Origin: a virus
IMG/VR virus record: IMGVR_UViG_3300009285_000883
Span: 7,639-71,638 of that record
Length of the DNA stretch: 64,000 bases
Direction: 5' to 3' (one strand)
The notes beneath the pieces were generated by a model. The model ran no database searches. It saw nothing but the letters and a program-made list of their open reading frames with translations, and was not told where the DNA came from. The position numbers and the translations under genes were made by a program. This document shows positions 1 to 64,000 of this stretch, piece after piece. Numbering within the stretch: the first letter of the stretch is position 1; every line of letters begins with the position of its first letter.

Positions 1-79
1 CATGCTGGACGCTTCGAACAGACTCCGACTGCAGCACTAACGTCCCCTGTTCAACGTCCCTGCATCCAGCGTGTGTTTC

Positions 80-385
80 ATGCCAAAAGACGAGTGGGAA
101 GCAAAACGAGCCGATGACCTCGCCTGGAAGGTGACGGTCCTGGATCGCAAAGCTCTCAAACACATTCGCGCCACAATCTACGCCGACAAGAAACGCCTGC
201 AGTCACCCTCAACCGTCCTCTGGTTCGGCAAGTATCGCGGCCATTCCATCTCCACCATCCAACTCAAGGACCCCGCCTACCTGCAGTGGCTGTCCCACCA
301 ATCTATCGCCGACAGCAACTGGCAAATGCAAGCACTCGTTGCGTACCTTCGAAGGCTCCCTTCGAAGTCCAACATAGCCCCCTAA
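80..385 (+). CDS. Hypothetical protein with a C-terminal FGKY.G (DUF3820/ExoX C-terminal-like) motif
   Basis: Motif LWFGKYRGHSISTIQLKDPAYLQWL; start taken as ATG 80 (uncertain). Confidence 0.55.
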   Translation: MPKDEWEAKRADDLAWKVTVLDRKALKHIRATIYADKKRLQSPSTVLWFGKYRGHSISTIQLKDPAYLQWLSHQSIADSNWQMQALVAYLRRLPSKSNIAP

Positions 386-747
386 TGGGCAAGCCGGTGC
401 AGCCCGGTGCATGGGAGGGGATGAAGCCCCCGTCACAACCAACAAAGCTGCGCAAACCCGTGTCCACCAGTCCTAAGTCGGCGCGGCTGCACCTGGGTGA
501 ATCACAATCGCGGACTCCCAGTCGATGCAGAGGGTTTGTACCACCCACGGACCTGTGACGAGCAGGCTTCCGTGGGAGGGGTTTGGGGAGGGTGCCTCCT
601 AGCGAAGCGATTCCCCCGTCCGCTAGCGCGCAGCTCAATACGCCCTCCAACAAGGTCCGAGCAACGACCGCAACACGTGTGAACCGTCAAGCACCGGTTG
701 ACACTTCGAACTCCTCGAACAGTTCAACACCCAGCACCACACCAGAG

Positions 748-782
748 CACACCTCGAGCGCCGGCAACACACCTCGAGCGCC
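748..782. repeat. 15-bp direct repeat CACACCTCGAGCGCC, two copies
   Basis: Copies at 748-762 and 768-782. Confidence 0.8.
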
Positions 783-1122
783 ACACCCAAGACCCGGCAA
801 TCAGATAGTGCACCTGAGAACTGGCCGAGCTGGTAAAATAGGAAAGTTCCCAGTGAGGAAGGTCACTGATGCACGGTTGCCCGTGGGGACTGCCCCCCAT
901 CAAGCCTATGCCTCAAACGACGCAAGCCCCTACGCTGTAACGGTTTAGTTGCGGCTAACTATACAGCACAATCATACACCCTGCTACGGTGTTACGAAAA
1001 CCGCATGAATCAGCCCCAATCGTACTAGTTTGGGCCTTGTTTGCACTACGTATAGGGTATAGCTTGCATAGCCACCATAGCTAGTTCCTATGTCGTATAG
1101 TTCCTACCATAGCTCATAGCTT

Positions 1123-1136
1123 GGAACACGTGTTCC
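1123..1136. promoter_or_regulatory. 14-bp perfect palindrome GGAACACGTGTTCC, candidate operator
   Basis: Intergenic palindrome; the ACACGTGT core recurs about 10 times in the window. Confidence 0.45.
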
Positions 1137-1467
1137 GATTGTCTAGTCGGGCCCGTTCTGCGGTCGACCGATTGTCCCCCCTTGACTTTCGCGAGAATCG
1201 ACCGAATCGACGATAACCTCTTTCGCGGGCCCGTGTTGCGTCATGCGGGTCGACCTATCGTCCCCATGTGTCCACCAAAGGGCCCGATATCGTCCAAGAT
1301 TTTTTATCCTCTTCTGGGATAACGGCTTAGAATCGATTCGGCGAGAAATCCCGCAAACCGGGCTTGTGTCGGAAACTCACGACGCCGATGATAGGCGTGA
1401 CGGTCGATGACGGTTTGCGATGCGAGCGGTCGACCCGCCCCGATTTCTCTCACTGGAGATTCGAACT

Positions 1468-2049
1468 ATGGCTAATGCAACTGCATCCCGCCCCGCTTGT
1501 GTCGTCCTGACAAATGTCATGTCCTGCAGTCAAGTCCGTACGTTGTTGGACAATGGCCAAACTGACATAGACTCGTGTATCGTTTGGGCAAGTGAAACTA
1601 AACTCCCAGTTGGCGACGTAGTTACCTCGTTTGCGGGTATCTTTGATTCGGCCACTCTTGGTGCAGTGATTGGAGCCCAAACGGCATTCGCAATTGCAAG
1701 CGCCGTTAGCGCCGTCAAGCAATCAACTGCCCGAGGTATCACATGGAAAGTATCGAAGCGCGGTCTTATTAGTGTTTACGGTTTAAATGCTCGATTCCCT
1801 GTTAGCCTTTACCTTCCCCAATTGAAGCGCTTTGCTTCCAGCCTATTTGGGGTTGATGGCGACAAGTTTGATAAGACCCCTATCGGCGTATGGGCGGCAA
1901 CAAATCCCACTGAGGTATTCGCAACTGCCGATTATGAGTCCGAAGCTGATCAGACTTGGTTGCGTGATGCGCGGAGCGGGAAGTACGCCCACGTTATCGT
2001 GAAAGGCGATGGCGTTGCCGTATCGTTGTCCCTTGCCGCGCCAGAATAG
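1468..2049 (+). CDS. Hypothetical early protein containing a KVS.KG.+SVYG..RFPV.LY-type motif
   Basis: ORF with GGAGA RBS at 1455; motif recalled from small uncharacterised phage proteins. Confidence 0.7.
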   Translation: MANATASRPACVVLTNVMSCSQVRTLLDNGQTDIDSCIVWASETKLPVGDVVTSFAGIFDSATLGAVIGAQTAFAIASAVSAVKQSTARGITWKVSKRGLISVYGLNARFPVSLYLPQLKRFASSLFGVDGDKFDKTPIGVWAATNPTEVFATADYESEADQTWLRDARSGKYAHVIVKGDGVAVSLSLAAPE

Positions 2050-2090
2050 CTTTCCCCTGCACTCACTCTCTCACTTTGGAGATTAGATCT

Positions 2091-2321
2091 ATGTCACAAC
2101 TGCTAAGCCGAGAACAAAAGTTTTCAGTCGCGTCAATGCTTGCAACGAATACCCTTCAGCCTACGTTGAATCGACTACGTGCCGCATGCTTGGAACTTGG
2201 GATGGAAAGCGAACAATTTCTATCGTTTGCCATATTCGCCAATAAACGATATGCGAAGCGCGATGGATACATTCCCCCTGCAGTTGTCGCGATGATAAAC
2301 GACTCTGATTTGTTGCTCTAG
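2091..2321 (+). CDS. Hypothetical early protein
   Basis: GGAGA RBS at 2078, ATG 2091. Confidence 0.6.
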   Translation: MSQLLSREQKFSVASMLATNTLQPTLNRLRAACLELGMESEQFLSFAIFANKRYAKRDGYIPPAVVAMINDSDLLL

Positions 2322-2653
2322 CTTTCCCCCACCTATCGTCAACCAATTGCGAAGGGCCCGATTTTATGTCGGGCCCTTTGTGCGTTTCTTGGACAATCAA
2401 AGCCCCTGCCAATTGCCACATGTGACACTTGGTTGGCTCTTTGATAACCCGGACAATTACCCCCGAACTATCGGGCCCGTTCATGCTGCGCCATCGTGGT
2501 GCGTCATGGGTCGATTCGGTCGACCGGACCTAATCGGTCGATTCGGCGAGAACCGTCCTAGCATCGCCTAGAACGCGTTCGAATCGCTTGACCAGTCCGA
2601 ACACGTGGGAACACGTGAAAACGCGACAGACGCGAAGCTAGGGCCCTTGTGTC

Positions 2654-2687
2654 GGACGATTCCGACTGCAGGACGATTCCGACTGCA
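2654..2687. repeat. 17-bp tandem repeat GGACGATTCCGACTGCA, two copies
   Basis: Copies at 2654-2670 and 2671-2687. Confidence 0.85.
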
Positions 2688-2799
2688 AGTGATTCGGGCC
2701 CTTGCATGGTGGGCATGGTGGGGTGATTGCAGTGTAAGCGTAGGTACGTGTCACCCCTCACGTGCCGCCAGTTTGAGCGTAGGGGTTGGAGATTGTGTT

Positions 2800-2958
2800 A
2801 TGTCCGAGATTAGGACGCAACTAGCGTACCACACTGAGTGGTTGTCCAAGCTGCTGAGCTTTGGTTGTCCTCGCTGGAAACTAGAGCTTGTGAGTGTGGA
2901 GTTATCGGTGTGGGCCCAAGCATATGAGTGGGCCCAGTTTGATTCTGCGAATAGTTAG
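2800..2958 (+). CDS. Small hypothetical protein
   Basis: GGAGA RBS at 2788, ATG 2800. Confidence 0.5.
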   Translation: MSEIRTQLAYHTEWLSKLLSFGCPRWKLELVSVELSVWAQAYEWAQFDSANS

Positions 2959-3064
2959 AGCGTAGTTCTACGCTGGCAGGTTAGGCACGTTGTTTAGCCT
3001 GCCAGTGTGGGTGGGGTTGGTTTACGTGTGTTGATTGAGTGCCGCCAGACTAAGGGAGACAGAC

Positions 3065-3250
3065 ATGGACCCAGTAGCGTGCTTCAACGAATTGCATGAC
3101 TTGGTTGTGTGTGGCGAGTTTACGGAGGCAAGTGAGCGATTGCTTGACCTGCGTGAATGGCTTGAGCGTGGTGGCTTTATCCCAGAAGAGATTACGCATC
3201 GAGCGTGGGCCAGCCTATTAGCAAAGGCTCTTGCTCAACTTCCTGTGTGA
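3065..3250 (+). CDS. Small hypothetical protein (MDP...WL.RGGF.P type)
   Basis: GGGAGAC RBS, ATG 3065. Confidence 0.65.
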   Translation: MDPVACFNELHDLVVCGEFTEASERLLDLREWLERGGFIPEEITHRAWASLLAKALAQLPV

Positions 3251-3335
3251 TGCAGCCAGGACACATTACCAGCCATCTGCGTGTGGTGGCTGGACCTGTT
3301 ACCTGTTTCATCACTTCTGATTTGGAGACTGTGCT

Positions 3336-4253
3336 ATGCAAACGACAACGATGAACGCAATGGTAAGTGGCTGCCTTGTGTGGTGGGAGCCTAAGGCTGC
3401 TCCTGCCGCCAGACTGCGTGAGGCATTGGAGGCAATTGGCTTGGATGCCTTTGCCCCGAACGCTGAGAGTGTGGAGGCCAGTTTGAAGCATGCGTTGTCA
3501 GATTATGGCGATGTGCTTGCCAAGCTGAACCGAGGGAGCACAACCAATAGCGATGGTGACAAGGAGAAGCGTAAGTACGAGGTTAAGAGCAGGCTCAGCG
3601 CAGCAGATGATGGTTTCGAGCTGGTGGAGGTTACACGCCGCAAGGCTGGGAATGGCTACAGATGTGAGGTGGCTGTCAAGGTGGACAAGGTGACGGGTGG
3701 GCTTAGCGTGATTGACGGTTGGTTGTCAGGCTGGTCAGTGTGGGACTTGCAGGAACGCTTTGATGAGTACCGCAGTATGGCGACTGGCGCCAGTGTAGGT
3801 CGCTCGCTTGTTGAGTTGACCAAACATTTGCATGGCACGTGCGTCAGGTTGGGTGGGGGTGGGAACTATTACCTGCCTGAGGATGTGGTGGCACAGTGGT
3901 CCGACGTGATTGATGCGTATGAGAAGTGCAGCCAGACACGTGTTCAGCGGATGCGTGTGGTCATGGACGATCTGGCTGCTCGGGCTATCCGTGACGGTAT
4001 CACGGCTGAGCTGCTCAAGGATGGCGCTGAGGTGGCTGATGAGCTTGCCAAGGGTGATTGCAAGGAGGAGGTGATTGAGCGTCGTAAGCTGCGGAGCCAG
4101 GAGCTGCGTAGCAAGTGTCGCCAGTATGAGGAGATTCTGCAGGACACGCTTGTGTCGGTTCATGCTGTGCTTGATATGGCAGATCAGTGTGCGGCGGCAG
4201 CGATTGGTGTGCAGGAGTCTGGGACGGTGTTTGACGAGTCGTTGTTTGCTTGA
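3336..4253 (+). CDS. Conserved hypothetical protein of the type found upstream of AAA/VWA gene pairs
   Basis: 305-aa ORF, GGAGACT RBS, GG.YYLP motif, coiled-coil C-terminus, gene context. Confidence 0.75.
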   Translation: MQTTTMNAMVSGCLVWWEPKAAPAARLREALEAIGLDAFAPNAESVEASLKHALSDYGDVLAKLNRGSTTNSDGDKEKRKYEVKSRLSAADDGFELVEVTRRKAGNGYRCEVAVKVDKVTGGLSVIDGWLSGWSVWDLQERFDEYRSMATGASVGRSLVELTKHLHGTCVRLGGGGNYYLPEDVVAQWSDVIDAYEKCSQTRVQRMRVVMDDLAARAIRDGITAELLKDGAEVADELAKGDCKEEVIERRKLRSQELRSKCRQYEEILQDTLVSVHAVLDMADQCAAAAIGVQESGTVFDESLFA

Positions 4254-4350
4254 TGGTGCCTGACTGAGCCAAGCGAACGCTGCCTGTGCTTGAAGGCAGG
4301 CAGCGCTGCTTGTTTCTGTTTGGTTCTGTTTTCCTTCACTGAGGAGACTG

Positions 4351-5481
4351 ATGATGCGTTACGTGAATTGGGGCGCAGCGATTGCGCTACAGACAACCCC
4401 GTTTGGTGGGCCCGTGCCTTGCGTGGTAGGCGCGCCGGGTCAGGCTAAGACGGCGTATGGCAGAGCTGTGTCTGCCGCCAGTGGTCGACGTTTCATCCAG
4501 ATGATTCTCAGGCAGATGATGCCTGAGGATATCAAGGGTGTGCCATCACCTGATGACATTGTGATTGATGGCAAGGTGTACCGTGGCTGCCGTTACCTGC
4601 TCAATGAGGACATGCTGGCAGCCAAGCACACGCCCAGTTTTGTGCTGATTGACGAGTTCAATCAGTCTGGTGACGACGTGTTGGGTGCAGCGCAGGAGTG
4701 GATTAACAGCCCGCCCGAGACTGCCTGGGTGATGGCTGCCATGAACCCTGTGGAGATGAGCACTGCGGGACGTGAGTTAGCGCCGCCAGTGGTCAACCGC
4801 ATGTGCATCCTGCCTTGGGAGCGGTTGATTGTCACACGCCGTGCAGGCTGGCTGCGTGGGTTTAAGAACTACCCATGCCCTGAGTTCCCTATCGTGCCGC
4901 TTGATTTCCAAGACACGATGGGCCCTGCTTGGGGCCAAGTCATGTGTGACTTCGAGGATGACAACACCGAGCTGTTTGGGGACGACGCATTCCCCAAGGA
5001 TATCAACCTTGCGTGCAATCCTTGGCCGAGCGAGCGATCGTGGGAACACGTTGGAATCTTGATGGCAGCCTGTGATGCGGTGGGGGCTGGCAACGACGTG
5101 AAGGCTCAGCTTGTGTCAGGATGTGTGGGTGAAGCGGCCATGCGTAAGTTCATGCTGCATCTCACGCATCGGGGGCTGCCAGACTTCGAGACGCTGTTGG
5201 CGATGCCGCACACGCTGAAGCTGGATGTGACACGTTACGATCTGTCGCGTGCGATTCTGACAGGCGTGATTGGCCGGGTGAACGCTGAGCAGACTCCCCA
5301 ACGCTGGGAGGCTGCGTGTGACGTGATTGAGAAGGCGAGTGAGCAGTCAATGGAGACTGCCGCCACGGTGTACGGTGGGTTGATGAAGGCGAAGCCGCAA
5401 GGTTACATGCCACGCTCACGCAATGGGCAGTGGAAGGATCTGCAAGGGCTCATGCTGAATGACGCTCACAAGCAGGCGTGA
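4351..5481 (+). CDS. MoxR-like AAA+ ATPase
   Basis: Walker A GAPGQAKT, Walker B VLIDEFN, AAMNP sensor, PVVNR Arg finger, PSERSWE motif. Confidence 0.85.
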   Translation: MMRYVNWGAAIALQTTPFGGPVPCVVGAPGQAKTAYGRAVSAASGRRFIQMILRQMMPEDIKGVPSPDDIVIDGKVYRGCRYLLNEDMLAAKHTPSFVLIDEFNQSGDDVLGAAQEWINSPPETAWVMAAMNPVEMSTAGRELAPPVVNRMCILPWERLIVTRRAGWLRGFKNYPCPEFPIVPLDFQDTMGPAWGQVMCDFEDDNTELFGDDAFPKDINLACNPWPSERSWEHVGILMAACDAVGAGNDVKAQLVSGCVGEAAMRKFMLHLTHRGLPDFETLLAMPHTLKLDVTRYDLSRAILTGVIGRVNAEQTPQRWEAACDVIEKASEQSMETAATVYGGLMKAKPQGYMPRSRNGQWKDLQGLMLNDAHKQA

Positions 5482-5570
5482 TTTCACGAGCGACGGCCCG
5501 ACACTCAGCCTGTGCTTGGGGCAGGCTGAGACTCGGTTTGTTTCTCACTCACTCAGTGGAGGCTCTGATT

Positions 5571-7130
5571 ATGGGCAAGCTCAAAGTACCGATTGAGCTA
5601 TCGGAGGCACGTTTAGCAGCGTGTCGAGTGTGGCCTGAAGCGTCACACGTGATTATGAGCATGGTTCCGGTTGAATCACCGGGGCTGGCGCAGCGGGCAG
5701 CAGGCTCGATCTGCGTGGACCAGTATTGGCGACTGTACTTTGACCCCCAAGCATTCTTGGAGCGGTCAGTGGTGCAGCGTATCGCCACGATATTGCATGA
5801 GACGGCGCATCTGCTTGGGCGGCATCATGTGCGTGCCAAGCGGTACGTGGCGCCAGACGATCGGCAGGCATGGTTTGATTGGAACTGTGCTTGTGACATG
5901 GCAGTGTGGGGCCTGATTAAGGCTGCTGGGATGCCTGTGCCTGAGACGGCTGTGACGGCTGAGCGGGCAGGCTTCTCTGAGAATCTGTCTGCGGAGCAGT
6001 ATTTCAGGCTGATCCGAGACAAGCGTGAGCAGGAGCGTCAGCAGGCTCAGGAGCAGGCTGAGCAGGATGAACAAGAGAACCAAGGAGACAGCGATGGTAA
6101 CGACAGCCAAGAGCCTGACGATGGAGATGGAGCTGGAGATTCTCAAGCGTCAGATGAAGACAGTGATCAGTCAGATGATCAGTCTGAATCAGACAGTCAG
6201 GGAGATCAGGCTGGAGAGTCAGGAGAAGGCCAGTCTGACGACGGATCAGATTCGGACGCTGGATCGCAGGATGACGCTGACGAGTCAGGCAGTGACAGCG
6301 ATGACGGATCAGATGGTGGAAACGCTGGAATGCCTCAGCCAGGAGCCGGGGTAGAGGGTGGGTCGTGCGCTGATGGGGTGGCCCGAGACTGGGAGCTGCC
6401 TGCGCCTCAGGGTGATGACAGCGCCGCCAGTCAGGCTGACAAGCAGGAGGACACGCCTCCTGTGGTCGAGCAGTGGAAGCAGGAGATTCTGCTGCGTAAC
6501 GCTGCCGATCGGTTGGCTGCCAGTGGTAAGGGCAGTGGCTCAGGCATGTGGCGTGAGATGGTCGAGCACTATCAGGAGCCTAAGCTGGACCCGCGCAGGC
6601 TGTTGCAGAAGACGCTGAGCAGGCAGCTTGGCAACTTGCAGGCTGGGTGTGGCCGGTTCACGTATCGTCGACCAGCGCGCCGCCCTTCTTTGGGTGGCAC
6701 ACTCAGGCCGCGCAGCTTTCAGCCTGTGCCAAGGATTCTGGTCATCATCGACACGTCAGGCAGCATGAGCAGCGAGGAGATGCGTCTGGGCGTGGGGCTC
6801 GTGAGCAAGTGCATCAACGCGCTCAGGCTGCAAGACGGTGTGCGTGTCATGGCTGGCGATGACATGGCGCAGTGGGACGAGCAATGCTTCAACCCGCGTC
6901 ACATCAGCCTGATCGGCGGGGGTGGGACGGACATGGCTTGTCTGATCGAAGCTGCCGCCAGCAAGCCTCAGCGTGAGCGTCCCGAGCTGATTGTGGTTGT
7001 TACGGACGGAGAGACAGGGTGGCCGAAAACACGTGTTGCGATGCCTGTGGTGGTGGCGCTGACACGTGATTCGGAGTATGCCCGATTCTTCCCGGTGCCT
7101 GACTGGATGGAGAGTGTCAAACTTTACTAA
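5571..7130 (+). CDS. Metallopeptidase (HExxH) plus VWA domain protein, DUF2201-like
   Basis: ILHETAH zinc motif, WNCACD, acidic linker, MIDAS motif IIDTSGSM, GGGGTD, VVTDG; GGAGG RBS before ATG 5571. Confidence 0.85.
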   Translation: MGKLKVPIELSEARLAACRVWPEASHVIMSMVPVESPGLAQRAAGSICVDQYWRLYFDPQAFLERSVVQRIATILHETAHLLGRHHVRAKRYVAPDDRQAWFDWNCACDMAVWGLIKAAGMPVPETAVTAERAGFSENLSAEQYFRLIRDKREQERQQAQEQAEQDEQENQGDSDGNDSQEPDDGDGAGDSQASDEDSDQSDDQSESDSQGDQAGESGEGQSDDGSDSDAGSQDDADESGSDSDDGSDGGNAGMPQPGAGVEGGSCADGVARDWELPAPQGDDSAASQADKQEDTPPVVEQWKQEILLRNAADRLAASGKGSGSGMWREMVEHYQEPKLDPRRLLQKTLSRQLGNLQAGCGRFTYRRPARRPSLGGTLRPRSFQPVPRILVIIDTSGSMSSEEMRLGVGLVSKCINALRLQDGVRVMAGDDMAQWDEQCFNPRHISLIGGGGTDMACLIEAAASKPQRERPELIVVVTDGETGWPKTRVAMPVVVALTRDSEYARFFPVPDWMESVKLY

Positions 7131-7145
7131 GAACAGGGTAATACG

Positions 7146-7310
7146 ATGGACAGATACTTTGTCGAGCATACAGAAGCAGACCAAGATGATCAGACGCTCT
7201 ACACGTTCATGTGCGAGGCTGGTGATCCAGACCATGCAGAACGTCAATGCAAAGCAGCGCACCCAGGGTGCAACGTGACCAGGGTGTACTTGGCGTCGAG
7301 TGTTTTCTGA
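7146..7310 (+). CDS. 54-aa hypothetical protein (not in the ORF track)
   Basis: Hand translation MDRYFVEHTEADQDDQTLYTFMCEAGDPDHAERQCKAAHPGCNVTRVYLASSVF; fills the gap between genes. Confidence 0.6.
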   Translation: MDRYFVEHTEADQDDQTLYTFMCEAGDPDHAERQCKAAHPGCNVTRVYLASSVF

Positions 7311-7394
7311 GCCGGGCCCCTGCTACCCGCCAGTGCTTGTGGCTGGCGGGGTGTTGGTGTTCGTTTCACTGGTCACTGTTTTGGAGACTGAATC

Positions 7395-7733
7395 ATGGGT
7401 TACGAGATGAAGCGTGCGCGTCTTAACTGCGATGCCAAGGCGATTGCTGAGGGGTTGGTCAAGCTGATGGAGGAAGAGGACCCCAACAACGTGGCGTTGA
7501 TTCGATTCGGGATGCTGCCAGCGCAGTGGATGGACCGCGTTAAGAAGTCATGCCAGGAGCTGCTTGTTGACAGGCTGCACGTGAATCCTCGCGCCGATCA
7601 GGAGGTAGTCACGTTCGCCGATAAGGACGAGCGTGGCGAGTGGATCGTAGTAGTGCATCCCAAGAAGATTGTGTCGGAGATGGTGCACGATATCAGTCTG
7701 GCGTTGTATGGGTGCGTTGAGATGGTCGTTTAG
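7395..7733 (+). CDS. Hypothetical early protein
   Basis: GGAGACTGAATCATG start. Confidence 0.7.
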   Translation: MGYEMKRARLNCDAKAIAEGLVKLMEEEDPNNVALIRFGMLPAQWMDRVKKSCQELLVDRLHVNPRADQEVVTFADKDERGEWIVVVHPKKIVSEMVHDISLALYGCVEMVV

Positions 7734-7740
7734 TAGGGGA

Positions 7741-7890
7741 ATGAGCATGGATATGACACTGAAACAAGCTGTGACGTTAGTCCTAGAAATGGCACGAGAC
7801 TGTGCCGACACAGGAGTCGAGGAACAAGCTATCGATCAGGTTGGAGAGTTCTTTAAGGACTACTTCCGCAACTACCCTGATCACGATTGA
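7741..7890 (+). CDS. Small hypothetical protein
   Basis: AGGGG RBS; fits operon spacing. Confidence 0.5.
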   Translation: MSMDMTLKQAVTLVLEMARDCADTGVEEQAIDQVGEFFKDYFRNYPDHD

Positions 7891-8013
7891 CACGTGTTCC
7901 GATCAACCAGCCGTGCCGCCACAATGGCAACCAAGCTCATTGAGCAACGGGACGACAGTGGCACACGGCTGGCTATCGGGTTTCGTGTTTTCACTCTCAC
8001 TAAGGAGACTGTT

Positions 8014-8310
8014 ATGTCACACACACCGGGACCGTGGTTCAACGACGAGTATTTTGTCAGGGTCATCAAGCCCGAGCGTGAGTACCTTGGAGCAGGAGCT
8101 GCAGAGACAATCTGCGAGATGCAGTCGTCTGTCAGTCCTGAGGAGACTTGTTACAACCAGATTTTAATTGCCGCAGCGCCAGACCTACTCGAAGCTGTGC
8201 AGGAGTGCATGCGACGATTTAAGCACTTCGAGTTCTACGAGGATGAGGCATCGTCGATCTGCAAGATACTGCGCCCTGTCATCGCTAAGGCGACAGGGGG
8301 TGCAGTATGA
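8014..8310 (+). CDS. Phage hypothetical protein of the HTPGPW...LIAAAPDLL type
   Basis: MSHTPGPW and LIAAAPDLLEA motifs; AAGGAGACT RBS. Confidence 0.8.
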   Translation: MSHTPGPWFNDEYFVRVIKPEREYLGAGAAETICEMQSSVSPEETCYNQILIAAAPDLLEAVQECMRRFKHFEFYEDEASSICKILRPVIAKATGGAV

Positions 8311-8717
8311 GCGCCAAGACAGTGTTTGCCTGCACGCACATTGATAAAGACGCGACCGTGGACAACTGGGAAACTGGTTGTCGCATCGACCGAACATGTG
8401 TGATGAGCGAATCAGTCAACTACACGGCTGACACGCTGGAGAACCTCGTCAAGAAGGTGTGCGACGTGTACGGGCTGGATTTCCCGACTCACGTGTCGCA
8501 CGACGAGGTGTACGATGCGAACGACAGCATCAACGTGATTCAATTCGACAGACTGGAGACCGCCAGCGGCGACGTTCCTACCGAAGAGGAAATCGCTCGG
8601 TGGAAGGATGGTCGGCTTGAGTTGTACGTCGCAGATTACACACTGCACGTTGAGAAGCGGCGAGTCGAGAACGTGACAATCAACGACGTGGAGGGGCTGC
8701 CATGCGACGTTGCCTGA
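8307..8717 (+). CDS. Hypothetical protein
   Basis: ATGA overlap with the upstream gene. Confidence 0.7.
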   Translation: MSAKTVFACTHIDKDATVDNWETGCRIDRTCVMSESVNYTADTLENLVKKVCDVYGLDFPTHVSHDEVYDANDSINVIQFDRLETASGDVPTEEEIARWKDGRLELYVADYTLHVEKRRVENVTINDVEGLPCDVA

Positions 8718-8825
8718 TCCTGCTGGCCTGCCTGTTGTGTTGTGCTGGGTGCATTCATGGGCGGACGACGCTCTGCGCCAGCACGACGATTGACGACGTG
8801 GACTACCGCTTTGAGTGGAGTACGG

Positions 8826-9116
8826 ATGATGTCATACGACACGATGTGCCGCCGCGCCGCTAAGATTGCGGCCAAGTACAACTGGCCTGCTGAGGCTGAG
8901 CAGTTGGCGGAAGGACACGTGCCGCCAGGGTTTGGCCGGGAGGTGGGCCAGACGATTGCCTTGTTCAAGCGGGACTTCCCGTTTGGCCGGGCCGAGCGTA
9001 AGCGTGACGACGAGATCGCCCGTGAGTTGTCGGAGCTGCGCATGTACTGTGCGCACCTCAGCTTGTGGGAGTTGATGGGTTCGGAAAAGGTACTGCAGCG
9101 AGGGGACATGGCGTAA
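8826..9116 (+). CDS. Hypothetical protein
   Basis: GGAG RBS, ATG 8826. Confidence 0.55.
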   Translation: MMSYDTMCRRAAKIAAKYNWPAEAEQLAEGHVPPGFGREVGQTIALFKRDFPFGRAERKRDDEIARELSELRMYCAHLSLWELMGSEKVLQRGDMA

Positions 9117-9208
9117 GGAGTAGCCCCGGCGAACCAGCACGTGCTCTTGGCGTGCTGGCTGCCAGCATTACTTTGGGACCGCCAGACTGAACACTTGGAG
9201 GACTTGGT

Positions 9209-9508
9209 ATGAACTGCACGCGATGTGACGGAACTGGATTCCTGAACTTGCATCAGGTGGACAAGGAGACTTTGGCCCGCTTTGATGCGGAGGGCGATGC
9301 GGACGTGATCCTTAAATGGATCGCTGACAGGGCCGAGGTGCAAGCAAACGGCTGCTACTGCGCCGCTACTCACCCACCTTGTCTGTATTGCGAGTCGTTT
9401 CACGACGTGTCGGTGTGTGACTGCTGTGGGGATGGCGAGGACTGGTACGGGGAGCCTGGACGGCACGACCTGAGCGACACGACAGTCCCGTTCCCGCAGT
9501 GCTATTGA
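9209..9508 (+). CDS. Cys-rich, zinc-finger-like protein
   Basis: CTRCDGTG and CDCCGDG motifs; GGAGG RBS. Confidence 0.7.
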   Translation: MNCTRCDGTGFLNLHQVDKETLARFDAEGDADVILKWIADRAEVQANGCYCAATHPPCLYCESFHDVSVCDCCGDGEDWYGEPGRHDLSDTTVPFPQCY

Positions 9509-9517
9509 TGACCGCCA

Positions 9518-9531
9518 GAAACACGTGTTTC
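9518..9531. promoter_or_regulatory. 14-bp perfect palindrome GAAACACGTGTTTC, candidate operator
   Basis: Intergenic palindrome with the same core as 1123-1136. Confidence 0.45.
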
Positions 9532-9607
9532 AACTGCCGCGTGGCAGGGGTATATTGCTTCGTGGTCGCAGCGTGCGGCCACATCACTTTCTTAGGGGAG
9601 ACTTTCA

Positions 9608-9817
9608 ATGTCTAAATTCCATGAACTGACGTTTGAGACGCCTGAGCGGAACAAGGGCCAGATCGTCACGTACAGTTACGCCACGACTCCGCGCGGCGCA
9701 GTCATCGAATGCCGCCACGACGGGTGCGACAACTCGGTCCACTACTACTGGCGGAAGTCGGGGAACCGATTGACAGAGTCGGAGTTGGCACGATACGGAC
9801 TGGTCGAGCGCGGTTAG
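9608..9817 (+). CDS. Hypothetical protein
   Basis: GGGGAGACT RBS. Confidence 0.65.
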   Translation: MSKFHELTFETPERNKGQIVTYSYATTPRGAVIECRHDGCDNSVHYYWRKSGNRLTESELARYGLVERG

Positions 9818-9854
9818 GCTACCTACTTACCACTTTCTTTGGGGAGACTGAATC

Positions 9855-10739
9855 ATGTCCAAGACGATTCGCAACATCAATGACCGCTGGGGAGATCCCG
9901 TTACGTTCACGGGCGAGGACGTAGCCGCTTGTATCGCCGAAATGCTGGAGTGCATCGCTAACTGCGGCTACGAGGGAGGGGAACTGCGAGAGGGCGTAGA
10001 CTACGAGGTAGTTCACGACGACACCGACACCACTCGCCTCGGCGATCTTGGAACCGCCCACGTCTGGTTCATCTCAGTCGGGTGTCCGGCTGGATGCGAC
10101 CTGATCGCTGATGATAGCGAGTCTCCGGTGCCTGATGCGTGGGCTGACCTCAACGGCACGATTGCTGAAAATAAGTGGACGTGGGATGGCGAGGGGAATC
10201 CTACTGACGCGAACGCAAATACAGTCACTAACATCGTGGCGTTTGTGCCGGGGTCGTACACACTTGCGATGCGGTGCGAGGACGGCGGCACGTGCGATGC
10301 CTTCTTCGATGACATTCCAACGGTGGACGAGATCCGGGAGGAGTTGGAGGAGTGGATTCAGGGAGGGGCATGGGGAGACAACGGTGCCAGCGTGTCTTGC
10401 ACATACGACATTCTCGACAGCTCTAGCAATGTCATCGACAGCGGTGGCATGACTGTCGAAATTGAGCCTAATCACGAGGCCCTTATTACCGAGGCCGTTG
10501 GCCGATATAACCTCGGTACGATCTGCGGAACGTCCCCCGACGACCATGACTGGACCAGTGAGGGCGAGGGAGGGTGTGACGAGAATCCGGGTGTGTGGTC
10601 CACCGGAGGCACGTCGATGGCGTTTAAGTCGCACTGCCGCAAATGCGGACTCAAGCGTACCGAGCAATCCACGGGCTCGCAGCGCAACCCTGGCGAGCAT
10701 GACACCGTGGAGTACGAGATTCCGGAGTCTCTCTCCTAG
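9855..10739 (+). CDS. Highly acidic hypothetical protein with a C-terminal Cys/His motif
   Basis: 294-aa ORF, GGGGAGACTGAATCATG start, HDW...GGC.ENPGVW...HCRKCG. Confidence 0.75.
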   Translation: MSKTIRNINDRWGDPVTFTGEDVAACIAEMLECIANCGYEGGELREGVDYEVVHDDTDTTRLGDLGTAHVWFISVGCPAGCDLIADDSESPVPDAWADLNGTIAENKWTWDGEGNPTDANANTVTNIVAFVPGSYTLAMRCEDGGTCDAFFDDIPTVDEIREELEEWIQGGAWGDNGASVSCTYDILDSSSNVIDSGGMTVEIEPNHEALITEAVGRYNLGTICGTSPDDHDWTSEGEGGCDENPGVWSTGGTSMAFKSHCRKCGLKRTEQSTGSQRNPGEHDTVEYEIPESLS

Positions 10740-10791
10740 CCTCACTGACGAGTCCTGAGGGACGAAACGCGTGGAAACACGCGTCTGGGGC
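10739..10791 (+). ncRNA. Hammerhead ribozyme, type I
   Basis: Stem I GCCTCA/TGGGGC; core CTGACGA (10745-10751); stem II GTCC-TGAG-GGAC; GAAA; stem III ACGCGTG-GAAA-CACGCGT; GTC cleavage triplet ending at 10785. Confidence 0.9.
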
Positions 10792-10813
10792 CACAACACA
10801 AGGAGACTTTAAG

Positions 10814-11284
10814 ATGAGTACAAGAACGATCAGACTGTTTGACGGTGACATGGGAAGCTGTGCAATGCTGGTGCGCTGCAATCTGGCGGAAGCGTCTGCG
10901 CCTGTCGAGGTGAATCACGGTGAGGGCGACGGCTGGCAGACGACTCAGTACCAGTGTGCCGATTGCCGCCACACGATTGACGGTCTTGTCGAGATCGGCA
11001 AAGAGCTGGCAGCGGTCGCAATGGAGTCGCCTGCCGAGGACTTTGACTGCGACTGGTACGAGGTTGAGGAGAAAAGGTCGGAAGCGTTCATGTCGTACGA
11101 TGAACTGTCGAAGCGAATTGAGACCCATGGTGATTTGACGGAGGAAGGACATCAGCGATGGTGCGGCTGTGGACGCGAATCGACGGACGAGTATTGCAGG
11201 ATCGCCAGCCTTGACGGAATCGACGCGGCCATTCAGGCAATCAATGACGACGCTGCTGAGAATGGGGAGGATGACGATGAGTGA
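10814..11284 (+). CDS. Acidic hypothetical protein
   Basis: AAGGAGACT RBS just downstream of the ribozyme. Confidence 0.7.
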   Translation: MSTRTIRLFDGDMGSCAMLVRCNLAEASAPVEVNHGEGDGWQTTQYQCADCRHTIDGLVEIGKELAAVAMESPAEDFDCDWYEVEEKRSEAFMSYDELSKRIETHGDLTEEGHQRWCGCGRESTDEYCRIASLDGIDAAIQAINDDAAENGEDDDE

Positions 11285-11534
11285 GTTTACGGGGAGAAAG
11301 TATTTCACGATCCACCGTAATGACGTTGGGCTTGAATCGCACTCCAGTAAGTACGTGCACTACCTTGAACAGCGGCTGTCTATCGTTGATCCGCTGATTG
11401 CGCGTTGGCACCAGGAGGCAGACGGAGGAAAGCTGGACGGCGTGGATCTCGCGCTGATGTGCGACACTGACGATTACGTGCTCACGTACCTATCCGAAGG
11501 CGAGAGTGAGGGAGCGTGTGATGGCCCGAGCTAA
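11277..11534 (+). CDS. Hypothetical protein
   Basis: GGAGG RBS; overlaps the upstream stop. Confidence 0.55.
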   Translation: MSEFTGRKYFTIHRNDVGLESHSSKYVHYLEQRLSIVDPLIARWHQEADGGKLDGVDLALMCDTDDYVLTYLSEGESEGACDGPS

Positions 11535-11814
11535 GCGTAAGTACAAACCGAAGCCGCGCAGCACGTGTGATTTCGTATTCAGGAACGACTTTCACAACAC
11601 GAGTTACACGATGCGAACGAGGTACTACAAGCCGCTCACGCCGGATCAGATGAGGATGTGCCGCAAGACACTGTGCGGTGTTGCAGACTGCAAGTGCGGC
11701 GGGAAGTTGGGCGAGAGGGGGCCTCAAGACGCGGTGATTGTGGTCGGCTGGGATTTGACGGGCCGAGAGGTTGTGACGTTGGAACCCCTTCGCGGATCGT
11801 TCATGCAGCGGTAG
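11521..11814 (+). CDS. Basic hypothetical protein (LCG..DC.CGG.LGERG motif)
   Basis: GAGGGAG RBS; last + strand gene. Confidence 0.65.
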   Translation: MARAKRKYKPKPRSTCDFVFRNDFHNTSYTMRTRYYKPLTPDQMRMCRKTLCGVADCKCGGKLGERGPQDAVIVVGWDLTGREVVTLEPLRGSFMQR

Positions 11815-11828
11815 AATGGGAAACGTTG

Positions 11829-11926
11829 AGCCCACCTGGGTAGCCGGAGTAGTGACCCGGCGACATGCTTGCACGGGTAAACTTTCGAGTCTCCACCGTG
11901 CATGTGTGGTCCAGGTGGGCTTTTTT
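11829..11926 (+). terminator. Structured element or terminator at the convergence of the + and - gene blocks
   Basis: AGCCCACCTGG...CCAGGTGGGCT stem followed by a T-run, enclosing two internal hairpins. Confidence 0.55.
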
Positions 11927-11937
11927 GTTGCGTCTCG

Positions 11938-12099
11938 TTAGGTGCCGCCAGAGTCGCTGTCTTCTTTGCTGTCGAGTGGCTTCCTTGCAGCTTCGATATT
12001 GCGTGCCAACTGAGCCGCCTTCTCACGGCATTCGTCGCAGAGGATTCCGAAGTAGGAGTCACGCGGCTTACGGCAGAAGTAGCATGGTTCAGGTGCCAT
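11938..12099 (-). CDS. Small zinc-finger protein
   Basis: MAPEPCYFC...LCDEC. Confidence 0.55.
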   Translation of the reverse strand: MAPEPCYFCRKPRDSYFGILCDECREKAAQLARNIEAARKPLDSKEDSDSGGT

Positions 12100-12559
12100 T
12101 GCTTTCCGACTCCACGTAGAAGAACACTTTTCCGTCCCAGACGTAGGTTGCGCCGCCTTCGAGGGTGAGACGCGTCTTACTCTGGTCCACGACGTACTCT
12201 TTGCCATCGTAGGGACCGCCAGAGAACTTAGCGATGCGTGGGGGCAGTGTGTCTACGGTGGGGTCGAGCGAGATCAGCAGGGGGATGTCCTGTTCTTCCA
12301 TCCATGTCAAGTCCAGCGTCGGGATGATTCCTCCTTGGTCGCCCAGGATGGCGAATATCTTCCCGAGTCTGCTGACGATGACGTGGTACATGTAGACCAC
12401 GATTGATTCGATCATCCGTGTCACGAACTTGCTGAATCCCTTCCGTGGTCGGATCGTAAACCCGACGCCATCCTTGAGGTCCGCCACGAGATCCTTGGCA
12501 TAGTCGATGCCCTCGTTCGCGTTGTCCAGTGTGCTGTTAAGACGTTTGATCACTCTCAT
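12089..12559 (-). CDS. Hypothetical protein with a C-terminal FSGGPYDG motif
   Basis: 156-aa ORF; motif shared with 30176-30409. Confidence 0.65.
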   Translation of the reverse strand: MRVIKRLNSTLDNANEGIDYAKDLVADLKDGVGFTIRPRKGFSKFVTRMIESIVVYMYHVIVSRLGKIFAILGDQGGIIPTLDLTWMEEQDIPLLISLDPTVDTLPPRIAKFSGGPYDGKEYVVDQSKTRLTLEGGATYVWDGKVFFYVESESNGT

Positions 12560-12791
12560 TGTGAATCCTGCCTTCCTTCGCTATCGCGTCGTAAACTTGG
12601 CGGCTGACGACAATCTGATTGTCACGTAGCCAGTCGCACGGAATTATGCTGAATCCAACGCCAAGCAGGCTCATGGCGAACTGCTTGTTGTGTTCTTGGG
12701 TAATCCGCTTGCCTTCATGGACAAGACGCTTGAGTTCGTCGATGTCCATTAGTTGCTCCGTGGAACGTCGCTTCTTTTCGGTGCCACTCAT
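12537..12791 (-). CDS. Hypothetical protein
   Basis: Tightly packed ORF. Confidence 0.6.
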   Translation of the reverse strand: MSGTEKKRRSTEQLMDIDELKRLVHEGKRITQEHNKQFAMSLLGVGFSIIPCDWLRDNQIVVSRQVYDAIAKEGRIHNESDQTS

Positions 12792-12798
12792 AACACAC

Positions 12799-12909
12799 TC
12801 ACCTCCACTTCCTCCAGCAGCATGGGCAGTGCCCTGTGATTATGGAGATCAGCCCCAATCCGACCAAAATACCCAGTGCATTCAAGACAATGCGTTGAAT
12901 CATTTCCAT
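12799..12909 (-). CDS. Possible 36-aa membrane peptide (not in the ORF track)
   Basis: Hand translation MEMIQRIVLNALGILVGLGLISIITGHCPCCWRKWR; fills the gap. Confidence 0.35.
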   Translation of the reverse strand: MEMIQRIVLNALGILVGLGLISIITGHCPCCWRKWR

Positions 12910-12935
12910 ATCTGCGACTCACTTTCGAACTTCTC

Positions 12936-13193
12936 TCACCGAGCCTTCTCATGCTCGTGCTGCTGTAGGCGAGCCTCCAGCACGCGCAGGTACGTCGCCA
13001 TCGCCCACCACTGCATGTTGAGCAACGCTTCATGCTGCTTTGACACTGAGCAACTACAGTTGAACTGCAGGAGCTTTCCCATGTCGCGCTGAATGCGTGC
13101 CGCTTCCTGCCGCACACGATTGACCCACGCCTCAACCTTCACTTTCTTGGCGGGGCGCTTCTTGACTGCCTTCCGTGTCGCCGTTGTTTTCAT
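12936..13193 (-). CDS. Hypothetical protein
   Basis: ATGA overlap; Lys-rich N-terminus. Confidence 0.65.
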   Translation of the reverse strand: MKTTATRKAVKKRPAKKVKVEAWVNRVRQEAARIQRDMGKLLQFNCSCSVSKQHEALLNMQWWAMATYLRVLEARLQQHEHEKAR

Positions 13194-13387
13194 CGCTTCA
13201 TCTCCTTGTGGTCATCTTCAAGAACCTCGACGCCAACCACCTGGACGCTGTTCCACGCATCCTGATTGCGCAGGTGTTTTTCGGCTTCCGGTAGCGCGAA
13301 GTCGAACGTGTGAACACGTGTAACCACTGGACCACCGAGATTGGCGGCATCTCCCGTGTGAACTCTCTGAAGAACAAGACGTAGCAT
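13190..13387 (-). CDS. Hypothetical protein
   Basis: AAGGAAGG RBS; operon packing. Confidence 0.6.
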   Translation of the reverse strand: MLRLVLQRVHTGDAANLGGPVVTRVHTFDFALPEAEKHLRNQDAWNSVQVVGVEVLEDDHKEMKR

Positions 13388-13393
13388 GTCTCA

Positions 13394-13912
13394 CTAACCT
13401 TCCTTTGCTACCTCGTAGCCTGCGGTTTGGTCAATTGACACGTTGAACACCAGTGCCCAGTATCCATCGCCCCGGTTTAGCCATTGACCGAGTCGAATAC
13501 TCTTTCCATCTGGAGTTTCGACTTCGACAAACCGCCCACTTTCATGGCTTGGTGGACCGTCGAAGATGACGTGTACCGGGACCACTGCCGACTCCGCTGC
13601 GGCGAGCGACAACCAAAGGCCATCGTTCTCTACCAATAGTCTCTTGTTGCATTCAACGACGTGCTTCAATCCGTCGTACTCCCGCTCGGCAGCCGCGAGC
13701 CGCTCCTCTGCCGCGTAGATCGCAGCTTCCGCGTTCGCGAGCAAACCGAGGGCACGGTCACGCTCGGCCTCGACTTCTTCAATGTGCTTCTCATTGACGA
13801 TCAGCAGTTGAACCAGTTCCGACTCGTCTGCCTTGAGTAGCTTCTCCGCTTCGGCGAGCCGCTCCTCCAATCCCCTCAATACTCCCACACCAATCAGCAC
13901 TTGTCCGCTCAT
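13394..13912 (-). CDS. Coiled-coil protein with an FDGPPSHESGRFVEVE domain
   Basis: ORF, AAGGAG RBS, RLAEAEKLL repeat. Confidence 0.7.
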   Translation of the reverse strand: MSGQVLIGVGVLRGLEERLAEAEKLLKADESELVQLLIVNEKHIEEVEAERDRALGLLANAEAAIYAAEERLAAAEREYDGLKHVVECNKRLLVENDGLWLSLAAAESAVVPVHVIFDGPPSHESGRFVEVETPDGKSIRLGQWLNRGDGYWALVFNVSIDQTAGYEVAKEG

Positions 13913-13933
13913 GGTTACTCTCTCCTTTCGCTG

Positions 13934-14152
13934 TCACAGAAGGTACTTCAGAATCGTCTTAGCTTCGTCAGTGAGGCGAATACGATGCTCGCCGTCAATC
14001 ACCACCGTCTCGATCAACTCTGCGGGCATACGCGATACCAACTGCTCGTAGATCAACGGTGCGCATCTAGAGAACCCGTCCGCACCAACTGGTGTTCTGG
14101 CACACAGCCTGAGCGTATTCATCTGGTGTTGTGTTAATTTAGCTGATTCCAT
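13934..14152 (-). CDS. Hypothetical protein, possibly winged-helix-like
   Basis: GGAGGG RBS; LTQHQ..TLRL...IRLTDEAK pattern. Confidence 0.6.
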   Translation of the reverse strand: MESAKLTQHQMNTLRLCARTPVGADGFSRCAPLIYEQLVSRMPAELIETVVIDGEHRIRLTDEAKTILKYLL

Positions 14153-14366
14153 CCCGCCCTCCCTTCGCTGCTTTCAGGGTCGCGTCTACTCGCCTCCACC
14201 AATCGGGTGTATGCCCATTTCCTTCACGGGCTTCACGCAATAGCTTCTCCGCCTCGGCGAGCCGGGCGGCGGCTTCACGTAACATGTCTACATCCGCGTC
14301 ACACCAATACGGGTTAACGTCCCCTAGGCTGTCTGCCAAATGGCGTAGTTCATTGACGTAATTCAT
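14139..14366 (-). CDS. Hypothetical protein with the RLAEAEKLL cassette motif
   Basis: AAGGAGG RBS. Confidence 0.65.
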   Translation of the reverse strand: MNYVNELRHLADSLGDVNPYWCDADVDMLREAAARLAEAEKLLREAREGNGHTPDWWRRVDATLKAAKGGRDGIS

Positions 14367-14402
14367 GGCTCACTCCCCTCCTTTCGCTGCTTATGTGACT
14401 CG

Positions 14403-14641
14403 TCAGATACTGTAATCATGCACATCCGGTAATTCACGTTCCCACCAGTAGGCAAACGGATTCTTCCCTCGCCCGTTGCTCGGACAGGTTGGGCAGTAGC
14501 AGTCACCGGCTTTGACAGCTCCAGCATAATACTGAGCTTCGCTTGTAATGCACCAACGCCTGGAGCGTCCGAGTATCAAAACCCGTACACCTTGCTCAGT
14601 GCTTCCATAATCAGGCCGATCTCTTTTGCAGTCAGATTCAT
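14403..14641 (-). pseudogene. Small gene interrupted by an in-frame TGA and fused to a duplicated 3' fragment of the 14897-15103 gene
   Basis: GGAG RBS, ATG 14641; reads MNLTAKEIGLIMEALSKVYGF*YSDAPGVGALQAKLSIMLEL; TGA at 14578-14576. Confidence 0.55.
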
Positions 14642-15013
14642 CACGTTACTCCACGGTTGCTTTATTACCGATACTCGACTTCGATCAGTTCGCGCTGATC
14701 TTCCGACACTTCCAGAATCGAACACGTCAGGTCGATAATCTCTCGCTCACTCCAGTCTGCGACAGACTCGTCATGTGACATACAGCCAGTCACGAACGCC
14801 CCGTCCACACGGTACTCCCACGAAAGCTCGCCGCAATCAATAATGGCCTTGACGTACTCGTATCGTTCCTCGCTCATCCAGCCCTCCCTTCACTCGTCAA
14901 ATACAATAGTCGTACACATCCGGTAGTTCGCGCTCCCACCAGTAGGCAAACGGATTCTTCCCTCGCCCGTTGCTCGGACAGGTTGGGCAGTAGCAGTCAC
15001 CGGCTTTGACAGC
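14440..15013. repeat. 80-bp exact direct repeat (14440-14519 and 14934-15013) with about 40 bp of diverged flank
   Basis: Base-by-base comparison by eye. Confidence 0.9.
14665..14877 (-). CDS. Acidic hypothetical protein
   Basis: GGGAGGG RBS. Confidence 0.65.
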   Translation of the reverse strand: MSEERYEYVKAIIDCGELSWEYRVDGAFVTGCMSHDESVADWSEREIIDLTCSILEVSEDQRELIEVEYR

Positions 15014-15103
15014 GTCAAATTGATCGCTATTGAGTGGTGAGTTCGGGCTCTGCGAAACCCACTTAATCGGACCTTGGCATTGGGGGCAGATCAGTTGCTT
15101 CAT
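14897..15103 (-). CDS. Small zinc-ribbon protein
   Basis: CPQC...CYCPTC; GAGGAG RBS. Confidence 0.7.
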   Translation of the reverse strand: MKQLICPQCQGPIKWVSQSPNSPLNSDQFDAVKAGDCYCPTCPSNGRGKNPFAYWWERELPDVYDYCI

Positions 15104-15118
15104 CTCACTCTCCTCGGC

Positions 15119-15403
15119 TCATCGCGGATCGCATGTATCGCAAAAATGACCGTGCGGTTTCGGACCATAATCGATGCAGGTTCCGCCACTGCGTGTGTCG
15201 AATAAGTCTCCACAGGAGACACAGCGTTCAATGGTGTCAGGGATTGCGTGATACAAATTTCCGAGATACCACACCACCGTCCACGCCTTGGCGGCTGTCA
15301 ATCGTGGAATCTCCCTCGCGGGAACTTTGTAGCCGTCAGGTAGTGTGCCCTGAAGGAACTTAAACAGTTCTTCAACCACGTCTAAGTCACTTTTGTCACT
15401 CAT
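15119..15403 (-). CDS. Hypothetical protein with a C-terminal CxxC pair
   Basis: ATGA overlap at 15403; IERCVSC...FCDTC. Confidence 0.7.
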   Translation of the reverse strand: MSDKSDLDVVEELFKFLQGTLPDGYKVPAREIPRLTAAKAWTVVWYLGNLYHAIPDTIERCVSCGDLFDTRSGGTCIDYGPKPHGHFCDTCDPR

Positions 15404-15744
15404 CCCGCCCCACCTCCCTTCGCTGCTCGGTATTTGTCCATCCACTCGGGCACTGTTTTCGGCCCGCTGATACCTCCGATGTTCAGATAGTTCAGCAGCG
15501 AATACGAAACAGCGGAACGTTTCCCATGCTCACGATTCAGGATTGCGCAAGCCACTTCATACGCGAGTTTGTCAGCGTGGCGAATGGCAGCCTCCGCCTC
15601 GGATTGCTTCTGTGACATTGAGTCACACAAGTAGCGCAATGTCCGCTCGCGATACTCCGCAGCGTCGAGATGATTGCGAACTTCGTTAGCAAACGCACGC
15701 GAACATCTGTCGTCTTTCACTGCTTGGTTAATCCAATTTGTCAT
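15400..15744 (-). CDS. Hypothetical protein
   Basis: ATGA overlap; GGAGG RBS. Confidence 0.65.
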   Translation of the reverse strand: MTNWINQAVKDDRCSRAFANEVRNHLDAAEYRERTLRYLCDSMSQKQSEAEAAIRHADKLAYEVACAILNREHGKRSAVSYSLLNYLNIGGISGPKTVPEWMDKYRAAKGGGAG

Positions 15745-15977
15745 GGCCTCCCTTTCGCTGCTTCGTCTGCCAAAAACTTCATGTCATTCGCCCAGTCGGT
15801 TCCCTCGTTGTCGATGGCGGTCTGCCAAAGCAATTCAGCCTCGGTGAGCCGGGCGGCGAGGTCGTCGATAGTGACGAGTGCCCAATTCATGGCTTTGCGG
15901 ACCTCGTTACTTCCACTCCAACCAGCGACGGCACCTTCGAGGATCGGTCGCATGTGTGTCGGCTTAGCTTTTTTCAT
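15741..15977 (-). CDS. Hypothetical protein with the RL.EAE cassette motif
   Basis: RBS cassette identical to the one at 14150. Confidence 0.65.
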   Translation of the reverse strand: MKKAKPTHMRPILEGAVAGWSGSNEVRKAMNWALVTIDDLAARLTEAELLWQTAIDNEGTDWANDMKFLADEAAKGRP

Positions 15978-16377
15978 CCCGCCCTCCCTTCGCTGCTTGC
16001 TCGCTACCTCCAGAGTAAGCGTCTTCGATACCGGCCAGCGAATTATTCAGCACTTGATTGAGCCGCTTAATTTCGGCTTCCGATTCCGAGAGTCTGTCTC
16101 GCAGTGCCAGCATCTCAAACTCTGCGGAGACACGATCACTACTCTCTAGGTCCCGCTCAGCCTCCGCCTCGGCGAGCCGGGCGTTGAGGCGATCAACCGA
16201 CACCAGTGGAAGTTGGTTGTTGTCGTAACCGCAACGACGATTCACGCCGTCACTAACCGCCTTCAGTTGCTCGCGTGCCTGCTCCAGTTCCTCCAGGGCG
16301 TCGTTCAGGAGGTCCCTCTCCTCGCAGGGTCGTTTGTTCCATTCCAACCACACAATCAGTCGTTCGGTGATGTTCAT
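15964..16377 (-). CDS. Coiled-coil hypothetical protein with the RLAEAE motif
   Basis: ATGA overlap at 16377. Confidence 0.65.
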   Translation of the reverse strand: MNITERLIVWLEWNKRPCEERDLLNDALEELEQAREQLKAVSDGVNRRCGYDNNQLPLVSVDRLNARLAEAEAERDLESSDRVSAEFEMLALRDRLSESEAEIKRLNQVLNNSLAGIEDAYSGGSEQAAKGGRDEKS

Positions 16378-16532
16378 GCTTGCCCCTCCAGGGCTGCTTC
16401 GTCCGAGATACAGAACACGACAGTCAACTCCACAGAGCACCTCGGGCACACAATGCGATCAGATGGGATGATGTGCCACCACACAAAACCACACTCAGGG
16501 CATAAGCAGTGCCTGAACATAGGCTCGCTCAT
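16374..16532 (-). CDS. Small zinc-ribbon protein
   Basis: CPEC...CPRC; GGAGG RBS; ATGA overlap. Confidence 0.6.
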   Translation of the reverse strand: MSEPMFRHCLCPECGFVWWHIIPSDRIVCPRCSVELTVVFCISDEAALEGQA

Positions 16533-16867
16533 GGCTTTACCTCCAGTGCTGCGGTGACTCGATTCCACCAGCTCGCTGTCAGCCCGTATCCGTTTTTCAC
16601 TTCCCGCAGAAGACCACGTAGGCGGGTGTTGTCGTTCGTCAGTTCCTTTCGCATGTTGAACCAACTCACGGCATCTATTCCCGCAGCGATTTCCATCTCC
16701 TCCACGCGAGCCTCCAGTCGCTTACACGCCGCTTTCCACGTATCGCCGTCGCCAACAGCGTCGAGTTGGGCCTTTAGTTCAGCCACCTCCTGATGTGCCA
16801 AACAAAGCTGATGCACTCTGTCGCCATCCCAGGAACACATGATGCACTTGTTTAGGTCAACGCTCAT
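16529..16867 (-). CDS. Coiled-coil hypothetical protein
   Basis: ATGA overlap at 16867; GGAGG RBS. Confidence 0.65.
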   Translation of the reverse strand: MSVDLNKCIMCSWDGDRVHQLCLAHQEVAELKAQLDAVGDGDTWKAACKRLEARVEEMEIAAGIDAVSWFNMRKELTNDNTRLRGLLREVKNGYGLTASWWNRVTAALEVKP

Positions 16868-17166
16868 GGCGTACCTCCCACTATCAGCAGCAACGCACGA
16901 TCCCATGCCGCTCGTCCACTCACGTCGCTTGGCGGCAGTCCATACGTGCGGAATATCCAGCACGCTTCCTTGAGCCTCGCCACTTCCCTCTCCAGCCTCA
17001 CCACCGGGTCCGGGCTGGGGGAGGTGGTGTCGCAGGGCTCCTTGTTCATGCGGCTGGCGAACCACCTCAGGCACGCCTCCAGGTCCTTGGCGTTAGTAAA
17101 CGCGGCTGTCTGCCACTCCCTCTCCGCGTACTCGGTGATCCAGTCGGATTGTTTTGATTCACCCAT
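16864..17166 (-). CDS. Hypothetical protein
   Basis: GGAG RBS; operon packing. Confidence 0.6.
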   Translation of the reverse strand: MGESKQSDWITEYAEREWQTAAFTNAKDLEACLRWFASRMNKEPCDTTSPSPDPVVRLEREVARLKEACWIFRTYGLPPSDVSGRAAWDRALLLIVGGTP

Positions 17167-17169
17167 TGG

Positions 17170-17553
17170 TTACTCCATCCATGAAAGGCAGTCTTCAGTT
17201 TCGCAACGTCCATGAACATGCCCGTTGTACGCCGCATGGCTGACATGCAAGTTACCTTCGCACACCGGGCACGTAATCACGCCAACCCAGTTCTTTCCCT
17301 TGTGTTGACGCTTGACCTCGACGATGGCCGCACCCGCTTTGCGGTGCATCTCCATGCGGGCCTGGATGTACGCCTCATCGTCGGCCACTTCCTCGTCGGT
17401 AGGTTCCTCGTAACGCTCGCACGTCGGCGAATTCTCACGCCGGTACTTTGTCAGGCACGGAATCGGACGAACGTCGTCGTAGCATACTCCCGCCTTGCAT
17501 ACGTCGTTCTGGATTCCGGTAAAGTGCTTGCACTTACCTTTTTTTCTCATCAA
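17170..17553 (-). CDS. Cys/His-rich conserved phage protein
   Basis: CKHFTG...CPVC...YNGHVHGRCET.DCLSWME. Confidence 0.75.
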   Translation of the reverse strand: MMRKKGKCKHFTGIQNDVCKAGVCYDDVRPIPCLTKYRRENSPTCERYEEPTDEEVADDEAYIQARMEMHRKAGAAIVEVKRQHKGKNWVGVITCPVCEGNLHVSHAAYNGHVHGRCETEDCLSWME

Positions 17554-17610
17554 TCAGCCTCCAAGTGAAGCGCCGACACGTTTCGTCGGCGCGTGGTTAC
17601 GACACGTGTT

Positions 17611-17964
17611 TCAGTCAGCGCTTTCGAACACTGCCTCAGCGCTCTCGGTCTTCTTGACCGTGATCTTTTCCTTGTTGGTGGATATGATCTTGACTATGTA
17701 GCCGTCCAATTCGCACTCCTGTACGTCGTGTTCGTGCATCCGTTCGAGCAGGGTAGCGCGGGCCACTCGCTCTTTCTGCTCGATTGCCATCCGTGACGTG
17801 AGCAGCTCCACGTACTCCTGCGCGGCTTCCTGTACGGCTGGATCGGGTGGATCGAACGTGCCGGGAATCCGTTGTTGCACGAGTTTCTCCTGCGATTCCT
17901 CCACAGGTTCAGCAGCTTCCGCGATCGGTGCTCCCTCGATCACGATGGTTTCTTCTTCGCCCAT
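17611..17964 (-). CDS. Acidic hypothetical protein
   Basis: Likely start ATG 17964 (MGEEE). Confidence 0.65.
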   Translation of the reverse strand: MGEEETIVIEGAPIAEAAEPVEESQEKLVQQRIPGTFDPPDPAVQEAAQEYVELLTSRMAIEQKERVARATLLERMHEHDVQECELDGYIVKIISTNKEKITVKKTESAEAVFESAD

Positions 17965-18083
17965 TGTTTTTGATCCGTCTTTGATGCGAGTGACAAAGAC
18001 AGGCCAGCAGGGGGTTGTCGTCCATGTCGCTGGCCGGAAGTGAATTGCTTGTCCTTGCGTCGAATCTCTGGTTGGCTCGCGCC

Positions 18084-18179
18084 CTACTTTTTGCCGCCCT
18101 TTTTCGGTTTCGGAGCGGCCTGTGCCTTCGGGGTTCCCTTGCTGGCCTTCGCGGGCTTCGAGCACTTCTTACCTGCCAT
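18084..18179 (-). CDS. 31-aa Lys/Ala/Pro-rich, histone H1-like peptide (not in the ORF track)
   Basis: MAGKKCSKPAKASKGTPKAQAAPKPKKGGKK; GGAGA RBS 8 nt upstream. Confidence 0.6.
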   Translation of the reverse strand: MAGKKCSKPAKASKGTPKAQAAPKPKKGGKK

Positions 18180-18203
18180 CGGATCGTTCTCCACACACGT
18201 GGT

Positions 18204-18443
18204 TTAGGACTCGTCTGGATCGGACACATTGTCCGACATACCGCAGGCGAGTCTCAACTCTCGCAGCGCGTGCTGCGTTTTCTCCAGTTCCAACGCAAGG
18301 GCAGTTTCAAGTGCGCTTGCGTTCTCACAAAACATCCGTCCTTCGTACACAGCGACGTGATTGATCGGTCCATCGAGCCTCACGAGATCGTAGCGTCTCT
18401 TGTGTAGCGTGATCGTCGCAAGTAATCGTCCTGCCGATTCCAT
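18204..18443 (-). CDS. Hypothetical protein
   Basis: Tightly packed ORF. Confidence 0.55.
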   Translation of the reverse strand: MESAGRLLATITLHKRRYDLVRLDGPINHVAVYEGRMFCENASALETALALELEKTQHALRELRLACGMSDNVSDPDES

Positions 18444-18445
18444 AG

Positions 18446-18766
18446 TCAGGCTGGTCCCACTTCAATGCGTGTCATCCTGCGGTTGTGCCATGAAGTGACT
18501 CGCGCCATCACCGGGAGTGATTCCACTTGCGAATGCGCCCAGGCTGCGCGCTTGATCCTCACCTCCGTGCTCCACTTCCTGCGGATCGCTTGAGCTTCCT
18601 TGCGAATCTGCTTCAGGCTCGGAATGTAGAGGGCATAGTCGATCGACCCGCAACTGGGGCACTCCGGTTCCGGTGTAGTCCAGTCGTATCCGCATTGGTC
18701 GCAGAATTTCTTCTGGAACACGGGTTCGGGTCCACTCGGATTCTCGCTCGATGATGACGATGACAC
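18446..18766 (-). CDS. Zinc-ribbon protein with a YIPS..QI...A..IR..W motif; start uncertain
   Basis: FCDQCG...ECPSCGS; overlaps the RusA ORF extension. Confidence 0.55.
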   Translation of the reverse strand: MSSSSSSENPSGPEPVFQKKFCDQCGYDWTTPEPECPSCGSIDYALYIPSLKQIRKEAQAIRRKWSTEVRIKRAAWAHSQVESLPVMARVTSWHNRRMTRIEVGPA

Positions 18767-19199
18767 ATTCAGGCTCCCCGAATACTTTATCCGCTTCGAG
18801 ACTCACGGTGCGCGAGTCGTCGCGATAGATCACGCCAGTCAACGCGTCCTCCACACCGCGAGCCAACTTGAGTACGTCAGGTTTCGGTGTCGGCTGAGTT
18901 GGCGCGTCGTCCCTGAGTAGATGCGCGTTCTTGCCAGTGCGGTAGTGTCCCTTCGGTCGCACACGCACAAACGTCATACGCACACGCAACGGTTCATCCA
19001 AGAGCGGTCCCGAATACGTTCGACGCGCGACCTCCTTGACTTCCTTCTTCCAGCCTGCCGATTTCTTATTGCTGTCCACAACAGGTACGACGAGCTTCCC
19101 TGTCGCCGTCGTCACGTACGAACCATCCTTGCTTCGAGCAGGCATCGCTGTCTTGCTTCCTGCTGGTTGCGCATGCCCGAGTACGATGAATTGAATCAA
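18462..19199 (-). CDS. rusA: RusA-like Holliday junction resolvase with a long C-terminal extension
   Basis: FIVLG.AQPAGSK, KPDVLKLARGVEDALTGVIYRDDS motif; TTG start after GGAGG. Confidence 0.8.
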   Translation of the reverse strand: MIQFIVLGHAQPAGSKTAMPARSKDGSYVTTATGKLVVPVVDSNKKSAGWKKEVKEVARRTYSGPLLDEPLRVRMTFVRVRPKGHYRTGKNAHLLRDDAPTQPTPKPDVLKLARGVEDALTGVIYRDDSRTVSLEADKVFGEPECVIVIIERESEWTRTRVPEEILRPMRIRLDYTGTGVPQLRVDRLCPLHSEPEADSQGSSSDPQEVEHGGEDQARSLGAFASGITPGDGASHFMAQPQDDTH

Positions 19200-19200
19200 C

Positions 19201-19710
19201 TCACACCTCCACGAGTGTCTCACAGTGACCGTTGAGAATGCGTTCGAGAATGACCGCACCCATGTGATTGTCCGAAGCGCGACACGTGTACGTGAGTGAT
19301 CCGCTTCCAACGTCCTCAGGAAGAAATCCCAACGCGAGCATGAGTCCTTCACACTCACGCGAACTACTCATCGGGTACGTGGTTGCATACTTCGCTTGCT
19401 GCGTTGACAAAACCGCATAGATCGCTAATCGCATGGAATCTGTGATATCCGCGCACAACTTGTCATTAACGACTGCAGCTTGCACAAGCAGATGCTTGTC
19501 CCACGAGAACGTGTCAGGCGCCTCCATGACCACGTATGCGAACACGCCGACGATCTCGCGCCGCTCGTTCAACGTGACGAGAATCTTGCCTCCGTGTCGA
19601 TTGAACGCGATCACACTGACTGAGGTGGTCAGCACTCCGCACTGATGCGACCGCATGTACTTGGAGACCGTTCGCAATTCAGTCAGCTTGGTGTAGCGAG
19701 TTTCGTACAT
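19201..19710 (-). CDS. Hypothetical protein, possible GNAT-like fold
   Basis: EIVGVFAY and LALGF patterns; weak. Confidence 0.5.
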   Translation of the reverse strand: MYETRYTKLTELRTVSKYMRSHQCGVLTTSVSVIAFNRHGGKILVTLNERREIVGVFAYVVMEAPDTFSWDKHLLVQAAVVNDKLCADITDSMRLAIYAVLSTQQAKYATTYPMSSSRECEGLMLALGFLPEDVGSGSLTYTCRASDNHMGAVILERILNGHCETLVEV

Positions 19711-19727
19711 GGCATTCCAGCCCCTTC

Positions 19728-21128
19728 CTATTCGAAACCGAGCGTTGGTTGAGACCCGTGGGTGTCGTCATCGCGGAACGTGGTATAGTCCCCCTCCCAA
19801 ATGACGGGGCATTCCCTCGTGGGGCCGTTTCTCTGCTTGGCGACGATGATCAAAGCCGACTTCGGATCTGGCATCTCACCAGACGCACCAGAATGCGTCA
19901 GGTAGTACGCATCGCGGTGGACGAACAAAACCACGTCCGCGTCCTGTTCGATCGATCCTGACTCACGTAGGTGGCTTAAACGGGGCTTCCTGTCTGCCGT
20001 GCTGTCTGGTTGCCGGTTTAGCTGGGCCAAACAGACCACCGGAACCCCCAATTCGCGGGCCAGCGCCTTGAGGCCCGCCGAGATCTTCGCAACCTGCTCC
20101 TGGCGGGGGGTTTTCGAACTGCCATGCTCTGGCGTGACGATCTGCAGGTAGTCCACGACGATCAGCCCGAGGCCGTCGCGCCGCTTCATGCGACGAGCCA
20201 GCGCGCCGATCTCCGAAACGCCCCGCGTCGGCGCGTCGTCGATCCACAACGGCATCTGCGCAACCGCCGCCGCAATCTCCACCAGCTTCCGCCGTTCGTC
20301 GTTCGTGATCAGGCCGTTGCGAACCTTGTACGTGCTCACTTCGCCGACCGAGCACATGATCCGTTCGACGATCTCAGTGCGCGTCATTTCCAACGACACG
20401 ACCAGCACCGGAGTGACACGTGAAGCCACGTTCGTTGCTATATTCACGGCGAGTGAAGTTTTGCCCATGCTGGTCCTTCCAGCAACGATGATCAACTGAC
20501 CCGGCAACATGCCGCCGAGCGTTTCATCCAGCGACGTGAAACCCGTGAGCACTCCCGCCACGCGTCCTTCACGCTGTCGCGTCTCGATCGATGCGAGCGA
20601 CTCCATGACCACGTCACGAATCGACACGCACCGTTCTGCCGTGATGTTCGCGGCGCCCACCTCCATGACGATCGCTTCCGCTTTCGAGAGCAGTTGGTCC
20701 ACCTCCGCGTTCCCGTCATGTGCGAGGATCGCGATGTCCCTGCTTGCGTTGATGAGCTTCCTGCGCACCGACGCATCACGAACCAACTGCGCGTAGTAGA
20801 CCGCATTCGCGGCATTCGGTACAGCCTGCGTAATCTGCGTGAGCCGTGAGATTCCGCCGATCTCTTCGAGGTGCTTCTCCTTTCGCAGTCTCGACACGAG
20901 CAACGCAATGTCAATCCGCTTCCCTGCGACGTGCATCGCTCGCAACGTCTCGAACAAGATTCCATTCGCGTCATCGTAGAAGTCCTGCGACCGCACGTGT
21001 GACATGATGTCGTCAATCGCGTCCGGTTTGAGAATCACGCTTCCAAGTAGCGCGGTCTCAGCCTGCTGATCATTCGGCGGCATCATGCCGTCATGGTTGT
21101 CATCGTCCTGGGTCTTGGTCTTCGTCAC
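19728..21128 (-). CDS. dnaB: Replicative DNA helicase
   Basis: PP.D.QAE.ALLG N-terminus, Walker A AGRTSMGKT, VVDYLQ, AQLNR, LRESGSIEQDAD, KQRNGP. Confidence 0.95.
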   Translation of the reverse strand: MTKTKTQDDDNHDGMMPPNDQQAETALLGSVILKPDAIDDIMSHVRSQDFYDDANGILFETLRAMHVAGKRIDIALLVSRLRKEKHLEEIGGISRLTQITQAVPNAANAVYYAQLVRDASVRRKLINASRDIAILAHDGNAEVDQLLSKAEAIVMEVGAANITAERCVSIRDVVMESLASIETRQREGRVAGVLTGFTSLDETLGGMLPGQLIIVAGRTSMGKTSLAVNIATNVASRVTPVLVVSLEMTRTEIVERIMCSVGEVSTYKVRNGLITNDERRKLVEIAAAVAQMPLWIDDAPTRGVSEIGALARRMKRRDGLGLIVVDYLQIVTPEHGSSKTPRQEQVAKISAGLKALARELGVPVVCLAQLNRQPDSTADRKPRLSHLRESGSIEQDADVVLFVHRDAYYLTHSGASGEMPDPKSALIIVAKQRNGPTRECPVIWEGDYTTFRDDDTHGSQPTLGFE

Positions 21129-21129
21129 G

Positions 21130-21912
21130 TCACAGGTCTCCGTTCATGGGTGCGCGAGATAGCAACTCATCGAAGTTGCTAATCTCGTTTTTGAGAATCT
21201 TCACGAAGTAGCCCACAGCATTGCGTGGGCTGCGCTCAGCCGTGCGAACTCCATTCGCGGCGCTGAACGCGGATGCCTGAGAGATCAGGCCAGCCGAAAC
21301 ACACCAAGCGACCCGGCGCACGATGGCGTGGTCGCCCTTGGCTTTGATGATGCTCAGGAGGGATTGCTCCAGTCCGTGGACCTCCCCCCGCCTCTTAATC
21401 TGATCAGATAAATCCTGTTCCTGATCCTGTTCCTGTTCCTGATCCTGGATGAGGCATTCCTTTGCCAATGGTATTTCTGATACCTTTCCGAATGCTTTGC
21501 TAAAGGCATCCGCAAAGGAATTGCCTAAGGTATTCGCGAAAGACCTAAGTCTTTGCTCCACAAGGACTTTCGTCTCACATTCGGGAAGCATGTCCAAGCA
21601 CTTGACCCACGCCGTCATCTGGTTCGGGCAACTTGGCCGGTTGTACTTGAACCAATTCGTCAAAACGATGAGCCGTTTGTCGTCGTACTCGATGCACCCG
21701 ATTTTGCGCAGTTCGGAGAAGCACTTTTGAAGCTCCTTGAAAGGCATTGCCAATGCCTCTGCCAATACCATTGGCGATGCCTTGAGGCATCCTATCGCCG
21801 TGGTCTCAGGGCTGGTCAGGAGATACAGAAAAAGGAGACGACCGTTCCTGGATAATCCCAGGAACTTTTCGTCGTGCCAGATCCTGACATCAACAATTCT
21901 GAACCGAGACAT
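21130..21912 (-). CDS. Phage replication initiator (replisome organiser)
   Basis: IW.DEKF..LS..GRLLFLYLLT winged-helix N-terminus, NW.KYN, QDQEQEQ linker; upstream of dnaB. Confidence 0.8.
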   Translation of the reverse strand: MSRFRIVDVRIWHDEKFLGLSRNGRLLFLYLLTSPETTAIGCLKASPMVLAEALAMPFKELQKCFSELRKIGCIEYDDKRLIVLTNWFKYNRPSCPNQMTAWVKCLDMLPECETKVLVEQRLRSFANTLGNSFADAFSKAFGKVSEIPLAKECLIQDQEQEQDQEQDLSDQIKRRGEVHGLEQSLLSIIKAKGDHAIVRRVAWCVSAGLISQASAFSAANGVRTAERSPRNAVGYFVKILKNEISNFDELLSRAPMNGDL

Positions 21913-21967
21913 AGTTATAGTCCCACGTGTTACGCCGACATTGATTCGGCAATACATTCGTTGTTGA

Positions 21968-23497
21968 TTAACCGTTTTGCATGGCGTTCAGCTCGCGCCC
22001 GAGATTCTCATCACGTGTCGCTTCGGCAGTCAGAATGAACACGCCACGCTGTTTGGCATGCTCGTGAATGAACTTGCGGTTCCACACGTCCACGCCTTCC
22101 CACGCCTCCTGCGGAATGAACAGCAGACCACCCTGGCCGACGCGCTCAACACCGATCTCAATGGCGATAGCCCATTTTTCCGTGGCACTCAGCTCGTGAT
22201 ACGGGGCCCACGTGTCTTTGCTTTCCACGAAGCCATACACACGCTTTCCACCGGGCTCCGTGGCGATCTTGACCCACTTCGATTCGATCGCGTCCGACAG
22301 CACGTGATCGGTAGCAGAAGCGATATTACGGAGTTTTTCCGCCGTCTCGCGCCGCATCGCCGCCGAGTCCTCGAACGCCTTGACGGACGCTTGTTTCATG
22401 CGCGCATCCCGCACGCGCACGCCATCCTCCATTGCCGACTTGGCCGCATGAAACGCGACCTTCCACTCCTCGATCTGCTCGGGCGTCGGACACTCGTACT
22501 CCTCAGCTTCCGTAATCGCCTTGAGACAAGCAGTGCGGCGCGCCACGTGTGTTTCGACGTTGTTGGCGTTATCGCTCGCCAGCCTCAGCTCAGCGCCAGC
22601 AGTCGCGATCTCACGCTGGCACAGTGCGATCGACTGCTCCAGTTGACGAAGCTGCAACACTAATTCGTCGTGATGCTTAATCAGACCTGCGTGTTTTTCT
22701 TCCGAGTCCTTGAGCGCCTTTTTAGCGACCTTATTGTCGGTCGGCACGTTGCGCTCATCCCAGTTCTTCAGCTCACGCTTGGCCTCTTCCGCACGCTTGG
22801 CCTTGTCCGCTGCTGTGTCCACACGCTGGCAGCCTGTGGCGTAGTTCCGCTGAGCGGTGAAGTACGCATCGTTCAGCTTCTCCGCGTCGTGCTCCTTGGT
22901 CATGTCCACCAGGGCGAGCTGCTCACGCAAGGAGTCGGCTGCCACCTGATCGCGGTCGGCACCTCCCTCCCAAGTGCGAGCCTCAGCCTGATAGTCCCGA
23001 GCAATGCGGGTCGCCATCTCGACCAGATCCGAGCACTTGAGCGCCTCTTGCGACACGATCCGCTCGAAATCATCCTCATTGAACTCGGGGCGGGCCTCAA
23101 ACAGGGCACGGTCGGCCTCCACTCCGGTCAAGGAGATGAGCGCCTTAATCCGCCGCTTGTCGGCTGCCACCTCATCCTTGACGCCGGGGTCCACCAGGGA
23201 GGCGAGGTTCAGCTTGCCCTCCAGGTGGTCACACGCGAACTCACCAGCGGTTCTGGTCTGTTTCGGGTTCAGCGACACGTGCACTCCGAGCCCGTCGATA
23301 CGGCCCTTCTCCGTGCCATTACGGAGAGGTAATCCACCCTCTCCTGCTGCCACGCTAGCCAGCGACTTGATCAAGATGGACTTGCCGCATCCGTTCGGCG
23401 CCACGATGGTCGTCACTCCGGGCGACTCCAGCTTGAACGTGAAGTTCTCGATGGGGCCAAGGTTTTCGACCTCGATTTGCTGATGTTTTTCTTTCAC
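21968..23497 (-). CDS. Rad50/SMC-like ATPase with a long coiled coil
   Basis: IEVENLGPI, Walker A APNGCGKS, central coiled coil, degenerate ABC signature LSATE. Confidence 0.75.
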   Translation of the reverse strand: MKEKHQQIEVENLGPIENFTFKLESPGVTTIVAPNGCGKSILIKSLASVAAGEGGLPLRNGTEKGRIDGLGVHVSLNPKQTRTAGEFACDHLEGKLNLASLVDPGVKDEVAADKRRIKALISLTGVEADRALFEARPEFNEDDFERIVSQEALKCSDLVEMATRIARDYQAEARTWEGGADRDQVAADSLREQLALVDMTKEHDAEKLNDAYFTAQRNYATGCQRVDTAADKAKRAEEAKRELKNWDERNVPTDNKVAKKALKDSEEKHAGLIKHHDELVLQLRQLEQSIALCQREIATAGAELRLASDNANNVETHVARRTACLKAITEAEEYECPTPEQIEEWKVAFHAAKSAMEDGVRVRDARMKQASVKAFEDSAAMRRETAEKLRNIASATDHVLSDAIESKWVKIATEPGGKRVYGFVESKDTWAPYHELSATEKWAIAIEIGVERVGQGGLLFIPQEAWEGVDVWNRKFIHEHAKQRGVFILTAEATRDENLGRELNAMQNG

Positions 23498-23526
23498 TGC
23501 AATTCTCCTAAAAGTTGGGGTTGAAA

Positions 23527-24052
23527 ATGGACGCTCTATCGTTCTGTTTCAATCGCGAAGACTGGCTGCGCTCAAAGGTTATGATTCAGTCCAACAGCTT
23601 GGCTGCGCTCGTTCTTTATGGTTCAGTCTGAGAGAATGACTACGATCTGGCATTTTCGTTCCATCATTGAATCTGACTTCGTTCTTCTATTGAGGTTCAA
23701 TCCCACGGAATGGCTACGTTCATCACCGATGCTTCAGTCCCGTAAATTGGCTGCGATCCCAGAAGTTGTTTCTGTCCTTTGGTTTGTCTGCGATCGGTCA
23801 AGATGTTTCGATCAGGAGTTTTGGCTGCGATCCCAAGGCGTGGTTCTATCGCCCGAATAGGCTGCACTCTCTGGCAATGATTCAGTCCTGGACTTTGGAT
23901 ACATTCTCTCGACATGGTTCGATCAACCAATTTGGTTGCGCTCAAAGGGACTGGGTATCCGCAGGCTTGGCTGCGTTCAACATTGCTGGTTCGGTCTGCG
24001 GGCTTGGCTGCATTCGTCTTGTGTGTTTCTGTCGAGAAGCATGATTGCGCTC
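23527..24052 (-). ncRNA. TIGR-like dual-repeat, dual-spacer array 1 (14 units, 37-nt period)
   Basis: 11-nt repeats (+ strand ~TGGCTGCGCTC) at 23563, 23600, 23637, 23674, 23711, 23748, 23785, 23822, 23859, 23896, 23933, 23968, 24005 and 24042, alternating with ~TGNTTCNNTC repeats; 8-nt variable spacers; strand inferred from the flanking genes. Confidence 0.85.
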
Positions 24053-24296
24053 ACTGTGTTGTGCGAATCTTCTTCAGTGCCTGCTTCGCCTCACGTGCCA
24101 AATTCATCATCACTTCAGGGTCATACACAGATCCCTTCAGTGCGTTGTGCATGCGAAGCACAAACATGCGCAAATGTTGCAGGTCTTCCAAGGCTATGCG
24201 CAGTTCCTCGTTGACGATCGGCAACTCCTTAGCAAGATGGTCTCGCTCGTCGCGGAGATGCCGTATCCAAGCAGCGTCAACTTTTTGTGTGGCCAT
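24051..24296 (-). CDS. 81-aa coiled-coil protein embedded between array blocks
   Basis: ATG 24296 preceded by GGGAGCG; TGA overlaps the first repeat of array 1. Confidence 0.6.
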   Translation of the reverse strand: MATQKVDAAWIRHLRDERDHLAKELPIVNEELRIALEDLQHLRMFVLRMHNALKGSVYDPEVMMNLAREAKQALKKIRTTQ

Positions 24297-24297
24297 A

Positions 24298-24375
24298 AAA
24301 ATCGCTCCCAATGCGTGTTTCAATCATTGAACTTGGCTGCGCTCACGCTCTAAGATTCAATTCCTGAGCATGGCT
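24298..24375 (-). ncRNA. TIGR-like mini array (2 units)
   Basis: ATCGCTC-ccaatgcg-TGTTTCAATC-attgaact-TGGCTGCGCTC-acgctcta-AGATTCAATT-cctgagca-TGGCT. Confidence 0.8.
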
Positions 24376-24566
24376 TAATGACGTTGCAGATAAACGAACC
24401 AGTTCGGCGCAGGTGTCCCTCCCCAAACGGTTCCATCCTGACGCACTAAGAACACCGGTATGTCGCGCTTGCAAAACGGACAGATGCTGTTCTTTGGAGA
24501 CTCGGGCTTGCGGTCGCTCTTTTCAATGACACGACCAGTAAAGTGCCTGTAGTTGACACACATCAC
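24375..24566 (-). CDS. Small Cys/His protein directly downstream of the Nop-domain gene
   Basis: CVNYRHF...CPFC; GAGGAG RBS. Confidence 0.55.
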   Translation of the reverse strand: MMCVNYRHFTGRVIEKSDRKPESPKNSICPFCKRDIPVFLVRQDGTVWGGTPAPNWFVYLQRH

Positions 24567-25499
24567 TCACTCCTCCTCTTCGGCAAGAGCTTCCTCCTGC
24601 ACTTCATCACGCGACCTGCGTTTGACCTTCTCACCTTCCTTGAGGTCGCGCAACGACTTCCCCGTCATCGGCCAAGGCCAATTGGGAATCTCGATGAAGT
24701 GACGGTGATCTCCGGGGCAGTGCTCGAACACGTACGGAACTGGCGGGTCTTCACCAAAGAAGTCGTAGTACATCACGTGATGCAAGTGAGACAGGAAGAT
24801 CTTCACTGCAAAGCGGCGCGCACGTGCATGTAGATGGCCTGGAGGAAGCGTACCGTCCTTGTAGTGCTTGTAAGCAACTGTCGTCTTACCGACCTTCTCA
24901 GCACGCTCAGCGGCCAACGTCTTGAACTTCCCCTCACCGCTGGCAGCAATCTCCGCATCCTTGCGCTGACGATAGAGCTGCCCGTACACAGCCCCATCAC
25001 GGTTCTGCGTCTTGCAAAAACTTTCTCCGCATTTAAAAGCGCATAAACAGCGAAGGAAAGCATTCCACGGACGCGGCTTTCCCTTCTCCCAAACCATCGT
25101 CGGGTCCAACCCGGCGAACCTCCAGAAGTGTCCAGCCGTCTTGCACTTGCTCACATCCAAGTGAGAGAGAAGACCAGCAGAGATTACCGGGCCGATGCCA
25201 ACCTGAGACTGCATCCACTGCCCCACCGAATACTCGCTCGCAAACGCGCCAAGAGCACGCTTGATCGCGTTTTCCACACGCGTCATTTCGTCGTTGACCC
25301 ACATCAAAACGCGGCCCGGCTCACCTGCGCCAAGCGAGCGCAACTGGTTCGCAGTCGAAATCCTGTAGGCTTGGATACTGTAAAAGTTATCGACGAGATA
25401 ACGAGCCTGCGCGCGATCCATGAGCCTCGACGCGGCCATGAGATCCTTTGTGAGTTTACGTGCGATTTCGATAGGTGTGTCGTAATCACTTCTGTCCAT
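24567..25499 (-). CDS. IS110-related Nop-domain protein with no nuclease domain (TasA-like)
   Basis: Helical N-terminus (RYLVDNFYSIQAYRI..NQLR), GIGPVISAGLL, FWRFAGLDP, LY..RK, GHLHARARRFAVKIFLSHL; no DEDD RuvC domain and no catalytic SG motif; flanked by dual-spacer arrays. Confidence 0.85.
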   Translation of the reverse strand: MDRSDYDTPIEIARKLTKDLMAASRLMDRAQARYLVDNFYSIQAYRISTANQLRSLGAGEPGRVLMWVNDEMTRVENAIKRALGAFASEYSVGQWMQSQVGIGPVISAGLLSHLDVSKCKTAGHFWRFAGLDPTMVWEKGKPRPWNAFLRCLCAFKCGESFCKTQNRDGAVYGQLYRQRKDAEIAASGEGKFKTLAAERAEKVGKTTVAYKHYKDGTLPPGHLHARARRFAVKIFLSHLHHVMYYDFFGEDPPVPYVFEHCPGDHRHFIEIPNWPWPMTGKSLRDLKEGEKVKRRSRDEVQEEALAEEEE

Positions 25500-25532
25500 T
25501 TCAAGTCTCCTGAGGTTTGTCTACGAATCGTC

Positions 25533-25970
25533 TTAAAAGTTGTTGTCAATCGCGGCCTGAACTACTGACAGCGGAATGGAACGACGCACCAGTTCCGCAC
25601 ACTCGCGGCGTGCTGTGGCGCGCGCGGCAGCGGCATCGGCAGCGGCATAGGCATAGGCAGCGGCAGCGGCAGCGGCAGCGGCCTTGCGAACTTGTTCGAT
25701 AGTCGCCTCACCGCGCGTCCATGCTCGTGCCATCTCAATCGCCGCGCGTGGTCGATCCTCTCCCTCAGGCACGTACTTCAATGCCGTCTCGGCGCAGTCG
25801 CACGCTGCCAATACGACCAACTTGCGATCTACTCCGACGCGCGCCGCAAACCACAGCATCCAATCGCCGCGCTCGCATTGCGCGTAGGCTTCCTCCAGCG
25901 TCTTTCCATCACACCAATTCTGCGCGTCGCAACACGCATGCAACTTGGACAGTAACCTTGATAGGTCCAT
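25533..25970 (-). CDS. Imm5-like, Ala-rich phage protein
   Basis: CERGDWMLW, ACDCAE, DRPRAAIE.ARAW, poly-Ala tract. Confidence 0.75.
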   Translation of the reverse strand: MDLSRLLSKLHACCDAQNWCDGKTLEEAYAQCERGDWMLWFAARVGVDRKLVVLAACDCAETALKYVPEGEDRPRAAIEMARAWTRGEATIEQVRKAAAAAAAAAYAYAAADAAAARATARRECAELVRRSIPLSVVQAAIDNNF

Positions 25971-25990
25971 TTCAAATCTCCTAAGTTAGA

Positions 25991-26591
25991 AAAAACGCTC
26001 CACCAAACTGCTTCAATCATTCCACTTGGCTGCGATCTGCAATATAGATTCACTAGACACTTTTGGCTGCACTCGTCTCCTACGGTTCTGTCCCGAAATG
26101 TGATTTCGATCACACGGCATGATTCATTCGTAAGACTTGTCTGCACTCTCCCAAAATGCTTCTTTCAGTTCATATGATTACGTTCCGTGTTGTTGCTTCT
26201 GTCGAGGCAGATGGCTTCGTTCATCTACGCTGGTTCGTTCGCCTTCCACGGCTTCACTCGCTCCGCGTGATTCGATCTTCTGGTGAGGTTGCGTTCGTGG
26301 CGATTGATTCATTCGTTTTCCCTGGCTGCACTCCGTGACTGTGTTTCATTCATCGACGAAGATTGCGTTCCAACAGTATGATTCCGTCTTCGATCGCGAC
26401 TTCGATCCTATGGTTTGCTTCTATCAACAAGAATGGCTGCATTCTGGGTTTATGGTTCATTCCTAAATCTTGATTTCGCTCCGCATATCTGTTTCAATAG
26501 CGCGGCTTGGCTACGCTCATCGTCAATGCAAACTCGGTGGTCCTGGCTGCGCTCTGGAGGTTTGTTGCGATCCTGTTATGTGGCTAAGCTC
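25991..26591 (-). ncRNA. TIGR-like dual-repeat, dual-spacer array 2 (16 units, 37-nt period)
   Basis: 11-nt repeats every 37 nt from 26027 to 26508, then 26544 and 26581; 10-nt repeats between them; 8-nt spacers. Confidence 0.85.
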
Positions 26592-26593
26592 AG

Positions 26594-26869
26594 CTAGGAG
26601 ATTGTGATTCCAGGGTGATTGTTGTTCTGGTTGAACACACAGTTTTGAATCGAGACAAACGGCTTCGCTGGTTCCAATGCTTTCGCAAGCGACTGGCACG
26701 CATGGGCGACAGCTACAATTGCTTCAGCGCGTTTGTCCTCGTCCATCTGCTTTCCAGTTTCCAGCCAGATTCCAGGGAACTCTTTGCACAACGGTGATGA
26801 AGCAGCGTCGACCTTGTTTTCTGTCTTCGCGGTTCGTCGTCGTGGTTGTGCAGGTTTCTTTTTTGCCAT
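26594..26869 (-). CDS. Hypothetical protein ending 2 nt before array 2
   Basis: GGAGA RBS; basic N-terminus. Confidence 0.65.
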   Translation of the reverse strand: MAKKKPAQPRRRTAKTENKVDAASSPLCKEFPGIWLETGKQMDEDKRAEAIVAVAHACQSLAKALEPAKPFVSIQNCVFNQNNNHPGITIS

Positions 26870-26924
26870 CTTGTTTCTCCAGGTAGTTGTGGTGCTGCCG
26901 ATTGAACGCTGGCAGCGTGGCGTT

Positions 26925-28019
26925 TTACGATTCCTCAGGCAACGATTTCAAGTGCGCATCGCGGTATTCATTCGCCTTGGCGTACAACGCTTCAGGCATT
27001 TCGTCCTTGTGATCAAAGACGTGCGTGCGCCAAACGAAGCGAGCATCGACTTGATTCTGAGTGCGCCCCAACTCGTACACGAACTCGCGAAGTCTATCGG
27101 GCACCTCCTCTAGCGACTTCTCCTCCGTCGCCTCGGCGGTCTTCTGAGGCTCCGTTTCTTTCTCCTTTTTCGGGGCCTTTTCCTTCTTCAACTCTTTCGC
27201 CGCCTTCTCTGCTTTTGACTCACCCTTGGGGGCCTCCGCGTTCTCAGTGCCGGGCACCTTGAACTCGAAGTAATCCTCGGGGTTCGCCATGCCGTCCTTG
27301 ATCGACACGAAGATCTTCCGCAGAGACAGCATGTGTTGCTCGGTGAAGCTCTCCACTTTGCGCTGCATGCGTTCTTCGATCATCTCGGAGGTGACGCCGA
27401 AGTTTTTGTAGACTTCAAGCATCTTGCGAATGCGATCGACAAGCGGTTCCTTGTGTCCTTCCGTGAGCGTCTTCTCGCACTGCTCGACCGCGATGTCCTG
27501 CACGTCCTTGGGGATCACCGCGAGGATGCACGAGCGCTTGCGACGGGCACCTTGGTTCAGGATCATCTCGCTGATGTCACGCGGATCGGTCAGGATGTAG
27601 CTTCCACGCTTGGTATGCCGCATGTGCTTGACCGTGAACATAGTCGAAGATCGTACGTTAGTTTGCATGTCCCAGGCGAAAGCCTCACACACGCTCTCAC
27701 CGTTGACCTGAGACAGCTCGCGAATGCCGTACTCGATATTGCCCCAGCCCTGCGCCATCGCCTCAGCCAGACGCACAGACGGCCCTGTGACCGTCTCGTT
27801 GCCGCGCGGGTACTGGTACATACCCACCTCAGCCAGACCACGACGCTGACATGCCGTGGTGATCTCGCCGATCGACGTGTTCACGTCACGCGGGAACTTC
27901 TTGGCGATCACGATCATCGCCTGCACCTCCTGCGCCTGCCGACTCGCAGCCACTTCCATCAGGTTGTTCTGTCCACGCCGATCAGGTTCATCGACGTGGG
28001 TTGTCAATTCCGTACTCAT
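26925..28019 (-). CDS. Putative single-strand annealing or recombination protein
   Basis: AKKFPRD, YPRG..TVTGPSVRLAE..A.GWGN motifs; near the YqaJ gene; function inferred from context. Confidence 0.6.
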   Translation of the reverse strand: MSTELTTHVDEPDRRGQNNLMEVAASRQAQEVQAMIVIAKKFPRDVNTSIGEITTACQRRGLAEVGMYQYPRGNETVTGPSVRLAEAMAQGWGNIEYGIRELSQVNGESVCEAFAWDMQTNVRSSTMFTVKHMRHTKRGSYILTDPRDISEMILNQGARRKRSCILAVIPKDVQDIAVEQCEKTLTEGHKEPLVDRIRKMLEVYKNFGVTSEMIEERMQRKVESFTEQHMLSLRKIFVSIKDGMANPEDYFEFKVPGTENAEAPKGESKAEKAAKELKKEKAPKKEKETEPQKTAEATEEKSLEEVPDRLREFVYELGRTQNQVDARFVWRTHVFDHKDEMPEALYAKANEYRDAHLKSLPEES

Positions 28020-28025
28020 GTGTTA

Positions 28026-28433
28026 CTAGCCTTTGTGTTGCAGAACGATACTTAAAGAACAATTCTCAAGCGACTTTTCAGCTCCAGTGAGAATCGCCTC
28101 GGCAAACATGCCACCACGTCGCTTAGAAAGCAACGCAACAATCTGCTTCTTAATCAACTCGCGATGATCTTGGACATACTCACGAATGAGTTTCTCCGCT
28201 TCTTCGCGAATCAGTTTGTGGGAGAGGGCTTCCAGGAAAGGTTGCGTGTTGTCATATGAGTAACTTGACACTTTTCCAGACTTGTCGACCTTGATATCCA
28301 AGGCACGTGTCACAATCGCATTGATGATCTTTGCCGGATCACCCATTGCAGCAGCAATCGCTGCCGATAACTGTTGTCGCACGATCGGGTCAATCACATC
28401 CTTTGGGATGTTTACGGTTGCGTTATCAGCCAT
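28026..28433 (-). CDS. Hypothetical protein
   Basis: AAGGGA RBS; KVD..GK.SSY motif. Confidence 0.7.
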   Translation of the reverse strand: MADNATVNIPKDVIDPIVRQQLSAAIAAAMGDPAKIINAIVTRALDIKVDKSGKVSSYSYDNTQPFLEALSHKLIREEAEKLIREYVQDHRELIKKQIVALLSKRRGGMFAEAILTGAEKSLENCSLSIVLQHKG

Positions 28434-28475
28434 GTTGTGGGTCCCTTTCGCTCCGCGATCACACGCGAAGATTGG

Positions 28476-29474
28476 TTACTTGGTCTTGCGTTCCAACAAC
28501 CGTTCGTACGCCTTCCGCTTCACGGAACCGATCTTGGAGCGAACCTCCTCAGCGTCGGCCTCCGTGTAAATCGACTCCTTGACGAGCAGACGGCGCAATT
28601 CCTTTTCGCCACGTGGAAATCGTCCAAGTTCAGCCGATTCCATCTTGTGAATCAGGCGGTTGCGCGCCTCGGTACGTTCCACCTCCAGGGCAGCGATCTC
28701 CTCACCGAGCACCTTGTAGCGCAGCCACAGTTGAAGATCGTCGTCGTCCAGATGAACAGCGGTGTTCGCCACGACGCCGTTGACGATCGACAGCAGTTCC
28801 TTCGTGCGCGGATGCGTCCAGTTCGGCTCTGGCGGTTCGTTGTTCGCGATCCGCTCGACCAGCTCACGCTCGGCCTCCGTGATCGCGTCGATCAGGTCAT
28901 CGTTGCGCAGCACGGGGTAGACTCGCAGCGTGAAGATCCCGAACATCGCGGCCACATCCACCTGATCCCAGCCCATCACAGCCATCTGCTGCTGAGCCTG
29001 AAACAGCACGTCGTCAGGAACCGAATCCGTCCCCTCCTGACCGTACTTACTTTCGTCCTCAACCGAGTACATCCGTGCGGTGGTTGCCTTGACTTCCAAA
29101 CCCTTCCGCTTCTCGCTCAGCACGATCGCATCAGGGGTCGCAGCCATGAACGCATGCTGCGGGTGAAAGAACATGCGGCTGTTCTCAACGCAGTCCACGC
29201 CCATCTCCGAGGCGTACTCGTTGACGATCACCGACTGCATGCGCCTTCCGCGCCGCATCCGCGTCTCCTGCTCCTCCGTAAACGCCACTTCCATGACTCG
29301 GCGCGCACGCAGAAACAGGTCCAGCGACGTGCGGTAATCACTCCTGTTGCACGCCGCCGCCGCGTCCGAAGCGCCAATGACGAGCTGCTTCCCTGGCTCG
29401 TAAAAGCGTCCTTCCAGCCAAGCAGGGTCGCCTTCCAGCGGTCCCTCGATCGGAACATGTGTTGATGTCACCAT
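28476..29474 (-). CDS. YqaJ-like (lambda exonuclease family) recombinase nuclease
   Basis: IGASDAAA, ATPDA, GLEVK, QAQQQM motifs. Confidence 0.9.
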   Translation of the reverse strand: MVTSTHVPIEGPLEGDPAWLEGRFYEPGKQLVIGASDAAAACNRSDYRTSLDLFLRARRVMEVAFTEEQETRMRRGRRMQSVIVNEYASEMGVDCVENSRMFFHPQHAFMAATPDAIVLSEKRKGLEVKATTARMYSVEDESKYGQEGTDSVPDDVLFQAQQQMAVMGWDQVDVAAMFGIFTLRVYPVLRNDDLIDAITEAERELVERIANNEPPEPNWTHPRTKELLSIVNGVVANTAVHLDDDDLQLWLRYKVLGEEIAALEVERTEARNRLIHKMESAELGRFPRGEKELRRLLVKESIYTEADAEEVRSKIGSVKRKAYERLLERKTK

Positions 29475-29833
29475 TATGCGAATTGCCTTTCCACGTGAAT
29501 GCCGTCGTCCTGTGCGGACACGTGTAATCCGCGACGACGACCCGCCACAAACTCCACCAACGCAAGGTTGGCAACGTCCACAAGATGCTCCAAGTTGGCA
29601 TCACGCTCGTACAAGTCGAGACGCGCACGCATCGACTCCACAATGCGGAATGCAAACTTGTCAGGATTGCAGAACAGCCCGTAACGAAACGCACCCAACA
29701 CAAGCCGGTTGCGCATGAGCTGCTCAAATTGATCGTCCCACTCCGACTTGCGGAGGGATTCGAGAGACGGCAGTTGCGAAGGAAACGCCGCCTTCTCAAG
29801 GTGCTCGCGAATGTGCTGCGATACTGTTTTCAT
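29474..29833 (-). CDS. Hypothetical phage protein
   Basis: RNRLVLGAFRYG...NLEHLVDVANLALVEF. Confidence 0.75.
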   Translation of the reverse strand: MKTVSQHIREHLEKAAFPSQLPSLESLRKSEWDDQFEQLMRNRLVLGAFRYGLFCNPDKFAFRIVESMRARLDLYERDANLEHLVDVANLALVEFVAGRRRGLHVSAQDDGIHVERQFA

Positions 29834-29907
29834 GGTGTCACCTCAGGTTGTCCGTGAGGCGCATCAATCCAACCAGCAACAACAGCGCGAGCCCGCCGAA
29901 TAGAATC

Positions 29908-30111
29908 TCAAGCCACGTCACTTCGACCATCGCACTCACCTCCTTGCGAACGTGACTTCTTGATCTCGATCTCAAGGCGGTTGACCTGGATGTCTTTGGG
30001 TGCGTCAATACCGAGACGCACCTTATCCGCCTTGATCTCCACGACCGTGATCGTGATCAGCCCTTCAGCAATCACGATCTTCTCGCCTATCTTGCGAGCT
30101 AGAACGAGCAT
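29908..30111 (-). CDS. csrA: Carbon storage regulator CsrA/RsmA-family RNA-binding protein
   Basis: MLVLARKIGEKIVI...VRLGIDAPKDIQVNRLEI canonical pattern. Confidence 0.92.
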   Translation of the reverse strand: MLVLARKIGEKIVIAEGLITITVVEIKADKVRLGIDAPKDIQVNRLEIEIKKSRSQGGECDGRSDVA

Positions 30112-30175
30112 AAGTTTCCTCCCTGCCTACCAGAGTCCTCGCGCCCAAATTCGATGGACGCTATCGCAAAAAAAA

Positions 30176-30409
30176 CTACTCCCGCAACGTTCTGGGGGTG
30201 ATGAAAGATGGATCGTGGTACATCATCAGAAAGTCACACGGTCCAAATAGATCGAAAGGCACGTCCGACTCGTAGCGGTGAAAAGCCATCTCGGTCAGGT
30301 GCGTGAGTCGCGCCTTGCCGGAGTCGTCCACTACCGGGTGCAGCCATTCCGCAGCCCCGTCATAAGGGCCACCAGAAAACCGCATGAGTCTCGGGTGCGT
30401 CGAGATCAT
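30176..30409 (-). CDS. Hypothetical protein with an FSGGPYDG motif
   Basis: GAGGTG RBS. Confidence 0.6.
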   Translation of the reverse strand: MISTHPRLMRFSGGPYDGAAEWLHPVVDDSGKARLTHLTEMAFHRYESDVPFDLFGPCDFLMMYHDPSFITPRTLRE

Positions 30410-30483
30410 TGGTCCACCTCAGAGAAGCGAGGTGGCGGTCGGGGTCAGCAACCCCTGAAAACCGCCGATTGCCTACGGCGGGA

Positions 30484-30512
30484 AATGTAGTAAATCTACG
30501 ACGCTCGGTCAA
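30484..30512 (-). promoter_or_regulatory. Sigma70-like promoter for the leftward middle operon
   Basis: TTGACC-17 nt-TACATT on the - strand. Confidence 0.5.
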
Positions 30513-30777
30513 TAAGAATTTCCCGGCTTTCCTGGACGGAGATCTGCTTAGGTGCGCGTAACAGCCTACCGGGACTGACTTTAAGGGCGGTCGAAATTTT
30601 CTCAATTTGCAGCAGGGAAGGGCAATTCCTCCCGCGCTCCAGATCCGCCACGTAAGACCGCGAACTGTCCAGCAACACCGCAAAGGCGTCCTGAGTCATG
30701 CGTTTTTTGGCGCGGATATCGCGGAGATTGTGGCAAAAAGCGGCGTGCAAAAGACTGTCACCAACGAACTGTGTCAT
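30496..30777 (-). CDS. XRE-family helix-turn-helix regulator
   Basis: NLRDIRAKKRMTQDAFA..SRSYVADLERGRNCPSL...ISTAL; GAGG RBS before ATG 30777. Confidence 0.9.
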   Translation of the reverse strand: MTQFVGDSLLHAAFCHNLRDIRAKKRMTQDAFAVLLDSSRSYVADLERGRNCPSLLQIEKISTALKVSPGRLLRAPKQISVQESREILIDRAS

Positions 30778-30808
30778 CTTTGAATCCTCATGTTGTGTCT
30801 GGCACGAA

Positions 30809-30837
30809 ATAGTAGCGGATTCACGACACTTTCGCAA
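30809..30837 (-). promoter_or_regulatory. Sigma70-like promoter of the HTH gene
   Basis: TTGCGA-17 nt-TACTAT on the - strand. Confidence 0.55.
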
Positions 30838-30842
30838 ACGAC

Positions 30843-30880
30843 AAAAAAACGCCCCGCACGTCGTAACACATGCGAGGCGT
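30843..30880 (-). terminator. Intrinsic terminator of the late operon
   Basis: ACGCCTCGCA...TGCGGGGCGT stem followed by a T-run on the - strand. Confidence 0.7.
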
Positions 30881-30907
30881 CATCCACAGCGGCGCGGACG
30901 GTAGAAC

Positions 30908-31318
30908 TCAGTTGGTCGAGGCCACGTCAGGCTGCACACCAAGACGCTGTTTGATGACCTCCAAGGACACGACGATATGGGTCAGGCTTTCAGTCGTTTT
31001 CCTCAGGTCGGATTCAATCGACGAAATGCGGTCCTGCCACACCTTCGGCGGCTGCCCATCAAGTCGCTGATCCACCTCCTTGAACTCAGATCGCACGACC
31101 GCCATATCCACTTGGTGCTCTTTGCAAATCACCTCAATGCGATCCACGATCTTATCGCCGTCCTTGATGGCAGCAGAGCAGTCCCACAGAGTCGTCGTGA
31201 CCCAAATGGCCCAAGGCAAAAAACAAGCGTTGATCACCGGCAGGATTACTACTCCAGCTTTGAACATGAAAGCCCACTTCCCGTTCAGGTCGCCTACTCT
31301 TTGCCCTGCCATCGACAT
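30908..31318 (-). CDS. Membrane protein with coiled coil, in the lysis region
   Basis: One hydrophobic segment followed by heptad repeats; start uncertain. Confidence 0.6.
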   Translation of the reverse strand: MSMAGQRVGDLNGKWAFMFKAGVVILPVINACFLPWAIWVTTTLWDCSAAIKDGDKIVDRIEVICKEHQVDMAVVRSEFKEVDQRLDGQPPKVWQDRISSIESDLRKTTESLTHIVVSLEVIKQRLGVQPDVASTN

Positions 31319-31490
31319 TCCTTTCTCTGCCAAGTCCCTGCGGCCCAGTGTCCCGAACCGCAGGGCGATCTTCATCTTGGGAACTCGTGTAAGTTTGTCA
31401 CTGCTACATCGTGACTTGGTCCTCCTCTGGCGAATGAACGACTTCAAACACCTATGAGAACCGCACTCTGCGGATTCTTCCCGCTTCCAA

Positions 31491-31898
31491 TTAGGATCGC
31501 GCCTCCGCGATTACCGCGTCAATATCGTCATTGCTCGCGACAGCCGCTTGCGCAAAAACCTCATCGACAACGCGCGAAGATTGCCGTCTCCATTTCCATC
31601 CGAAGCAATCATCGCACTCACGCCGAATCTGGCGTTTGGCGAGTATCCTCTGACCGCGATCGGGCTTCTTGACCGACTCGCGCAGCTCGACATTGTTCTG
31701 CGGGCAATTATCAAAGATCCCGCTGAGCGCTGCCATGACGGCTTCGATCAACTCCATCCACCCAATCGCCGAGTAGCCCGCGATGATGCGGGGAGGATTA
31801 CCAGCGTCGTAATCGTCGATTCCATCCGACACTTCCTTTTTCGATGCGCCAATCGCACTGGCCGCAACACTGATCGCAAACGCTTGCAGTAACTTCAT
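31491..31898 (-). CDS. Hypothetical protein
   Basis: GGAGA RBS. Confidence 0.65.
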   Translation of the reverse strand: MKLLQAFAISVAASAIGASKKEVSDGIDDYDAGNPPRIIAGYSAIGWMELIEAVMAALSGIFDNCPQNNVELRESVKKPDRGQRILAKRQIRRECDDCFGWKWRRQSSRVVDEVFAQAAVASNDDIDAVIAEARS

Positions 31899-31989
31899 CT
31901 CATTCTCCAGTTTGAACTAAGGGGTTTTCTATTTGATTCCTGCGGACGGGTGGGTGTGATTCTGCGTCACCGCGCTGAAAAGTATTCCG

Positions 31990-32796
31990 TTACGCAGCTT
32001 CGATCATCACGGTCGAAATAAAGAAGAACAGTTCGCTGGGAATCGCACGTGATCCAGTCAGTTCGATCAGCTTGCCTTGGTCGCTCGCGTGGCTGTTGGA
32101 AATAATCCAATACCACTTTCCATCCCTGATGACGATGCCAACCAACTCCAACGCATGTTGCCACCAATCGTAAGCGATATACCCGCTGCATCCTGCGCAC
32201 AACCCAGTCACGGCGTGCTGAGTCATATTACGTGCATCCGTGTCCCAAACATCCTTGAGGCGGTAGAGCTTTCTCTGGCTGGCGAACTCGTTCCAGTACG
32301 CCTTGCTGCGGTTGGTAGTGTTCCAGTTTCCGTCCTGAGCCGGGCACACTCCTTGCTCGCGGGCACCCTTAATGAAACTCTCCAGATAGTTTCCTTGGTT
32401 GCTCCATCCAACCAAGTATCCCATCGACGCAGGGGCAAGTATGACGGTGGGCTTCTTTTCAACAGCCCGCGTGGTCATCAAACAGCCTGTTCCACTCCAC
32501 GTCCAGCAATAATTCAAGCTTGACTGGTCCCACTTGAATCCTGGTGGTCGCCACGTCGCCTGCTGATGATACATCGGCATGATCTGCTCGGCGTTCGCCT
32601 CCGCAATACGATCCTCGTATTCGTTCGGAGGAATCAGCGAATCAAGCCCCGCTTCGATCGGAGTCAAGCCGCGTTCACTCGCCTCTGCACTGGCATAGGT
32701 GGTTTCGCGCGGAATGTACCCAGACTCGGGAATCGCGTGCATCTCCAGCAATCGCTGGAAGTCAACGCCATTGTCAGTGTCGAAGATCAAGCTCAT
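31990..32796 (-). CDS. Papain-like (C1) cysteine peptidase, candidate lysin
   Basis: WDQ...YCW (Gln/Cys), QHALELV (His), ISNSH (Asn). Confidence 0.75.
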   Translation of the reverse strand: MSLIFDTDNGVDFQRLLEMHAIPESGYIPRETTYASAEASERGLTPIEAGLDSLIPPNEYEDRIAEANAEQIMPMYHQQATWRPPGFKWDQSSLNYCWTWSGTGCLMTTRAVEKKPTVILAPASMGYLVGWSNQGNYLESFIKGAREQGVCPAQDGNWNTTNRSKAYWNEFASQRKLYRLKDVWDTDARNMTQHAVTGLCAGCSGYIAYDWWQHALELVGIVIRDGKWYWIISNSHASDQGKLIELTGSRAIPSELFFFISTVMIEAA

Positions 32797-33527
32797 TTCA
32801 ACAGCTCCGTCGTGAGTAACTTTTCGGTCGCGTCCTCATCGACCGGAAGCGGCATCGCAACGCACTTTCCTCCCTGCATCGACGAGACGACCAAGCACGG
32901 AAGCGGAACATTTTTAGCGGCTTCGAAATAGGCCGCGTGTTTGGACGCTGTTGGATCTGTAAGTGACTGTGCCGCACTGACCCCCAGGACACGATGTCCC
33001 GCTTTCTCCAACCGCATCCGAAAGGTCAGACTCCCCAGCACCGCCAATTGCTGCTTGCTCAGGTTGTCCTTCGTCTCCGCGTCGTAGAGCAAGAATATCT
33101 GATAGGGTCCGCCCACTACGGGCGGCGGGAGAGGGGGGTCTATGGGTGTACCCCCGACCACCTTGAACGTCGCCTTTTCGTCAATGTCGCCACTTCCCAA
33201 ATAGTTCTGGAATGTGACTTCCTTGCCGTCGAAGTCCTTGAACGTGATCGGCACAATGTGAATCCACCTGACCTGATAGGTGATCGTGTACTCACCCGGT
33301 GCAGCACACACGACCCACTTTCCGGGGCCGACTTCGAGCTTGTTGACTCCATCCGGCCAGACGAGTCTAGATCCACTCTGAATTGTGGCACCCTCAGGAA
33401 CCATCGCCTTGAGCGTCACGGGAATCGGCGTATCCCGCTTTGTTTCAGCGGGGACCTCGATCTGCGCGAACGCTTGACACGTCATCACGCACAGAGCGAA
33501 CAGGGTTGCAATAATGCGAAAGGACAT
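32793..33527 (-). CDS. Secreted protein with an Ig-like N-terminal domain, Pro linker and thioredoxin-like C-terminus
   Basis: Signal peptide MSFRIIATLFALCVMTCQAFA, PGEY, PPLPPP, LPCLVV. Confidence 0.65.
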   Translation of the reverse strand: MSFRIIATLFALCVMTCQAFAQIEVPAETKRDTPIPVTLKAMVPEGATIQSGSRLVWPDGVNKLEVGPGKWVVCAAPGEYTITYQVRWIHIVPITFKDFDGKEVTFQNYLGSGDIDEKATFKVVGGTPIDPPLPPPVVGGPYQIFLLYDAETKDNLSKQQLAVLGSLTFRMRLEKAGHRVLGVSAAQSLTDPTASKHAAYFEAAKNVPLPCLVVSSMQGGKCVAMPLPVDEDATEKLLTTELLK

Positions 33528-33534
33528 GATTACC

Positions 33535-33816
33535 TCATAATCCCAGTTTTCCAAGCACGACAATGCCGAAACACGCGTGCAGGTTGATGGACGTACAGGG
33601 CACAATCATCACGGGCTGCAACCACAGGCTGAGCGGGAACTCGAACATTCCAAGCGGTTCTCCTCGCTCAACGACTGCCATGATCTCGGAACGATCCATT
33701 GTGTGATCGCTGTAGTTGATAGCTTCCCTACATGCTTGGCAGAACTTATAGCGATCATCGAACGACTTGCATTCGACGATAACGCTGTTCTGCTCTCGTT
33801 TTACGGTAAGTTCCAT
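33535..33816 (-). CDS. Hypothetical protein
   Basis: Tightly packed ORF. Confidence 0.5.
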   Translation of the reverse strand: MELTVKREQNSVIVECKSFDDRYKFCQACREAINYSDHTMDRSEIMAVVERGEPLGMFEFPLSLWLQPVMIVPCTSINLHACFGIVVLGKLGL

Positions 33817-33821
33817 AACAG

Positions 33822-34028
33822 TTATTTTCTACCTCGAAACAGGCGGCGCAGAGGGCGACGAGCGACAGCCTTGCGCTCGACCTTGACGACCGCCTTGGTG
33901 ATCGTGCTGATAGGTCCGTTTTCCGTGCGGACCAACACTGAAACCTTGGGGCGCTCCGGCGCAGCACAACGCCCTCCAGGGCACTGCATGGGTAACGCCA
34001 TCGCAAGCAGTAATACGAGACTCGTCAT
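33822..34028 (-). CDS. Small exported basic protein
   Basis: Hydrophobic N-terminus, CPGGRC, RRPLRRLF tail. Confidence 0.6.
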   Translation of the reverse strand: MTSLVLLLAMALPMQCPGGRCAAPERPKVSVLVRTENGPISTITKAVVKVERKAVARRPLRRLFRGRK

Positions 34029-34264
34029 TTCGACTCCTTCTCAGGTCGCACGCCAGATTCTTGATCGTTCACCACCGCGTCACGCGCCATGAGAGCGACC
34101 CACGCCAGCGTCAGGAACGAGACTACCTCGTTCCAATCGGGGTTCGTAGCAGGATCTCCATCGACCAACAATCTGATCGCCTGCAACAGGGTGATAACTG
34201 CCAACAAGACGGCTCCTGCCGTGGTTTGCTTGCTGGCAACGATTGCTTTGAATGTCCCGTTCAT
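34025..34264 (-). CDS. Holin-like protein with two transmembrane segments
   Basis: Two hydrophobic segments, charged C-terminus, position in the lysis cluster. Confidence 0.6.
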   Translation of the reverse strand: MNGTFKAIVASKQTTAGAVLLAVITLLQAIRLLVDGDPATNPDWNEVVSFLTLAWVALMARDAVVNDQESGVRPEKESK

Positions 34265-34284
34265 GCGTTTTCCTTGTCGCTATT

Positions 34285-37200
34285 CTAACGACCGCTCGTA
34301 GCTTTCCGCGCCTCAGCCCGAGCTTTTGCGCGCTTGGCAAGTGTGTTGATCAGCGCCTCCAGCTTCTGTGAGTCCTCCAATTCCTTGGGGCTCATGTTCG
34401 CTTCGACTTCCTCGGGGATGTACGAACGCACGAATGTCTTGCCACCAGCCTGCCGCATCATCTGCTGCACGCGCTCACGCAACAGAGACTCCTGCGCGGC
34501 GGGCGATACGTTCGTGACTCGCATGCCGGTCAGCAGGTTCGTCGCCGCCTTGCCGATCTCGGGCAGAGCCTGACCCTTCATCTGCGGGTCCGTGAACGGG
34601 CGGGCCAGACCGCTCAACTGCCGCCCAGTGGACAGCGCACGTGATGCCGGGGAGTTTCCTGCGAGGTACTCGATTGCATCCGAGCCGGGGAACTTCACCG
34701 GGTCGCGCTGACCGGTCAGGTTCGCCAGTGTTCGCCCGATCGTCGGGTCGAGATCCTCCAGCGACCGACCGCCCATCGGACCCTTCTGGAAGAAAGTTTG
34801 ACCGGTTCCCCATTCCAAAGGCATCTTCAAAAGCGGATTCAAGCGGCTCCCGCCTTCGAGCAGGGCCCCGCGCACGCCGCCCCCGAGAAACGACAGCGGG
34901 TCCTCGAACATGAGCCCGGCACCAGTCAGGTATCGCTGTGACCCGTCAGGCGAGTCACCCAGCGGAACAGACGTGGTTTCAGCCACGTAGTCGGGCGTCA
35001 TTACGTCCGGGTTCCGCGCACGGTTCGCCGCGCGCAGCATCTGAGCCAGCTTGCCGCCCGGTTTCTCTTTCAGTTCGGAGAACATCCAGATCGGCATGCT
35101 TTTTGAAAACTTGAAAAAAGGCATGACGCGGCTCATCGTTTCACGCTCGAACGGCGTGAAGTAACGCGAGTCATAAACCGCCTGCGCCTTCAGTACGTTG
35201 GCAGCCGCCTCGGTGGGATCGACACCGCGCTTGAGCTGCTCGATGAAAGGGCTGATCCGGTTGAACGACTCGATTGCGTAGGCGAGTTCCTCACCGGCTG
35301 CTGCGGGGCCAAACTCGGAAGCAGTCCGTCCACCGACTCCACGCATCTTGATCGGATTGAGCGACGTGCCTTTCTTTCGCCCGGTCAGTTTGGAAAGCAC
35401 GCTCTTGAAACTGAACCCATCGAAACCGGTGCGCGGAATCTCAGACGCCAGATCGGCTAGCAGCTTCGGGTTGTTGAGCCCCTCGACTCCCGCGACCGAC
35501 GCGGCCTCCCCGGCTGCGCGGCTGGTCATCCCGTTCGAGAACGCAATCTCACCCAGCAGATCCGTTGCCAATTCGGGCGTGAGTTGAATGCCTCTCTGAG
35601 ACGCAAGTTGTTGCACAGCAGGGATTTGCATCGCACTGGCGACGGTCTTTCCATGCAGCAAAGCGTTTGTTTCTTTGACTGAATCCAGCGACCACATGCC
35701 ACTCAGCCAGTTGTTGACCTGACCCGACAGAAGGTTGCGCGAATGGAAGGCGGGCCACAGTCCAGTCTGCCAGCCTTTCCAGAAGTTGGTGACGTTGTCG
35801 ACTGCCTTCAGGATTGCGCCAGCGGGCTCAGGACGTGCGAAGCCGTTGGCGATCCTGCCCATCGCCGTAGCCGTCTCATCGCTCACGCGGTGCGTCAGGA
35901 GGTCTTTCAGGAGGTACGTGTCGTCCAGAGTGCTGACCGGTTGCCCGAGACGCTGCGCCACGTCCTGCATGTACTGGTTCAGCTCCTGCGGATTCATCGT
36001 CGCCTTGAAGTCGGCGAGCAGCTTCGCGCCGAACGCATCCGGTTGTAGCGTGCCTTGCGCGCCCTGGAATGCTTCCTCCAGAGTCTGCCAGCCACGCTGG
36101 TTGGCGGCGGTTCCTGGCGGGAACATCGTGCCCTTGGACAGCAGCATTTCGCGGATCGAGCGCAGGGACCCGGCCTGACCGATCCCTCGGATCGTGTAGG
36201 ACTCCAGATCACGCACCGGGTGATTAGCGAAGAACCCGATCTTGCGTTGCTCGGGCGTCATGTTCGCCGCCCAGTCGGCGAGCGCCTCGTAGCGGTTCTT
36301 CATCGTTCCGCTCGGGGATGCGTCGGCCTCTCGGAACCACCTTGGGATCTTGTTGCCGTACTTCCGCTCGATGATCTTGGCGATGTCCTTCTTATCGGCC
36401 ATTGCCTCAATCGCATCGTTGATGTCCGTGTCCTGAAGCATCTGCCTAATGGTGGTCGTTTCGTCCTTAATGCCTTCCTTTGCGCCAATGTACGGCTCGA
36501 ATGGCGCCAATATCGGATTGCGACGTTGGGCGAACTCGTTTCTTACGTCGTGCAAACCCGGCGTGGATGATGTGGGTGGAACAAACTCTTCTGTCACGCC
36601 CTGACGCGGGAAGTACCTGCTTTCTGGGCTGTTGTACTCGTGGATCACACCGCCTTCGTTCTCGACAGCCTGCTTGACCTTGTCCTTCAGGTCGTGCATC
36701 TCTTTGAGAATCGCCTGCGCCTGTGGATTCAACTGCGCCGTGGCGGGGCCCGGAGTCACTTCTTCCAGGGCCTGACTAATCAGCGGGCCAAAGCTATCAT
36801 CGCCCTGGCCGGATGCCATCAGGCGCCGAGTCAGGTCGGCCAGTGGCAGCTTGGCCTTCGCCAGATCCATCTCACGTGTCGCGAACTGCTTCTTGGCGAA
36901 GATCTGCCCGAACTCGCCCATCACGCCGCCCAGCTTCGAGTTGAACTGCGTTGCGAGCGCGTCGACCGGCGAGAAGTCGGTGCCGGGGATCTTGCCGTAG
37001 CGGACGGTGCGGCCCATGTCGTCCAGCTTTGTCGCGACCTTCTCTGCGGTCTGCCCAAACCCCATCACCTTCTTTGGCGTGCCCATGAAACCCAACCCAA
37101 AGCTGCCACGGAGCGGTTCCGATGCCAGATCGTTGAGGTTCAGTTTCGCCTTCGAAGCAGCCGTCTGCAGCGCGGTCATCTCCTCGGGGCTCGCCTTCGC

Positions 37201-37719
37201 CATCACGTCCCCGAGCGTCGTCTTGAGCATCGCCTGACGCGGGCCGATCTTCGTCGGGTTCACCTTCGCCACGTCAGCAGCAATGGTGCGCACCTTGGGG
37301 ATCATCCCCGCCTTCTTGACCAGACTGCCGCCCTTGGTCAGCGCGCCGAACGGGAACACGTAGGTCAGCGGGTCGGTGAGGATGTCCACACCGAGCCCGC
37401 CAGCGAAGTTTCCCCACGAGTCTTTCTTCCCAGCCATGCCGTACTTGCGCAGCAGATCACGACCGCTCGTGCGCGACTCACCTGAGAATGGATGCAGGAG
37501 CTGATCGAGCGGGTTCTCCATCGCCAGCACGTCGCGCACCATCGACCCCGGCAGATCGAGCACGTTCCCGACAGCCGCGATCCCTCCGAGCGTCTTGCGA
37601 CCAGCCTTGCGGATGATCGACTCTTCATCCTCGGGCGAGAACGAAGAAACGCCCGGCGCCCGGCGAGCTGCTGTACCGCCGAGCGTCGGGAGTGACGGAA
37701 GTTCAAACATGTTTGCCAT
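34285..37719 (-). CDS. Large internal virion or ejection protein
   Basis: ~1144 aa; FHSRNL and MPFF motifs typical of large internal proteins; late-operon position. Confidence 0.65.
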   Translation of the reverse strand: MANMFELPSLPTLGGTAARRAPGVSSFSPEDEESIIRKAGRKTLGGIAAVGNVLDLPGSMVRDVLAMENPLDQLLHPFSGESRTSGRDLLRKYGMAGKKDSWGNFAGGLGVDILTDPLTYVFPFGALTKGGSLVKKAGMIPKVRTIAADVAKVNPTKIGPRQAMLKTTLGDVMAKASPEEMTALQTAASKAKLNLNDLASEPLRGSFGLGFMGTPKKVMGFGQTAEKVATKLDDMGRTVRYGKIPGTDFSPVDALATQFNSKLGGVMGEFGQIFAKKQFATREMDLAKAKLPLADLTRRLMASGQGDDSFGPLISQALEEVTPGPATAQLNPQAQAILKEMHDLKDKVKQAVENEGGVIHEYNSPESRYFPRQGVTEEFVPPTSSTPGLHDVRNEFAQRRNPILAPFEPYIGAKEGIKDETTTIRQMLQDTDINDAIEAMADKKDIAKIIERKYGNKIPRWFREADASPSGTMKNRYEALADWAANMTPEQRKIGFFANHPVRDLESYTIRGIGQAGSLRSIREMLLSKGTMFPPGTAANQRGWQTLEEAFQGAQGTLQPDAFGAKLLADFKATMNPQELNQYMQDVAQRLGQPVSTLDDTYLLKDLLTHRVSDETATAMGRIANGFARPEPAGAILKAVDNVTNFWKGWQTGLWPAFHSRNLLSGQVNNWLSGMWSLDSVKETNALLHGKTVASAMQIPAVQQLASQRGIQLTPELATDLLGEIAFSNGMTSRAAGEAASVAGVEGLNNPKLLADLASEIPRTGFDGFSFKSVLSKLTGRKKGTSLNPIKMRGVGGRTASEFGPAAAGEELAYAIESFNRISPFIEQLKRGVDPTEAAANVLKAQAVYDSRYFTPFERETMSRVMPFFKFSKSMPIWMFSELKEKPGGKLAQMLRAANRARNPDVMTPDYVAETTSVPLGDSPDGSQRYLTGAGLMFEDPLSFLGGGVRGALLEGGSRLNPLLKMPLEWGTGQTFFQKGPMGGRSLEDLDPTIGRTLANLTGQRDPVKFPGSDAIEYLAGNSPASRALSTGRQLSGLARPFTDPQMKGQALPEIGKAATNLLTGMRVTNVSPAAQESLLRERVQQMMRQAGGKTFVRSYIPEEVEANMSPKELEDSQKLEALINTLAKRAKARAEARKATSGR

Positions 37720-37721
37720 CG

Positions 37722-39755
37722 TTAGTTCCCGAGCATCCACTGGGCCATATTGAACGGCATTTGTGTTGGGCTACTCAGCGCACCCAAAAACGTCATACCT
37801 TCCGGGTACTTGCGATTCGCGCTGGATTTTCCAGACAGTTTTCGATAGAGATCGTCTATGTCGAGTCCCATGCCCCGTGCCATCTGCTCGAACCCTGCGA
37901 AATCACCAGCCTTGTAAAGGTCAGAGAGACGGCCATCTACATCCCCTGGTGCTGGCGCAGGCTGGACCTGACCAGCACCCTGCCCGGTTCCTCCCTGTGT
38001 TGCATTCGGGTCTGTCGCTGGGGCACCGGTACGGCGATTGAGTTCCTGCATGATCTGGTTGTGCGTCCATCCAGGGTTCTGCCCTGCAATGTCTCGGTAA
38101 TTTGCAGAGAACTCGCCACGCTTCTGTTGCTGGATCTCAGCGTCATAGCGACTACCCTGAATCTGCAGCTCTTTCTGTCTATCCTCGTGCTGCATCTGGT
38201 CTTGAGCGAGCCCAGCCCGCCCCAGTTCACCAGACTGGTCGAGTTGTTGTTTCTTCAACTCGTTGTCGGCCTGCTGCATCTTCATGGCTTGCAGCCGAGT
38301 CTCGCGCCGCTCGTCTACGTCGCCTTTCAAGGCATCCTTGCGAATGGCGAGTTCCTCGCGCTGGATATCACGGTCGAGATTTGCCTGCTGAGCGTCCAAG
38401 GCAATTCTCTGCATGCCGAGCGCGAAAGCCGGATTCCGCATCGCCATCTGCTGCATCGGGTTCATCGGCATGTTCGCGTTCTTGCGCGCCTCAATGCGTG
38501 CTGTGCGGTTCGCAGCCTGTGCCATCCCACGCTGCGCGATCAGCTCACGCGCCGCATCACGTCGTCCCTGACGCTCCTCCCTAGCGGCCATCCAACGCGA
38601 GTTACTGGAGTCAGCACGAGGCCCAGTAGCGGGCGCAGCTTGGCCTGACAGGCGAGCCATGAGATTCTGCTGCTTGGTCGCCTGAGCAGCGTCGTAACGC
38701 TTCTGCATGGCATCTCGCAGCGTCTGCGCCTGCGGGTTGAGCGGAGTCGGCTCGGTAGTCTGGTTGGGATTCCAGCCACCGACAGGCTCGACCATGCGAC
38801 TGCCATCGGGTCGGTAAACCGGAGATCCGTCACCTCCGACAGAGCCTTGCACCGTGTTTGGAAGCGGCGCGCCGGACGAGTTTCGGATCGGCATACCGTT
38901 CTCACCAATCGCCCGCGTTCCGTTGCCGCTCAGCATGTCCTGTACGCTAACCGCGCGCCGCTGTCCTGCCAGTTCGTTCTGGCGGGCCTGCTTGGCCTCC
39001 CAGCCTTGCTGCGTGGTCGGGATGTAGTTCGGGTCGTCAAGTTGGCCCTGCGCCTCACCACGAGCCTTGGCAATCACCTGATCGGACGTGAGACCAGCAT
39101 ACTCAGGATTCCCAGGGGCAGGACGCGGGATCGCTGCCATCGGTCCCTGCCCCTGCGACTGCATGAGCGGCGAGACGAACGGCCCCGTGATACGGCTTCC
39201 ATCCTTGTTGATCGGATTCCCATGGAGGTCCTGCCGATAGACAAGGTCATCGACGATCGGCTTGGACGAGTCAGGTCCAGAGGGAATCCCCTGCCCATTG
39301 TTCCAGATCTCCTGCGCACTGATCGGAGCTGGGGTTCGACGCCCTTGCGCGTTCGGCGGTCCACCTGTTCGCGGGAACGAGCCTTGACCACCAAGCAGTT
39401 CAGGCAGCAAGCTCACCGCTGTACGCTGTCCGGTTGGCGCGGTAGACGCTTGCGGTTCCTGAGGCATCGACGGCAGACGCGACGGTAGAGCCGTGTTCTG
39501 GGGAGACGGGCTAACTAGTGGCGGTTGCTGTGGAGGAGTGGGTCCCATGATCCGACCCATCAGACTTGGATTCTGTCCGCCTGAACTCGGAATAACCGGC
39601 TGAGCCGGAAAAGGTGCTCGTGTTCCGTTGTATGGTGCCGCGTTAGGAGTTGGGGGGCGCAGCGTCTGCGTTCCCCACTGACCGCTGTAAGGCGGCTTCT
39701 TCGTCGGTGCGGGAGGAGAGTAGTGGCTGGCAAGTGGAAATCGCGGTAACGGCAT
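37722..39755 (-). CDS. Pro/Gln-rich low-complexity virion (ejection-like) protein
   Basis: GGAGA RBS; composition; position. Confidence 0.6.
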   Translation of the reverse strand: MPLPRFPLASHYSPPAPTKKPPYSGQWGTQTLRPPTPNAAPYNGTRAPFPAQPVIPSSGGQNPSLMGRIMGPTPPQQPPLVSPSPQNTALPSRLPSMPQEPQASTAPTGQRTAVSLLPELLGGQGSFPRTGGPPNAQGRRTPAPISAQEIWNNGQGIPSGPDSSKPIVDDLVYRQDLHGNPINKDGSRITGPFVSPLMQSQGQGPMAAIPRPAPGNPEYAGLTSDQVIAKARGEAQGQLDDPNYIPTTQQGWEAKQARQNELAGQRRAVSVQDMLSGNGTRAIGENGMPIRNSSGAPLPNTVQGSVGGDGSPVYRPDGSRMVEPVGGWNPNQTTEPTPLNPQAQTLRDAMQKRYDAAQATKQQNLMARLSGQAAPATGPRADSSNSRWMAAREERQGRRDAARELIAQRGMAQAANRTARIEARKNANMPMNPMQQMAMRNPAFALGMQRIALDAQQANLDRDIQREELAIRKDALKGDVDERRETRLQAMKMQQADNELKKQQLDQSGELGRAGLAQDQMQHEDRQKELQIQGSRYDAEIQQQKRGEFSANYRDIAGQNPGWTHNQIMQELNRRTGAPATDPNATQGGTGQGAGQVQPAPAPGDVDGRLSDLYKAGDFAGFEQMARGMGLDIDDLYRKLSGKSSANRKYPEGMTFLGALSSPTQMPFNMAQWMLGN

Positions 39756-39785
39756 GTGTTTCTCCTTTGTGGGCAATTATACAGG

Positions 39786-40925
39786 TCAGGCAGATGGTGA
39801 TCGGCCACCCGCCTGTGATGCTGCGAGGGCGGCGCCACCAACGACCGGAATGGCTGGTAAGACTCTGAGCATGTGATTCACGAGTTTTGGGCCATACACT
39901 TGCATCAGCAATTCTGCGTTCTGACGTGCCTCCAGCGGCATGTCGTCTAGCTCTGCAGCACTTAGCTGGAACGATCTCTTGGGAAGGAATCTTCCTGTTC
40001 CGTCAATCATATCTTGCCGTCGATAATACGTCGGAGTAAATGACTTTACTCCAGCCTCCTCCATCGCCTGCCTCGTTCCAGCAATCCTTGCGAGCACCTC
40101 ATCATCATTCATTATGTAATCAACGAACGATTTTCCATTCACGTCAGGACGCTTACGCATGTGCACTGGTCCTGAATAGCCACGATTCTTCCACATGCGC
40201 CTCGCAGCATCATTTACACGTGACAGGTGTAGTTTCAGATTCGGGTGAATATTACGATCGTTTAGATAGTGCTGTCCCTCGTGAATCCCAGTTGGCTTAA
40301 GCGTCTTGTAATTTCGTGCTCCGGCAGGGCTGTATTCAATTGCCCGAGTCGACGGCCTATACTGCGCCACATAATCAATCGGCATATCCGGGTTTGCCTT
40401 AACGTCAACACTGCGACGTTCAAGGTTAGCAAGGTCCGATTCGCCTTTTATTCCATCTTCCCACAGAGGCAGACCAGATCGCTCGTTAATTACATTTGTC
40501 CTCCCCGTGGCCTTCTTTGTTTTCGCCATCTTCTCGCCATAGTGTTTGGCAAGCCACGCTGTCCCCTGTTCAATCTCCCCAACACGCGGATCAATGGCAG
40601 CAACCAGCGGCTTTGTAGCCGCCGCCATCGTCTCGGCGGACTTCGCTGCCGCGGAGGTGGCTTTCGACGCGGCACGTGCTTTCCTGGCCTTACTCAGGTA
40701 CTTGACACCCTTGGCGATCCCAGCACCACCGATGAGGTTCACGGGATCGAGTAGAAGCTCAGCCAGGAACCCAGGGATGTCGCCCGAGTCGAACCCCGGC
40801 TTGTTCGGACCAAGATGCAGAGCCTCTCGCCCGGTCGCCCGAGATCCAGGCTTGCCAGCGAGAAGACCTCTCAGCAAGGCCCCTGGTGTATCAGCGACGT
40901 ACGACAGGGTATCAAGCATGGACAT
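39786..40925 (-). CDS. Putative virion-delivered protein with a zincin-like HExxH domain
   Basis: GIHEGQH plus DEVLAR; N-terminus resembles that of 34285-37719. Confidence 0.6.
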   Translation of the reverse strand: MSMLDTLSYVADTPGALLRGLLAGKPGSRATGREALHLGPNKPGFDSGDIPGFLAELLLDPVNLIGGAGIAKGVKYLSKARKARAASKATSAAAKSAETMAAATKPLVAAIDPRVGEIEQGTAWLAKHYGEKMAKTKKATGRTNVINERSGLPLWEDGIKGESDLANLERRSVDVKANPDMPIDYVAQYRPSTRAIEYSPAGARNYKTLKPTGIHEGQHYLNDRNIHPNLKLHLSRVNDAARRMWKNRGYSGPVHMRKRPDVNGKSFVDYIMNDDEVLARIAGTRQAMEEAGVKSFTPTYYRRQDMIDGTGRFLPKRSFQLSAAELDDMPLEARQNAELLMQVYGPKLVNHMLRVLPAIPVVGGAALAASQAGGRSPSA

Positions 40926-41349
40926 TCTTAAGCTCCCTTCGTGCGCGCCAAACAGCGATACGAACCATCGCCCGCGCCGCCTTCTGAACGAACGGGAGGC
41001 TACGCTCCTTCGCCTCCAGCTCCATCCACTCCACAATGTCATCCATGCGATTGAGGCACTCGTCAGGCCCCCAGTTGTCCATCAACACCGCGTGTTCCTT
41101 GCAGTGGCATCCAGCCCGATCGCGAATCCAGAACTTCGCCAGCAGGCGCGACAGGTGGCAACCGGGACCGCAATGCTTCAGCTTGGTCTTTGACTTGCGT
41201 TCGAGAGGATCGCCCTGCCCAGGACCATTGCCGCGTTCCCACGCATCAAAGTACGCTTGATTCGTCTGACACAGTTCATGCCATCGCGAGTGCTTCTGAC
41301 ACTGATGCCTTTCGCACCAACCAGGTTCCTTGCATTGACAATCTGTCAT
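40912..41349 (-). CDS. Cys-rich hypothetical protein
   Basis: GPG..L...GCHC...MDNWGPDEC; ATGA overlap. Confidence 0.7.
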   Translation of the reverse strand: MTDCQCKEPGWCERHQCQKHSRWHELCQTNQAYFDAWERGNGPGQGDPLERKSKTKLKHCGPGCHLSRLLAKFWIRDRAGCHCKEHAVLMDNWGPDECLNRMDDIVEWMELEAKERSLPFVQKAARAMVRIAVWRARRELKNVHA

Positions 41350-42518
41350 GCCGTCACCTCGATGTAATATTCACCAGAATTGTCGTACGGATCGAGGTCA
41401 AGAGGATCGGGTGGATAGCATAAGTAACACGTCAGATCAGAATCGTCGTGTGTCATTGGACCAAAACGCAATAGCAGCGGTGCACACGTCGATGCAGAAG
41501 TTGGTTCCCACACAGTAAGTGACCCACTTGGCCATGTTGATGCACATCCTGTTGCGCTGCATAGCGACAGGTTGAAGTTCTGCCCCGGATTCGAGGGGTC
41601 GTTATCCCCTGCGCTTTCGCACGTCAGGCACCACTCAAAGAACTGTGAGCTTGCTCCGTTGACAACCGTGTACGAACCTTTCCATCGCGACGTTCCTGCG
41701 TTCCACTCCCATGTCAGCGTGCACGTGTACCCACCTGCGCAACTTGCACGACCTGTCGCATCCACTACTGTGAGCGTCAGTTCCTTAGGTATGGCAATGC
41801 CAAGGCACCGACAAAAGCAGTCATCGCACGTGTCCCCGTTCGAGTCTCGCAACTCAGCCACTCGGTAGTTATCAAAGACATTCAGATGGCCGATGTTGTT
41901 GTGCCCGATCGCTGAAAACCTACCAGTCCCGACAGTCGCGCCCTCAACCCACAGGCCCTCCTCGGCGCTCTGGATGACCCACGCCTTCGCCATGTCGGCA
42001 TCAGCGTCAACGCATGCACCGAGACCAACAAATCCAAGCCCGTTGGCGGTCACTGCCGTGTAATTGACGGAATCAGTCCCAATCGTGACCGTCCACTGTG
42101 ATGGTGCAGTTGTGCATTCAAAGATGACTTCGACGCCACCGCCGACAGAGGTTGAACTGGTGTTGCAGAGCCACAGATAGTAAATGTCGCCCGTCTCGGG
42201 CGAGACCTCGACATACAACTGTTGCTCACCAGCGTGGTCTGCGGGTTGCTCTTGAGTGCAGATGATCTTGGCGTTCGCTGTGCCATCTGTTCCCGTCGAG
42301 TAATCTTCCACGAGCGTGAAACCTGAAATACCCCAGTCCGCAGGCGACACCTCATAGAAGTTCGGCGGTGTGGTTGTGTCGGCGATGTTGAAATTGTCGT
42401 AGTAGAACCAGCAACCGCAGGGGCAGCAGGCGATGCTAAACGCAACGCCCACATGGCCTGGATTGCTGGGGGAACCCCAGAACTGGATCTCACCGTTTTT
42501 GACGTAGATGCTACCCAT
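41346..42518 (-). CDS. Cys-rich, beta-rich tail-associated protein
   Basis: CCPCGC and CDDCFCRC motifs; TAATG coupling. Confidence 0.65.
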   Translation of the reverse strand: MGSIYVKNGEIQFWGSPSNPGHVGVAFSIACCPCGCWFYYDNFNIADTTTPPNFYEVSPADWGISGFTLVEDYSTGTDGTANAKIICTQEQPADHAGEQQLYVEVSPETGDIYYLWLCNTSSTSVGGGVEVIFECTTAPSQWTVTIGTDSVNYTAVTANGLGFVGLGACVDADADMAKAWVIQSAEEGLWVEGATVGTGRFSAIGHNNIGHLNVFDNYRVAELRDSNGDTCDDCFCRCLGIAIPKELTLTVVDATGRASCAGGYTCTLTWEWNAGTSRWKGSYTVVNGASSQFFEWCLTCESAGDNDPSNPGQNFNLSLCSATGCASTWPSGSLTVWEPTSASTCAPLLLRFGPMTHDDSDLTCYLCYPPDPLDLDPYDNSGEYYIEVTA

Positions 42519-43120
42519 TACGCACACTCGGTAAAATCGAACGGTTCAGCGACTAAGTCTGTCCAGCCAGGATAGTACGTCCAGCGCACGCGCAACCCCG
42601 ACGGCAGAGCTACCTCGTGCGGATTCAGCACCGTGAAGTGATTGCCTGTCGCGCTCCACAATTGGTCGTGCTGCTCCACGTCTCCTGTTGTCTCAACAGC
42701 GATGACCTCAGTGGTCTTGCCGATCCACCACATGGACCCTGCGGAAGCATCGTTGACGCAGACGATGCCGCGCTCCGTGTCGATGCCACCAAGAATCACG
42801 AGACCGAGATTCCCCTTCTTCGCCTCGAACGAACCGGACTGCGGACCCCACAGTTCGCCTGTCGCTGGAGTCGCCGCATTGTCGTAGAGTGCGAACACGG
42901 GACCGGTGAGCGATACTAGCCCGTAGCCACCACTTGGAATCGGCTTGTGCGAGTTGATGGCGAACGGTGACACACTGTCTTCACTCGGCTGCGACACCAG
43001 CAATACCGTACGGTTCGGTTCCTCCCACGTGGCGCCGGTGATTTCCACCACGCCGAACGCGGGAATGTCCCCGGAGGCAAGCGCTTCGATCCAGCGAGTT
43101 TTGTGCCATTGGCCGATCAT
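42518..43120 (-). CDS. Tail-associated hypothetical protein
   Basis: IPAFGVVEITG motif; ATGA overlap. Confidence 0.65.
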   Translation of the reverse strand: MIGQWHKTRWIEALASGDIPAFGVVEITGATWEEPNRTVLLVSQPSEDSVSPFAINSHKPIPSGGYGLVSLTGPVFALYDNAATPATGELWGPQSGSFEAKKGNLGLVILGGIDTERGIVCVNDASAGSMWWIGKTTEVIAVETTGDVEQHDQLWSATGNHFTVLNPHEVALPSGLRVRWTYYPGWTDLVAEPFDFTECA

Positions 43121-44688
43121 AGGTGAAGCGCCCTCGCTGATTCGTACCGCAGTCGCTTCTCGGAGCGAGACATGGTCTGGTAGTGATACTCCAAGTTCTT
43201 ACCGCCCCAAGTCGTAGCCGCCTTGCCACCGACAAGCCACCGCAGCATGTGCACGTTTCCGTCAACGTCGATCGGGTACAGTCCGTTCCACTGCATCGAC
43301 ATGGTCGGCAGGGCCGTGTAGATCTTGGCGTGCGACTCGGCCAGCATGCGCGCCTGATCGTCCACGTCGTTCTTGCTGTCGCTAAGCGTGGTCTTGCTCA
43401 GATCGCTGTAGTGCTGGATCAAACAGCGGAACATGTCGAGTTGCTCGACCTGCGCATCTCCGTACCCGGTGGACGACTGCGGGTTGATCTCGTGTGAATA
43501 CTCGTGCAGCCACCGGGAATAAGTCGGCCCCTTGCGGGCATAAAAGGCGGCTGTCAGGAATAACTCTGCTGGGTCCTGGTGGCCGGTCTCCAGCACCTTG
43601 AACACGGCGTACGGCAGCTTCACGATGCCACGTTCAGTATCCAGCTCGAACTCGTCATCGAACCGGGCGAAGTCGCCTTCTTCTTCGTTGATCCCCTTCA
43701 GGTCCGAGTTGAACAAGTACCCTTCGACGAACGGAGTCTCAGCCGTATCGTCGGACACGTCGGCGAGCTGCGGAAGTAGCGGAAGAATATCCTCGATCGC
43801 AGAGAGTGTGTACTCAGGAACCGGGAGATCGAGCGAACCGTCGGAGAACGTCTTGATTCGATACCAGCGATAGACCGTGTCTCGGGCGAGTTGTCGTTCC
43901 TCACCGTCCGGCACATTCGAGAACACGCCTGGAATCTCATACTGCCATCCCGCAGTTGGCTTGTACGTCAGTTCGTCGATGGGCTTAATCGAGCCGTCAT
44001 AGTCAACGCCTACCGCCTCCAGTTTGATCTTCATCTGGAACTTAGTTGGACCGAGTGTGGCGACGACGTTCTTGGGCAGTGCTGACGGGTTGGTGTCGAT
44101 GACCGGGTTCAGCTCAAACCCTGTCGTGGGATAGGTCGGGCCTTCTCCGTACGGAACGATCTTGATCGTGTTGTCGAGCCTCAGGACGATCAGGCACCCG
44201 ATGCGATCGCACAAGTAGGCGAGCTGCAGATCGGCGCGCTGACGTGACCAGTTGACCTCGGGCGGTTCGAGACCTTCCGCCGTCAAGCGAATGTCGTAGC
44301 TCGTCTCACCAAGCGCCTTCAGGAGGATCTCCAACACCTCCTTATAGGTCTTCTTTGTGTCGGCCTTGATCGTGCCATCGGCGAGCCGCACGTTGTACCG
44401 GCCCGAGATCAGGCAGTGCTTCCACTTCCACCGTCGATCGAGGATCAGCACGCGATACCGGAACCCGCGCCGCACTGCCGGTGGCGTGATCGTGTACTGA
44501 TCGATCGCACAATCCTTGAAGCTCAGGATCGGCGTGGCGCCGTCCGTGAAGGCGAGATCGCCATACATGGCACTGGTCGGCTCAGCCACCGCATAGGCCA
44601 CGCACACTGACGGAGCGATCCCATGCGTCAGCAGCATGTCGCCGCGCGTGAGCTTCAGTTCAGGAAATGTGACGCCGAAGTTCGGCAT
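43117..44688 (-). CDS. Tail tip or baseplate hub-like protein
   Basis: DRRWKW...G.YN motif; size and position. Confidence 0.55.
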   Translation of the reverse strand: MPNFGVTFPELKLTRGDMLLTHGIAPSVCVAYAVAEPTSAMYGDLAFTDGATPILSFKDCAIDQYTITPPAVRRGFRYRVLILDRRWKWKHCLISGRYNVRLADGTIKADTKKTYKEVLEILLKALGETSYDIRLTAEGLEPPEVNWSRQRADLQLAYLCDRIGCLIVLRLDNTIKIVPYGEGPTYPTTGFELNPVIDTNPSALPKNVVATLGPTKFQMKIKLEAVGVDYDGSIKPIDELTYKPTAGWQYEIPGVFSNVPDGEERQLARDTVYRWYRIKTFSDGSLDLPVPEYTLSAIEDILPLLPQLADVSDDTAETPFVEGYLFNSDLKGINEEEGDFARFDDEFELDTERGIVKLPYAVFKVLETGHQDPAELFLTAAFYARKGPTYSRWLHEYSHEINPQSSTGYGDAQVEQLDMFRCLIQHYSDLSKTTLSDSKNDVDDQARMLAESHAKIYTALPTMSMQWNGLYPIDVDGNVHMLRWLVGGKAATTWGGKNLEYHYQTMSRSEKRLRYESARALHL

Positions 44689-44690
44689 GA

Positions 44691-45977
44691 TTACACCGCG
44701 CCGATCGTGTACTTCTTAATGGCAGGGAGATCGAGGAGCACATTAGACAACTTTGTGTAGAGGCGGATTCCATTCGTGAATGTGATCGTCCCTGACGGGT
44801 CCTTGACTCCACCGCCGTACATGTAGAAGTTCGTGAACGTCTTGCTGGCACGCGCATCTCGCGTGCAGTCAATCGTCCCCTTGGACTGAGTCACGGTGGC
44901 ATAGGTGCCGATCGTCTTGGGGAAGAATGTGCCACCGTTCATGTTGAGGGTTGTGCCGCCGATATTGCCGCCGACATGCTCCACAGTCCCGCCGTTCTGC
45001 GTGAGCGTCGTGAAGGCTGTGCGGAGCTTGGCAGATCCGCTGTCGATGGTGACTGCACCCAGCGTGACGGTGTCGCCTGTTTCCACGACAGGGCTGCCTT
45101 GGCCACCAATCACGAGCGTACCAAGGTTGCCAGCAGTGGTCGGTTCCACGCACACACCCACACGCCCATCGTTCACGGTGAGGTTGTTGGAGGCGTGATT
45201 CCCCTTAATGAGCAGCGGGGCCACGTTGGTTTCGTAGCTCTGCCCGGTGGCATCGACAACGATCGTGGAAGCCGCCGACCCGAAGTCGAGTTTGATATTC
45301 TTCGCGGAGGGAGCATCCACCCTCACATTGGCACACGACGTGAACGTGAGGTACTGTCCGTTCGGCTCATCGAACGGTGTCGATGCGTTCAGCGTGTTGA
45401 CAGCCGGGAGGCCGATCTCGTGCTTGTACCCCTGCGTAACGGTGATACTCGCAGGGGCATATGCGAGGCTGATATTGAACTGAGGTCCAGCCGACGCCCG
45501 GTGATCGAACACGATGTCATCGGCAGCCACTGGAACGGTATCAGCGTCCCAGTTGTCCACGTTGTCCCAGTGGTTCGGCCCGGTTCCTGTGCGGTCAGTT
45601 CCACCGCCTGACGCAAATGTGCCTGACGCAGCCGTTTCACCGACAGTCACCGTTCCTGTTGGGCGCCCGTTCGCCTTGCCTTCCAAGCGAATCCAGTACG
45701 CCGATGCACTGTAGGACAAGGACAGCGTTGCGAACTCGCCGACGCTCGTACCCAGGCAGTCACGGACCTCACCGTTCACAGCCGCACCACCAGTCAGCAT
45801 GTTATACATCGCCTGCGCCATCTGCGCCAGCGTCATCGTGGCAGTGAGTGTCATCGTCAGACGCTTGCCGTTGATCTCGACATATGCCGTCTCCGTGGAC
45901 GCCCACGTGCCAGCGAATACGAAGTATTTCACATCCGTAACGGGAGCCGCCGCGCCGAGCCAATAGCGAGTAGTCAT
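44691..45977 (-). CDS. Tail structural protein, Gly/Thr-rich
   Basis: GPNHWDNVDNW motif; beta-helix-like C-terminus. Confidence 0.6.
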   Translation of the reverse strand: MTTRYWLGAAAPVTDVKYFVFAGTWASTETAYVEINGKRLTMTLTATMTLAQMAQAMYNMLTGGAAVNGEVRDCLGTSVGEFATLSLSYSASAYWIRLEGKANGRPTGTVTVGETAASGTFASGGGTDRTGTGPNHWDNVDNWDADTVPVAADDIVFDHRASAGPQFNISLAYAPASITVTQGYKHEIGLPAVNTLNASTPFDEPNGQYLTFTSCANVRVDAPSAKNIKLDFGSAASTIVVDATGQSYETNVAPLLIKGNHASNNLTVNDGRVGVCVEPTTAGNLGTLVIGGQGSPVVETGDTVTLGAVTIDSGSAKLRTAFTTLTQNGGTVEHVGGNIGGTTLNMNGGTFFPKTIGTYATVTQSKGTIDCTRDARASKTFTNFYMYGGGVKDPSGTITFTNGIRLYTKLSNVLLDLPAIKKYTIGAV

Positions 45978-45989
45978 CGAATCACCTTC

Positions 45990-46715
45990 TTAGACATTAG
46001 GAGGGGCAATGCCCTCGTTCGAGATCGAGTACGGGAGTGAGAACCGATACGCCCATTGAGTCGGCCAGAGCAAACTCTGCAGTCGCCCCTTCTTTTGACA
46101 CGTGCCACGCAGGATGGATCGGCGGTTTCCGTGCTCAAACTGCGGCCAGTACGGTGCGGGAGGCTGAATGTAACCAGTGACTCCTACCGACTCGCCAGAC
46201 TGAATGATGATCTGGGGAGTCAGCTCGCAGTTCACTTGGAGCAGCGGGGGTCCCATGAACTGTGGGATGTACTCCCAGTCAGGACCACCTGTACCGATGA
46301 TCTGAATCGTCTCTTCCCAACTGAATACTTCGTTCTCAGTGAGCAGATAGTCCGCCTGAAACACGGCTCGATAGCTTCGTCCCGTTGCGTACTCTCCACC
46401 GTCCTCTTTGGGATAGTCGAGCGTCAACAACCTGATGCCATTCAGTGACGAGTTGAAATCGAGCACGTGCGCAGACGGTGTATTGTCATCGTGGTACAGC
46501 CCGACCGTGTGCCATTCGTAGCGGTATGCGTCCTCAAGTTCATCAATCGCTGCTTTGATGGTGGATTGCCCAGTGACGCACAGATGGCCCTGAACGGTGA
46601 GCGTTTTGCGGATGAAGGCGTACCGGTTGCGCGGAGAGAAAATGCGCTGCTGCTGGATGTACGTCACATCCACTTCACCAGCGTCGTGTTGGTAGGCGTC
46701 CCACTTGAAATACAC
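45990..46715 (-). CDS. Tail-associated hypothetical protein
   Basis: 241-aa ORF in the tail cluster. Confidence 0.6.
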   Translation of the reverse strand: MYFKWDAYQHDAGEVDVTYIQQQRIFSPRNRYAFIRKTLTVQGHLCVTGQSTIKAAIDELEDAYRYEWHTVGLYHDDNTPSAHVLDFNSSLNGIRLLTLDYPKEDGGEYATGRSYRAVFQADYLLTENEVFSWEETIQIIGTGGPDWEYIPQFMGPPLLQVNCELTPQIIIQSGESVGVTGYIQPPAPYWPQFEHGNRRSILRGTCQKKGRLQSLLWPTQWAYRFSLPYSISNEGIAPPNV

Positions 46716-46726
46716 GCGTCACTCTC

Positions 46727-47080
46727 CTAGCGAAGGCGATCAAAATACCCCTCAAGCGCTTCGATGCGATTGGTCGTTTCGAGCAGCAACTTCTGAATCG
46801 TCGTCAACATCCGAACCAATTGATCCTGGTATGTCGCCATCGCACCAGCCACATCATCACCGGCACGAATTGCGTCAAACCCAGGAGCACGTTCGCCGAC
46901 TTGCGTCCCGAACGGAAGCTCCGGTCCCACAGGAGACTCTTGCCCGAATGAACCTTGATCGTTCTGCAGCCAACGCACATCCACTTCGGAGTAGGCAGTA
47001 TCACCTTTGGCGGGGTGATCGAACGGGTCCGCTTGAGGCAGCAGATTGTCGATCGCCTGTCGTACTTGTTCGTCGGCCAT
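46727..47080 (-). CDS. Hypothetical protein
   Basis: Tightly packed ORF after the tube gene. Confidence 0.6.
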   Translation of the reverse strand: MADEQVRQAIDNLLPQADPFDHPAKGDTAYSEVDVRWLQNDQGSFGQESPVGPELPFGTQVGERAPGFDAIRAGDDVAGAMATYQDQLVRMLTTIQKLLLETTNRIEALEGYFDRLR

Positions 47081-47084
47081 GTGG

Positions 47085-48005
47085 TTACACCGTTGAATCG
47101 TTGGTCCAAATCAGTTCTGCGTCAGTCCCCTTTTTGCGCACTGAGAACTCCAGCGTCAGCGGGATCTCGGTCTTGCCGCGTACGGTCGGAGTCTGGTCAG
47201 CCCACTGCAACCCAGGCATCGCGATTGTCGCCGACACCGTTCCGTTCGTGAGCTTCAGTTCTCCCACGATCCCGCTGATTGCGTTGGCGTTTCCGTAAAG
47301 TGCTGCATACTCAGTGGCCGTGAACGGGTTGTCCGTGATCAGGCTGATCTTGCGACCGCGCGGGCAGATCTGCGTGGGTGTTACACTGTTGACCCACCGT
47401 GGCTGGAGCATGTTGTCGATCACGAGCGCGAACTGCTTGATCTCGTAGGACACCGTGTTCACCTTGAACGTGCCCTCGTAGAACGTGTAGGGGACACGAT
47501 TCGTCCCTGTCCCCAGCGCGGGGATCGTCCCTGCCCAGGATGCCCCACCTGTCTCGGTCTGACCCATCACCTCCAGCACGAGATCAATCAGCTCTTGATC
47601 CTCGTCACCAGTGCCCGCCACGCCTCTCAGGATCGCTCGGTTCGTCTTGCATTCGTCGAAGCGGAAGATAGACCCCACCTTGTCAATCAACAGGCTGTAA
47701 GACGGCAGAGCTTCAGCCAAGGCAAATACGTCCGCGACTTCGGCTTCACCGAGGATACGCGGCAACAGGTGGTCGTAATCGGCTGGTCCCGGCTGCATGC
47801 CGATCCTGCCCGATACGAGGTAACAGCTATTGCGCCCCCGCTCGACACTCTCTGAGCGTGTCCCCGTGATCCCGTTCCCACCTACGACGCGTTGATTCTT
47901 CTGCACAGACTCGTACAAAAAGTCCATGCGATTCGACGAAGCATCGAACGTGGAGTCCGCGTCAAACGCCAGTCGAGCAAATGCGCCCTGCGAGCAACCG
48001 CCCAT
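47085..48005 (-). CDS. Putative tail tube protein
   Basis: 306-aa beta-rich protein with ITGTRS, F.L.IDN.L and ELI.TND patterns; follows the terminator-like gene. Confidence 0.65.
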   Translation of the reverse strand: MGGCSQGAFARLAFDADSTFDASSNRMDFLYESVQKNQRVVGGNGITGTRSESVERGRNSCYLVSGRIGMQPGPADYDHLLPRILGEAEVADVFALAEALPSYSLLIDKVGSIFRFDECKTNRAILRGVAGTGDEDQELIDLVLEVMGQTETGGASWAGTIPALGTGTNRVPYTFYEGTFKVNTVSYEIKQFALVIDNMLQPRWVNSVTPTQICPRGRKISLITDNPFTATEYAALYGNANAISGIVGELKLTNGTVSATIAMPGLQWADQTPTVRGKTEIPLTLEFSVRKKGTDAELIWTNDSTV

Positions 48006-48013
48006 TCATCACC

Positions 48014-48469
48014 TCACAATCGTGTTTCTTGCACAAATGGCCGGATGCACAACGCACACGCGTCAAGGTTGTCATGCTTGAGTCGGTTCCAATCCAGCAC
48101 TTCCTCGTGCTCCACCTTGAGCGTATACACGTCACCGGAAGTCACTCCTGTCAGGGCGCCCTTCTCGACGAACTTACGCCTGATCGTTTCCCTCCACGTC
48201 AGCAGTCGGTCGAGCAAGTAATCCTTGTCGTTGTCGTTGTTGACTATCATCGTCACAGCGCAGCCATATCCAACCGCTTCACGAGCAGTCGTACCGCCCG
48301 AGTATCGCTCCTGCGATGGATGGACCGTGATGCCGGGATAGTAGTTCGACCCATCATGCGGGCGGCGGCGGATGACCACGCAATTATCTGGCAGGCCGGT
48401 CAGGTCGAGCGCGCGAATCACATCGCGGACACCTTCCAAGCACTGCATAAAGATAGACACACCGGCCAT
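48014..48469 (-). CDS. Tail terminator or completion-like protein
   Basis: 151 aa, YPGITV motif, position between adaptor and tube. Confidence 0.5.
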   Translation of the reverse strand: MAGVSIFMQCLEGVRDVIRALDLTGLPDNCVVIRRRPHDGSNYYPGITVHPSQERYSGGTTAREAVGYGCAVTMIVNNDNDKDYLLDRLLTWRETIRRKFVEKGALTGVTSGDVYTLKVEHEEVLDWNRLKHDNLDACALCIRPFVQETRL

Positions 48470-48472
48470 CGT

Positions 48473-49648
48473 TTACTCCCCGAGAACGTTCACGTTACCA
48501 ATGCGGTCGCGCGCCTCGTAAGACTGCGGCACCTGATCAATTCTCCGATCCGAGTCCTTCGCCTCAAGCAGTGCTCGCTCCGCCAACTGCAAGCGTTCGA
48601 TGCGATCCTTAGAGTCACGTTTCGTCAGGATCGCAAACGCCGACTCGCAGAGACGCTGATAGGCTGTCAGCATCGCATTCGTCTCCACGTCGATCGGATC
48701 GCTGACCGTGAACTTGACAGCCGAGATCGCGGCAGCGGGCGCAGCGTCCAATGTGCAGGACGTACCGTTCGAGGCGACCGACACGATGGTTCTCTCGTCC
48801 GTGTACGTGTTAGTCGTGTCACTAAGACCACCGAATACGTTATCGGGTTCGTTCGCGCTCGACCCAAAGCGAATAATGCACCCGACATGAGCCTGCGTGA
48901 AAGCACCCGTGGTGATGCTGCACGTTGTCGATCCGCCAGTGACCGTGACTGTGCCGGTTGAATACTTCTCAGTCACAAGCGGGCGTGGCGAGCGCTGGAA
49001 GTCGTAGCGAAACACGAGCGCCGAGTCCGGTGGCGGCAGGAACACCAGCGACATGTTGTTGATGTAATCGCTGTCTCCCGTCACGTAGGCGTACTCGGGA
49101 TCTCCCGGTTCCGCAGAATCGGACACCGAATCGCGTGACGCCTGATCGGGAAACACCACGTCCAGTGCTTCGTCCTGGGTGACGTTCCAAAGCTGACCCA
49201 TCGTCTTGAACCCGACAGGCAGCGGATACTCGTCGCGGTAGATCGAGTAGACCGTTAATGCCGCTACGTCCGCACCGGGATTCACGTTCGCGTCAAGCAC
49301 GACGTGAGTTGAATCGACGTAGCTTTCAACGGGATAAGCCACGCCAGCAATGAGCAGTTTCCCGAATGCAGCCCACGATGGGAACGTTCCACCTGTCAGC
49401 GTGACGAGTCGCTCAGAGGCACCGCCTGTATGGTCATATGCGAGCGTTCCCGTTGCATACTTTGCAACCGTATTGATGTACCGCGTGCCGTTGTACATCG
49501 CCCACGCATGCGCCGTGTGCAACGAACGCAACGCCTCCTTTGCGGCGCGTTTCGCCATCCGCAACGGGCGACCTTCGCGCGCGTCGTTATACACGTCGAG
49601 AATATGCTCAACGATGTCTTGGTATGTCCAGATTTCGGTTGTTGCCAT
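48473..49648 (-). CDS. Head-tail adaptor-like protein with inserted beta domains
   Basis: TYQDIV, YPLP.GF, FLPPPD..LVFRYDF motifs. Confidence 0.6.
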   Translation of the reverse strand: MATTEIWTYQDIVEHILDVYNDAREGRPLRMAKRAAKEALRSLHTAHAWAMYNGTRYINTVAKYATGTLAYDHTGGASERLVTLTGGTFPSWAAFGKLLIAGVAYPVESYVDSTHVVLDANVNPGADVAALTVYSIYRDEYPLPVGFKTMGQLWNVTQDEALDVVFPDQASRDSVSDSAEPGDPEYAYVTGDSDYINNMSLVFLPPPDSALVFRYDFQRSPRPLVTEKYSTGTVTVTGGSTTCSITTGAFTQAHVGCIIRFGSSANEPDNVFGGLSDTTNTYTDERTIVSVASNGTSCTLDAAPAAAISAVKFTVSDPIDVETNAMLTAYQRLCESAFAILTKRDSKDRIERLQLAERALLEAKDSDRRIDQVPQSYEARDRIGNVNVLGE

Positions 49649-49839
49649 TACTGTGCCCTATGCTGATCTGGAACCGTTCCAACCATTCTCGCGCTGTCCA
49701 CTGCCACACGCGCTGATATGCGGCCATCACCAGTCAACGCTGATGCGCGACGGCCATCACCAACTGCATACAACGGAACTGCTGGCGCTGCAGCAGCGCT
49801 CGCACTCCAATCTAACAACATCAGCACCGCAGGCAGCAT
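49648..49839 (-). CDS. Small hypothetical protein
   Basis: TAATG coupling on both sides. Confidence 0.55.
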   Translation of the reverse strand: MLPAVLMLLDWSASAAAAPAVPLYAVGDGRRASALTGDGRISARVAVDSARMVGTVPDQHRAQ

Positions 49840-51002
49840 TACGCGACCTCCACGTAGGTCACAGCCCAGATCACCGGGGTTGCCGCACCCAGATTGATCG
49901 CGAGTGCCTCGTTGACCGTGTCGGTCTGAAACCAGCCGCCTTGATTAAATGGCATCACCAATCCAGCAGGTCCACCGACGCCATCCATGTCGAGCGTGAT
50001 CTTGTTCGTGCCGTCACCCAGCAACATGTAATCAGCGTTGTACAGGTAGAGCACCACTGCTGTGGCACTGGTGGCTAACAGCGAAAGAGCCAGCACGCGA
50101 ATCTTCTTGTCCGTCACCGCTGCGATGATCGTGTTGGCACCCGAGGCCGTCGCAATCCCACTGAGCCGCTTGATCGTGCAGGCCGTCGTGCCATCGTAGG
50201 CTGCACTGGTTGATGCTTGGCTGATCACACCGCCAATCGTGTTGGTGCCCGCCGAGATGCTCGTCACGTCCACGTCGCCAATGTCCACGCCGCTATTTGC
50301 CGCGAGCTTGCCAATGGCCGCAGTTCCAGCAGGCAGTGATTCACCGAACTTGATGTCGCCAATGTACGTGGCGTCGGTGATGTTATTGGCGGGCACCATC
50401 GACAGCGAAGCAGCCATCGCCTGCATGCCCAAGTTGCCGGAGGGCAGGCTCACGATGTCAACATTGCCGATGTTGTTGTCGCCTGCGGGAAGTGCGTTGG
50501 TGATCGACGTGACCGCACCCACGGTCGTGACAGTGGCCAGCGTCTGTGCCGCAGCGACGTTGATTGTGCCGATGACCTTCGTCGTCTCGGCAGCCAGAGT
50601 GGCGTCTACTGTGAGCGATCCGCCGTTGTCGTCAACGCTCACCACGCCCGTGGAGTCGGTGGCCAGCGTCACACGCACGGCTGCGGCTTCCGTCCCTGCA
50701 CCAATCGGTACAGACGCACCGCCTAGTTGCGTGATGTTGAACCCGGCACCACTGATGGCATTGTCGATGAGCTGCAAAGCTGTGACAGCCGGATCGTCAC
50801 TCGCAAGCGTCATACGCTGTACGCCAGCCGCTACGGCACCCGCTCCACCTACGATCTGGGTAGCGGTCCAGGCACCCTCGCTGCCGCTGATGATGAGTTG
50901 GAAAACACCCGATGCGATCGCGGTGTCACCGGAGAATGTGAGCGAGGCCCCAACAAATGTGGAGCCGCCGACCCCGGCATTGCAAACGAAGTTGTCACTC
51001 AT
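49839..51002 (-). CDS. Fibre-like virion protein with LPAG.N.IG.V repeats
   Basis: RVTLATD and LPAG.N.IG repeats; Ala/Gly/Thr-rich. Confidence 0.7.
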   Translation of the reverse strand: MSDNFVCNAGVGGSTFVGASLTFSGDTAIASGVFQLIISGSEGAWTATQIVGGAGAVAAGVQRMTLASDDPAVTALQLIDNAISGAGFNITQLGGASVPIGAGTEAAAVRVTLATDSTGVVSVDDNGGSLTVDATLAAETTKVIGTINVAAAQTLATVTTVGAVTSITNALPAGDNNIGNVDIVSLPSGNLGMQAMAASLSMVPANNITDATYIGDIKFGESLPAGTAAIGKLAANSGVDIGDVDVTSISAGTNTIGGVISQASTSAAYDGTTACTIKRLSGIATASGANTIIAAVTDKKIRVLALSLLATSATAVVLYLYNADYMLLGDGTNKITLDMDGVGGPAGLVMPFNQGGWFQTDTVNEALAINLGAATPVIWAVTYVEVA

Positions 51003-52103
51003 TTATCCACCTATGATTTTTGCGCCACCACCACCGCCTGCCGCAGTAATATTTCCGCTATCCGAGTCGAGTAGCATCGACATCCACGGAACATGCGTAT
51101 TCGTCTCTGCAAATGATGGTGGCGCACCAGTTGCATCCGTCGTGTACGTCCGCTGCCATTCGCCAAGCCATAGACACGCCCGGCTATCTGCGTTGTCGTG
51201 GCACGTAGCATAACCGAGAGAGTAATAATTGGACGCATCACCCGCAGCACCTGAGTGACGGCATGTGATTCTGTACTGCGATGACTGGTCTAAAACGCGG
51301 CTCGCCGTAAATAATGCCATTGTCTGAACGGTCGATTGGATATTCCCGACTAGCACCACCTTGCTGGTGTCGATGAGAGTCGTGCCTTTGTAAAGTCGGA
51401 ACTGAACGCCGCTCCCAGGCGACCCTACGATCCTTACATTGCCACACACGCCAGCAAGAACGAACTGCCCATTAGCGGGAGTCGTGAATAGAGCGCCGTC
51501 CTCTCGGTTGCTGTAAATCGCGTACGAGGCAGAACCTGACGACGATCCCGACAGCGGCATCCCACTAAAGCCATCCGAGTACTCAAGCCGCAGTGATCCG
51601 GTGCGATATCGCACACTCGTAGCCCACGCAGTGCCGGCATCCAGCGTTTGCACGGACTTCGTTGGACCAACAGACGAATAGTGACCGGTCGCATCGCTAC
51701 ACACTAGAAACGTAGGGTAGTTGCTGGCTGGTGTTCCTGTCGTGTTTTTGAGCACAATCCAATACTGCGCGCCACCCGTCAATGCGTAGCTGAGTCCAGT
51801 AAACTCGACCCAGGCCGCTCCGGTTGGGAGGGCCGTCACCGTGGAGGTGGATGCCAGTGACGTACCCGGCACACCGTTGCTATCGCTGAATATGTGGCAC
51901 TCTAGGCCAGTCAGCGTCCCCGCCACAGCCGATGCGTACGCGAGCACCTTATTGAGCGTTGCGCCTCCAGGTGGCGCGAGAAACGCGATCCCCAGCCATG
52001 CGTTCGCAGAATTGAGAACGTATGACGTAGTAGACGGGTACTGAATAGCATGACTAGCAGGCCCAACCCAAATCTGATTGTGGTAGTGGTACCCGAATCC
52101 CAC
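51003..52103 (-). CDS. Beta-sandwich virion protein
   Basis: SDSNGVPGT.LA, WVEF, QYWIVL motifs. Confidence 0.65.
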   Translation of the reverse strand: MGFGYHYHNQIWVGPASHAIQYPSTTSYVLNSANAWLGIAFLAPPGGATLNKVLAYASAVAGTLTGLECHIFSDSNGVPGTSLASTSTVTALPTGAAWVEFTGLSYALTGGAQYWIVLKNTTGTPASNYPTFLVCSDATGHYSSVGPTKSVQTLDAGTAWATSVRYRTGSLRLEYSDGFSGMPLSGSSSGSASYAIYSNREDGALFTTPANGQFVLAGVCGNVRIVGSPGSGVQFRLYKGTTLIDTSKVVLVGNIQSTVQTMALFTASRVLDQSSQYRITCRHSGAAGDASNYYSLGYATCHDNADSRACLWLGEWQRTYTTDATGAPPSFAETNTHVPWMSMLLDSDSGNITAAGGGGGAKIIGG

Positions 52104-52141
52104 CTCACCCTCCCTCTCGCCCGGCGTGCCGGGGGTTCGTG

Positions 52142-52786
52142 TTATGCCGCCTTCAGTTCGTTGCGATACACTTCCACCACTGGCTGGTTCGGCGGCTCGT
52201 AGAGCACAACCGAAGCGACGTTACTTGCCAGCCATCGCGTGATTGTTCTCCAGTACGACAACTCCAGCAGTTCGCCTTTGCCACCCATGTGATACGACAC
52301 AAACGGGACGATTGGCTTAGTGTGTGCGTACCGTCTTCCACACTCTTCGGCCATCAAGTCAGCACCGAGAAGCCACGATCTCGGGTTAGGCGTGCGTGGA
52401 TACAATTCCGGGCACCACACGCCGAGCATGGATACGTCTACCGCATCAGTCCACGCTCGCCACCGTGCAATGCGTGATTCGAGCGTTGGCTTGGGAACGT
52501 CCATCGCCGCCATCGAACGCTGCACGCCCATCCACGATTCTGTTACCGGGCACCCGTAGATGCCGAGTCGCTCAGGCATGGCGAACGAGCGGACTGTTAA
52601 GTTGATTGCCTCCGGTGTCCGCCCGGGCAGTCGATGGTCCCAGCGTTCGCAATCGACGAAGATTGGCCCGATAAGCGGAAGTCGCTCTTTGGCAGCAGCA
52701 ATCTTGTCCGCGTCTGGCTCGCCATCGCTGCCGCGAATTTGCCAATTTCGAACTGACTCAGCCCCGCCCCAATGGTAAATCTTCAC
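52142..52786 (-). CDS. Possible glycoside hydrolase (GH56 hyaluronidase-like D-x-E)
   Basis: IFVDCERW, GIYGCP, PELY motifs; GTGA coupling to the upstream gene. Confidence 0.45.
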   Translation of the reverse strand: MKIYHWGGAESVRNWQIRGSDGEPDADKIAAAKERLPLIGPIFVDCERWDHRLPGRTPEAINLTVRSFAMPERLGIYGCPVTESWMGVQRSMAAMDVPKPTLESRIARWRAWTDAVDVSMLGVWCPELYPRTPNPRSWLLGADLMAEECGRRYAHTKPIVPFVSYHMGGKGELLELSYWRTITRWLASNVASVVLYEPPNQPVVEVYRNELKAA

Positions 52787-54261
52787 TTCACCACCTTCAT
52801 AATGCGGTGATCCATGCGGCCCATGAAGCGTGGCACAAACGAAAACGAGTGATCTCCAAATACGTGTGACTGAGCGTCCCATTCAGCCAGTGTTCTGCTT
52901 GTTCCCTCGTCATTCCAGTTGCTGCCAAACGCCGTTGTTTTGGAGTAGTAGTTGTTCCCGTAGAAGTTGATCGTTTGATTTACATCAACCACCTCTACGA
53001 GATCATCCGGCACAGTCTGGCCAGGATAGATATAGACCGCGTTTCCAGCGAAGATGCAGCCCGTTGAATGGACCAGCGCATCAGACTGGACGTAGAGGAA
53101 ACGCGGAGACGATGCACTGCTGATAATGTAGGTGTTGCCGGTAACGACACAATCAGCCGCACCCTTCAAGTGATGAGCGGCCGTTCCGGTGAGGAACTCG
53201 GACACGTTGTGCGACTGAACGCCTCGCACCGTATCTTTGTGGATGTACCCAATGACAGCATATCGGACTCGGTTGTTCCATACTTCTATGTCATCGCCAT
53301 CGCGCGCCATGATTCCGTGCAGCGATGTCGGTGCGGCCGGGCCGCGCACGTCGTTGTTGTAGATCAAGCCCGCGTCAGGGCCTGCACCGTACGTGTCGTG
53401 CCCAATACCGAGGATGATTCCCGCTGGCGAGTTGCAGCGACCCAGGTTGTCGTAGATGGCCGGAGCGGCGACGGCAGTGATGTTCGGATTGGCGATCGTG
53501 TAGAGCGAGCCGGATGCTGAGGCGTGCGTCGTCAAGTCCAGATTGCACCCGTGAATCTTCGCCGTGCCAATGTCGATCAGCAGGACACCATTGCAGTACC
53601 CGCTGTTGGTGGACGATACGATAGTCCCAGTGACTCCCGCAATGTCTGCCTCGGTGTTGGCGTGGTTGCCCTCAATAATCACGCCACCCCGGTTCGCGGC
53701 AATCGCACCCGTCATGGTCAGGTCGAGGCCATCCACAACAATCGAATCGCCGTCCGCACTGTTGTAAATGTACAGCCCAGCCCCAGTGCTGGCGCCGCCG
53801 TCCTGCATGTCGCAGTCCGTCATTCCAAGCAGAGCGCCGCTGACCGAGTAGATGCCGAAGACAGCAAACTTGATTCCAACTCTCGTGAGCGTTATCTGCC
53901 CAGCCTTGAATGTGCTGTCGATCCGCAGCGCGGCGGATGTTGAGGCTAGGCCATTAAAGATCACATCCGTCGCGGTCAGTGTTTTACCGGCCGCCCAAGT
54001 GATGCCAGAGGCACCGGCACCAGCTGCCAGCAGCGTGATTGTGGGTCGCCCGCTGGCGGTCGGATCTTTGAGGATGGTGATATTGTTGTCGATGTCGAAT
54101 CGAGCATTGCATACTACGTCACCGTTGACGTAGACGGTATCGTCGCCGGACCACGTAAAACCTGCCCCGTTCACCGGGTTGAGCGAGGCCCACGGGGTGC
54201 CTTCCGAGCCATCGCCCGTCGTGTCATTGCCCGTTGCCGCATTCACATAGTACGTCGCCAT
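52783..54261 (-). CDS. Right-handed beta-helix protein (tailspike or depolymerase-like)
   Basis: TYYVNAATGND..GDGS..TPW N-terminus, repeated I.NN beta-coil pattern. Confidence 0.75.
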   Translation of the reverse strand: MATYYVNAATGNDTTGDGSEGTPWASLNPVNGAGFTWSGDDTVYVNGDVVCNARFDIDNNITILKDPTASGRPTITLLAAGAGASGITWAAGKTLTATDVIFNGLASTSAALRIDSTFKAGQITLTRVGIKFAVFGIYSVSGALLGMTDCDMQDGGASTGAGLYIYNSADGDSIVVDGLDLTMTGAIAANRGGVIIEGNHANTEADIAGVTGTIVSSTNSGYCNGVLLIDIGTAKIHGCNLDLTTHASASGSLYTIANPNITAVAAPAIYDNLGRCNSPAGIILGIGHDTYGAGPDAGLIYNNDVRGPAAPTSLHGIMARDGDDIEVWNNRVRYAVIGYIHKDTVRGVQSHNVSEFLTGTAAHHLKGAADCVVTGNTYIISSASSPRFLYVQSDALVHSTGCIFAGNAVYIYPGQTVPDDLVEVVDVNQTINFYGNNYYSKTTAFGSNWNDEGTSRTLAEWDAQSHVFGDHSFSFVPRFMGRMDHRIMKVVK

Positions 54262-54265
54262 GAAA

Positions 54266-54496
54266 CTACGCCTCCCCGCTCCGCTTTAGCCACTCAAGCA
54301 TCATGCCCAAGTCGCCGTTTTCCAACTTGTTAATTAGCCGAGCCGTCGCCCACTCCTCAAACAGTGGCAGCAGGTCCTCCTCACCCAGGTCAACTTTTTC
54401 GCCACTGGGTGTCTCGACTTTGATCCATAGGCTGCCGCCTCCTCGCGTCCAGATGTAGCCACGGCCGTCGCTTAGTGTTTGCCGACTGAACCCCAT
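54266..54496 (-). CDS. Hypothetical protein
   Basis: GGAGG RBS. Confidence 0.6.
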   Translation of the reverse strand: MGFSRQTLSDGRGYIWTRGGGSLWIKVETPSGEKVDLGEEDLLPLFEEWATARLINKLENGDLGMMLEWLKRSGEA

Positions 54497-54499
54497 GTC

Positions 54500-54670
54500 T
54501 CACGCCTCCCCGATGATGCGTTCGATCGAATCACGATTTCCATCGATATGCTTTAAACAGTCACCGCACAAGCATTCTGTAAGAAGATCCATAACCTGAT
54601 GCACTTGCGACTCATTCAGTCGCATTGCACGTAGCTTTCTTTCAAGCAGTGTTACTGCATCTTCTTTCAT
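54500..54670 (-). CDS. 56-aa hypothetical protein (not in the ORF track)
   Basis: Hand translation MKEDAVTLLEKKL...IIGEA; fills the gap. Confidence 0.5.
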   Translation of the reverse strand: MKEDAVTLLERKLRAMRLNESQVHQVMDLLTECLCGDCLKHIDGNRDSIERIIGEA

Positions 54671-54677
54671 GTGTTTA

Positions 54678-54995
54678 TTACCCTGCTCGATTCAACGCCA
54701 CTTCCGTTTCGGTGCCAACCAGCTTGATCCATTTGATGCTGTGAATAGGCGGCAAGTCAAACAGACCTGCGGCAGCAGCCACGATCGACTTCTCAACACC
54801 GTCCACGTCGTAGCACTGTACGAACGTGCGGTTCCGTGGGTCCTCGTAATTGCACCCGTAGACGTTGATCGTCAGCGCGCCCGGAACCTGCACCGAAGCG
54901 CCTGCCCAGACACTTGCTTCCAGAACCACCGCGTCGGCCTCGGCATCCACAATGTATAGATCCGGTGTCGACTCACGCGTTATCTTCATCGCCAC
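54678..54995 (-). CDS. Hypothetical virion protein
   Basis: 105-aa beta-rich ORF. Confidence 0.6.
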   Translation of the reverse strand: MAMKITRESTPDLYIVDAEADAVVLEASVWAGASVQVPGALTINVYGCNYEDPRNRTFVQCYDVDGVEKSIVAAAAGLFDLPPIHSIKWIKLVGTETEVALNRAG

Positions 54996-55001
54996 TTCTC
55001 G

Positions 55002-55682
55002 CTATTTGGTAGGTCCGAATTTGTCGACAGCCATGTCTCGCAGTTCCTTCCGTGATCGAGTCTTGAGTGACGGGTCTTGTCGCACCATGTTCGCCACGGA
55101 GGCGTTCACAAGGTCATTCGCGAGCGGGACGGTTTGCTCCCACGGATCGCGATCGGGTTGACGTGCTTCAACTTCGACAGCGCCGTTACACGCTGTCCCG
55201 CGACTTTCGCAGAGACGCTTGATGTACCCGCGTCCCATCGCTCGCGTGACGAATGCCTCGGGATCTCCCTTGAACCGTGCGAGTCCAGAGTGATACACCG
55301 CATCCGGCGAGGGCGTGAACCCATGTCGCTTGGCACCGGCAACTACCGACTTCAATTCGGTCGGTGACATTTGATCGGCCAGTCTCGGCATCCCTGCGAA
55401 GAACACGTCATCCGTCATGCACTGCGGGGGCCGCTGCATGGCCACCATCTCAGCGAACCGATGCGTCTGTCCACTCCTGCGCGCGAGCATGTAAACGGCC
55501 CCGCGCGTCGTTCCGAATGAGGTCAGCGCTTCGGCGGTGCGTGTGATCTCCATGCCTGCCGCGTCGGGAAACTCCTCGGTGATGTCCTCGGCGGTTGGGG
55601 GAGCGCACACGAGGTCAGCGTTGCCACGCCACTCGGGATGCTCCTCAAACCATTTGGTAAGTCGTACGTCCATTGCCATCAT
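55002..55682 (-). CDS. Hypothetical protein downstream of portal
   Basis: ATGA overlap; Y.SGLARF.GDPEAFV motif. Confidence 0.7.
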   Translation of the reverse strand: MMAMDVRLTKWFEEHPEWRGNADLVCAPPTAEDITEEFPDAAGMEITRTAEALTSFGTTRGAVYMLARRSGQTHRFAEMVAMQRPPQCMTDDVFFAGMPRLADQMSPTELKSVVAGAKRHGFTPSPDAVYHSGLARFKGDPEAFVTRAMGRGYIKRLCESRGTACNGAVEVEARQPDRDPWEQTVPLANDLVNASVANMVRQDPSLKTRSRKELRDMAVDKFGPTK

Positions 55683-57910
55683 GCCTTACGGGGTGTTGGT
55701 TTCGCTGTTGGCTTCGGCTTAGCCTTGGCTTGTGCTTGTGCCAACTTCATTTTGAGCTGACCCATTTGCGCCTGTTGAGTCATATCGAGCTGGAACTTTT
55801 GGCGATCTTGAACTAAATTCATCACGTGAGCGGCTTGGTCCTGTGCCATTCCTGCGGCTGCCGCCTCGGCATCCATGTCCATCTGTTGTTGCTTGGTCGA
55901 CAACTCAAGCGATGACTGAGCCTGTCGCGCCTGCAAATCCATTTGTTTGGCCTGCATGTCGATCTGCTTGCCTTGAAGATCTGCCTGGATCTTCTGCATC
56001 TCCATCTGCATCTTCTGCTGTTCCATCTCCTGAGCCGCTTGGTCTCCCTCAATGGGTTCCAGCATGGCTCCATCCAGATCGTCATCATGCAGCGTGGCCC
56101 ATTTCTTCACGAGGTAGTTGTAGGCAGAGTAATTGCCTGTCTGTTGACCGTACTCCTGAGAAATCGGAGCGAAGTATTGCATCACCTGTTGGAAATTGGC
56201 GATGTCCCGATCGCGGTTCGGTCGGCGGATGCTCGACGCTTCGATCGTGTACTGCATCTGCCGCACGACACGCTCCACGTCGGTGGACATGATGTGCCGT
56301 TCCCAGAGGTAACGTCCGACTGGGCCGATCAAGCCTTCGACGCTCTCGCCATCCACAAACCACCGCGTGACGAATCCTTCGAGAGATGCGATGTGCGACT
56401 GCCACTCGACGACCTTCTTCTGCATGTGCTCGGGACGCACACCAACCGCGCGCTGCTTCGCCATCGTTTCTTCGGCGGTGCGGTTCTGCGTGCCGTTCTC
56501 GTTCCGTCCGTAGGCGAACTCGGTGAGCCCGACACGCTTGTCGAACATTTCGCTGACGAACTCGATGATGTGCCACAGGTCCGCACGGGATTCCGGCTGT
56601 TGAATGATCGACACGGCCTTGCGCACGTCATCCACCTGGACAGGTGTTGGGATGATCGTCTGGTCCAGCCCTTCGAGTAGGTACTTGCGGTAGTGCTCAA
56701 AGTGCGGACCTGAGACAGCCCAGAAGTCTCGGCTGCTGGTCCAGATGCGATTGGCGATCCATGGCACGAGGAAGTTGAGGAACTTCAGCTCACCCAAGCC
56801 TGGGGCCAGCGGAGGGATCGGCCACGCATGGTCCGGGTCGGGATAGAAGTCCAACACGGCGCAAGGCCAACGATCGTCTGTCCAGACCGGGACCGGCCAG
56901 GAGAACGCCTCGCGCACGTCATCGTCTTTGGCTTTCCGCAGGAACTCGCTGGAGCAGTTGAGCGGGTACGGAACGGAGGGAGCAATCGCGATGTAGGCGT
57001 AATCTCCGACCACGTCCTCTAAGTGCTCCTTGATGGCGGTATCCATGCCCGTCAGGCGGGCCCCGGCGCCAGTCTTGGACCAGATCTCGTACCAGACGAC
57101 CATGTCGTTCGTGGTGCCTGCCACGCGGTGCATGGCCGCATCCTGATCACCACGTGACTCGCCATAGGACCATGCGCTTTCCAGGGATGATTTTCCCTTG
57201 AGCGAATTGGCTTCCAATTTGAAGCGACGTTCCACCGCCCAGTGCGGGTCAACGTGTCGCAATGAGATCCACTTGCCGTCATCGATCGACTTGTAGTCCG
57301 GGTCCGTCAGCAGGTTCTCGGGGCACTCACGGAAAGAACCGGTGACGGTCTTGCCTGACGACGGGAACTTGAACGGACGTGTGAATGTGACGCCACGGCC
57401 CTTGATTAGCGCGTCGAGGATCGCCAACTCGGAGTGCCCAGCTAAACCGCCTCCAGGTTGCTCACGCGGCGTGTAGTTGAGCCACGTGCCCATCAGATAC
57501 GCCACAACGCGATCCTCGGCCTCTTCGTACTGCTGCCGCTGCTGGAGTGACTGATAGATGAGCTGAGCCTGCTGGTCCTGCTGGAACAGCTCGGGCGGGA
57601 TTTCGAGCTTCTTCTTGGGTTCCACGTTCCGGTGTGGACACTCCCAAAACAGGTTCGGCCCGAACACGGCCACCAGCTCGAACGCCTTGTTGATGGTGAT
57701 GCGGAACTTCGGCGCCTTGACGTTCTGCCAGATCTTCCGCGTGTAGGTCGAATCCCACATGGCAGCGGCAGACTTCGAGTAGAACGTCATGCACTCGTCG
57801 CTGAGTTCCTTCCAGCGCTTGCGCGACTCGGCAGCTTTTTCGAGCTTGCCGGTCCAGCCGCTAACAAGCGGTCGGAGGAACTCATGGTTTGCATCGCTAA
57901 AGTCCATCAC
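55679..57910 (-). CDS. Portal protein (P22/T7-like, Gln-rich C-terminal barrel)
   Basis: 743 aa; INKAFELV, LDALIKGRG, RTAEE motifs; coiled-coil tail; follows terminase. Confidence 0.8.
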   Translation of the reverse strand: MMDFSDANHEFLRPLVSGWTGKLEKAAESRKRWKELSDECMTFYSKSAAAMWDSTYTRKIWQNVKAPKFRITINKAFELVAVFGPNLFWECPHRNVEPKKKLEIPPELFQQDQQAQLIYQSLQQRQQYEEAEDRVVAYLMGTWLNYTPREQPGGGLAGHSELAILDALIKGRGVTFTRPFKFPSSGKTVTGSFRECPENLLTDPDYKSIDDGKWISLRHVDPHWAVERRFKLEANSLKGKSSLESAWSYGESRGDQDAAMHRVAGTTNDMVVWYEIWSKTGAGARLTGMDTAIKEHLEDVVGDYAYIAIAPSVPYPLNCSSEFLRKAKDDDVREAFSWPVPVWTDDRWPCAVLDFYPDPDHAWPIPPLAPGLGELKFLNFLVPWIANRIWTSSRDFWAVSGPHFEHYRKYLLEGLDQTIIPTPVQVDDVRKAVSIIQQPESRADLWHIIEFVSEMFDKRVGLTEFAYGRNENGTQNRTAEETMAKQRAVGVRPEHMQKKVVEWQSHIASLEGFVTRWFVDGESVEGLIGPVGRYLWERHIMSTDVERVVRQMQYTIEASSIRRPNRDRDIANFQQVMQYFAPISQEYGQQTGNYSAYNYLVKKWATLHDDDLDGAMLEPIEGDQAAQEMEQQKMQMEMQKIQADLQGKQIDMQAKQMDLQARQAQSSLELSTKQQQMDMDAEAAAAGMAQDQAAHVMNLVQDRQKFQLDMTQQAQMGQLKMKLAQAQAKAKPKPTAKPTPRKA

Positions 57911-57926
57911 TCACCTCGTGTGGCGG

Positions 57927-58346
57927 TCATTTCTTCGCGGCGGTTGCGGCCTGAGGCTGCATGACTGCCTGTTCACGCTCCACTTGCAGGAGCGCCGCTT
58001 CACGGCGTTCCAGTTCCTTCAGGTGCACCTCGCGGTGACTCTTGAGCGGCGTCTGACCGGGGATGTAATCCCACGCGCCGTTCTTCATCGTGATCGTGTT
58101 GTGCTTGTTCTTGTGCAGTTCGTGCGATCGGTGCAGGACCCCGTCCTTGAATTGCACGTGGGCATTGGGGCGGAAGATCGCGATCTTGACCTTGCCTGGT
58201 CCCTCTTGAAACGTCACCAGCGCGGCATAGACTCGGTCATCCTCATTGCGGTCGAACCACTGCACCGCGTGCCCGACCGGGGGAGTCGGAAGCGGAAATT
58301 CCTTGAGGGATTTCAGTTGTTCGAGTTGTTCTCGAATGGTCGACAT
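57927..58346 (-). CDS. Hypothetical protein
   Basis: GGAGAG RBS; P.VG..VQW...GAWDY pattern. Confidence 0.7.
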   Translation of the reverse strand: MSTIREQLEQLKSLKEFPLPTPPVGHAVQWFDRNEDDRVYAALVTFQEGPGKVKIAIFRPNAHVQFKDGVLHRSHELHKNKHNTITMKNGAWDYIPGQTPLKSHREVHLKELERREAALLQVEREQAVMQPQAATAAKK

Positions 58347-58377
58347 GGAACTCTCCAAAGGTTGATGAACTACGCGG

Positions 58378-60168
58378 CTACGCTGCCGCTCCGGGGCCTA
58401 AATGGACATACTCGCCGCTTGCCTGTTCGGCGTGTTTCTTTAGCAACTGCATGGCCCGGCGATAAGCGGGGCTGCCTCCATGACTGCGGTAGGCATCGGG
58501 GTGCACATAGGCACTGCCTGTCGCGAACATCGTGTCAATGAACGCACACATGTACTCCAAAGACGCCATCGCATCATGCTTGCGGGGATTGGCTGGCTCA
58601 TCCATGATCGTGTCTTCGCCGCCGACGAAGAGTTGCTTCTTGCGGTAGGTGTTGAACTCACGCTGCGTGCCGACCGTTCGGTTCTCCACGAACAGCAGTG
58701 TCGGCAGCCCCGTGCGCCGCATCTCCAGCATGTTGCGGACAGCGCGATAACGCTCGGGAGGAACGTTGCAACCGGGGATGAAAGCGTTGGGGCACATGCG
58801 CGCACGGAGTCCGTGAGCGGTGAATGACTCGGCGTACTTTTGGAAGATCGTCTTGTCTTCGCCAACGCGCGTCTGGCGTCCAATCTGCTGGTCCATGATG
58901 AAGGCTTCATAGTTGAAACCCTCGCAGATCTTCCGCAGTTCATTCGCCAGCATGTCGGAACTGTACTTCTGCACGATCAGTTCACGCTCGATGATCAGCA
59001 GGTTGTCGAACCGAATCTCTTCGACCTCGGGCGGCGGAATGACACCAAACGTGCAGGCGGTGCGCGTGTGCGAGGGGTCGATCGAGAGGTATCGGGTCCA
59101 AGTCTTCGGGAACTCGCCATCGCGGGTCAGGATGCGACGGAGGTACTCCTTGGCGGTCGTGACGGTCTCGGGGACTTCACCCGGAGGATACGGAGTCAGG
59201 AGGTGAGTCGCCGGGTAGTAGTCGTACATGTTGAGCGTGTCGAGAAGCAGCTCGCCACGGTCGCGGCGGGCGATCTCTTCGTCGGAACCCATGCGGCCCA
59301 AAGCACGTGTCTTGGCGGCTTTGTGCAGGTACGGGTTCTCGGACATGATCAACTGGTACGACGCGATGTCCGGGGACTCTTCGCCCGACTGCTCCTCGGC
59401 CCGGTCGAGCATGTCGCACAGCGCGTAGTTCTTGCTGTGCGGCCACACCGACCACATCAGCCAACCGTCCTTGTCCGTGAGGCGGTCTTGCCATTCCTTC
59501 AAGTGACCGGGGATCTGAATGTCTTCGTCGATCCAGATCCCGGCGACCGCATCGCCCTGCTTCGGATGCTTGGCGGAAGAGGGGTACGCACAGATCTTGG
59601 CGCCGTTTTTCAAGTAGACCGCCGAGAAGTTGTACGCACCCCTGTTTTCCCAGGTCCAGCCATCGACACCTTGGGTCGTGTCAATGAATCGCTCGGGGAT
59701 CATGGGGCCTGCGGGCTGAGACTCAGAGAAACGGGAAGCATCGAAGTCATCAGCCGGGTTGTAGGTGCGCCAGATTCCGGTCATCTTGTCCTTGATGACT
59801 CGGAACAACCCAGGCTGAAAAAGTAGCCGGTACACCGTTTGACCGATATGATCTACGTCCCACCCCACCACCCAGTAGAGGAGGGGGTCTTTGGGGGTAC
59901 TTACGACATACTTAAGTGGTATTTCCTTGTTGGCCGGATCAGTGATTGGGATGCCAAGTACGCGGGAAGCAAACTCAGCGACGACACCCACGCTTTTACC
60001 GCTTCGCTTGCCCCCGCGCAGGACCAACTCCCTTGCGTTGGAGTGATGGAATGGCAACTGGCGCGCGGGGCGATAGACCTTCAGCGCTTCCTTGGCGCGA
60101 CGTTCTTCTTCGTCGGCCAGCGCTGCGAAGTCTGCCATTGGATCTCGTCGATCGAGCGCCATGATCAA
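58378..60168 (-). CDS. terL: Terminase large subunit
   Basis: Walker A GGKRSGKS, Walker B IWIDED, ENPYL, nuclease motifs LSIDP and HDAMASLEY. Confidence 0.9.
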   Translation of the reverse strand: MIMALDRRDPMADFAALADEEERRAKEALKVYRPARQLPFHHSNARELVLRGGKRSGKSVGVVAEFASRVLGIPITDPANKEIPLKYVVSTPKDPLLYWVVGWDVDHIGQTVYRLLFQPGLFRVIKDKMTGIWRTYNPADDFDASRFSESQPAGPMIPERFIDTTQGVDGWTWENRGAYNFSAVYLKNGAKICAYPSSAKHPKQGDAVAGIWIDEDIQIPGHLKEWQDRLTDKDGWLMWSVWPHSKNYALCDMLDRAEEQSGEESPDIASYQLIMSENPYLHKAAKTRALGRMGSDEEIARRDRGELLLDTLNMYDYYPATHLLTPYPPGEVPETVTTAKEYLRRILTRDGEFPKTWTRYLSIDPSHTRTACTFGVIPPPEVEEIRFDNLLIIERELIVQKYSSDMLANELRKICEGFNYEAFIMDQQIGRQTRVGEDKTIFQKYAESFTAHGLRARMCPNAFIPGCNVPPERYRAVRNMLEMRRTGLPTLLFVENRTVGTQREFNTYRKKQLFVGGEDTIMDEPANPRKHDAMASLEYMCAFIDTMFATGSAYVHPDAYRSHGGSPAYRRAMQLLKKHAEQASGEYVHLGPGAAA

Positions 60169-60851
60169 TCCCGCAAAGGCTGCTTTTCGTACGTTGGAAG
60201 TCCGGGGATCTCGGACAACGAGATCCCGTTCGACCGAATCAGCTCCACGAGCATCTGACGCCTGTGGGGGTCGCCAGCCGCATCGCTGAGCATCTGCATG
60301 AGCGCGAGTTCCTTCTTGACCCTCAACTGCTCATCCGACAGGTCCAGCACGTTCTCCTGATGCTGGAGCTTGTTCACGTCCATGACCAATTTCGCGATGC
60401 TGCGGAACTGGTCGAGGTTGGTTCTACTGCCAGGGTTCTTGGTGCACGCGGTACGGAGCTGATCCGACCACTCCTTGACGAACACCCGCATTCCCCCGAA
60501 GTCGTACATCAGCTCGGCCAGGAAACTCTCGATGTGTTCGAGAGGTTGCCGACCCGAGGCGACGGATGCGACCTCCTTGCTGAAGTTGTCACACAGCCTG
60601 CCACGTATCTCGTCCAGTTCCTTCTGTGCGACTCCCGAGCGGCACTTCGCACAGAGCGGATCAGTCAGGGTGTCGAAGTGGTCGAATGGCAGCCACATGT
60701 GACAGCCAGTGCATTCCACCTTTCCCTTGTCGCGCACGTCGGGGATGGGGAAGTCATGCTTCTCCCGCGCACGTGCGCGCTCGTCGTACTTGTACTTGGC
60801 TGGAGGCAGATCAAGCACTTCAGTTGTCGGAGGTGACGGCAGTTGCTCCAC
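60165..60851 (-). CDS. Putative terminase small subunit
   Basis: Directly upstream of and ATGA-coupled to terL; CxxC pairs; LSDEQL motif. Confidence 0.5.
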   Translation of the reverse strand: MEQLPSPPTTEVLDLPPAKYKYDERARAREKHDFPIPDVRDKGKVECTGCHMWLPFDHFDTLTDPLCAKCRSGVAQKELDEIRGRLCDNFSKEVASVASGRQPLEHIESFLAELMYDFGGMRVFVKEWSDQLRTACTKNPGSRTNLDQFRSIAKLVMDVNKLQHQENVLDLSDEQLRVKKELALMQMLSDAAGDPHRRQMLVELIRSNGISLSEIPGLPTYEKQPLRD

Positions 60852-62625
60852 TGTCGGTATCCTCCTTCACCTTGCGGCGTTTCTTTTTCGCGGCCTGCTT
60901 TTTCAGTCCGGCGAAATAATCGTGCACGAGGAACATCCAGACGCACGAGCCGTTGACGACCATCGGCTGCATCCCGGCTTCCGCTAAGAACTCGGTGACA
61001 GCCTGGACGACTCCAGGGAACTCCATGCAGTAATCGTGACCGCACAACACGCCGTTCTTCGCCACGTGCGGGAGCCACGCGCGCAGGTCTTCTGCGATTC
61101 CGTCGTATTCGTGACGCGCGTCCAGGAACACGATGTCCACTTCCTGCGGTTCCATCGACCGAGCCACGTCCAGGCTGGCCCCCTTGAGGACCTTAATGTC
61201 TTCATCCAGCAAATTGCCGATGTTCTCACGGAACGTCTCAAACAGGTTGTCGTACCCGTACTGCTCGGCCCACGTTCCGGTGCTGTCTGTGGGAGTGCCT
61301 TCCCACGTGTCGATGCACCAAATGGTTCCACCCGCTTTGCCAAGCCCGTTGTGCAAGGCGATCGCCGACTCACCGACCCATGAACCGACTTCGACGATGC
61401 GGAGTGGCTGCGCGGGGCGTGTCTCTGCGACCATCGAAACGAGTTCTGTCAAGGCGTTGAGATCCAGCGGGGGAGTCATATTGCCAACCGACTTGACCGA
61501 ACGAGGGCCGATCATCCGCTTGATCACGGGAAACGAAAACTTCTTCTCTTCCTGCGGGACGGCGTTCGCTTCCGTCGCTTCAATAGGTTCCTCGTTGAGA
61601 TCCTTGAGAATCTGCTGAATCTCGGCGGGAAGTTCCTCATCCTCCTGCAACGCGGGAAACTCATGCGTGTCTTGCAGCACATCGGTGTAGTCGATCTCGT
61701 GCATCTCATCGCCGATCGACTTGCACTGCTCAACGGCTTCGAGGTAGTGCTCGTTGATCTGCTCCACGAAGATCTGCTCGGGCATCCCGACGCACTTGGG
61801 CTTGTAGTGCCCGGCCCACGCATCCCAGTTGCAGAACACGACGGGTTGCTTGTGCTTGACCAGCCCGGCGAGCTGAATCTCACGTGTGTTCGTCACGTCC
61901 TCAGTGGATGCTTTCTGCGTCTGCTCGCCGTCCGTAAATTCATAGAAGAACCACGACTGCAGGTTGAGCAATCGCTTGGCGCGGTCGAGCGTGATCTTGC
62001 CTTCCTTGAACTCGGTCAGGATCTGCTCCTGCGACTTCTGATGAACTGGCATCAGGTCGAACGAGTCCAGGGAATACATGATGCACCCGGTCGGCCCGGC
62101 TGCGATCGACTGAATCCCCCGCATCTGCGCCGCGTGCTCTCGCGAATACGCCTGGAACGTGATCTGCGGACGATCGTTGTCCGACTCGTTGGCTTCGCCG
62201 TGGAATACGTAGACGTTCTCGAATCCACCCTTGGTCGGATGGGGAGGCGGTCCACAATAAGGCGCGGCAACCACGGTAGGCAGACCTTTGAGCTTGCGCT
62301 CGTACAGGAAGTCAAACGACGTTTTCCAGAACGGTTTGGCCCACGGCTTGGCGCCAAGGTACAGATCAGGAACGTTGTCCGAATCGATCATCACGATCAC
62401 GTCACAGTGGCGATCCTTCGCCATCCGCACTGACCGGTTGCGTTCCATCGTCAGCGGAATGTCACCGAACCGGTTCACTTCGATGCGACCGATTCGTTCG
62501 TCCTTGCTCATCTCCGAGATCGTCTTGGCGTACCACAGCGTGATCTCAGGCAACTGCATGCCGACGCTGCCGTTGCCTCCAAAGGCGTACATCGCAAAAA
62601 AAATGTCGAGCTTCATCGGAATCAT
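60820..62625 (-). CDS. Glycosyltransferase (GT-A-like) fused to a class I SAM-dependent methyltransferase
   Basis: N-terminal ERN...VMIDSD...TED; C-terminal VEVGSWVGES, IDTW, VFLDARHEY, GHDY. Confidence 0.8.
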   Translation of the reverse strand: MIPMKLDIFFAMYAFGGNGSVGMQLPEITLWYAKTISEMSKDERIGRIEVNRFGDIPLTMERNRSVRMAKDRHCDVIVMIDSDNVPDLYLGAKPWAKPFWKTSFDFLYERKLKGLPTVVAAPYCGPPPHPTKGGFENVYVFHGEANESDNDRPQITFQAYSREHAAQMRGIQSIAAGPTGCIMYSLDSFDLMPVHQKSQEQILTEFKEGKITLDRAKRLLNLQSWFFYEFTDGEQTQKASTEDVTNTREIQLAGLVKHKQPVVFCNWDAWAGHYKPKCVGMPEQIFVEQINEHYLEAVEQCKSIGDEMHEIDYTDVLQDTHEFPALQEDEELPAEIQQILKDLNEEPIEATEANAVPQEEKKFSFPVIKRMIGPRSVKSVGNMTPPLDLNALTELVSMVAETRPAQPLRIVEVGSWVGESAIALHNGLGKAGGTIWCIDTWEGTPTDSTGTWAEQYGYDNLFETFRENIGNLLDEDIKVLKGASLDVARSMEPQEVDIVFLDARHEYDGIAEDLRAWLPHVAKNGVLCGHDYCMEFPGVVQAVTEFLAEAGMQPMVVNGSCVWMFLVHDYFAGLKKQAAKKKRRKVKEDTDSGATAVTSDN

Positions 62626-62676
62626 GGAAGGTGTTCTCCACAACATCAAACAAACGGGGTTGACAATCGTGCAGGC

Positions 62677-62958
62677 TTACGACGCCTGCTCATCCTTGAT
62701 TGCGAGCGCGGCGGTCGCACTGCCACACAGGACAGCCAATCGCCATGCTTCGCTATTCGCCAGCGCGGTGTTCGCGGCGAACTTGGTTGCCAAGCCAAGC
62801 CCGACTGCGTGGTTGCCCACGCCCGCACACAGCGCCTCATTGGTCGGTTGCTGAATCGTGCCGGTCCCGGCATCGATCACGGTTGCCAGATTCGCTCCAG
62901 CCGCCGCGTTGGCGCAACCGCTCTTGAGTCGATCCTTCGCGAAATCAGTGAGCGCCAT
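62677..62958 (-). CDS. Ala-rich hypothetical (virion) protein
   Basis: AAGGGG RBS; weak internal repeat. Confidence 0.65.
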   Translation of the reverse strand: MALTDFAKDRLKSGCANAAAGANLATVIDAGTGTIQQPTNEALCAGVGNHAVGLGLATKFAANTALANSEAWRLAVLCGSATAALAIKDEQAS

Positions 62959-62968
62959 CGTGTTCCCC

Positions 62969-63187
62969 TTACCTGCCCGAGCAGGAAATAGACGAGTGCG
63001 AGATCAGCATCGCCTCTCTGACTTTGCGGATCGCGTCCGACTGGTCGGCACACTGCGGCGTGTTCTGCAGAATGACCTGCGCGAACTGCTTGGCCGCATT
63101 GCGGATGGCCTCGTAAGGCTTCCGCTGTTCTTCCGTGACCCGGTGATACCGGAACCAGTTGTCGATTTTGACTTGGTCAATTGCCAC
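62969..63187 (-). CDS. Acb2/Tad1-like helical hairpin protein (possible immune-signal sponge)
   Basis: WFRYH...EQ...YEAIRNAAK.FA..I..NTP..ADQS.AIRKVREA pattern; GTG start at 63187. Confidence 0.6.
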   Translation of the reverse strand: MAIDQVKIDNWFRYHRVTEEQRKPYEAIRNAAKQFAQVILQNTPQCADQSDAIRKVREAMLISHSSISCSGR

Positions 63188-63204
63188 TGTTTGGCCCTTG
63201 TATG

Positions 63205-63239
63205 AAAAACGGCTACCGAGGAGGCACCCCGGTAGCCGT
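63205..63239 (-). terminator. Intrinsic terminator
   Basis: ACGGCTACCG...CGGTAGCCGT stem followed by TTTT on the - strand. Confidence 0.65.
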
Positions 63240-63283
63240 CCCGTGCACACGGTCAACCCCGTTTCGTGGTCAAGCGCGGAGGC

Positions 63284-63922
63284 TTAGTCTTGGGCGATCA
63301 GTTCCAGATCGACCAAGAGATTCGGGGTGGCGGAACCACCGGTTTGTGCGGTCGTGCTGGCACTCAGTGCGCGCCCGATCCGATTCAAAATGATCGACAC
63401 CGCGTTGGTGACGTTGGTCGTGACCACGAACGGCTGGATGCGTCCTGCCGTGGCGGCTTGGCTCGTGGCAGCGGTGAGCGACGTGAGAATGTCGCCTGCG
63501 CTGAACACGCACGTGGCATCCGCCGCGTTCGACTTGCGAACCAGAGCGGGCCCCTTGACCGCGAGCCAGAACAGGTCGTTCGACGGAACACCGGAACTTC
63601 CAATGAACTCGTCCACGACGCCCGCTATTTCCTGGTGATCGAGCGTGCAGTACCCGGCCACTCGCTTGTTGCGATAACCGGTTGCCCACGTGACGACCGC
63701 CTTCGAAGCAAGCGCGATGCCAGCGGCATTCCGCACCAGCATCATCAGAACGCGCTTCTGCGAGCGCACGGAGTTGATCCCGGTCGCGGTCGAGTCGCGG
63801 TCACTGAACCACTTCGCGATGCCTTCCAACTTGGACGCCTGACCGGTCGAAGTAAGCGTGCGGCCTGCGCCGCTCAAAAGCGTCTGCCCGCGCTGCGGGA
63901 GACCAGCAACAGTGTCTGCCAT
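63284..63922 (-). CDS. Putative capsid decoration or cement protein
   Basis: GV..NDLFWL.VKGP and F.AGD.L patterns; followed by a terminator, as expected after a capsid operon. Confidence 0.55.
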   Translation of the reverse strand: MADTVAGLPQRGQTLLSGAGRTLTSTGQASKLEGIAKWFSDRDSTATGINSVRSQKRVLMMLVRNAAGIALASKAVVTWATGYRNKRVAGYCTLDHQEIAGVVDEFIGSSGVPSNDLFWLAVKGPALVRKSNAADATCVFSAGDILTSLTAATSQAATAGRIQPFVVTTNVTNAVSIILNRIGRALSASTTAQTGGSATPNLLVDLELIAQD

Positions 63923-64000
63923 GATTCGTTATCCCCTGAACAATTCAATTGCGAACGTTGGGTGTATTGACGAAAGATCGTGCGGCGGCGCGCCGGATCG

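Follow-up and report, generated by a model that had tools for sequence, protein, structure and literature searches.

A class of RNA-guided DNA binders, the TIGR-Tas systems, was described in 2025. By the published definition (PMC12045711), a TIGR array alternates two repeats of 8–12 nt with two short spacers and closes with an edge repeat that is truncated. The same source reports that processed guides start and end in the middle of the edge repeat, that an extra covarying pair links different edge repeats, and that box motifs may diverge and yet covary between edge and loop repeats. The nuclease-free form, TasA, is given as the commonest Tas form (PMC12045711; bioRxiv 10.64898/2026.09.09.750476), and the second of these accounts presents it as a repressor that binds DNA under RNA guidance and does not cut it.

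Two TasA systems, FpTasA (from Flavonifractor plautii) and MbTasA, are by their published descriptions similar to the locus reported here: their stand-alone Tas protein is of the Nop type, lacks a nuclease domain and is carried by a phage (PMC12045711; bioRxiv 10.64898/2026.09.09.750476), and their arrays, which lie on both sides of the gene and on its strand, alternate edge and loop repeats with two short spacers and end in a half edge repeat. SpTasH (the SpTIGR-TasH system of Salicola phage CGphi29; PDB 9w03, 9w04, 9vzx, 21kl), also of phage origin and with 8+8-nt spacers according to PMC13421893, has an N-terminal HNH nuclease (approximately residues 1–64) and cuts DNA. TaTasR (PDB 9mty), which comes from a Thermoproteota archaeon, differs from the system here in its N-terminal RuvC nuclease (approximately residues 1–110), its 9-nt spacers and its 36-nt guides. 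Its edge and loop repeats carry the same box motifs as each other, as they do here, with an extra covarying pair between edge halves, except that the box letters are UG and CCA in TaTasR (as given in PMC12045711) and GA and CA here.

The locus described here comes from an uncultured groundwater tailed phage, and was found in a window of 64,000 nt (positions 7,639–71,638 of IMG/VR record IMGVR_UViG_3300009285_000883). It is very probably a TIGR-Tas system with dual repeats and a nuclease-free Tas protein (TasA type), situated in the replication and recombination block of the phage, and is a well-preserved further example of the class. Because TIGR-Tas is already known, the value of the locus lies in its details: it is a large natural TasA locus (32 guides), and its 37-nt units mean that a length of 36 nt is not a fixed rule for dual-repeat guides. 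For compact repressors, a programmable DNA binder of 310 aa that uses a short guide could also be of practical interest.

The repeat arrays

The repeats form three blocks on the minus strand, which is the gene strand, with 16 + 2 + 14 = 32 units flanking tasA on both sides (Table 1). All three blocks are in register when the minus strand is laid out at 37 nt. The unit table for the three arrays contains 30 units of 37 nt, one of 36 nt and one of 35 nt, which bears out the initial annotation of 14, 2 and 16 units with two exceptional lengths. The block coordinates given there also stand, except that array B begins at 24381 and not at 24375.

Table 1. Features of the TIGR-Tas locus, in window coordinates and in the direction of the gene strand.
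Feature	Position	Strand	Description
TIGR array C	26001..26591	-	upstream of tasA; 16 units: 15 x 37 nt, 1 x 36 nt
Array C, second unit	26554-26519	-	36 nt; degenerate loop repeat
Array C, end	25991..26000	-	terminal half edge repeat (GAGCG) and T run; gives last array C guide its 3' end
Imm5-like gene	25533..25970	-	145 aa; PF21805, E 5.6e-10; between array C and tasA
tasA	24567..25499	-	310-aa nuclease-free Tas protein
63-aa ORF	24375..24566	-	zinc-ribbon-like; abuts tasA stop codon
TIGR array B	24308..24381	-	2 units
Array B, end	24298..24307	-	terminal half edge repeat (GAGCGA) and T run; ATG at 24288 directly after
78-aa ORF	24051..24288	-	90 aa from TTG at 24323; between arrays B and A
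TIGR array A	23537..24052	-	downstream of tasA; 14 units: 13 x 37 nt, 1 x 35 nt
Array A, third unit	23978-23944	-	35 nt; degenerate loop repeat
Array A, end	23528..23536	-	terminal partial edge repeat (GAGCGTCCA), then RBS and GTG at 23497 of AAA_23 ATPase gene

Each unit consists of an edge repeat of 11 nt, spacer A of 8 nt, a loop repeat of 10 nt and spacer B of 8 nt. The alternation of two repeats with differing 8-nt spacers had been proposed earlier, and is found in the 30 units of 37 nt, to which the following figures refer. The edge repeat has the consensus G-A-n-Y-G-n-A-R-Y-C-A, with up to 1.93 bits per position; it starts with G in 29/30 and A in 29/30 units, and ends with C in 30/30 and A in 25/30. 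The loop repeat, with the consensus G-A-n-n-G-A-A-n-C-A, starts with G in 27/30 and A in 30/30, and ends with C in 29/30 and A in 26/30. Edge and loop repeats thus share a box D motif at the start and a box C motif at the end, which is a requirement for a symmetric dimer. All 30 A spacers are distinct, as are all 30 B spacers. Information content is 0.09 to 0.20 bits at positions 1–4 of spacer A, and -0.06 to 0.09 bits at the remaining 12 spacer positions.

This anatomy agrees with the dual-repeat definition as published in PMC12045711. A truncated edge repeat is present at all three array ends, and each end is followed by a gene: the half edge repeat of array C, for example, precedes the ribosome binding site and ATG (at 25970) of the next gene. 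The edge repeat of the first unit of array B is 5'-truncated, leaving the 3' part only, and shares its first bases with the TAA stop of the 63-aa ORF, while the TGA stop of the 78-aa ORF overlaps the first two bases of array A. The blocks had been described as non-coding, and there are stop codons in every gene-strand frame of arrays A, B and C (1–11 per frame), although one frame of array A is open for 117 codons.

There are also differences from the described systems. The unit here is 37 nt (11+8+10+8), while FpTIGR is described as having 18 variable letters and dual-repeat guides as uniformly 36 nt (bioRxiv 10.64898/2026.09.09.750476). Unlike in the FpTasA and MbTasA systems, three sub-arrays here enclose two unrelated small genes. 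No terminator-like site was found on the minus strand at any of the three array ends, and the arrays run directly into the downstream genes, whereas a terminator is described as typical in PMC12045711.

Within the virus record, the arrays are exclusive to this locus. Self-match at a lag of 37 nt, in windows of 148 nt, reaches a peak of 0.608, against a mean of 0.253 (sd 0.048) over the whole 64,000 nt, and exceeds 0.45 only at 23449-24063 and 25992-26551; lags of 35, 38 and 39 give no signal. A 42-nt matrix made from the units was used to scan both strands of the full virus record of 71,638 nt. It scores its own units at 29.5–44 bits, with no match of 14 bits or more outside the arrays on either strand, and the highest score in 20 shuffled genomes was 13.3 bits. 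The arrays escaped Tandem Repeats Finder, their units being less than 70% alike. A CRISPR array was considered and rejected: the locus has two different repeats of 10–11 nt and 8-nt spacers, as against one repeat of approximately 25–36 nt, spacers of similar size, and cas genes.

Covariation between neighbouring edge repeats

Position 8 of the edge repeat of one unit forms a Watson–Crick pair with position 4 of the edge repeat of the next unit in 31/32 cases (24 G:C and 7 A:U). The same two positions within one repeat can pair in only 16/32, and none of 200,000 permutations reached 31 pairs. Pairing between neighbours and not within the repeat fits the requirement of a guide that is cut in the middle of the edge repeat. 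The relationship is also found in two sister phages, designated L023 (31/33) and L082 (22/22, including U:A pairs), giving 84/87 for the three phages. Positions 9 and 3 show a weaker version of it: with G:U counted, 57/87 can pair, compared to a permutation mean of 39.3, and 57 was reached in none of 100,000 permutations.

The array ends are in keeping with this. In the three phages, 7/7 array ends stop after edge positions 1–5, and the head of array B retains only edge positions 6–11. Covariation and array ends here therefore agree with what PMC12045711 reports on guide ends in the middle of the edge repeat. The two halves of the edge repeat vary independently of each other, but are matched to their partner halves in the repeats next to them. 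From edge covariation within an array, guide boundaries and a closing helix can be predicted with no input but the sequence, and the same test could annotate further TIGR arrays without RNA data.

The TasA protein

The protein between the arrays had been annotated as a Nop-like homologue of Tas proteins lacking a RuvC domain, and both parts of this are upheld by profile and structure comparisons. Its best PDB sequence match is TaTasR (9mty), with an E value of 1.3e-10 from the single sequence (phmmer) and 8.7e-21 with a profile; the corresponding values for TasH are 1.1e-5 and 2.6e-8. The AlphaFold2 model is confident (mean pLDDT 90.6, pTM 0.86). A Foldseek search of the PDB with this model gave TasH or TasR complexes as all of the top 10 matches (E 2e-6 to 2e-5), with ISCro4 and IS621 next. 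In VIA-align, SpTasH is the best structural match (Z 19.7, 231 residues aligned, rmsd 3.5), in spite of a sequence identity of 21–23%, followed by TasR (Z 18.4), ISCro4 (Z 13.4), IS621 (Z 13.0) and archaeal Nop5 (Z 7.4, 145 residues aligned).

The alignments begin at residues 25–28 of the model, which match TasH 64–66 (26 with 65) and TasR 111 (28 with 111). The protein is assigned to the nuclease-free TasA type because the alignments start after both nuclease domains; it has approximately 25 residues in the place of the HNH domain of SpTasH. In an alignment of 53 sequences only 30–79 residues precede the invariant Y40, too few to accommodate a nuclease domain.

In the layout of the protein, a coiled-coil hairpin (approximately residues 29–89, modelled as helices at 29–55 and 62–89) is followed by a Nop-type RNA-binding domain (approximately 91–260) and a C-terminal loop in which Y256, H265 and H267 are conserved. 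In the same 53 sequences these are Tyr in 47, His in 50 and His in 51, respectively. Y256 is aligned with Y289 of SpTasH, which together with H296 is described as the catalytic pair of that protein (PMC13421893). H265 and H267 are 9 and 11 residues past Y256, and none of the alignments takes in the counterpart of SpTasH H296.

TasA may dimerise through its central coiled coil, according to the predicted complex. The dimer has a median ipSAE of 0.44 (runs 0.44, 0.72 and 0.41) compared to 0.00 for the best of three controls, and so passes a mark that in a benchmark was reached by 20/30 proteins solved as one-chain pairs and 1/23 solved as single chains, although the pass may only reflect likeness to known complexes, given that solved Tas dimers exist. 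The runs have at least 75% of contacts in common, with a partner pLDDT of at least 77, and the predicted interface consists of residues 19–82 and 289–307.

Family databases are less informative. The Pfam Nop models and the PADLOC models gave no match to TasA, and its sole Pfam match, Transposase_20, is below the cut-off (18.9 vs 21.3 bits). This and a match by name to PHROG 4285 ('transposase') are explained by the fold shared with IS110-type proteins. TasA has the RNA-binding domain fold in common with IS621 (PDB 8wt6; profile E 6.8e-6) and ISCro4 (PDB 9t56; 2.4e-5), and an IS110-family recombinase was considered as an identification and rejected. The fold match is limited to chain residues 125–320 of IS621 and ISCro4; the recombinases have an N-terminal DEDD/RuvC domain, which is absent here, and one bridge RNA, compared to 32 tandem guides. 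[quoted passage not shown]

Relatives and genomic context

A TasA relative is encoded in 547 viral loci. Of the best 80 of these, 74 reach a self-match of at least 0.5 at one lag (36 nt in 67, 34 nt in 5, 37 nt in 1 and 33 nt in 1), while the other 6 have no periodic array in the DNA examined. Homologues without arrays, which would have spoken against the assignment, are therefore the exception. A self-match of at least 0.55 is found in 70 of the 80, and in 68 of these 70 the consensus has two alternating conserved blocks on the gene strand, nearly all of the form GA...CCA or GA...CA. Repeats of 11+8+10+8 on either side of tasA, as here, are present in L023 and L082, where the gene order around tasA is also kept.

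The locus lies inside a block of replication and recombination genes, in the order YqaJ/RecE-like exonuclease, phrog_3657 protein, array, Imm5-like, tasA, array, AAA_23 ATPase, DnaD-like loader and DnaB. The Imm5-like gene has the same position in the two syntenic sister phages: among the 80 viral loci it was found by tblastn in one (L023), and by Pfam in L082, a metagenome locus outside the 80. On this distribution, it is a lineage-specific neighbour and not a core part of the system. None of the 80 related viral loci has the 63-aa ORF, nor does L082, and the contig of a related strain skips it; it is likely to be inserted cargo. The 78-aa ORF has no family and is likewise absent from the 80 loci. 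No promoter-like or terminator-like site was found on the minus strand beside the arrays or in the gaps between the flanking genes, and there is no methyltransferase gene within or beside the locus, the nearest one found being at 60820-62649.

Proposed mechanism and alternatives

We propose minus-strand transcription that takes in the three arrays and the genes flanking them, followed by a cut midway through every edge repeat, for which the repeats themselves point to positions 5 and 6 as the most likely flanks. The product would be guides of 37 nt that read 5'-nARYCA, spacer A (8 nt), GAnnGAAnCA, spacer B (8 nt), GAnYG-3'. The ends of a guide, derived from neighbouring edge repeats, would pair: position 8 of one repeat with position 4 of the one that follows, and in part position 9 with position 3. 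By analogy with the published TasH mechanism, the cutting agent is probably TasA, via its Tyr/His loop (Y256 with H265 or H267).

A coiled-coil dimer of TasA, of which fold and dimer are predicted here and the binding mode is taken from published structures, would hold one guide, with edge and loop repeats offering equal GA...CA boxes to the two protomers. At an adjacent 8+8 bp site, one DNA strand would pair with spacer A and the opposite strand with spacer B, as in the literature. Going by the published TasA assays, the nuclease-free complex would then bind and block, for example transcription, with no cutting. The initial annotation suggested a role against competing phages or in gene control. 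Nothing in the present results supports such a role; the search for guide targets found none in the phage's own 71.6-kb record and none in related loci.

It is quite improbable, in our view, that TasA is a targeting module only, with a second protein that cuts, recombines or primes replication at the guided site. The candidate partners would be the SbcC-like AAA_23 ATPase after array A, the upstream pair of RecE-like exonuclease and annealing protein, and the Imm5-like protein. The position inside a recombination and replication block and the retention of neighbour order in L023 and L082 are in favour, and non-cleavage roles and partners such as ParB are raised for TasA in PMC12045711. However, these neighbours are common only to phages that are syntenic throughout. 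Of the 80 related viral loci, 1 has the Imm5-like protein, 2 an AAA ATPase and 2 an annealing-type protein, so the neighbours are not family-wide companions of TasA. Guides directed at RNA, acting like a box C/D snoRNP or as a translational block, would suit two traits shared with snoRNPs, the Nop fold and a guide layout resembling box C/D (as discussed in PMC12045711). We give this very little credence, as the TasA, TasR and TasH proteins in the published accounts all bind double-stranded DNA, with one spacer per strand, and the locus is without an associated methyltransferase gene.

Some features are those that a decaying relic would show, with drifting arrays and a TasA that no longer works: two units of 35 and 36 nt have degenerate loop repeats, one edge repeat is truncated, and foreign genes are inserted among the arrays. 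Against this, the tasA ORF is intact, the model is confident, 19/19 family-invariant residues are present, 31/32 end pairs are kept via compensating changes, and arrays with the same repeats are maintained in the sister phages. Decay is thus extremely improbable, and a nuclease-free TIGR-Tas system remains the preferred reading of the locus.

Evolution of the arrays

The arrays differ in size among the three phages. Upstream of tasA there are approximately 10 units in L082 (8 regular, 1 degenerate), 12 in L023 and 16 here, and downstream there are 13 in L082, approximately 25 in L023 and 14+2 here. Few guides are common to relatives. In a phage with TasA exteins of 92% identity (286/310), just 5 of 28 regular units find a colinear counterpart with at least 10/16 spacer letters in common. 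Genes have been inserted into the arrays exactly at repeat borders.

The independent variation of the edge halves, the differences in array size, the few colinear guides and the genes at repeat borders prompted the idea that the mature guide, from mid-edge to mid-edge, is a heritable module, which might be gained, lost or replaced as such by a mechanism acting at the processing site. We consider this unlikely on balance; if it were true, the three phages would be the first natural series for TIGR guide acquisition, an open question in the two main papers. As the present record, L023 and L082 differ in guides, array size, inserted genes and a TasA intein, they provide material on array evolution.

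The intein is present in the TasA of two sister phages. A different relative, L002, has a hairpin and a T run after its downstream array.

Organization of the arrays

The three array blocks (Table) are all in register at a pitch of 37 nt on the minus strand, which carries nearly all the genes of the virus record (71,638 nt, linear, CheckV completeness 83%, with the window at bases 7639-71638). The unit table confirms the blocks and the 32 units of the initial annotation, as 16 + 2 + 14, together with the same two exceptions, one of 36 nt and one of 35 nt, in both of which the loop repeat is degenerate. In order, each unit comprises the edge repeat (11 nt; G-A-n-Y-G-n-A-R-Y-C-A), spacer A (8 nt), the loop repeat (10 nt; G-A-n-n-G-A-A-n-C-A) and spacer B (8 nt). 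The two repeats have GA as their first letters and CA as their last, which is a requirement for a symmetric dimer. The information content is 0.09 to 0.20 bits at the first four positions of spacer A and -0.06 to 0.09 bits at the remaining 12 spacer positions, and there is no duplicate within either set: the 30 A spacers are all distinct, as are the 30 B spacers.

The array signal is far above chance and limited to the three blocks. The self-match at lag 37 peaks at 0.608 at the arrays only (window mean 0.253, sd 0.048), while a 42-nt matrix scores array units at 29.5-44 bits and shuffled genomes at no more than 13.3 bits, and finds no further units elsewhere in the 71,638-nt record. Tandem Repeats Finder did not detect the arrays, and Rfam gave no family match within 23300-26800.

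Table. Coordinates of the arrays, genes and other features of the locus (window coordinates unless a contig is named)
Feature	Position	Strand	Remark
Array C	26591-26001	minus	16 units
Array B	24381-24308	minus	2 units
Array A	24052-23537	minus	14 units
Irregular unit, 36 nt	26554-26519	minus	loop repeat degenerate
Irregular unit, 35 nt	23978-23944	minus	loop repeat degenerate
Counterparts of 35-nt unit	L023:6101-6135; L082:6380-6414		degenerate, 35 nt
tasA	24567-25499	minus	310-aa ORF
Inserted ORF, 63 aa	24375-24566		zinc-ribbon-like; between tasA and array B
Inserted ORF, 78 aa	24051-24288		between arrays B and A
Array ends compared, window	25991-26000; 24298-24307; 23528-23536
Array ends compared, L023	~2660; ~6458
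Array ends compared, L082	~3423; ~6709
Array end compared, L002			upstream array end
Terminator-like sites	25190-25174; 29898-29883	minus	first within tasA
CsrA homologue	29908-30111	minus	PF02599, E 5.2e-18
AAA_5 and DUF2201 gene pair	4351-7130	plus

The TasA protein

Pfam gave only a sub-threshold match to Transposase_20 for the 310-aa protein, and no PADLOC model matches it. The best matches in a sequence search of the PDB were 9mty (E 1.3e-10), identified in the Foldseek results as TIGR-TasR, and TasH (E 1.1e-5). A profile of 53 sequences gave 8.7e-21 for 9mty, 2.6e-8 for TasH, 6.8e-6 for IS621 and 2.4e-5 for ISCro4.

The AlphaFold2 model was confident (pLDDT 90.6, pTM 0.86), and its ten best Foldseek matches were all TasH or TasR complexes. 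Comparison with Tas, IS110-type and Nop5 structures in VIA-align favoured the Tas fold, with Z of 19.7 for TasH and 18.4 for TasR, against 13.4 for ISCro4, 13.0 for IS621 and 7.4 for Nop5. The fold alignments start at residue 25-28 of the model, corresponding to residues 64-66 of TasH and residue 111 of TasR, which is past the HNH domain of the former and the RuvC domain of the latter. The modelled protein is therefore of the nuclease-free TasA type, as had been proposed from the sequence.

Two copies of TasA were predicted to form a dimer, with contacts via a coiled-coil hairpin (residues 19-82) and the C-terminal helix. The median ipSAE was 0.44, against 0.00 for the best of three controls, and contact agreement between runs was at least 75% with pLDDT at least 77. 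Among proteins of solved structure, 20 of 30 same-chain pairs and 1 of 23 single chains reach this ipSAE mark. Because Tas dimers have already been solved, the prediction shows a likeness to them and is no independent proof of dimerization. In SpTasH, Y289 and H296 have been published as the catalytic pair that processes guides (PMC13421893). TasA Y256 is aligned with Y289, and in the putative processing loop Tyr is conserved at Y256 in 47 of the 53 relatives, His at H265 in 50 and His at H267 in 51; H265 and H267 are the candidate counterparts of H296.

Relatives and their arrays

A word-index search found 2,697 related proteins at E ≤0.001, from 6,517 candidates of 170-543 aa, almost none of which is named. 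An alignment-based scan of IMG/VR located relatives at 547 places; a viral-contig scan with the single protein as query found none. The GenBank phage collection yielded a single distant match, in Microcystis phage Mvi-JY20 (24.5% identity). The genome-contig scan gave just a 23-residue match in an Afipia MAG, and so no clue to the host.

Among the best 80 viral loci, 74 have a self-match of at least 0.5 at one lag (36 nt in 67, 34 nt in five, 37 nt in one, L002, and 33 nt in one), a value not attained in the other six. A self-match of at least 0.55 was found in 70, including L023 and L080, where the signal comes from simple 3- or 12-nt repeats. In the remaining 68, two conserved blocks, typically GAGCGAGCCA and GAGAGAACCA, alternate on the gene strand in a 10+8+10+8 layout, so that homologues of TasA are commonly accompanied by such arrays. 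The 11-nt edge repeat is common to the window, L002, L023 and L082 (a metagenome locus outside the best 80), and accounts for the 37-nt unit of the window. The arrays of 34-nt period, in five loci (L045, L046, L060, L062 and L066), combine a 10-nt GAGCGAG(C/T)CA repeat with an 8-nt GAAAAGCA repeat and do not adjoin tasA, being located about 3.5 kb downstream.

L023 and L082 belong to sister phages. L023 is a 69-kb viral contig syntenic with the window, with protein identities of 74% for the YqaJ exonuclease, 78% for an annealing-type protein, 68% for an Imm5-like protein, 67% for an AAA ATPase and 73% for DnaB. A matrix scan of L023 showed 37-nt units with the same repeats flanking the tas gene, with 12 on its upstream side and about 25 on its downstream side. 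The 68-kb metagenome contig L082 is closer still to the window: 145 of 152 and 141 of 158 residues are identical in the two TasA exteins, and 13 units lie directly downstream of tasA.

In both contigs TasA carries an intein of about 420 aa, giving a reading frame of 748-766 aa (L023:3177-5477 and L082:3956-6199). The inteins match LAGLIDADG_3 (E 5.9e-9 and 2e-10), with Hint and Intein_splicing below threshold, and have Cys as first residue and His-Asn as last. They lie just ahead of the Cys equivalent to C153 in the intein-free TasA of the window, in one of the most conserved motifs of the Nop domain. In the source texts available, a literature search for inteins together with TIGR-Tas matched only reviews.

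Identity of the locus

A coding repeat, dismissed in the initial annotation as well, is ruled out: 37 is no multiple of 3, every frame of the gene strand has stops, and the spacers are without information. Replication-origin iterons are ruled out by the presence of 32 copies with variable cores, tied to tasA across the family. Readings as a CRISPR array and as an IS110 element were also rejected. TasA does match PHROG 4285 (E 1.3e-40), named 'transposase' in the category 'integration and excision'; the name most likely reflects the common IS110-type RNA-binding domain, and is probably misleading for nuclease-free, array-associated members.

All the defining features of a dual-repeat TIGR-TasA system on which sequence or a structural model gave a clear answer were found, and on these grounds the locus is such a system, as the initial annotation had proposed. 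It differs from known examples in its 37-nt unit, where published units are 36 nt (although the supplements, PMC12045711 fig. S4 and S5A and the TIGRSafari catalogue, may list 37-nt arrays or this contig), in having GA and CA as box letters, in the division into three sub-arrays with genes inserted, and in the lack of a terminator after the arrays. These differences are minor. In published descriptions TasA is the most frequent Tas effector, and the dual-repeat arrays in the catalogue number 4,126 (PMC12045711; bioRxiv 10.64898/2026.09.09.750476). The locus therefore adds an example to an already described class.

Pairing between neighbouring edge repeats

Positions 3, 4, 6, 8 and 9 of the edge repeat are variable. 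At 31 of the 32 junctions between neighbours, position 8 of one unit is the Watson-Crick complement of position 4 of the next (24 G:C and 7 A:U, with U:U at the remaining junction), a count attained in none of 200,000 permutations; the same positions pair in 16 of 32 cases within one repeat and in 17 of 32 with the reverse neighbour. The corresponding counts, U:A pairs included, are 31 of 33 in L023 and 22 of 22 in L082, and thus 84 of 87 over the three phages. With G:U counted, the stacked pair, position 9 with position 3 of the next unit, is formed in 57 of 87 cases; the permutations average 39.3, and 57 was attained in 0 of 100,000. The array ends of the three phages, seven in total, all break off after edge positions 1-5, and the truncated head of array B retains positions 6-11. 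The pairing and the array ends are what would be expected if guides were cut between edge positions 5 and 6, with their ends pairing. A guide cut mid-edge with paired ends is also the published picture (PMC12045711). The 36-nt relatives vary too little for this comparison: eight variable repeat classes gave 21 of 30 Watson-Crick pairs across units and 10 of 30 within the repeat. The edge repeats of L002 are invariant.

Possible guide turnover and search for targets

Four-fold degenerate sites are 38-66% identical between the window and L082 (45/68 and 37/65 for TasA, 102/206 for the AAA ATPase, 20/53 for the Imm5-like protein). In a colinear alignment, 5 of 28 regular units have a partner with at least 10 of 16 spacer letters alike, the best pair being nearly identical (15 of 16). 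A calculation in which every unit is orthologous and drifts at about 55% identity predicts about 10 such units, and the shortfall suggests some replacement of guides, although it is not decisive. Colinear chains between the window and L023 were within the range of shuffled controls.

The target search used 30 of the 32 guides, namely those with both spacers 8 nt long, and placed the half-sites in both orders. After masking of the arrays and with gaps of 0-2 allowed, the phage's own record (71,638 nt) has no site at ≤1 mismatch. It has three sites at 2 mismatches over six arrangements (about 1.1 per arrangement expected by chance) and 11-18 per arrangement at 3 mismatches (about 15 expected). 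The array DNA as target gave none at ≤1 mismatch and seven at 2-3, four of them trivial because they contain the guide's own spacer. In 86 related loci (713,953 nt) there was one 1-mismatch site, compared with 1.1 for shuffled spacers. Guide sites are thus not beyond chance in the phage's own record, the array DNA or 714 kb of related loci.

Genes inserted in the arrays

In the window, a half edge repeat closes every array and leads into the ribosome-binding site of the following gene; the 63-aa and 78-aa ORFs each have their stop codon inside the first edge repeat of the array downstream. The half repeat GAGCG closes seven of the eight array ends compared, the downstream end in L023 being GAGTG, and usually runs straight into a T run ahead of the ribosome-binding site.

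Both ORFs are absent from all 80 viral loci and from L082, and the 63-aa ORF had no Atlas search score of at least 0.9. In a DNA contig of a related strain (mostly 90-95% identical) from sequencing run X3, 24368 is directly followed by 24574, so that the 63-aa gene is missing; another, weaker contig connects 23997 with 24596. On this pattern the two genes look like cargo put into an array, outside the system proper. The upstream array of L082 is interrupted after its first unit by a helix-turn-helix gene of 371 aa and an ORF of 133 aa (L082:1617-3054). In the window and L082 alike, protein-coding genes within TIGR arrays are positioned exactly at repeat borders, and cargo genes that land in the arrays seem to be tolerated.

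A degenerate unit of 35 nt is present in all three phages, at the equivalent position of the downstream array. Its broken loop repeat GATACCCAG is common to the window and L023, and the neighbouring window unit (24015-23979) has the same spacer A as the degenerate copy in L023. From its sequence it looks like an old defective unit, kept and partly duplicated.

Proposed action and transcription

By homology and published experiments, the arrays would give rise to 37-nt guides, one held per TasA dimer. Each of the two 8-nt spacers would pair with a different strand of an adjacent 16-bp site, as described in PMC12045711 and bioRxiv 10.64898/2026.08.11.744272, and the complex, having no nuclease, would bind and block. 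This is the probable action of the locus. Repression by TasA has been demonstrated in E. coli, for a reporter as well as for a chromosomal gene (bioRxiv 10.64898/2026.09.09.750476).

The minus strand of 21800-30300 yielded no sigma-70-like promoter, and neither of the two terminator-like sites on that strand in this region is at an array end. From this we infer co-transcription of the arrays with the early genes beside them. No RNA data set is recorded as containing the locus, and run X10 gave no contig over it. Runs X8 and X9 gave exact contigs of 151, 151 and 208 nt over array A and its flanks (23851-24123 and 23419-23625). These runs are described as RNA-Seq cDNA; they were judged to be probably DNA, and were not counted as evidence of expression.

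Other genes in the window

A plus-strand gene pair encodes an AAA_5 (MoxR-like) ATPase and a DUF2201 protein, neither of which fits a PADLOC model. The DUF2201 protein has metallopeptidase-like and VWA-like domains; PHROGs calls its gene 'HNH endonuclease', a name without Pfam support. The phage also encodes a homologue of CsrA.

Follow-up and report, generated by a model that had tools for sequence, protein, structure and literature searches.

TIGR-Tas systems were first described in 2025 and are under development as compact, PAM-free DNA-targeting tools. Their arrays consist of two alternating repeats of 8-12 nt and of spacers that are mostly 9 nt long, and they are processed into 36-nt guides (Faure et al., PMC12045711). 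According to the same paper, the variable bases number 18 in FpTIGR and TaTIGR and 16 in SpTIGR; the motifs at which a repeat starts and ends (box D and box C) are common to both repeats and contact two protomers identically, recognition being limited to these box C/D-like end motifs; arrays begin and end with truncated edge repeats; and the outermost guide bases are not resolved in the TasR structure (PMC12045711). A later preprint reports that TIGR arrays do not have the conservation that CRISPR tools require, describes a TIGR finder that uses box C and box D as anchors and allows spacers of 8-10 nt, and states that the length of dual-repeat guides is fixed at 36 nt, a length that brings the cut site to where the Tyr/His dyad can reach it (10.64898/2026.09.09.750476).

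The described system against which the present locus is mainly compared is SpTIGR-TasH of the Salicola phage CGphi29 (NC_020844; PDB 9w02-9w04, 21kl; PMC12045711, PMC13421893). The SpTIGR array is processed into guides (PMC12045711), and in NC_020844 it reads AAGCGAGCCA-8-AAGACAACCA-8, a 36-nt unit of 10+8+10+8 nt; "the 8 nt Spacer A" of SpTasH is named in a second preprint (10.64898/2026.08.11.744272). SpTasH carries an N-terminal HNH nuclease, and its residues Y289 and H296 form a metal-independent site that cuts the pre-tigRNA (PMC13421893). We also noted that the published SpTIGR array (L114, NC_020844) contains one 37-nt unit, at about 15532-15568, with an extra A at a spacer-edge boundary. 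The dual-repeat TIGR-TasA systems, such as FpTasA and MbTasA, are described as nuclease-free, with a coiled coil and a Nop domain and with arrays that flank the gene (PMC12045711; 10.64898/2026.09.09.750476), and nuclease-free TasA represses transcription in a guide-dependent manner (10.64898/2026.09.09.750476). In the searchable TIGR literature, including both 2026 preprints, we found no mention of 37-nt units; supplements or the TIGRSafari tables may list such arrays.

Here we analysed a 64-kb window, that is, the whole stretch of DNA under study, taken from a single contig of 71,638 bp. The locus that it contains is very probably a dual-repeat TIGR-TasA system that is carried by a phage and, with spacers of 8 nt, belongs to the SpTIGR type. 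As in SpTIGR, a dual-repeat array lies downstream of tas on the same strand of a phage genome, each unit has two 8-nt spacers, and the repeats end in CCA or CA, with the core xAxxGAxCCA in common; however, the window units are 37 nt long (11+8+10+8) instead of 36 nt (10+8+10+8), and the Sp repeats are much less variable. With FpTasA and MbTasA the locus shares a nuclease-free protein with a coiled coil and a Nop domain and arrays on both sides of the gene, and by analogy its activity would be expected to consist of RNA-guided DNA binding and repression. Unlike these systems, it has 32 units in three arrays with small ORFs interleaved, and its 8+8 spacers and 37-nt unit differ from the 9+9 spacers and 36-nt guide of FpTIGR (PMC12045711; 10.64898/2026.09.09.750476).

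Layout of the locus and its Tas protein

The minus strand is the coding strand of every gene around tas and the arrays (Table 1), and the gene block in which the arrays lie is a phage replication and recombination block, with a RecE-like exonuclease upstream. When the minus strand was split at every edge-repeat start, 31 full units were obtained (16 in A2, one in the mini-array and 14 in A1), and the second unit of the mini-array brings the total to 32, in agreement with the count given by the first-pass annotation. Array A2 begins 2 nt downstream of the 91-aa ORF's stop codon, and 25 nt lie between its end and the start codon (ATG) of the following gene. All three arrays terminate in GAGCG, which corresponds to bases 1-5 of the 11-mer edge repeat; after it come a T-rich stretch and the ribosome-binding site of the following gene; a closing GAGCG is also present in the arrays of L002, L109 and L003. 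To judge from this layout, the three arrays would most likely be co-transcribed with their minus-strand gene block. A scan for promoters and terminators returned nothing over shuffle level, with no hairpin terminator 3' of the arrays, and Rfam gave 0 matches at E up to 1 across 23300-26900.

Table 1. Features of the TIGR locus, in 5' to 3' order on the minus strand (positions in the window)
Feature	Position	Strand	Remarks
91-aa ORF	26594-26869	minus	
Array A2	25996-26591	minus	16 units (15 of 37 nt, 1 of 36 nt), then 3'-truncated edge repeat GAGCG and a T run
A2, units	26591-26001	minus	
A2, truncated edge repeat	26000-25996	minus	GAGCG
145-aa Imm5-like ORF	25533-25970	minus	between A2 and tas; context; kept in closest relatives only
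tas gene	24567-25499	minus	310 aa, TasA type; coiled coil and Nop domain, without nuclease domain
63-aa zinc-ribbon-like ORF	24375-24566	minus	between tas and mini-array; context
Mini-array	24303-24376	minus	2 units; opening bases AAGCCA; ends with truncated edge repeat GAGCG just ahead of the 90-aa ORF
Mini-array, full unit	24344-24308	minus	one full unit, GAGCG after it
90-aa ORF	24051-24323	minus	between mini-array and A1; context
Array A1	23532-24052	minus	14 units (13 of 37 nt, 1 of 35 nt), then GAGCG; upstream of the AAA_23 ATPase gene
A1, units	24052-23537	minus	
A1, truncated edge repeat	23536-23532	minus	GAGCG
509-aa AAA_23 ATPase		minus	after A1
DnaD-like loader		minus	
DnaB		minus	

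Tandem Repeats Finder, run with a minimum score of 30, gave no row for A1 or A2, so that the arrays are invisible to an ordinary repeat finder; the first-pass annotation had suggested that degeneracy would hide them from CRISPR finders. A CRISPR-Cas system is characterized by a single repeat of 25-36 nt, by spacers of similar size and by cas genes. This assignment was rejected for the present locus, where two repeats of 10-11 nt alternate, the spacers are 8 nt long and no Cas family is found among the neighbouring ORFs.

The genes that surround the arrays gave little constancy across relatives. No conserved partner gene of tas was found: beyond the closest relatives, neither the AAA_23 ATPase nor the Imm5-like ORF nor any other neighbour recurs; a homologue of the 63-aa zinc-ribbon-like ORF was sought in 120 loci and none was found, and the 90-aa ORF had neither a family match nor a homologue in the 120 loci. 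Inside the Imm5-like ORF there is a GCGGCA hexamer repeat of 9.8 copies (window 25624-25682), which encodes an alanine-rich run. Its homologue in L109 has a GCT-rich run that is much longer (L109:3740-3870), and the length of the tract thus differs among relatives.

In a phmmer search against solved structures, the 310-aa protein matched TIGR-TasR (9mty, 1.3e-10) and, with low similarity, SpTasH (1.1e-05). The AlphaFold model, built with 26 homologues, is all helical, with a mean pLDDT of 84; two long helices (29-54 and 63-88) lie ahead of a globular part, and only about 28 residues precede the coiled coil. When this model was used as a Foldseek query, the ten best matches were TasH or TasR chains, at a probability of 1.00, and IS110-family recombinases came next. 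A Pfam scan of the protein found no HNH, RuvC or other nuclease family, and the lack of a nuclease domain, in which it differs from SpTasH, assigns it to the TasA type. Its family is large: one search had 2,697 proteins with E up to 0.001 among its candidates.

The tas gene is intact. The window protein is a Nop-domain protein like SpTasH, and its Y256 aligns with the catalytic Y289 of SpTasH; H265, 9 residues past Y256, is conserved in the Tas family alignment. The residues of the Tyr/His processing dyad are therefore present in the C-terminal loop of the window Tas, where a role in processing is predicted. The spacing from Tyr to His is +9 in the window and +7 in SpTasH; it ranges from +8 to +11 across the window clade and is +7 in 66 of the 74 loci with 36-nt arrays. 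A general rule by which a longer unit goes with a longer Tyr-to-His loop was considered and rejected, since L115 (37 nt) and L116 (37/38 nt), which lie outside the clade, have +7, and seven 36-nt loci have a spacing of +8.

Two further observations concern the annotation and the integrity of tas genes. In PHROGs the window Tas falls into phrog_4285 (E 1.3e-40), which is labelled "transposase, integration and excision"; the label probably stems from the IS110-like fold and would mislead automatic annotation. In L109 and L018, the two closest relatives, tas is interrupted in frame (L109:3977-6202 and L018:3177-5477) by an intein of about 420 aa, composed of a Hint domain and a LAGLIDADG homing endonuclease, and inserted just ahead of the Cys that corresponds to C153 of the intein-free window Tas. 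The Tas halves that flank the intein are 95% and 89% identical to the window Tas.

The archaeal box C/D sRNPs (Nop5) resemble the locus in that a Nop-fold protein is dimerised by a coiled coil and two short guides are bracketed by conserved boxes. Unlike in these particles, canonical RUGAUGA or CUGA boxes are not seen in the window units, the neighbouring ORFs scanned include neither a fibrillarin nor an L7Ae gene, and the Tas family targets DNA, whereas box C/D sRNPs target rRNA.

Unit geometry and repeat skeleton in the window and its relatives

The unit consists of an 11-nt edge repeat, an 8-nt spacer, a 10-nt loop repeat and a second 8-nt spacer, and the total is exactly 37 nt in 29 of the 31 full units, as the first-pass annotation had described. 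The exceptions are a 36-nt unit that starts at 26554, where the loop repeat has 9 nt (26535-26527), and a 35-nt unit that starts at 23978, where it has 8 nt (23959-23952). In both short units the loop repeat still begins with GA and ends with CA and both spacers stay at 8 nt, another point on which the earlier description was accurate. These two short-loop units among the 31 full ones may be defective.

Column information was computed over the 29 units of 37 nt. The consensus is GAGCG-N-AGCCA, 8 nt, GAnnGAAnCA, 8 nt. In the 11-mer, G1, A2, A7 and C10 are found in 29/29 units, G5 in 28/29 and A11 in 24/29; in the 10-mer, A21, G24 and A26 are found in 29/29, A25 and C28 in 28/29, G20 in 27/29 and the terminal A29 in 26/29. 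Eleven skeleton columns exceed 1.5 bit, and the spacer columns (12-19 and 30-37) hold at most 0.17 bit each. Both repeats open with GA and close with CA, which supports the view that they are variants of one motif. When the skeleton pattern was searched with up to 1 mismatch, 28 matches were obtained in the window, all of them on the minus strand and within the three arrays; dinucleotide shuffles gave a mean of 1.55 and a maximum of 6, and 0 of 100 reached 28. The degenerate repeats on a near-invariant skeleton that were reported from the first reading are thus well separated from chance.

Inside the 11-mer, positions 4/8 are able to pair in 71% of the units and positions 3/9 in 58%, against at most 37% for the 10-mer, and this greater complementarity fits the role of an edge repeat. 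A search for base-pair covariation over 496 column pairs in 78 units (window, L109 and L018) supported no pair, the best being adjacent spacer columns.

To place this geometry in the family, searches with the Tas alignment provided 80 viral loci (the best 80 of 443), 28 genome loci and 5 metagenome loci. When the first 108 of these loci were scanned for periods, 36 nt was found in 76 of them, 34 nt in 5, 35 nt in 1 and 37 nt in 1 (L002); other repeats were seen in L018 (33 nt) and L066 (48 nt), and no array in 23. Arrays of 37 nt were additionally found in L018, L109, L110 and L112. The consensus among the relatives is 10+8+10+8 almost everywhere, for example GAGCGAGCCA-8-GAGAGAACCA-8, a 36-nt unit, and both of their repeats have the form GA...CCA; L001 reads 11+8+9+8, with an 11-nt edge repeat and a 9-nt loop repeat. 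For comparison of the geometry we used 58 resolved arrays with at least 8 units, 15 further arrays being left unresolved by the same script. Spacers are 8+8 in 43 of the 58; the readings of 6-8 in the others come from a biased spacer column that passed the threshold, and no array has a spacer of more than 8 nt.

The first-pass annotation had set the 8+8 spacers against the 36-nt units with 9-nt spacers typical of TIGR and had proposed a variant geometry. However, spacers of this length are published for SpTIGR and prevail among the relatives, and alignment to SpTIGR (10+8+10+8) gives the same register with one base added inside the edge repeat. The unit has 37 nt rather than 36 as a result of one extra, freely varying base between the GAGCG and the AGCCA of the edge repeat. 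This extra base is the only geometric difference from SpTIGR, the 8+8 spacers and the repeats with shared motifs having already been described. The same holds beside the 36-nt arrays of the same Tas clade in public viral contigs (for example L003, L015 and L021; Tas 45-55% identical), in which G1, A2, G5, C9 and A10 are likewise fixed: their geometry is 10+8+10+8, with the repeats GAGCGAGCCA and GAGAGAACCA, and the window adds one base after GAGCG. The window repeats have five free positions, whereas arrays of the L003, L015 and L021 type have none or one.

The degeneracy of the window repeats is marked. Among the 58 resolved arrays, the window has the fifth lowest mean repeat-column information (1.28 bit) and L109 the third lowest (1.22 bit), with a range up to 1.79; five uninformative repeat columns occur only in the window, L109 and L008, all other resolved arrays having at most 2. 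The share of distinct repeat sequences per array forms a continuum, from 0.11 to 1.0. When 14 distinct repeat pairs were compared across 36-nt arrays, G5 and C9 proved present in 28/28 repeats, A2 in 27/28, A10 in 26/28 and G1 in 25/28, and the positions that are fixed across these pairs are those that are fixed within the window arrays. The degeneracy in the window falls on the same positions that vary between loci throughout the family. This pattern of fixed positions fits recognition via a few anchor bases and is not peculiar to the window locus. The earlier suggestion of an anchor reading like that of box C/D therefore stands in so far as it fits the invariant positions, but not as a special property of this locus, since it is the published Tas mechanism. 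It had also been suggested that degeneracy limits the collapse of the arrays by recombination; against such a need, well-conserved repeats hold 52 units in L014, 66 in L077 and at least 88 in L115.

The phylogenetic distribution of the 37-nt units was followed in a tree that FastTree computed from 110 Tas rows, with the root placed on SpTasH. The 37-nt loci known at that stage, six in number and all found via the Tas protein, fall into one clade of 9 rows with an SH-like support of 99; the other members of this window clade are L001, L066 and L111, the last being a short contig without a detected array. Viral contigs were then searched at the DNA level for the pattern of the 11-mer geometry; six stretches were returned, and because one of them (L118) is on the contig of L018, five are new loci. 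In L115, 37-nt units follow directly downstream of a Tas gene, at least 88 of them in one array. In L116 and L117, edge repeats GAGCGCAGCCA and GAGCGGCAGCCA (11 and 12 nt) are mixed in one array, so that its units measure 37 or 38 nt. A further array, of at least 41 units that measure 37 nt, is common to L119 and L120, and its degenerate edge repeat closely resembles that of the window. As to their settings, the L115 array occupies about 3.8 kb of the reverse strand (about 6950-10750) of a 91.5-kb viral contig, and the mixed array of L116 lies at L116:900-1210; the loop repeat of L119/L120 is conserved, (G/A)AAAGAAACA, there is no Tas gene in the fetched stretches, and one of the contigs measures 194.9 kb.

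When L115 and L116 were added to the tree (FastTree only, and placed by no supported clade), they fell outside the window clade, and the rows nearest to them have 36-nt arrays. This position suggests that the extra edge-repeat base was most likely gained several times independently. Across the whole set, the number of extra bases in the middle of the edge repeat is 0, 1 or 2, and it differs between arrays as well as within them.

These data also bear on the idea, put forward in the first-pass annotation, that the locus represents a distinct TIGR subfamily with a geometry of its own, in which the protein reads four or five bases and the terminal A is perhaps a ninth spacer base. The well-supported clade that unites the six 37-nt loci found via Tas speaks for such a subfamily, as does the place of the window and L109 among the most degenerate arrays, their five uninformative columns being equalled by L008 only, and so does the variation of A11 in 5/29 units and of A29 in 3/29. 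We nevertheless regard this explanation as unlikely. The 37-nt loci L115 and L116 belong to other lineages, beside 36-nt loci, and L116 holds 37- and 38-nt units together in one array; 8-nt spacers are general in the clade and published for SpTasH; and degenerate edge repeats of the same style are found on another contig (L119, L120). The terminal A, in turn, holds 1.09 bit in the 11-mer and 1.35 bit in the 10-mer, against at most 0.17 bit for spacer columns, its identity between the window and L109 is 85%, against 26% in the spacers, and it corresponds to the last base of the CCA of box C, so that a ninth spacer base is improbable.

Spacer turnover and target search

Close relatives have arrays of comparable size in the same locations as the window, among them L109, whose Tas is about 92% identical to the window Tas. 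When A1 was compared with L109 in register, identity was 94% in the skeleton and 85% at the terminal A, 44% at the variable repeat positions, 26% in the spacers and 73% in the 3' flank. Only 1 of 29 window units has a spacer identity of at least 13/16 in L109 (at 15/16), while two keep 12/16 and three keep 11/16, and in L018 no window unit reaches 11/16. In the control, random 16-mers that were compared with the 58 pooled units of L109 and L018 reached 11/16 in 33 of 2,000 trials. A skeleton that is 94% identical around spacers at chance level is the pattern of purifying selection on the anchors. Spacers as conserved as the repeats among related phages, the outcome that would have spoken against the first-pass reading, are thus not what these relatives display.

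The one unit that is nearly identical is the first of A2 (26591-26555), with 15/16 spacer bases shared with its homologue at L109:1572-1608. In L109 this unit is split from the rest of the array by ORFs of 369 aa and 116 aa, so that genes lie between array segments, as they do at the window mini-array. In reads of related samples, contigs of the X3 and X4 runs cover the genes at 85-95% likeness and join across array stretches of unit size or larger; this is in line with array turnover, and we do not count it as evidence.

Target sites were searched for with the two spacers of each unit in both orders and with gaps of 0-2, and shuffled spacers served as a control. In the 71,638 bp of the phage itself there were 0 sites with at most 1 mismatch and 6 with 2 mismatches, against 5.55 expected, and 944 kb of related loci gave 1 site with 1 mismatch, against about 5.4 expected.

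The lack of a target in the phage itself and in related loci would be understandable if the arrays were decaying relics, in which selection on the repeats has been lost and no working guides are made any more; the unusually variable repeats and the two units with shortened loop repeats point the same way. We consider such decay quite improbable, given that eleven columns of the skeleton stay above 1.5 bit across 29 units, that the skeleton agrees with that of L109 while the spacers between are at chance level, that tas is intact with the Tyr and His of its processing loop, and that close relatives maintain arrays of similar size in the same positions. From their position among replication and recombination genes (DnaD-like loader, DnaB, RecE-like exonuclease), the repeats might be thought to work at the DNA level, for example as iterons or as protein-binding sites that belong to the replication module, rather than to encode RNA guides. 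This is hardly credible, as most of the 108 related loci have the same architecture after tas and on its strand while the other neighbours differ, and the register matches base for base that of the SpTIGR array, which is processed into guides (PMC12045711).

Guide processing and guide length

A TIGR-TasA system of the SpTIGR type thus remains the reading that we prefer, and the solved TasR and TasH complexes suggest how it might work. By analogy with them, a Tas dimer would grip each unit by the GA (box D-like) and CA (box C-like) anchors and by the internal G/A, the Tyr/His loop at the C-terminus of Tas would cleave the pre-RNA within the edge repeat, and the two 8-nt spacers of the mature guide would pair with opposite strands of a 16-bp DNA site. 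Since Tas lacks a nuclease domain, the complex would be expected to bind DNA and block it without cleavage.

The arrays open with nAGCCA and close with GAGCG, and these truncated terminal repeats make positions 5 and 6 of the edge repeat the most likely borders of the cut. The extra base would then sit at the end of the guide, outside the part that is paired or gripped, and the predicted guide would measure 6+8+10+8+5 = 37 nt. Since the outermost guide bases are not resolved in the TasR structure (PMC12045711), a dangling extra base is plausible. If the constraint of a 36-nt reach is strict, the 37-nt units would need an adaptation, and none was found. We take 36 nt as the usual, not the defining, length of the guide, because the repeats are given as 8-12 nt in PMC12045711.

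A more general proposal can be made, although we hold it only tentatively, that the length of dual-repeat guides is not fixed and that the middle of the edge repeat is a processing joint of free length, in which 0, 1 or 2 bases can be added and the number may differ inside a single array. The cut made by Tas would follow GAnnG, at a constant distance from the box D side, and the extra bases would dangle at the end of the guide; the window arrays and the family invariants would together then amount to the minimal code that is required by this Tas clade, nA..CA-N8-GA..GAA.CA-N8-GA..G.

Taken as a whole, the locus is a real and intact TIGR-TasA with 32 predicted guides, which has the SpTIGR geometry plus one free base at the presumed processing joint and unusually relaxed repeats, and it leaves the working picture of the family unchanged. 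Natural dual-repeat units of 34-38 nt contradict the simplification of a guide fixed at 36 nt. As the natural 34-, 35-, 37- and 38-nt arrays in one Tas clade show, changes in length and sequence are tolerated in the middle of the edge repeat and at five other positions of the repeats, and the same arrays reveal the bases that never change. The window arrays contribute 32 natural variants of a single guide scaffold, which can serve guide engineering as well as annotation tools, and if the minimal-code reading is true, they would provide a natural mutational scan that can be used for guide design.
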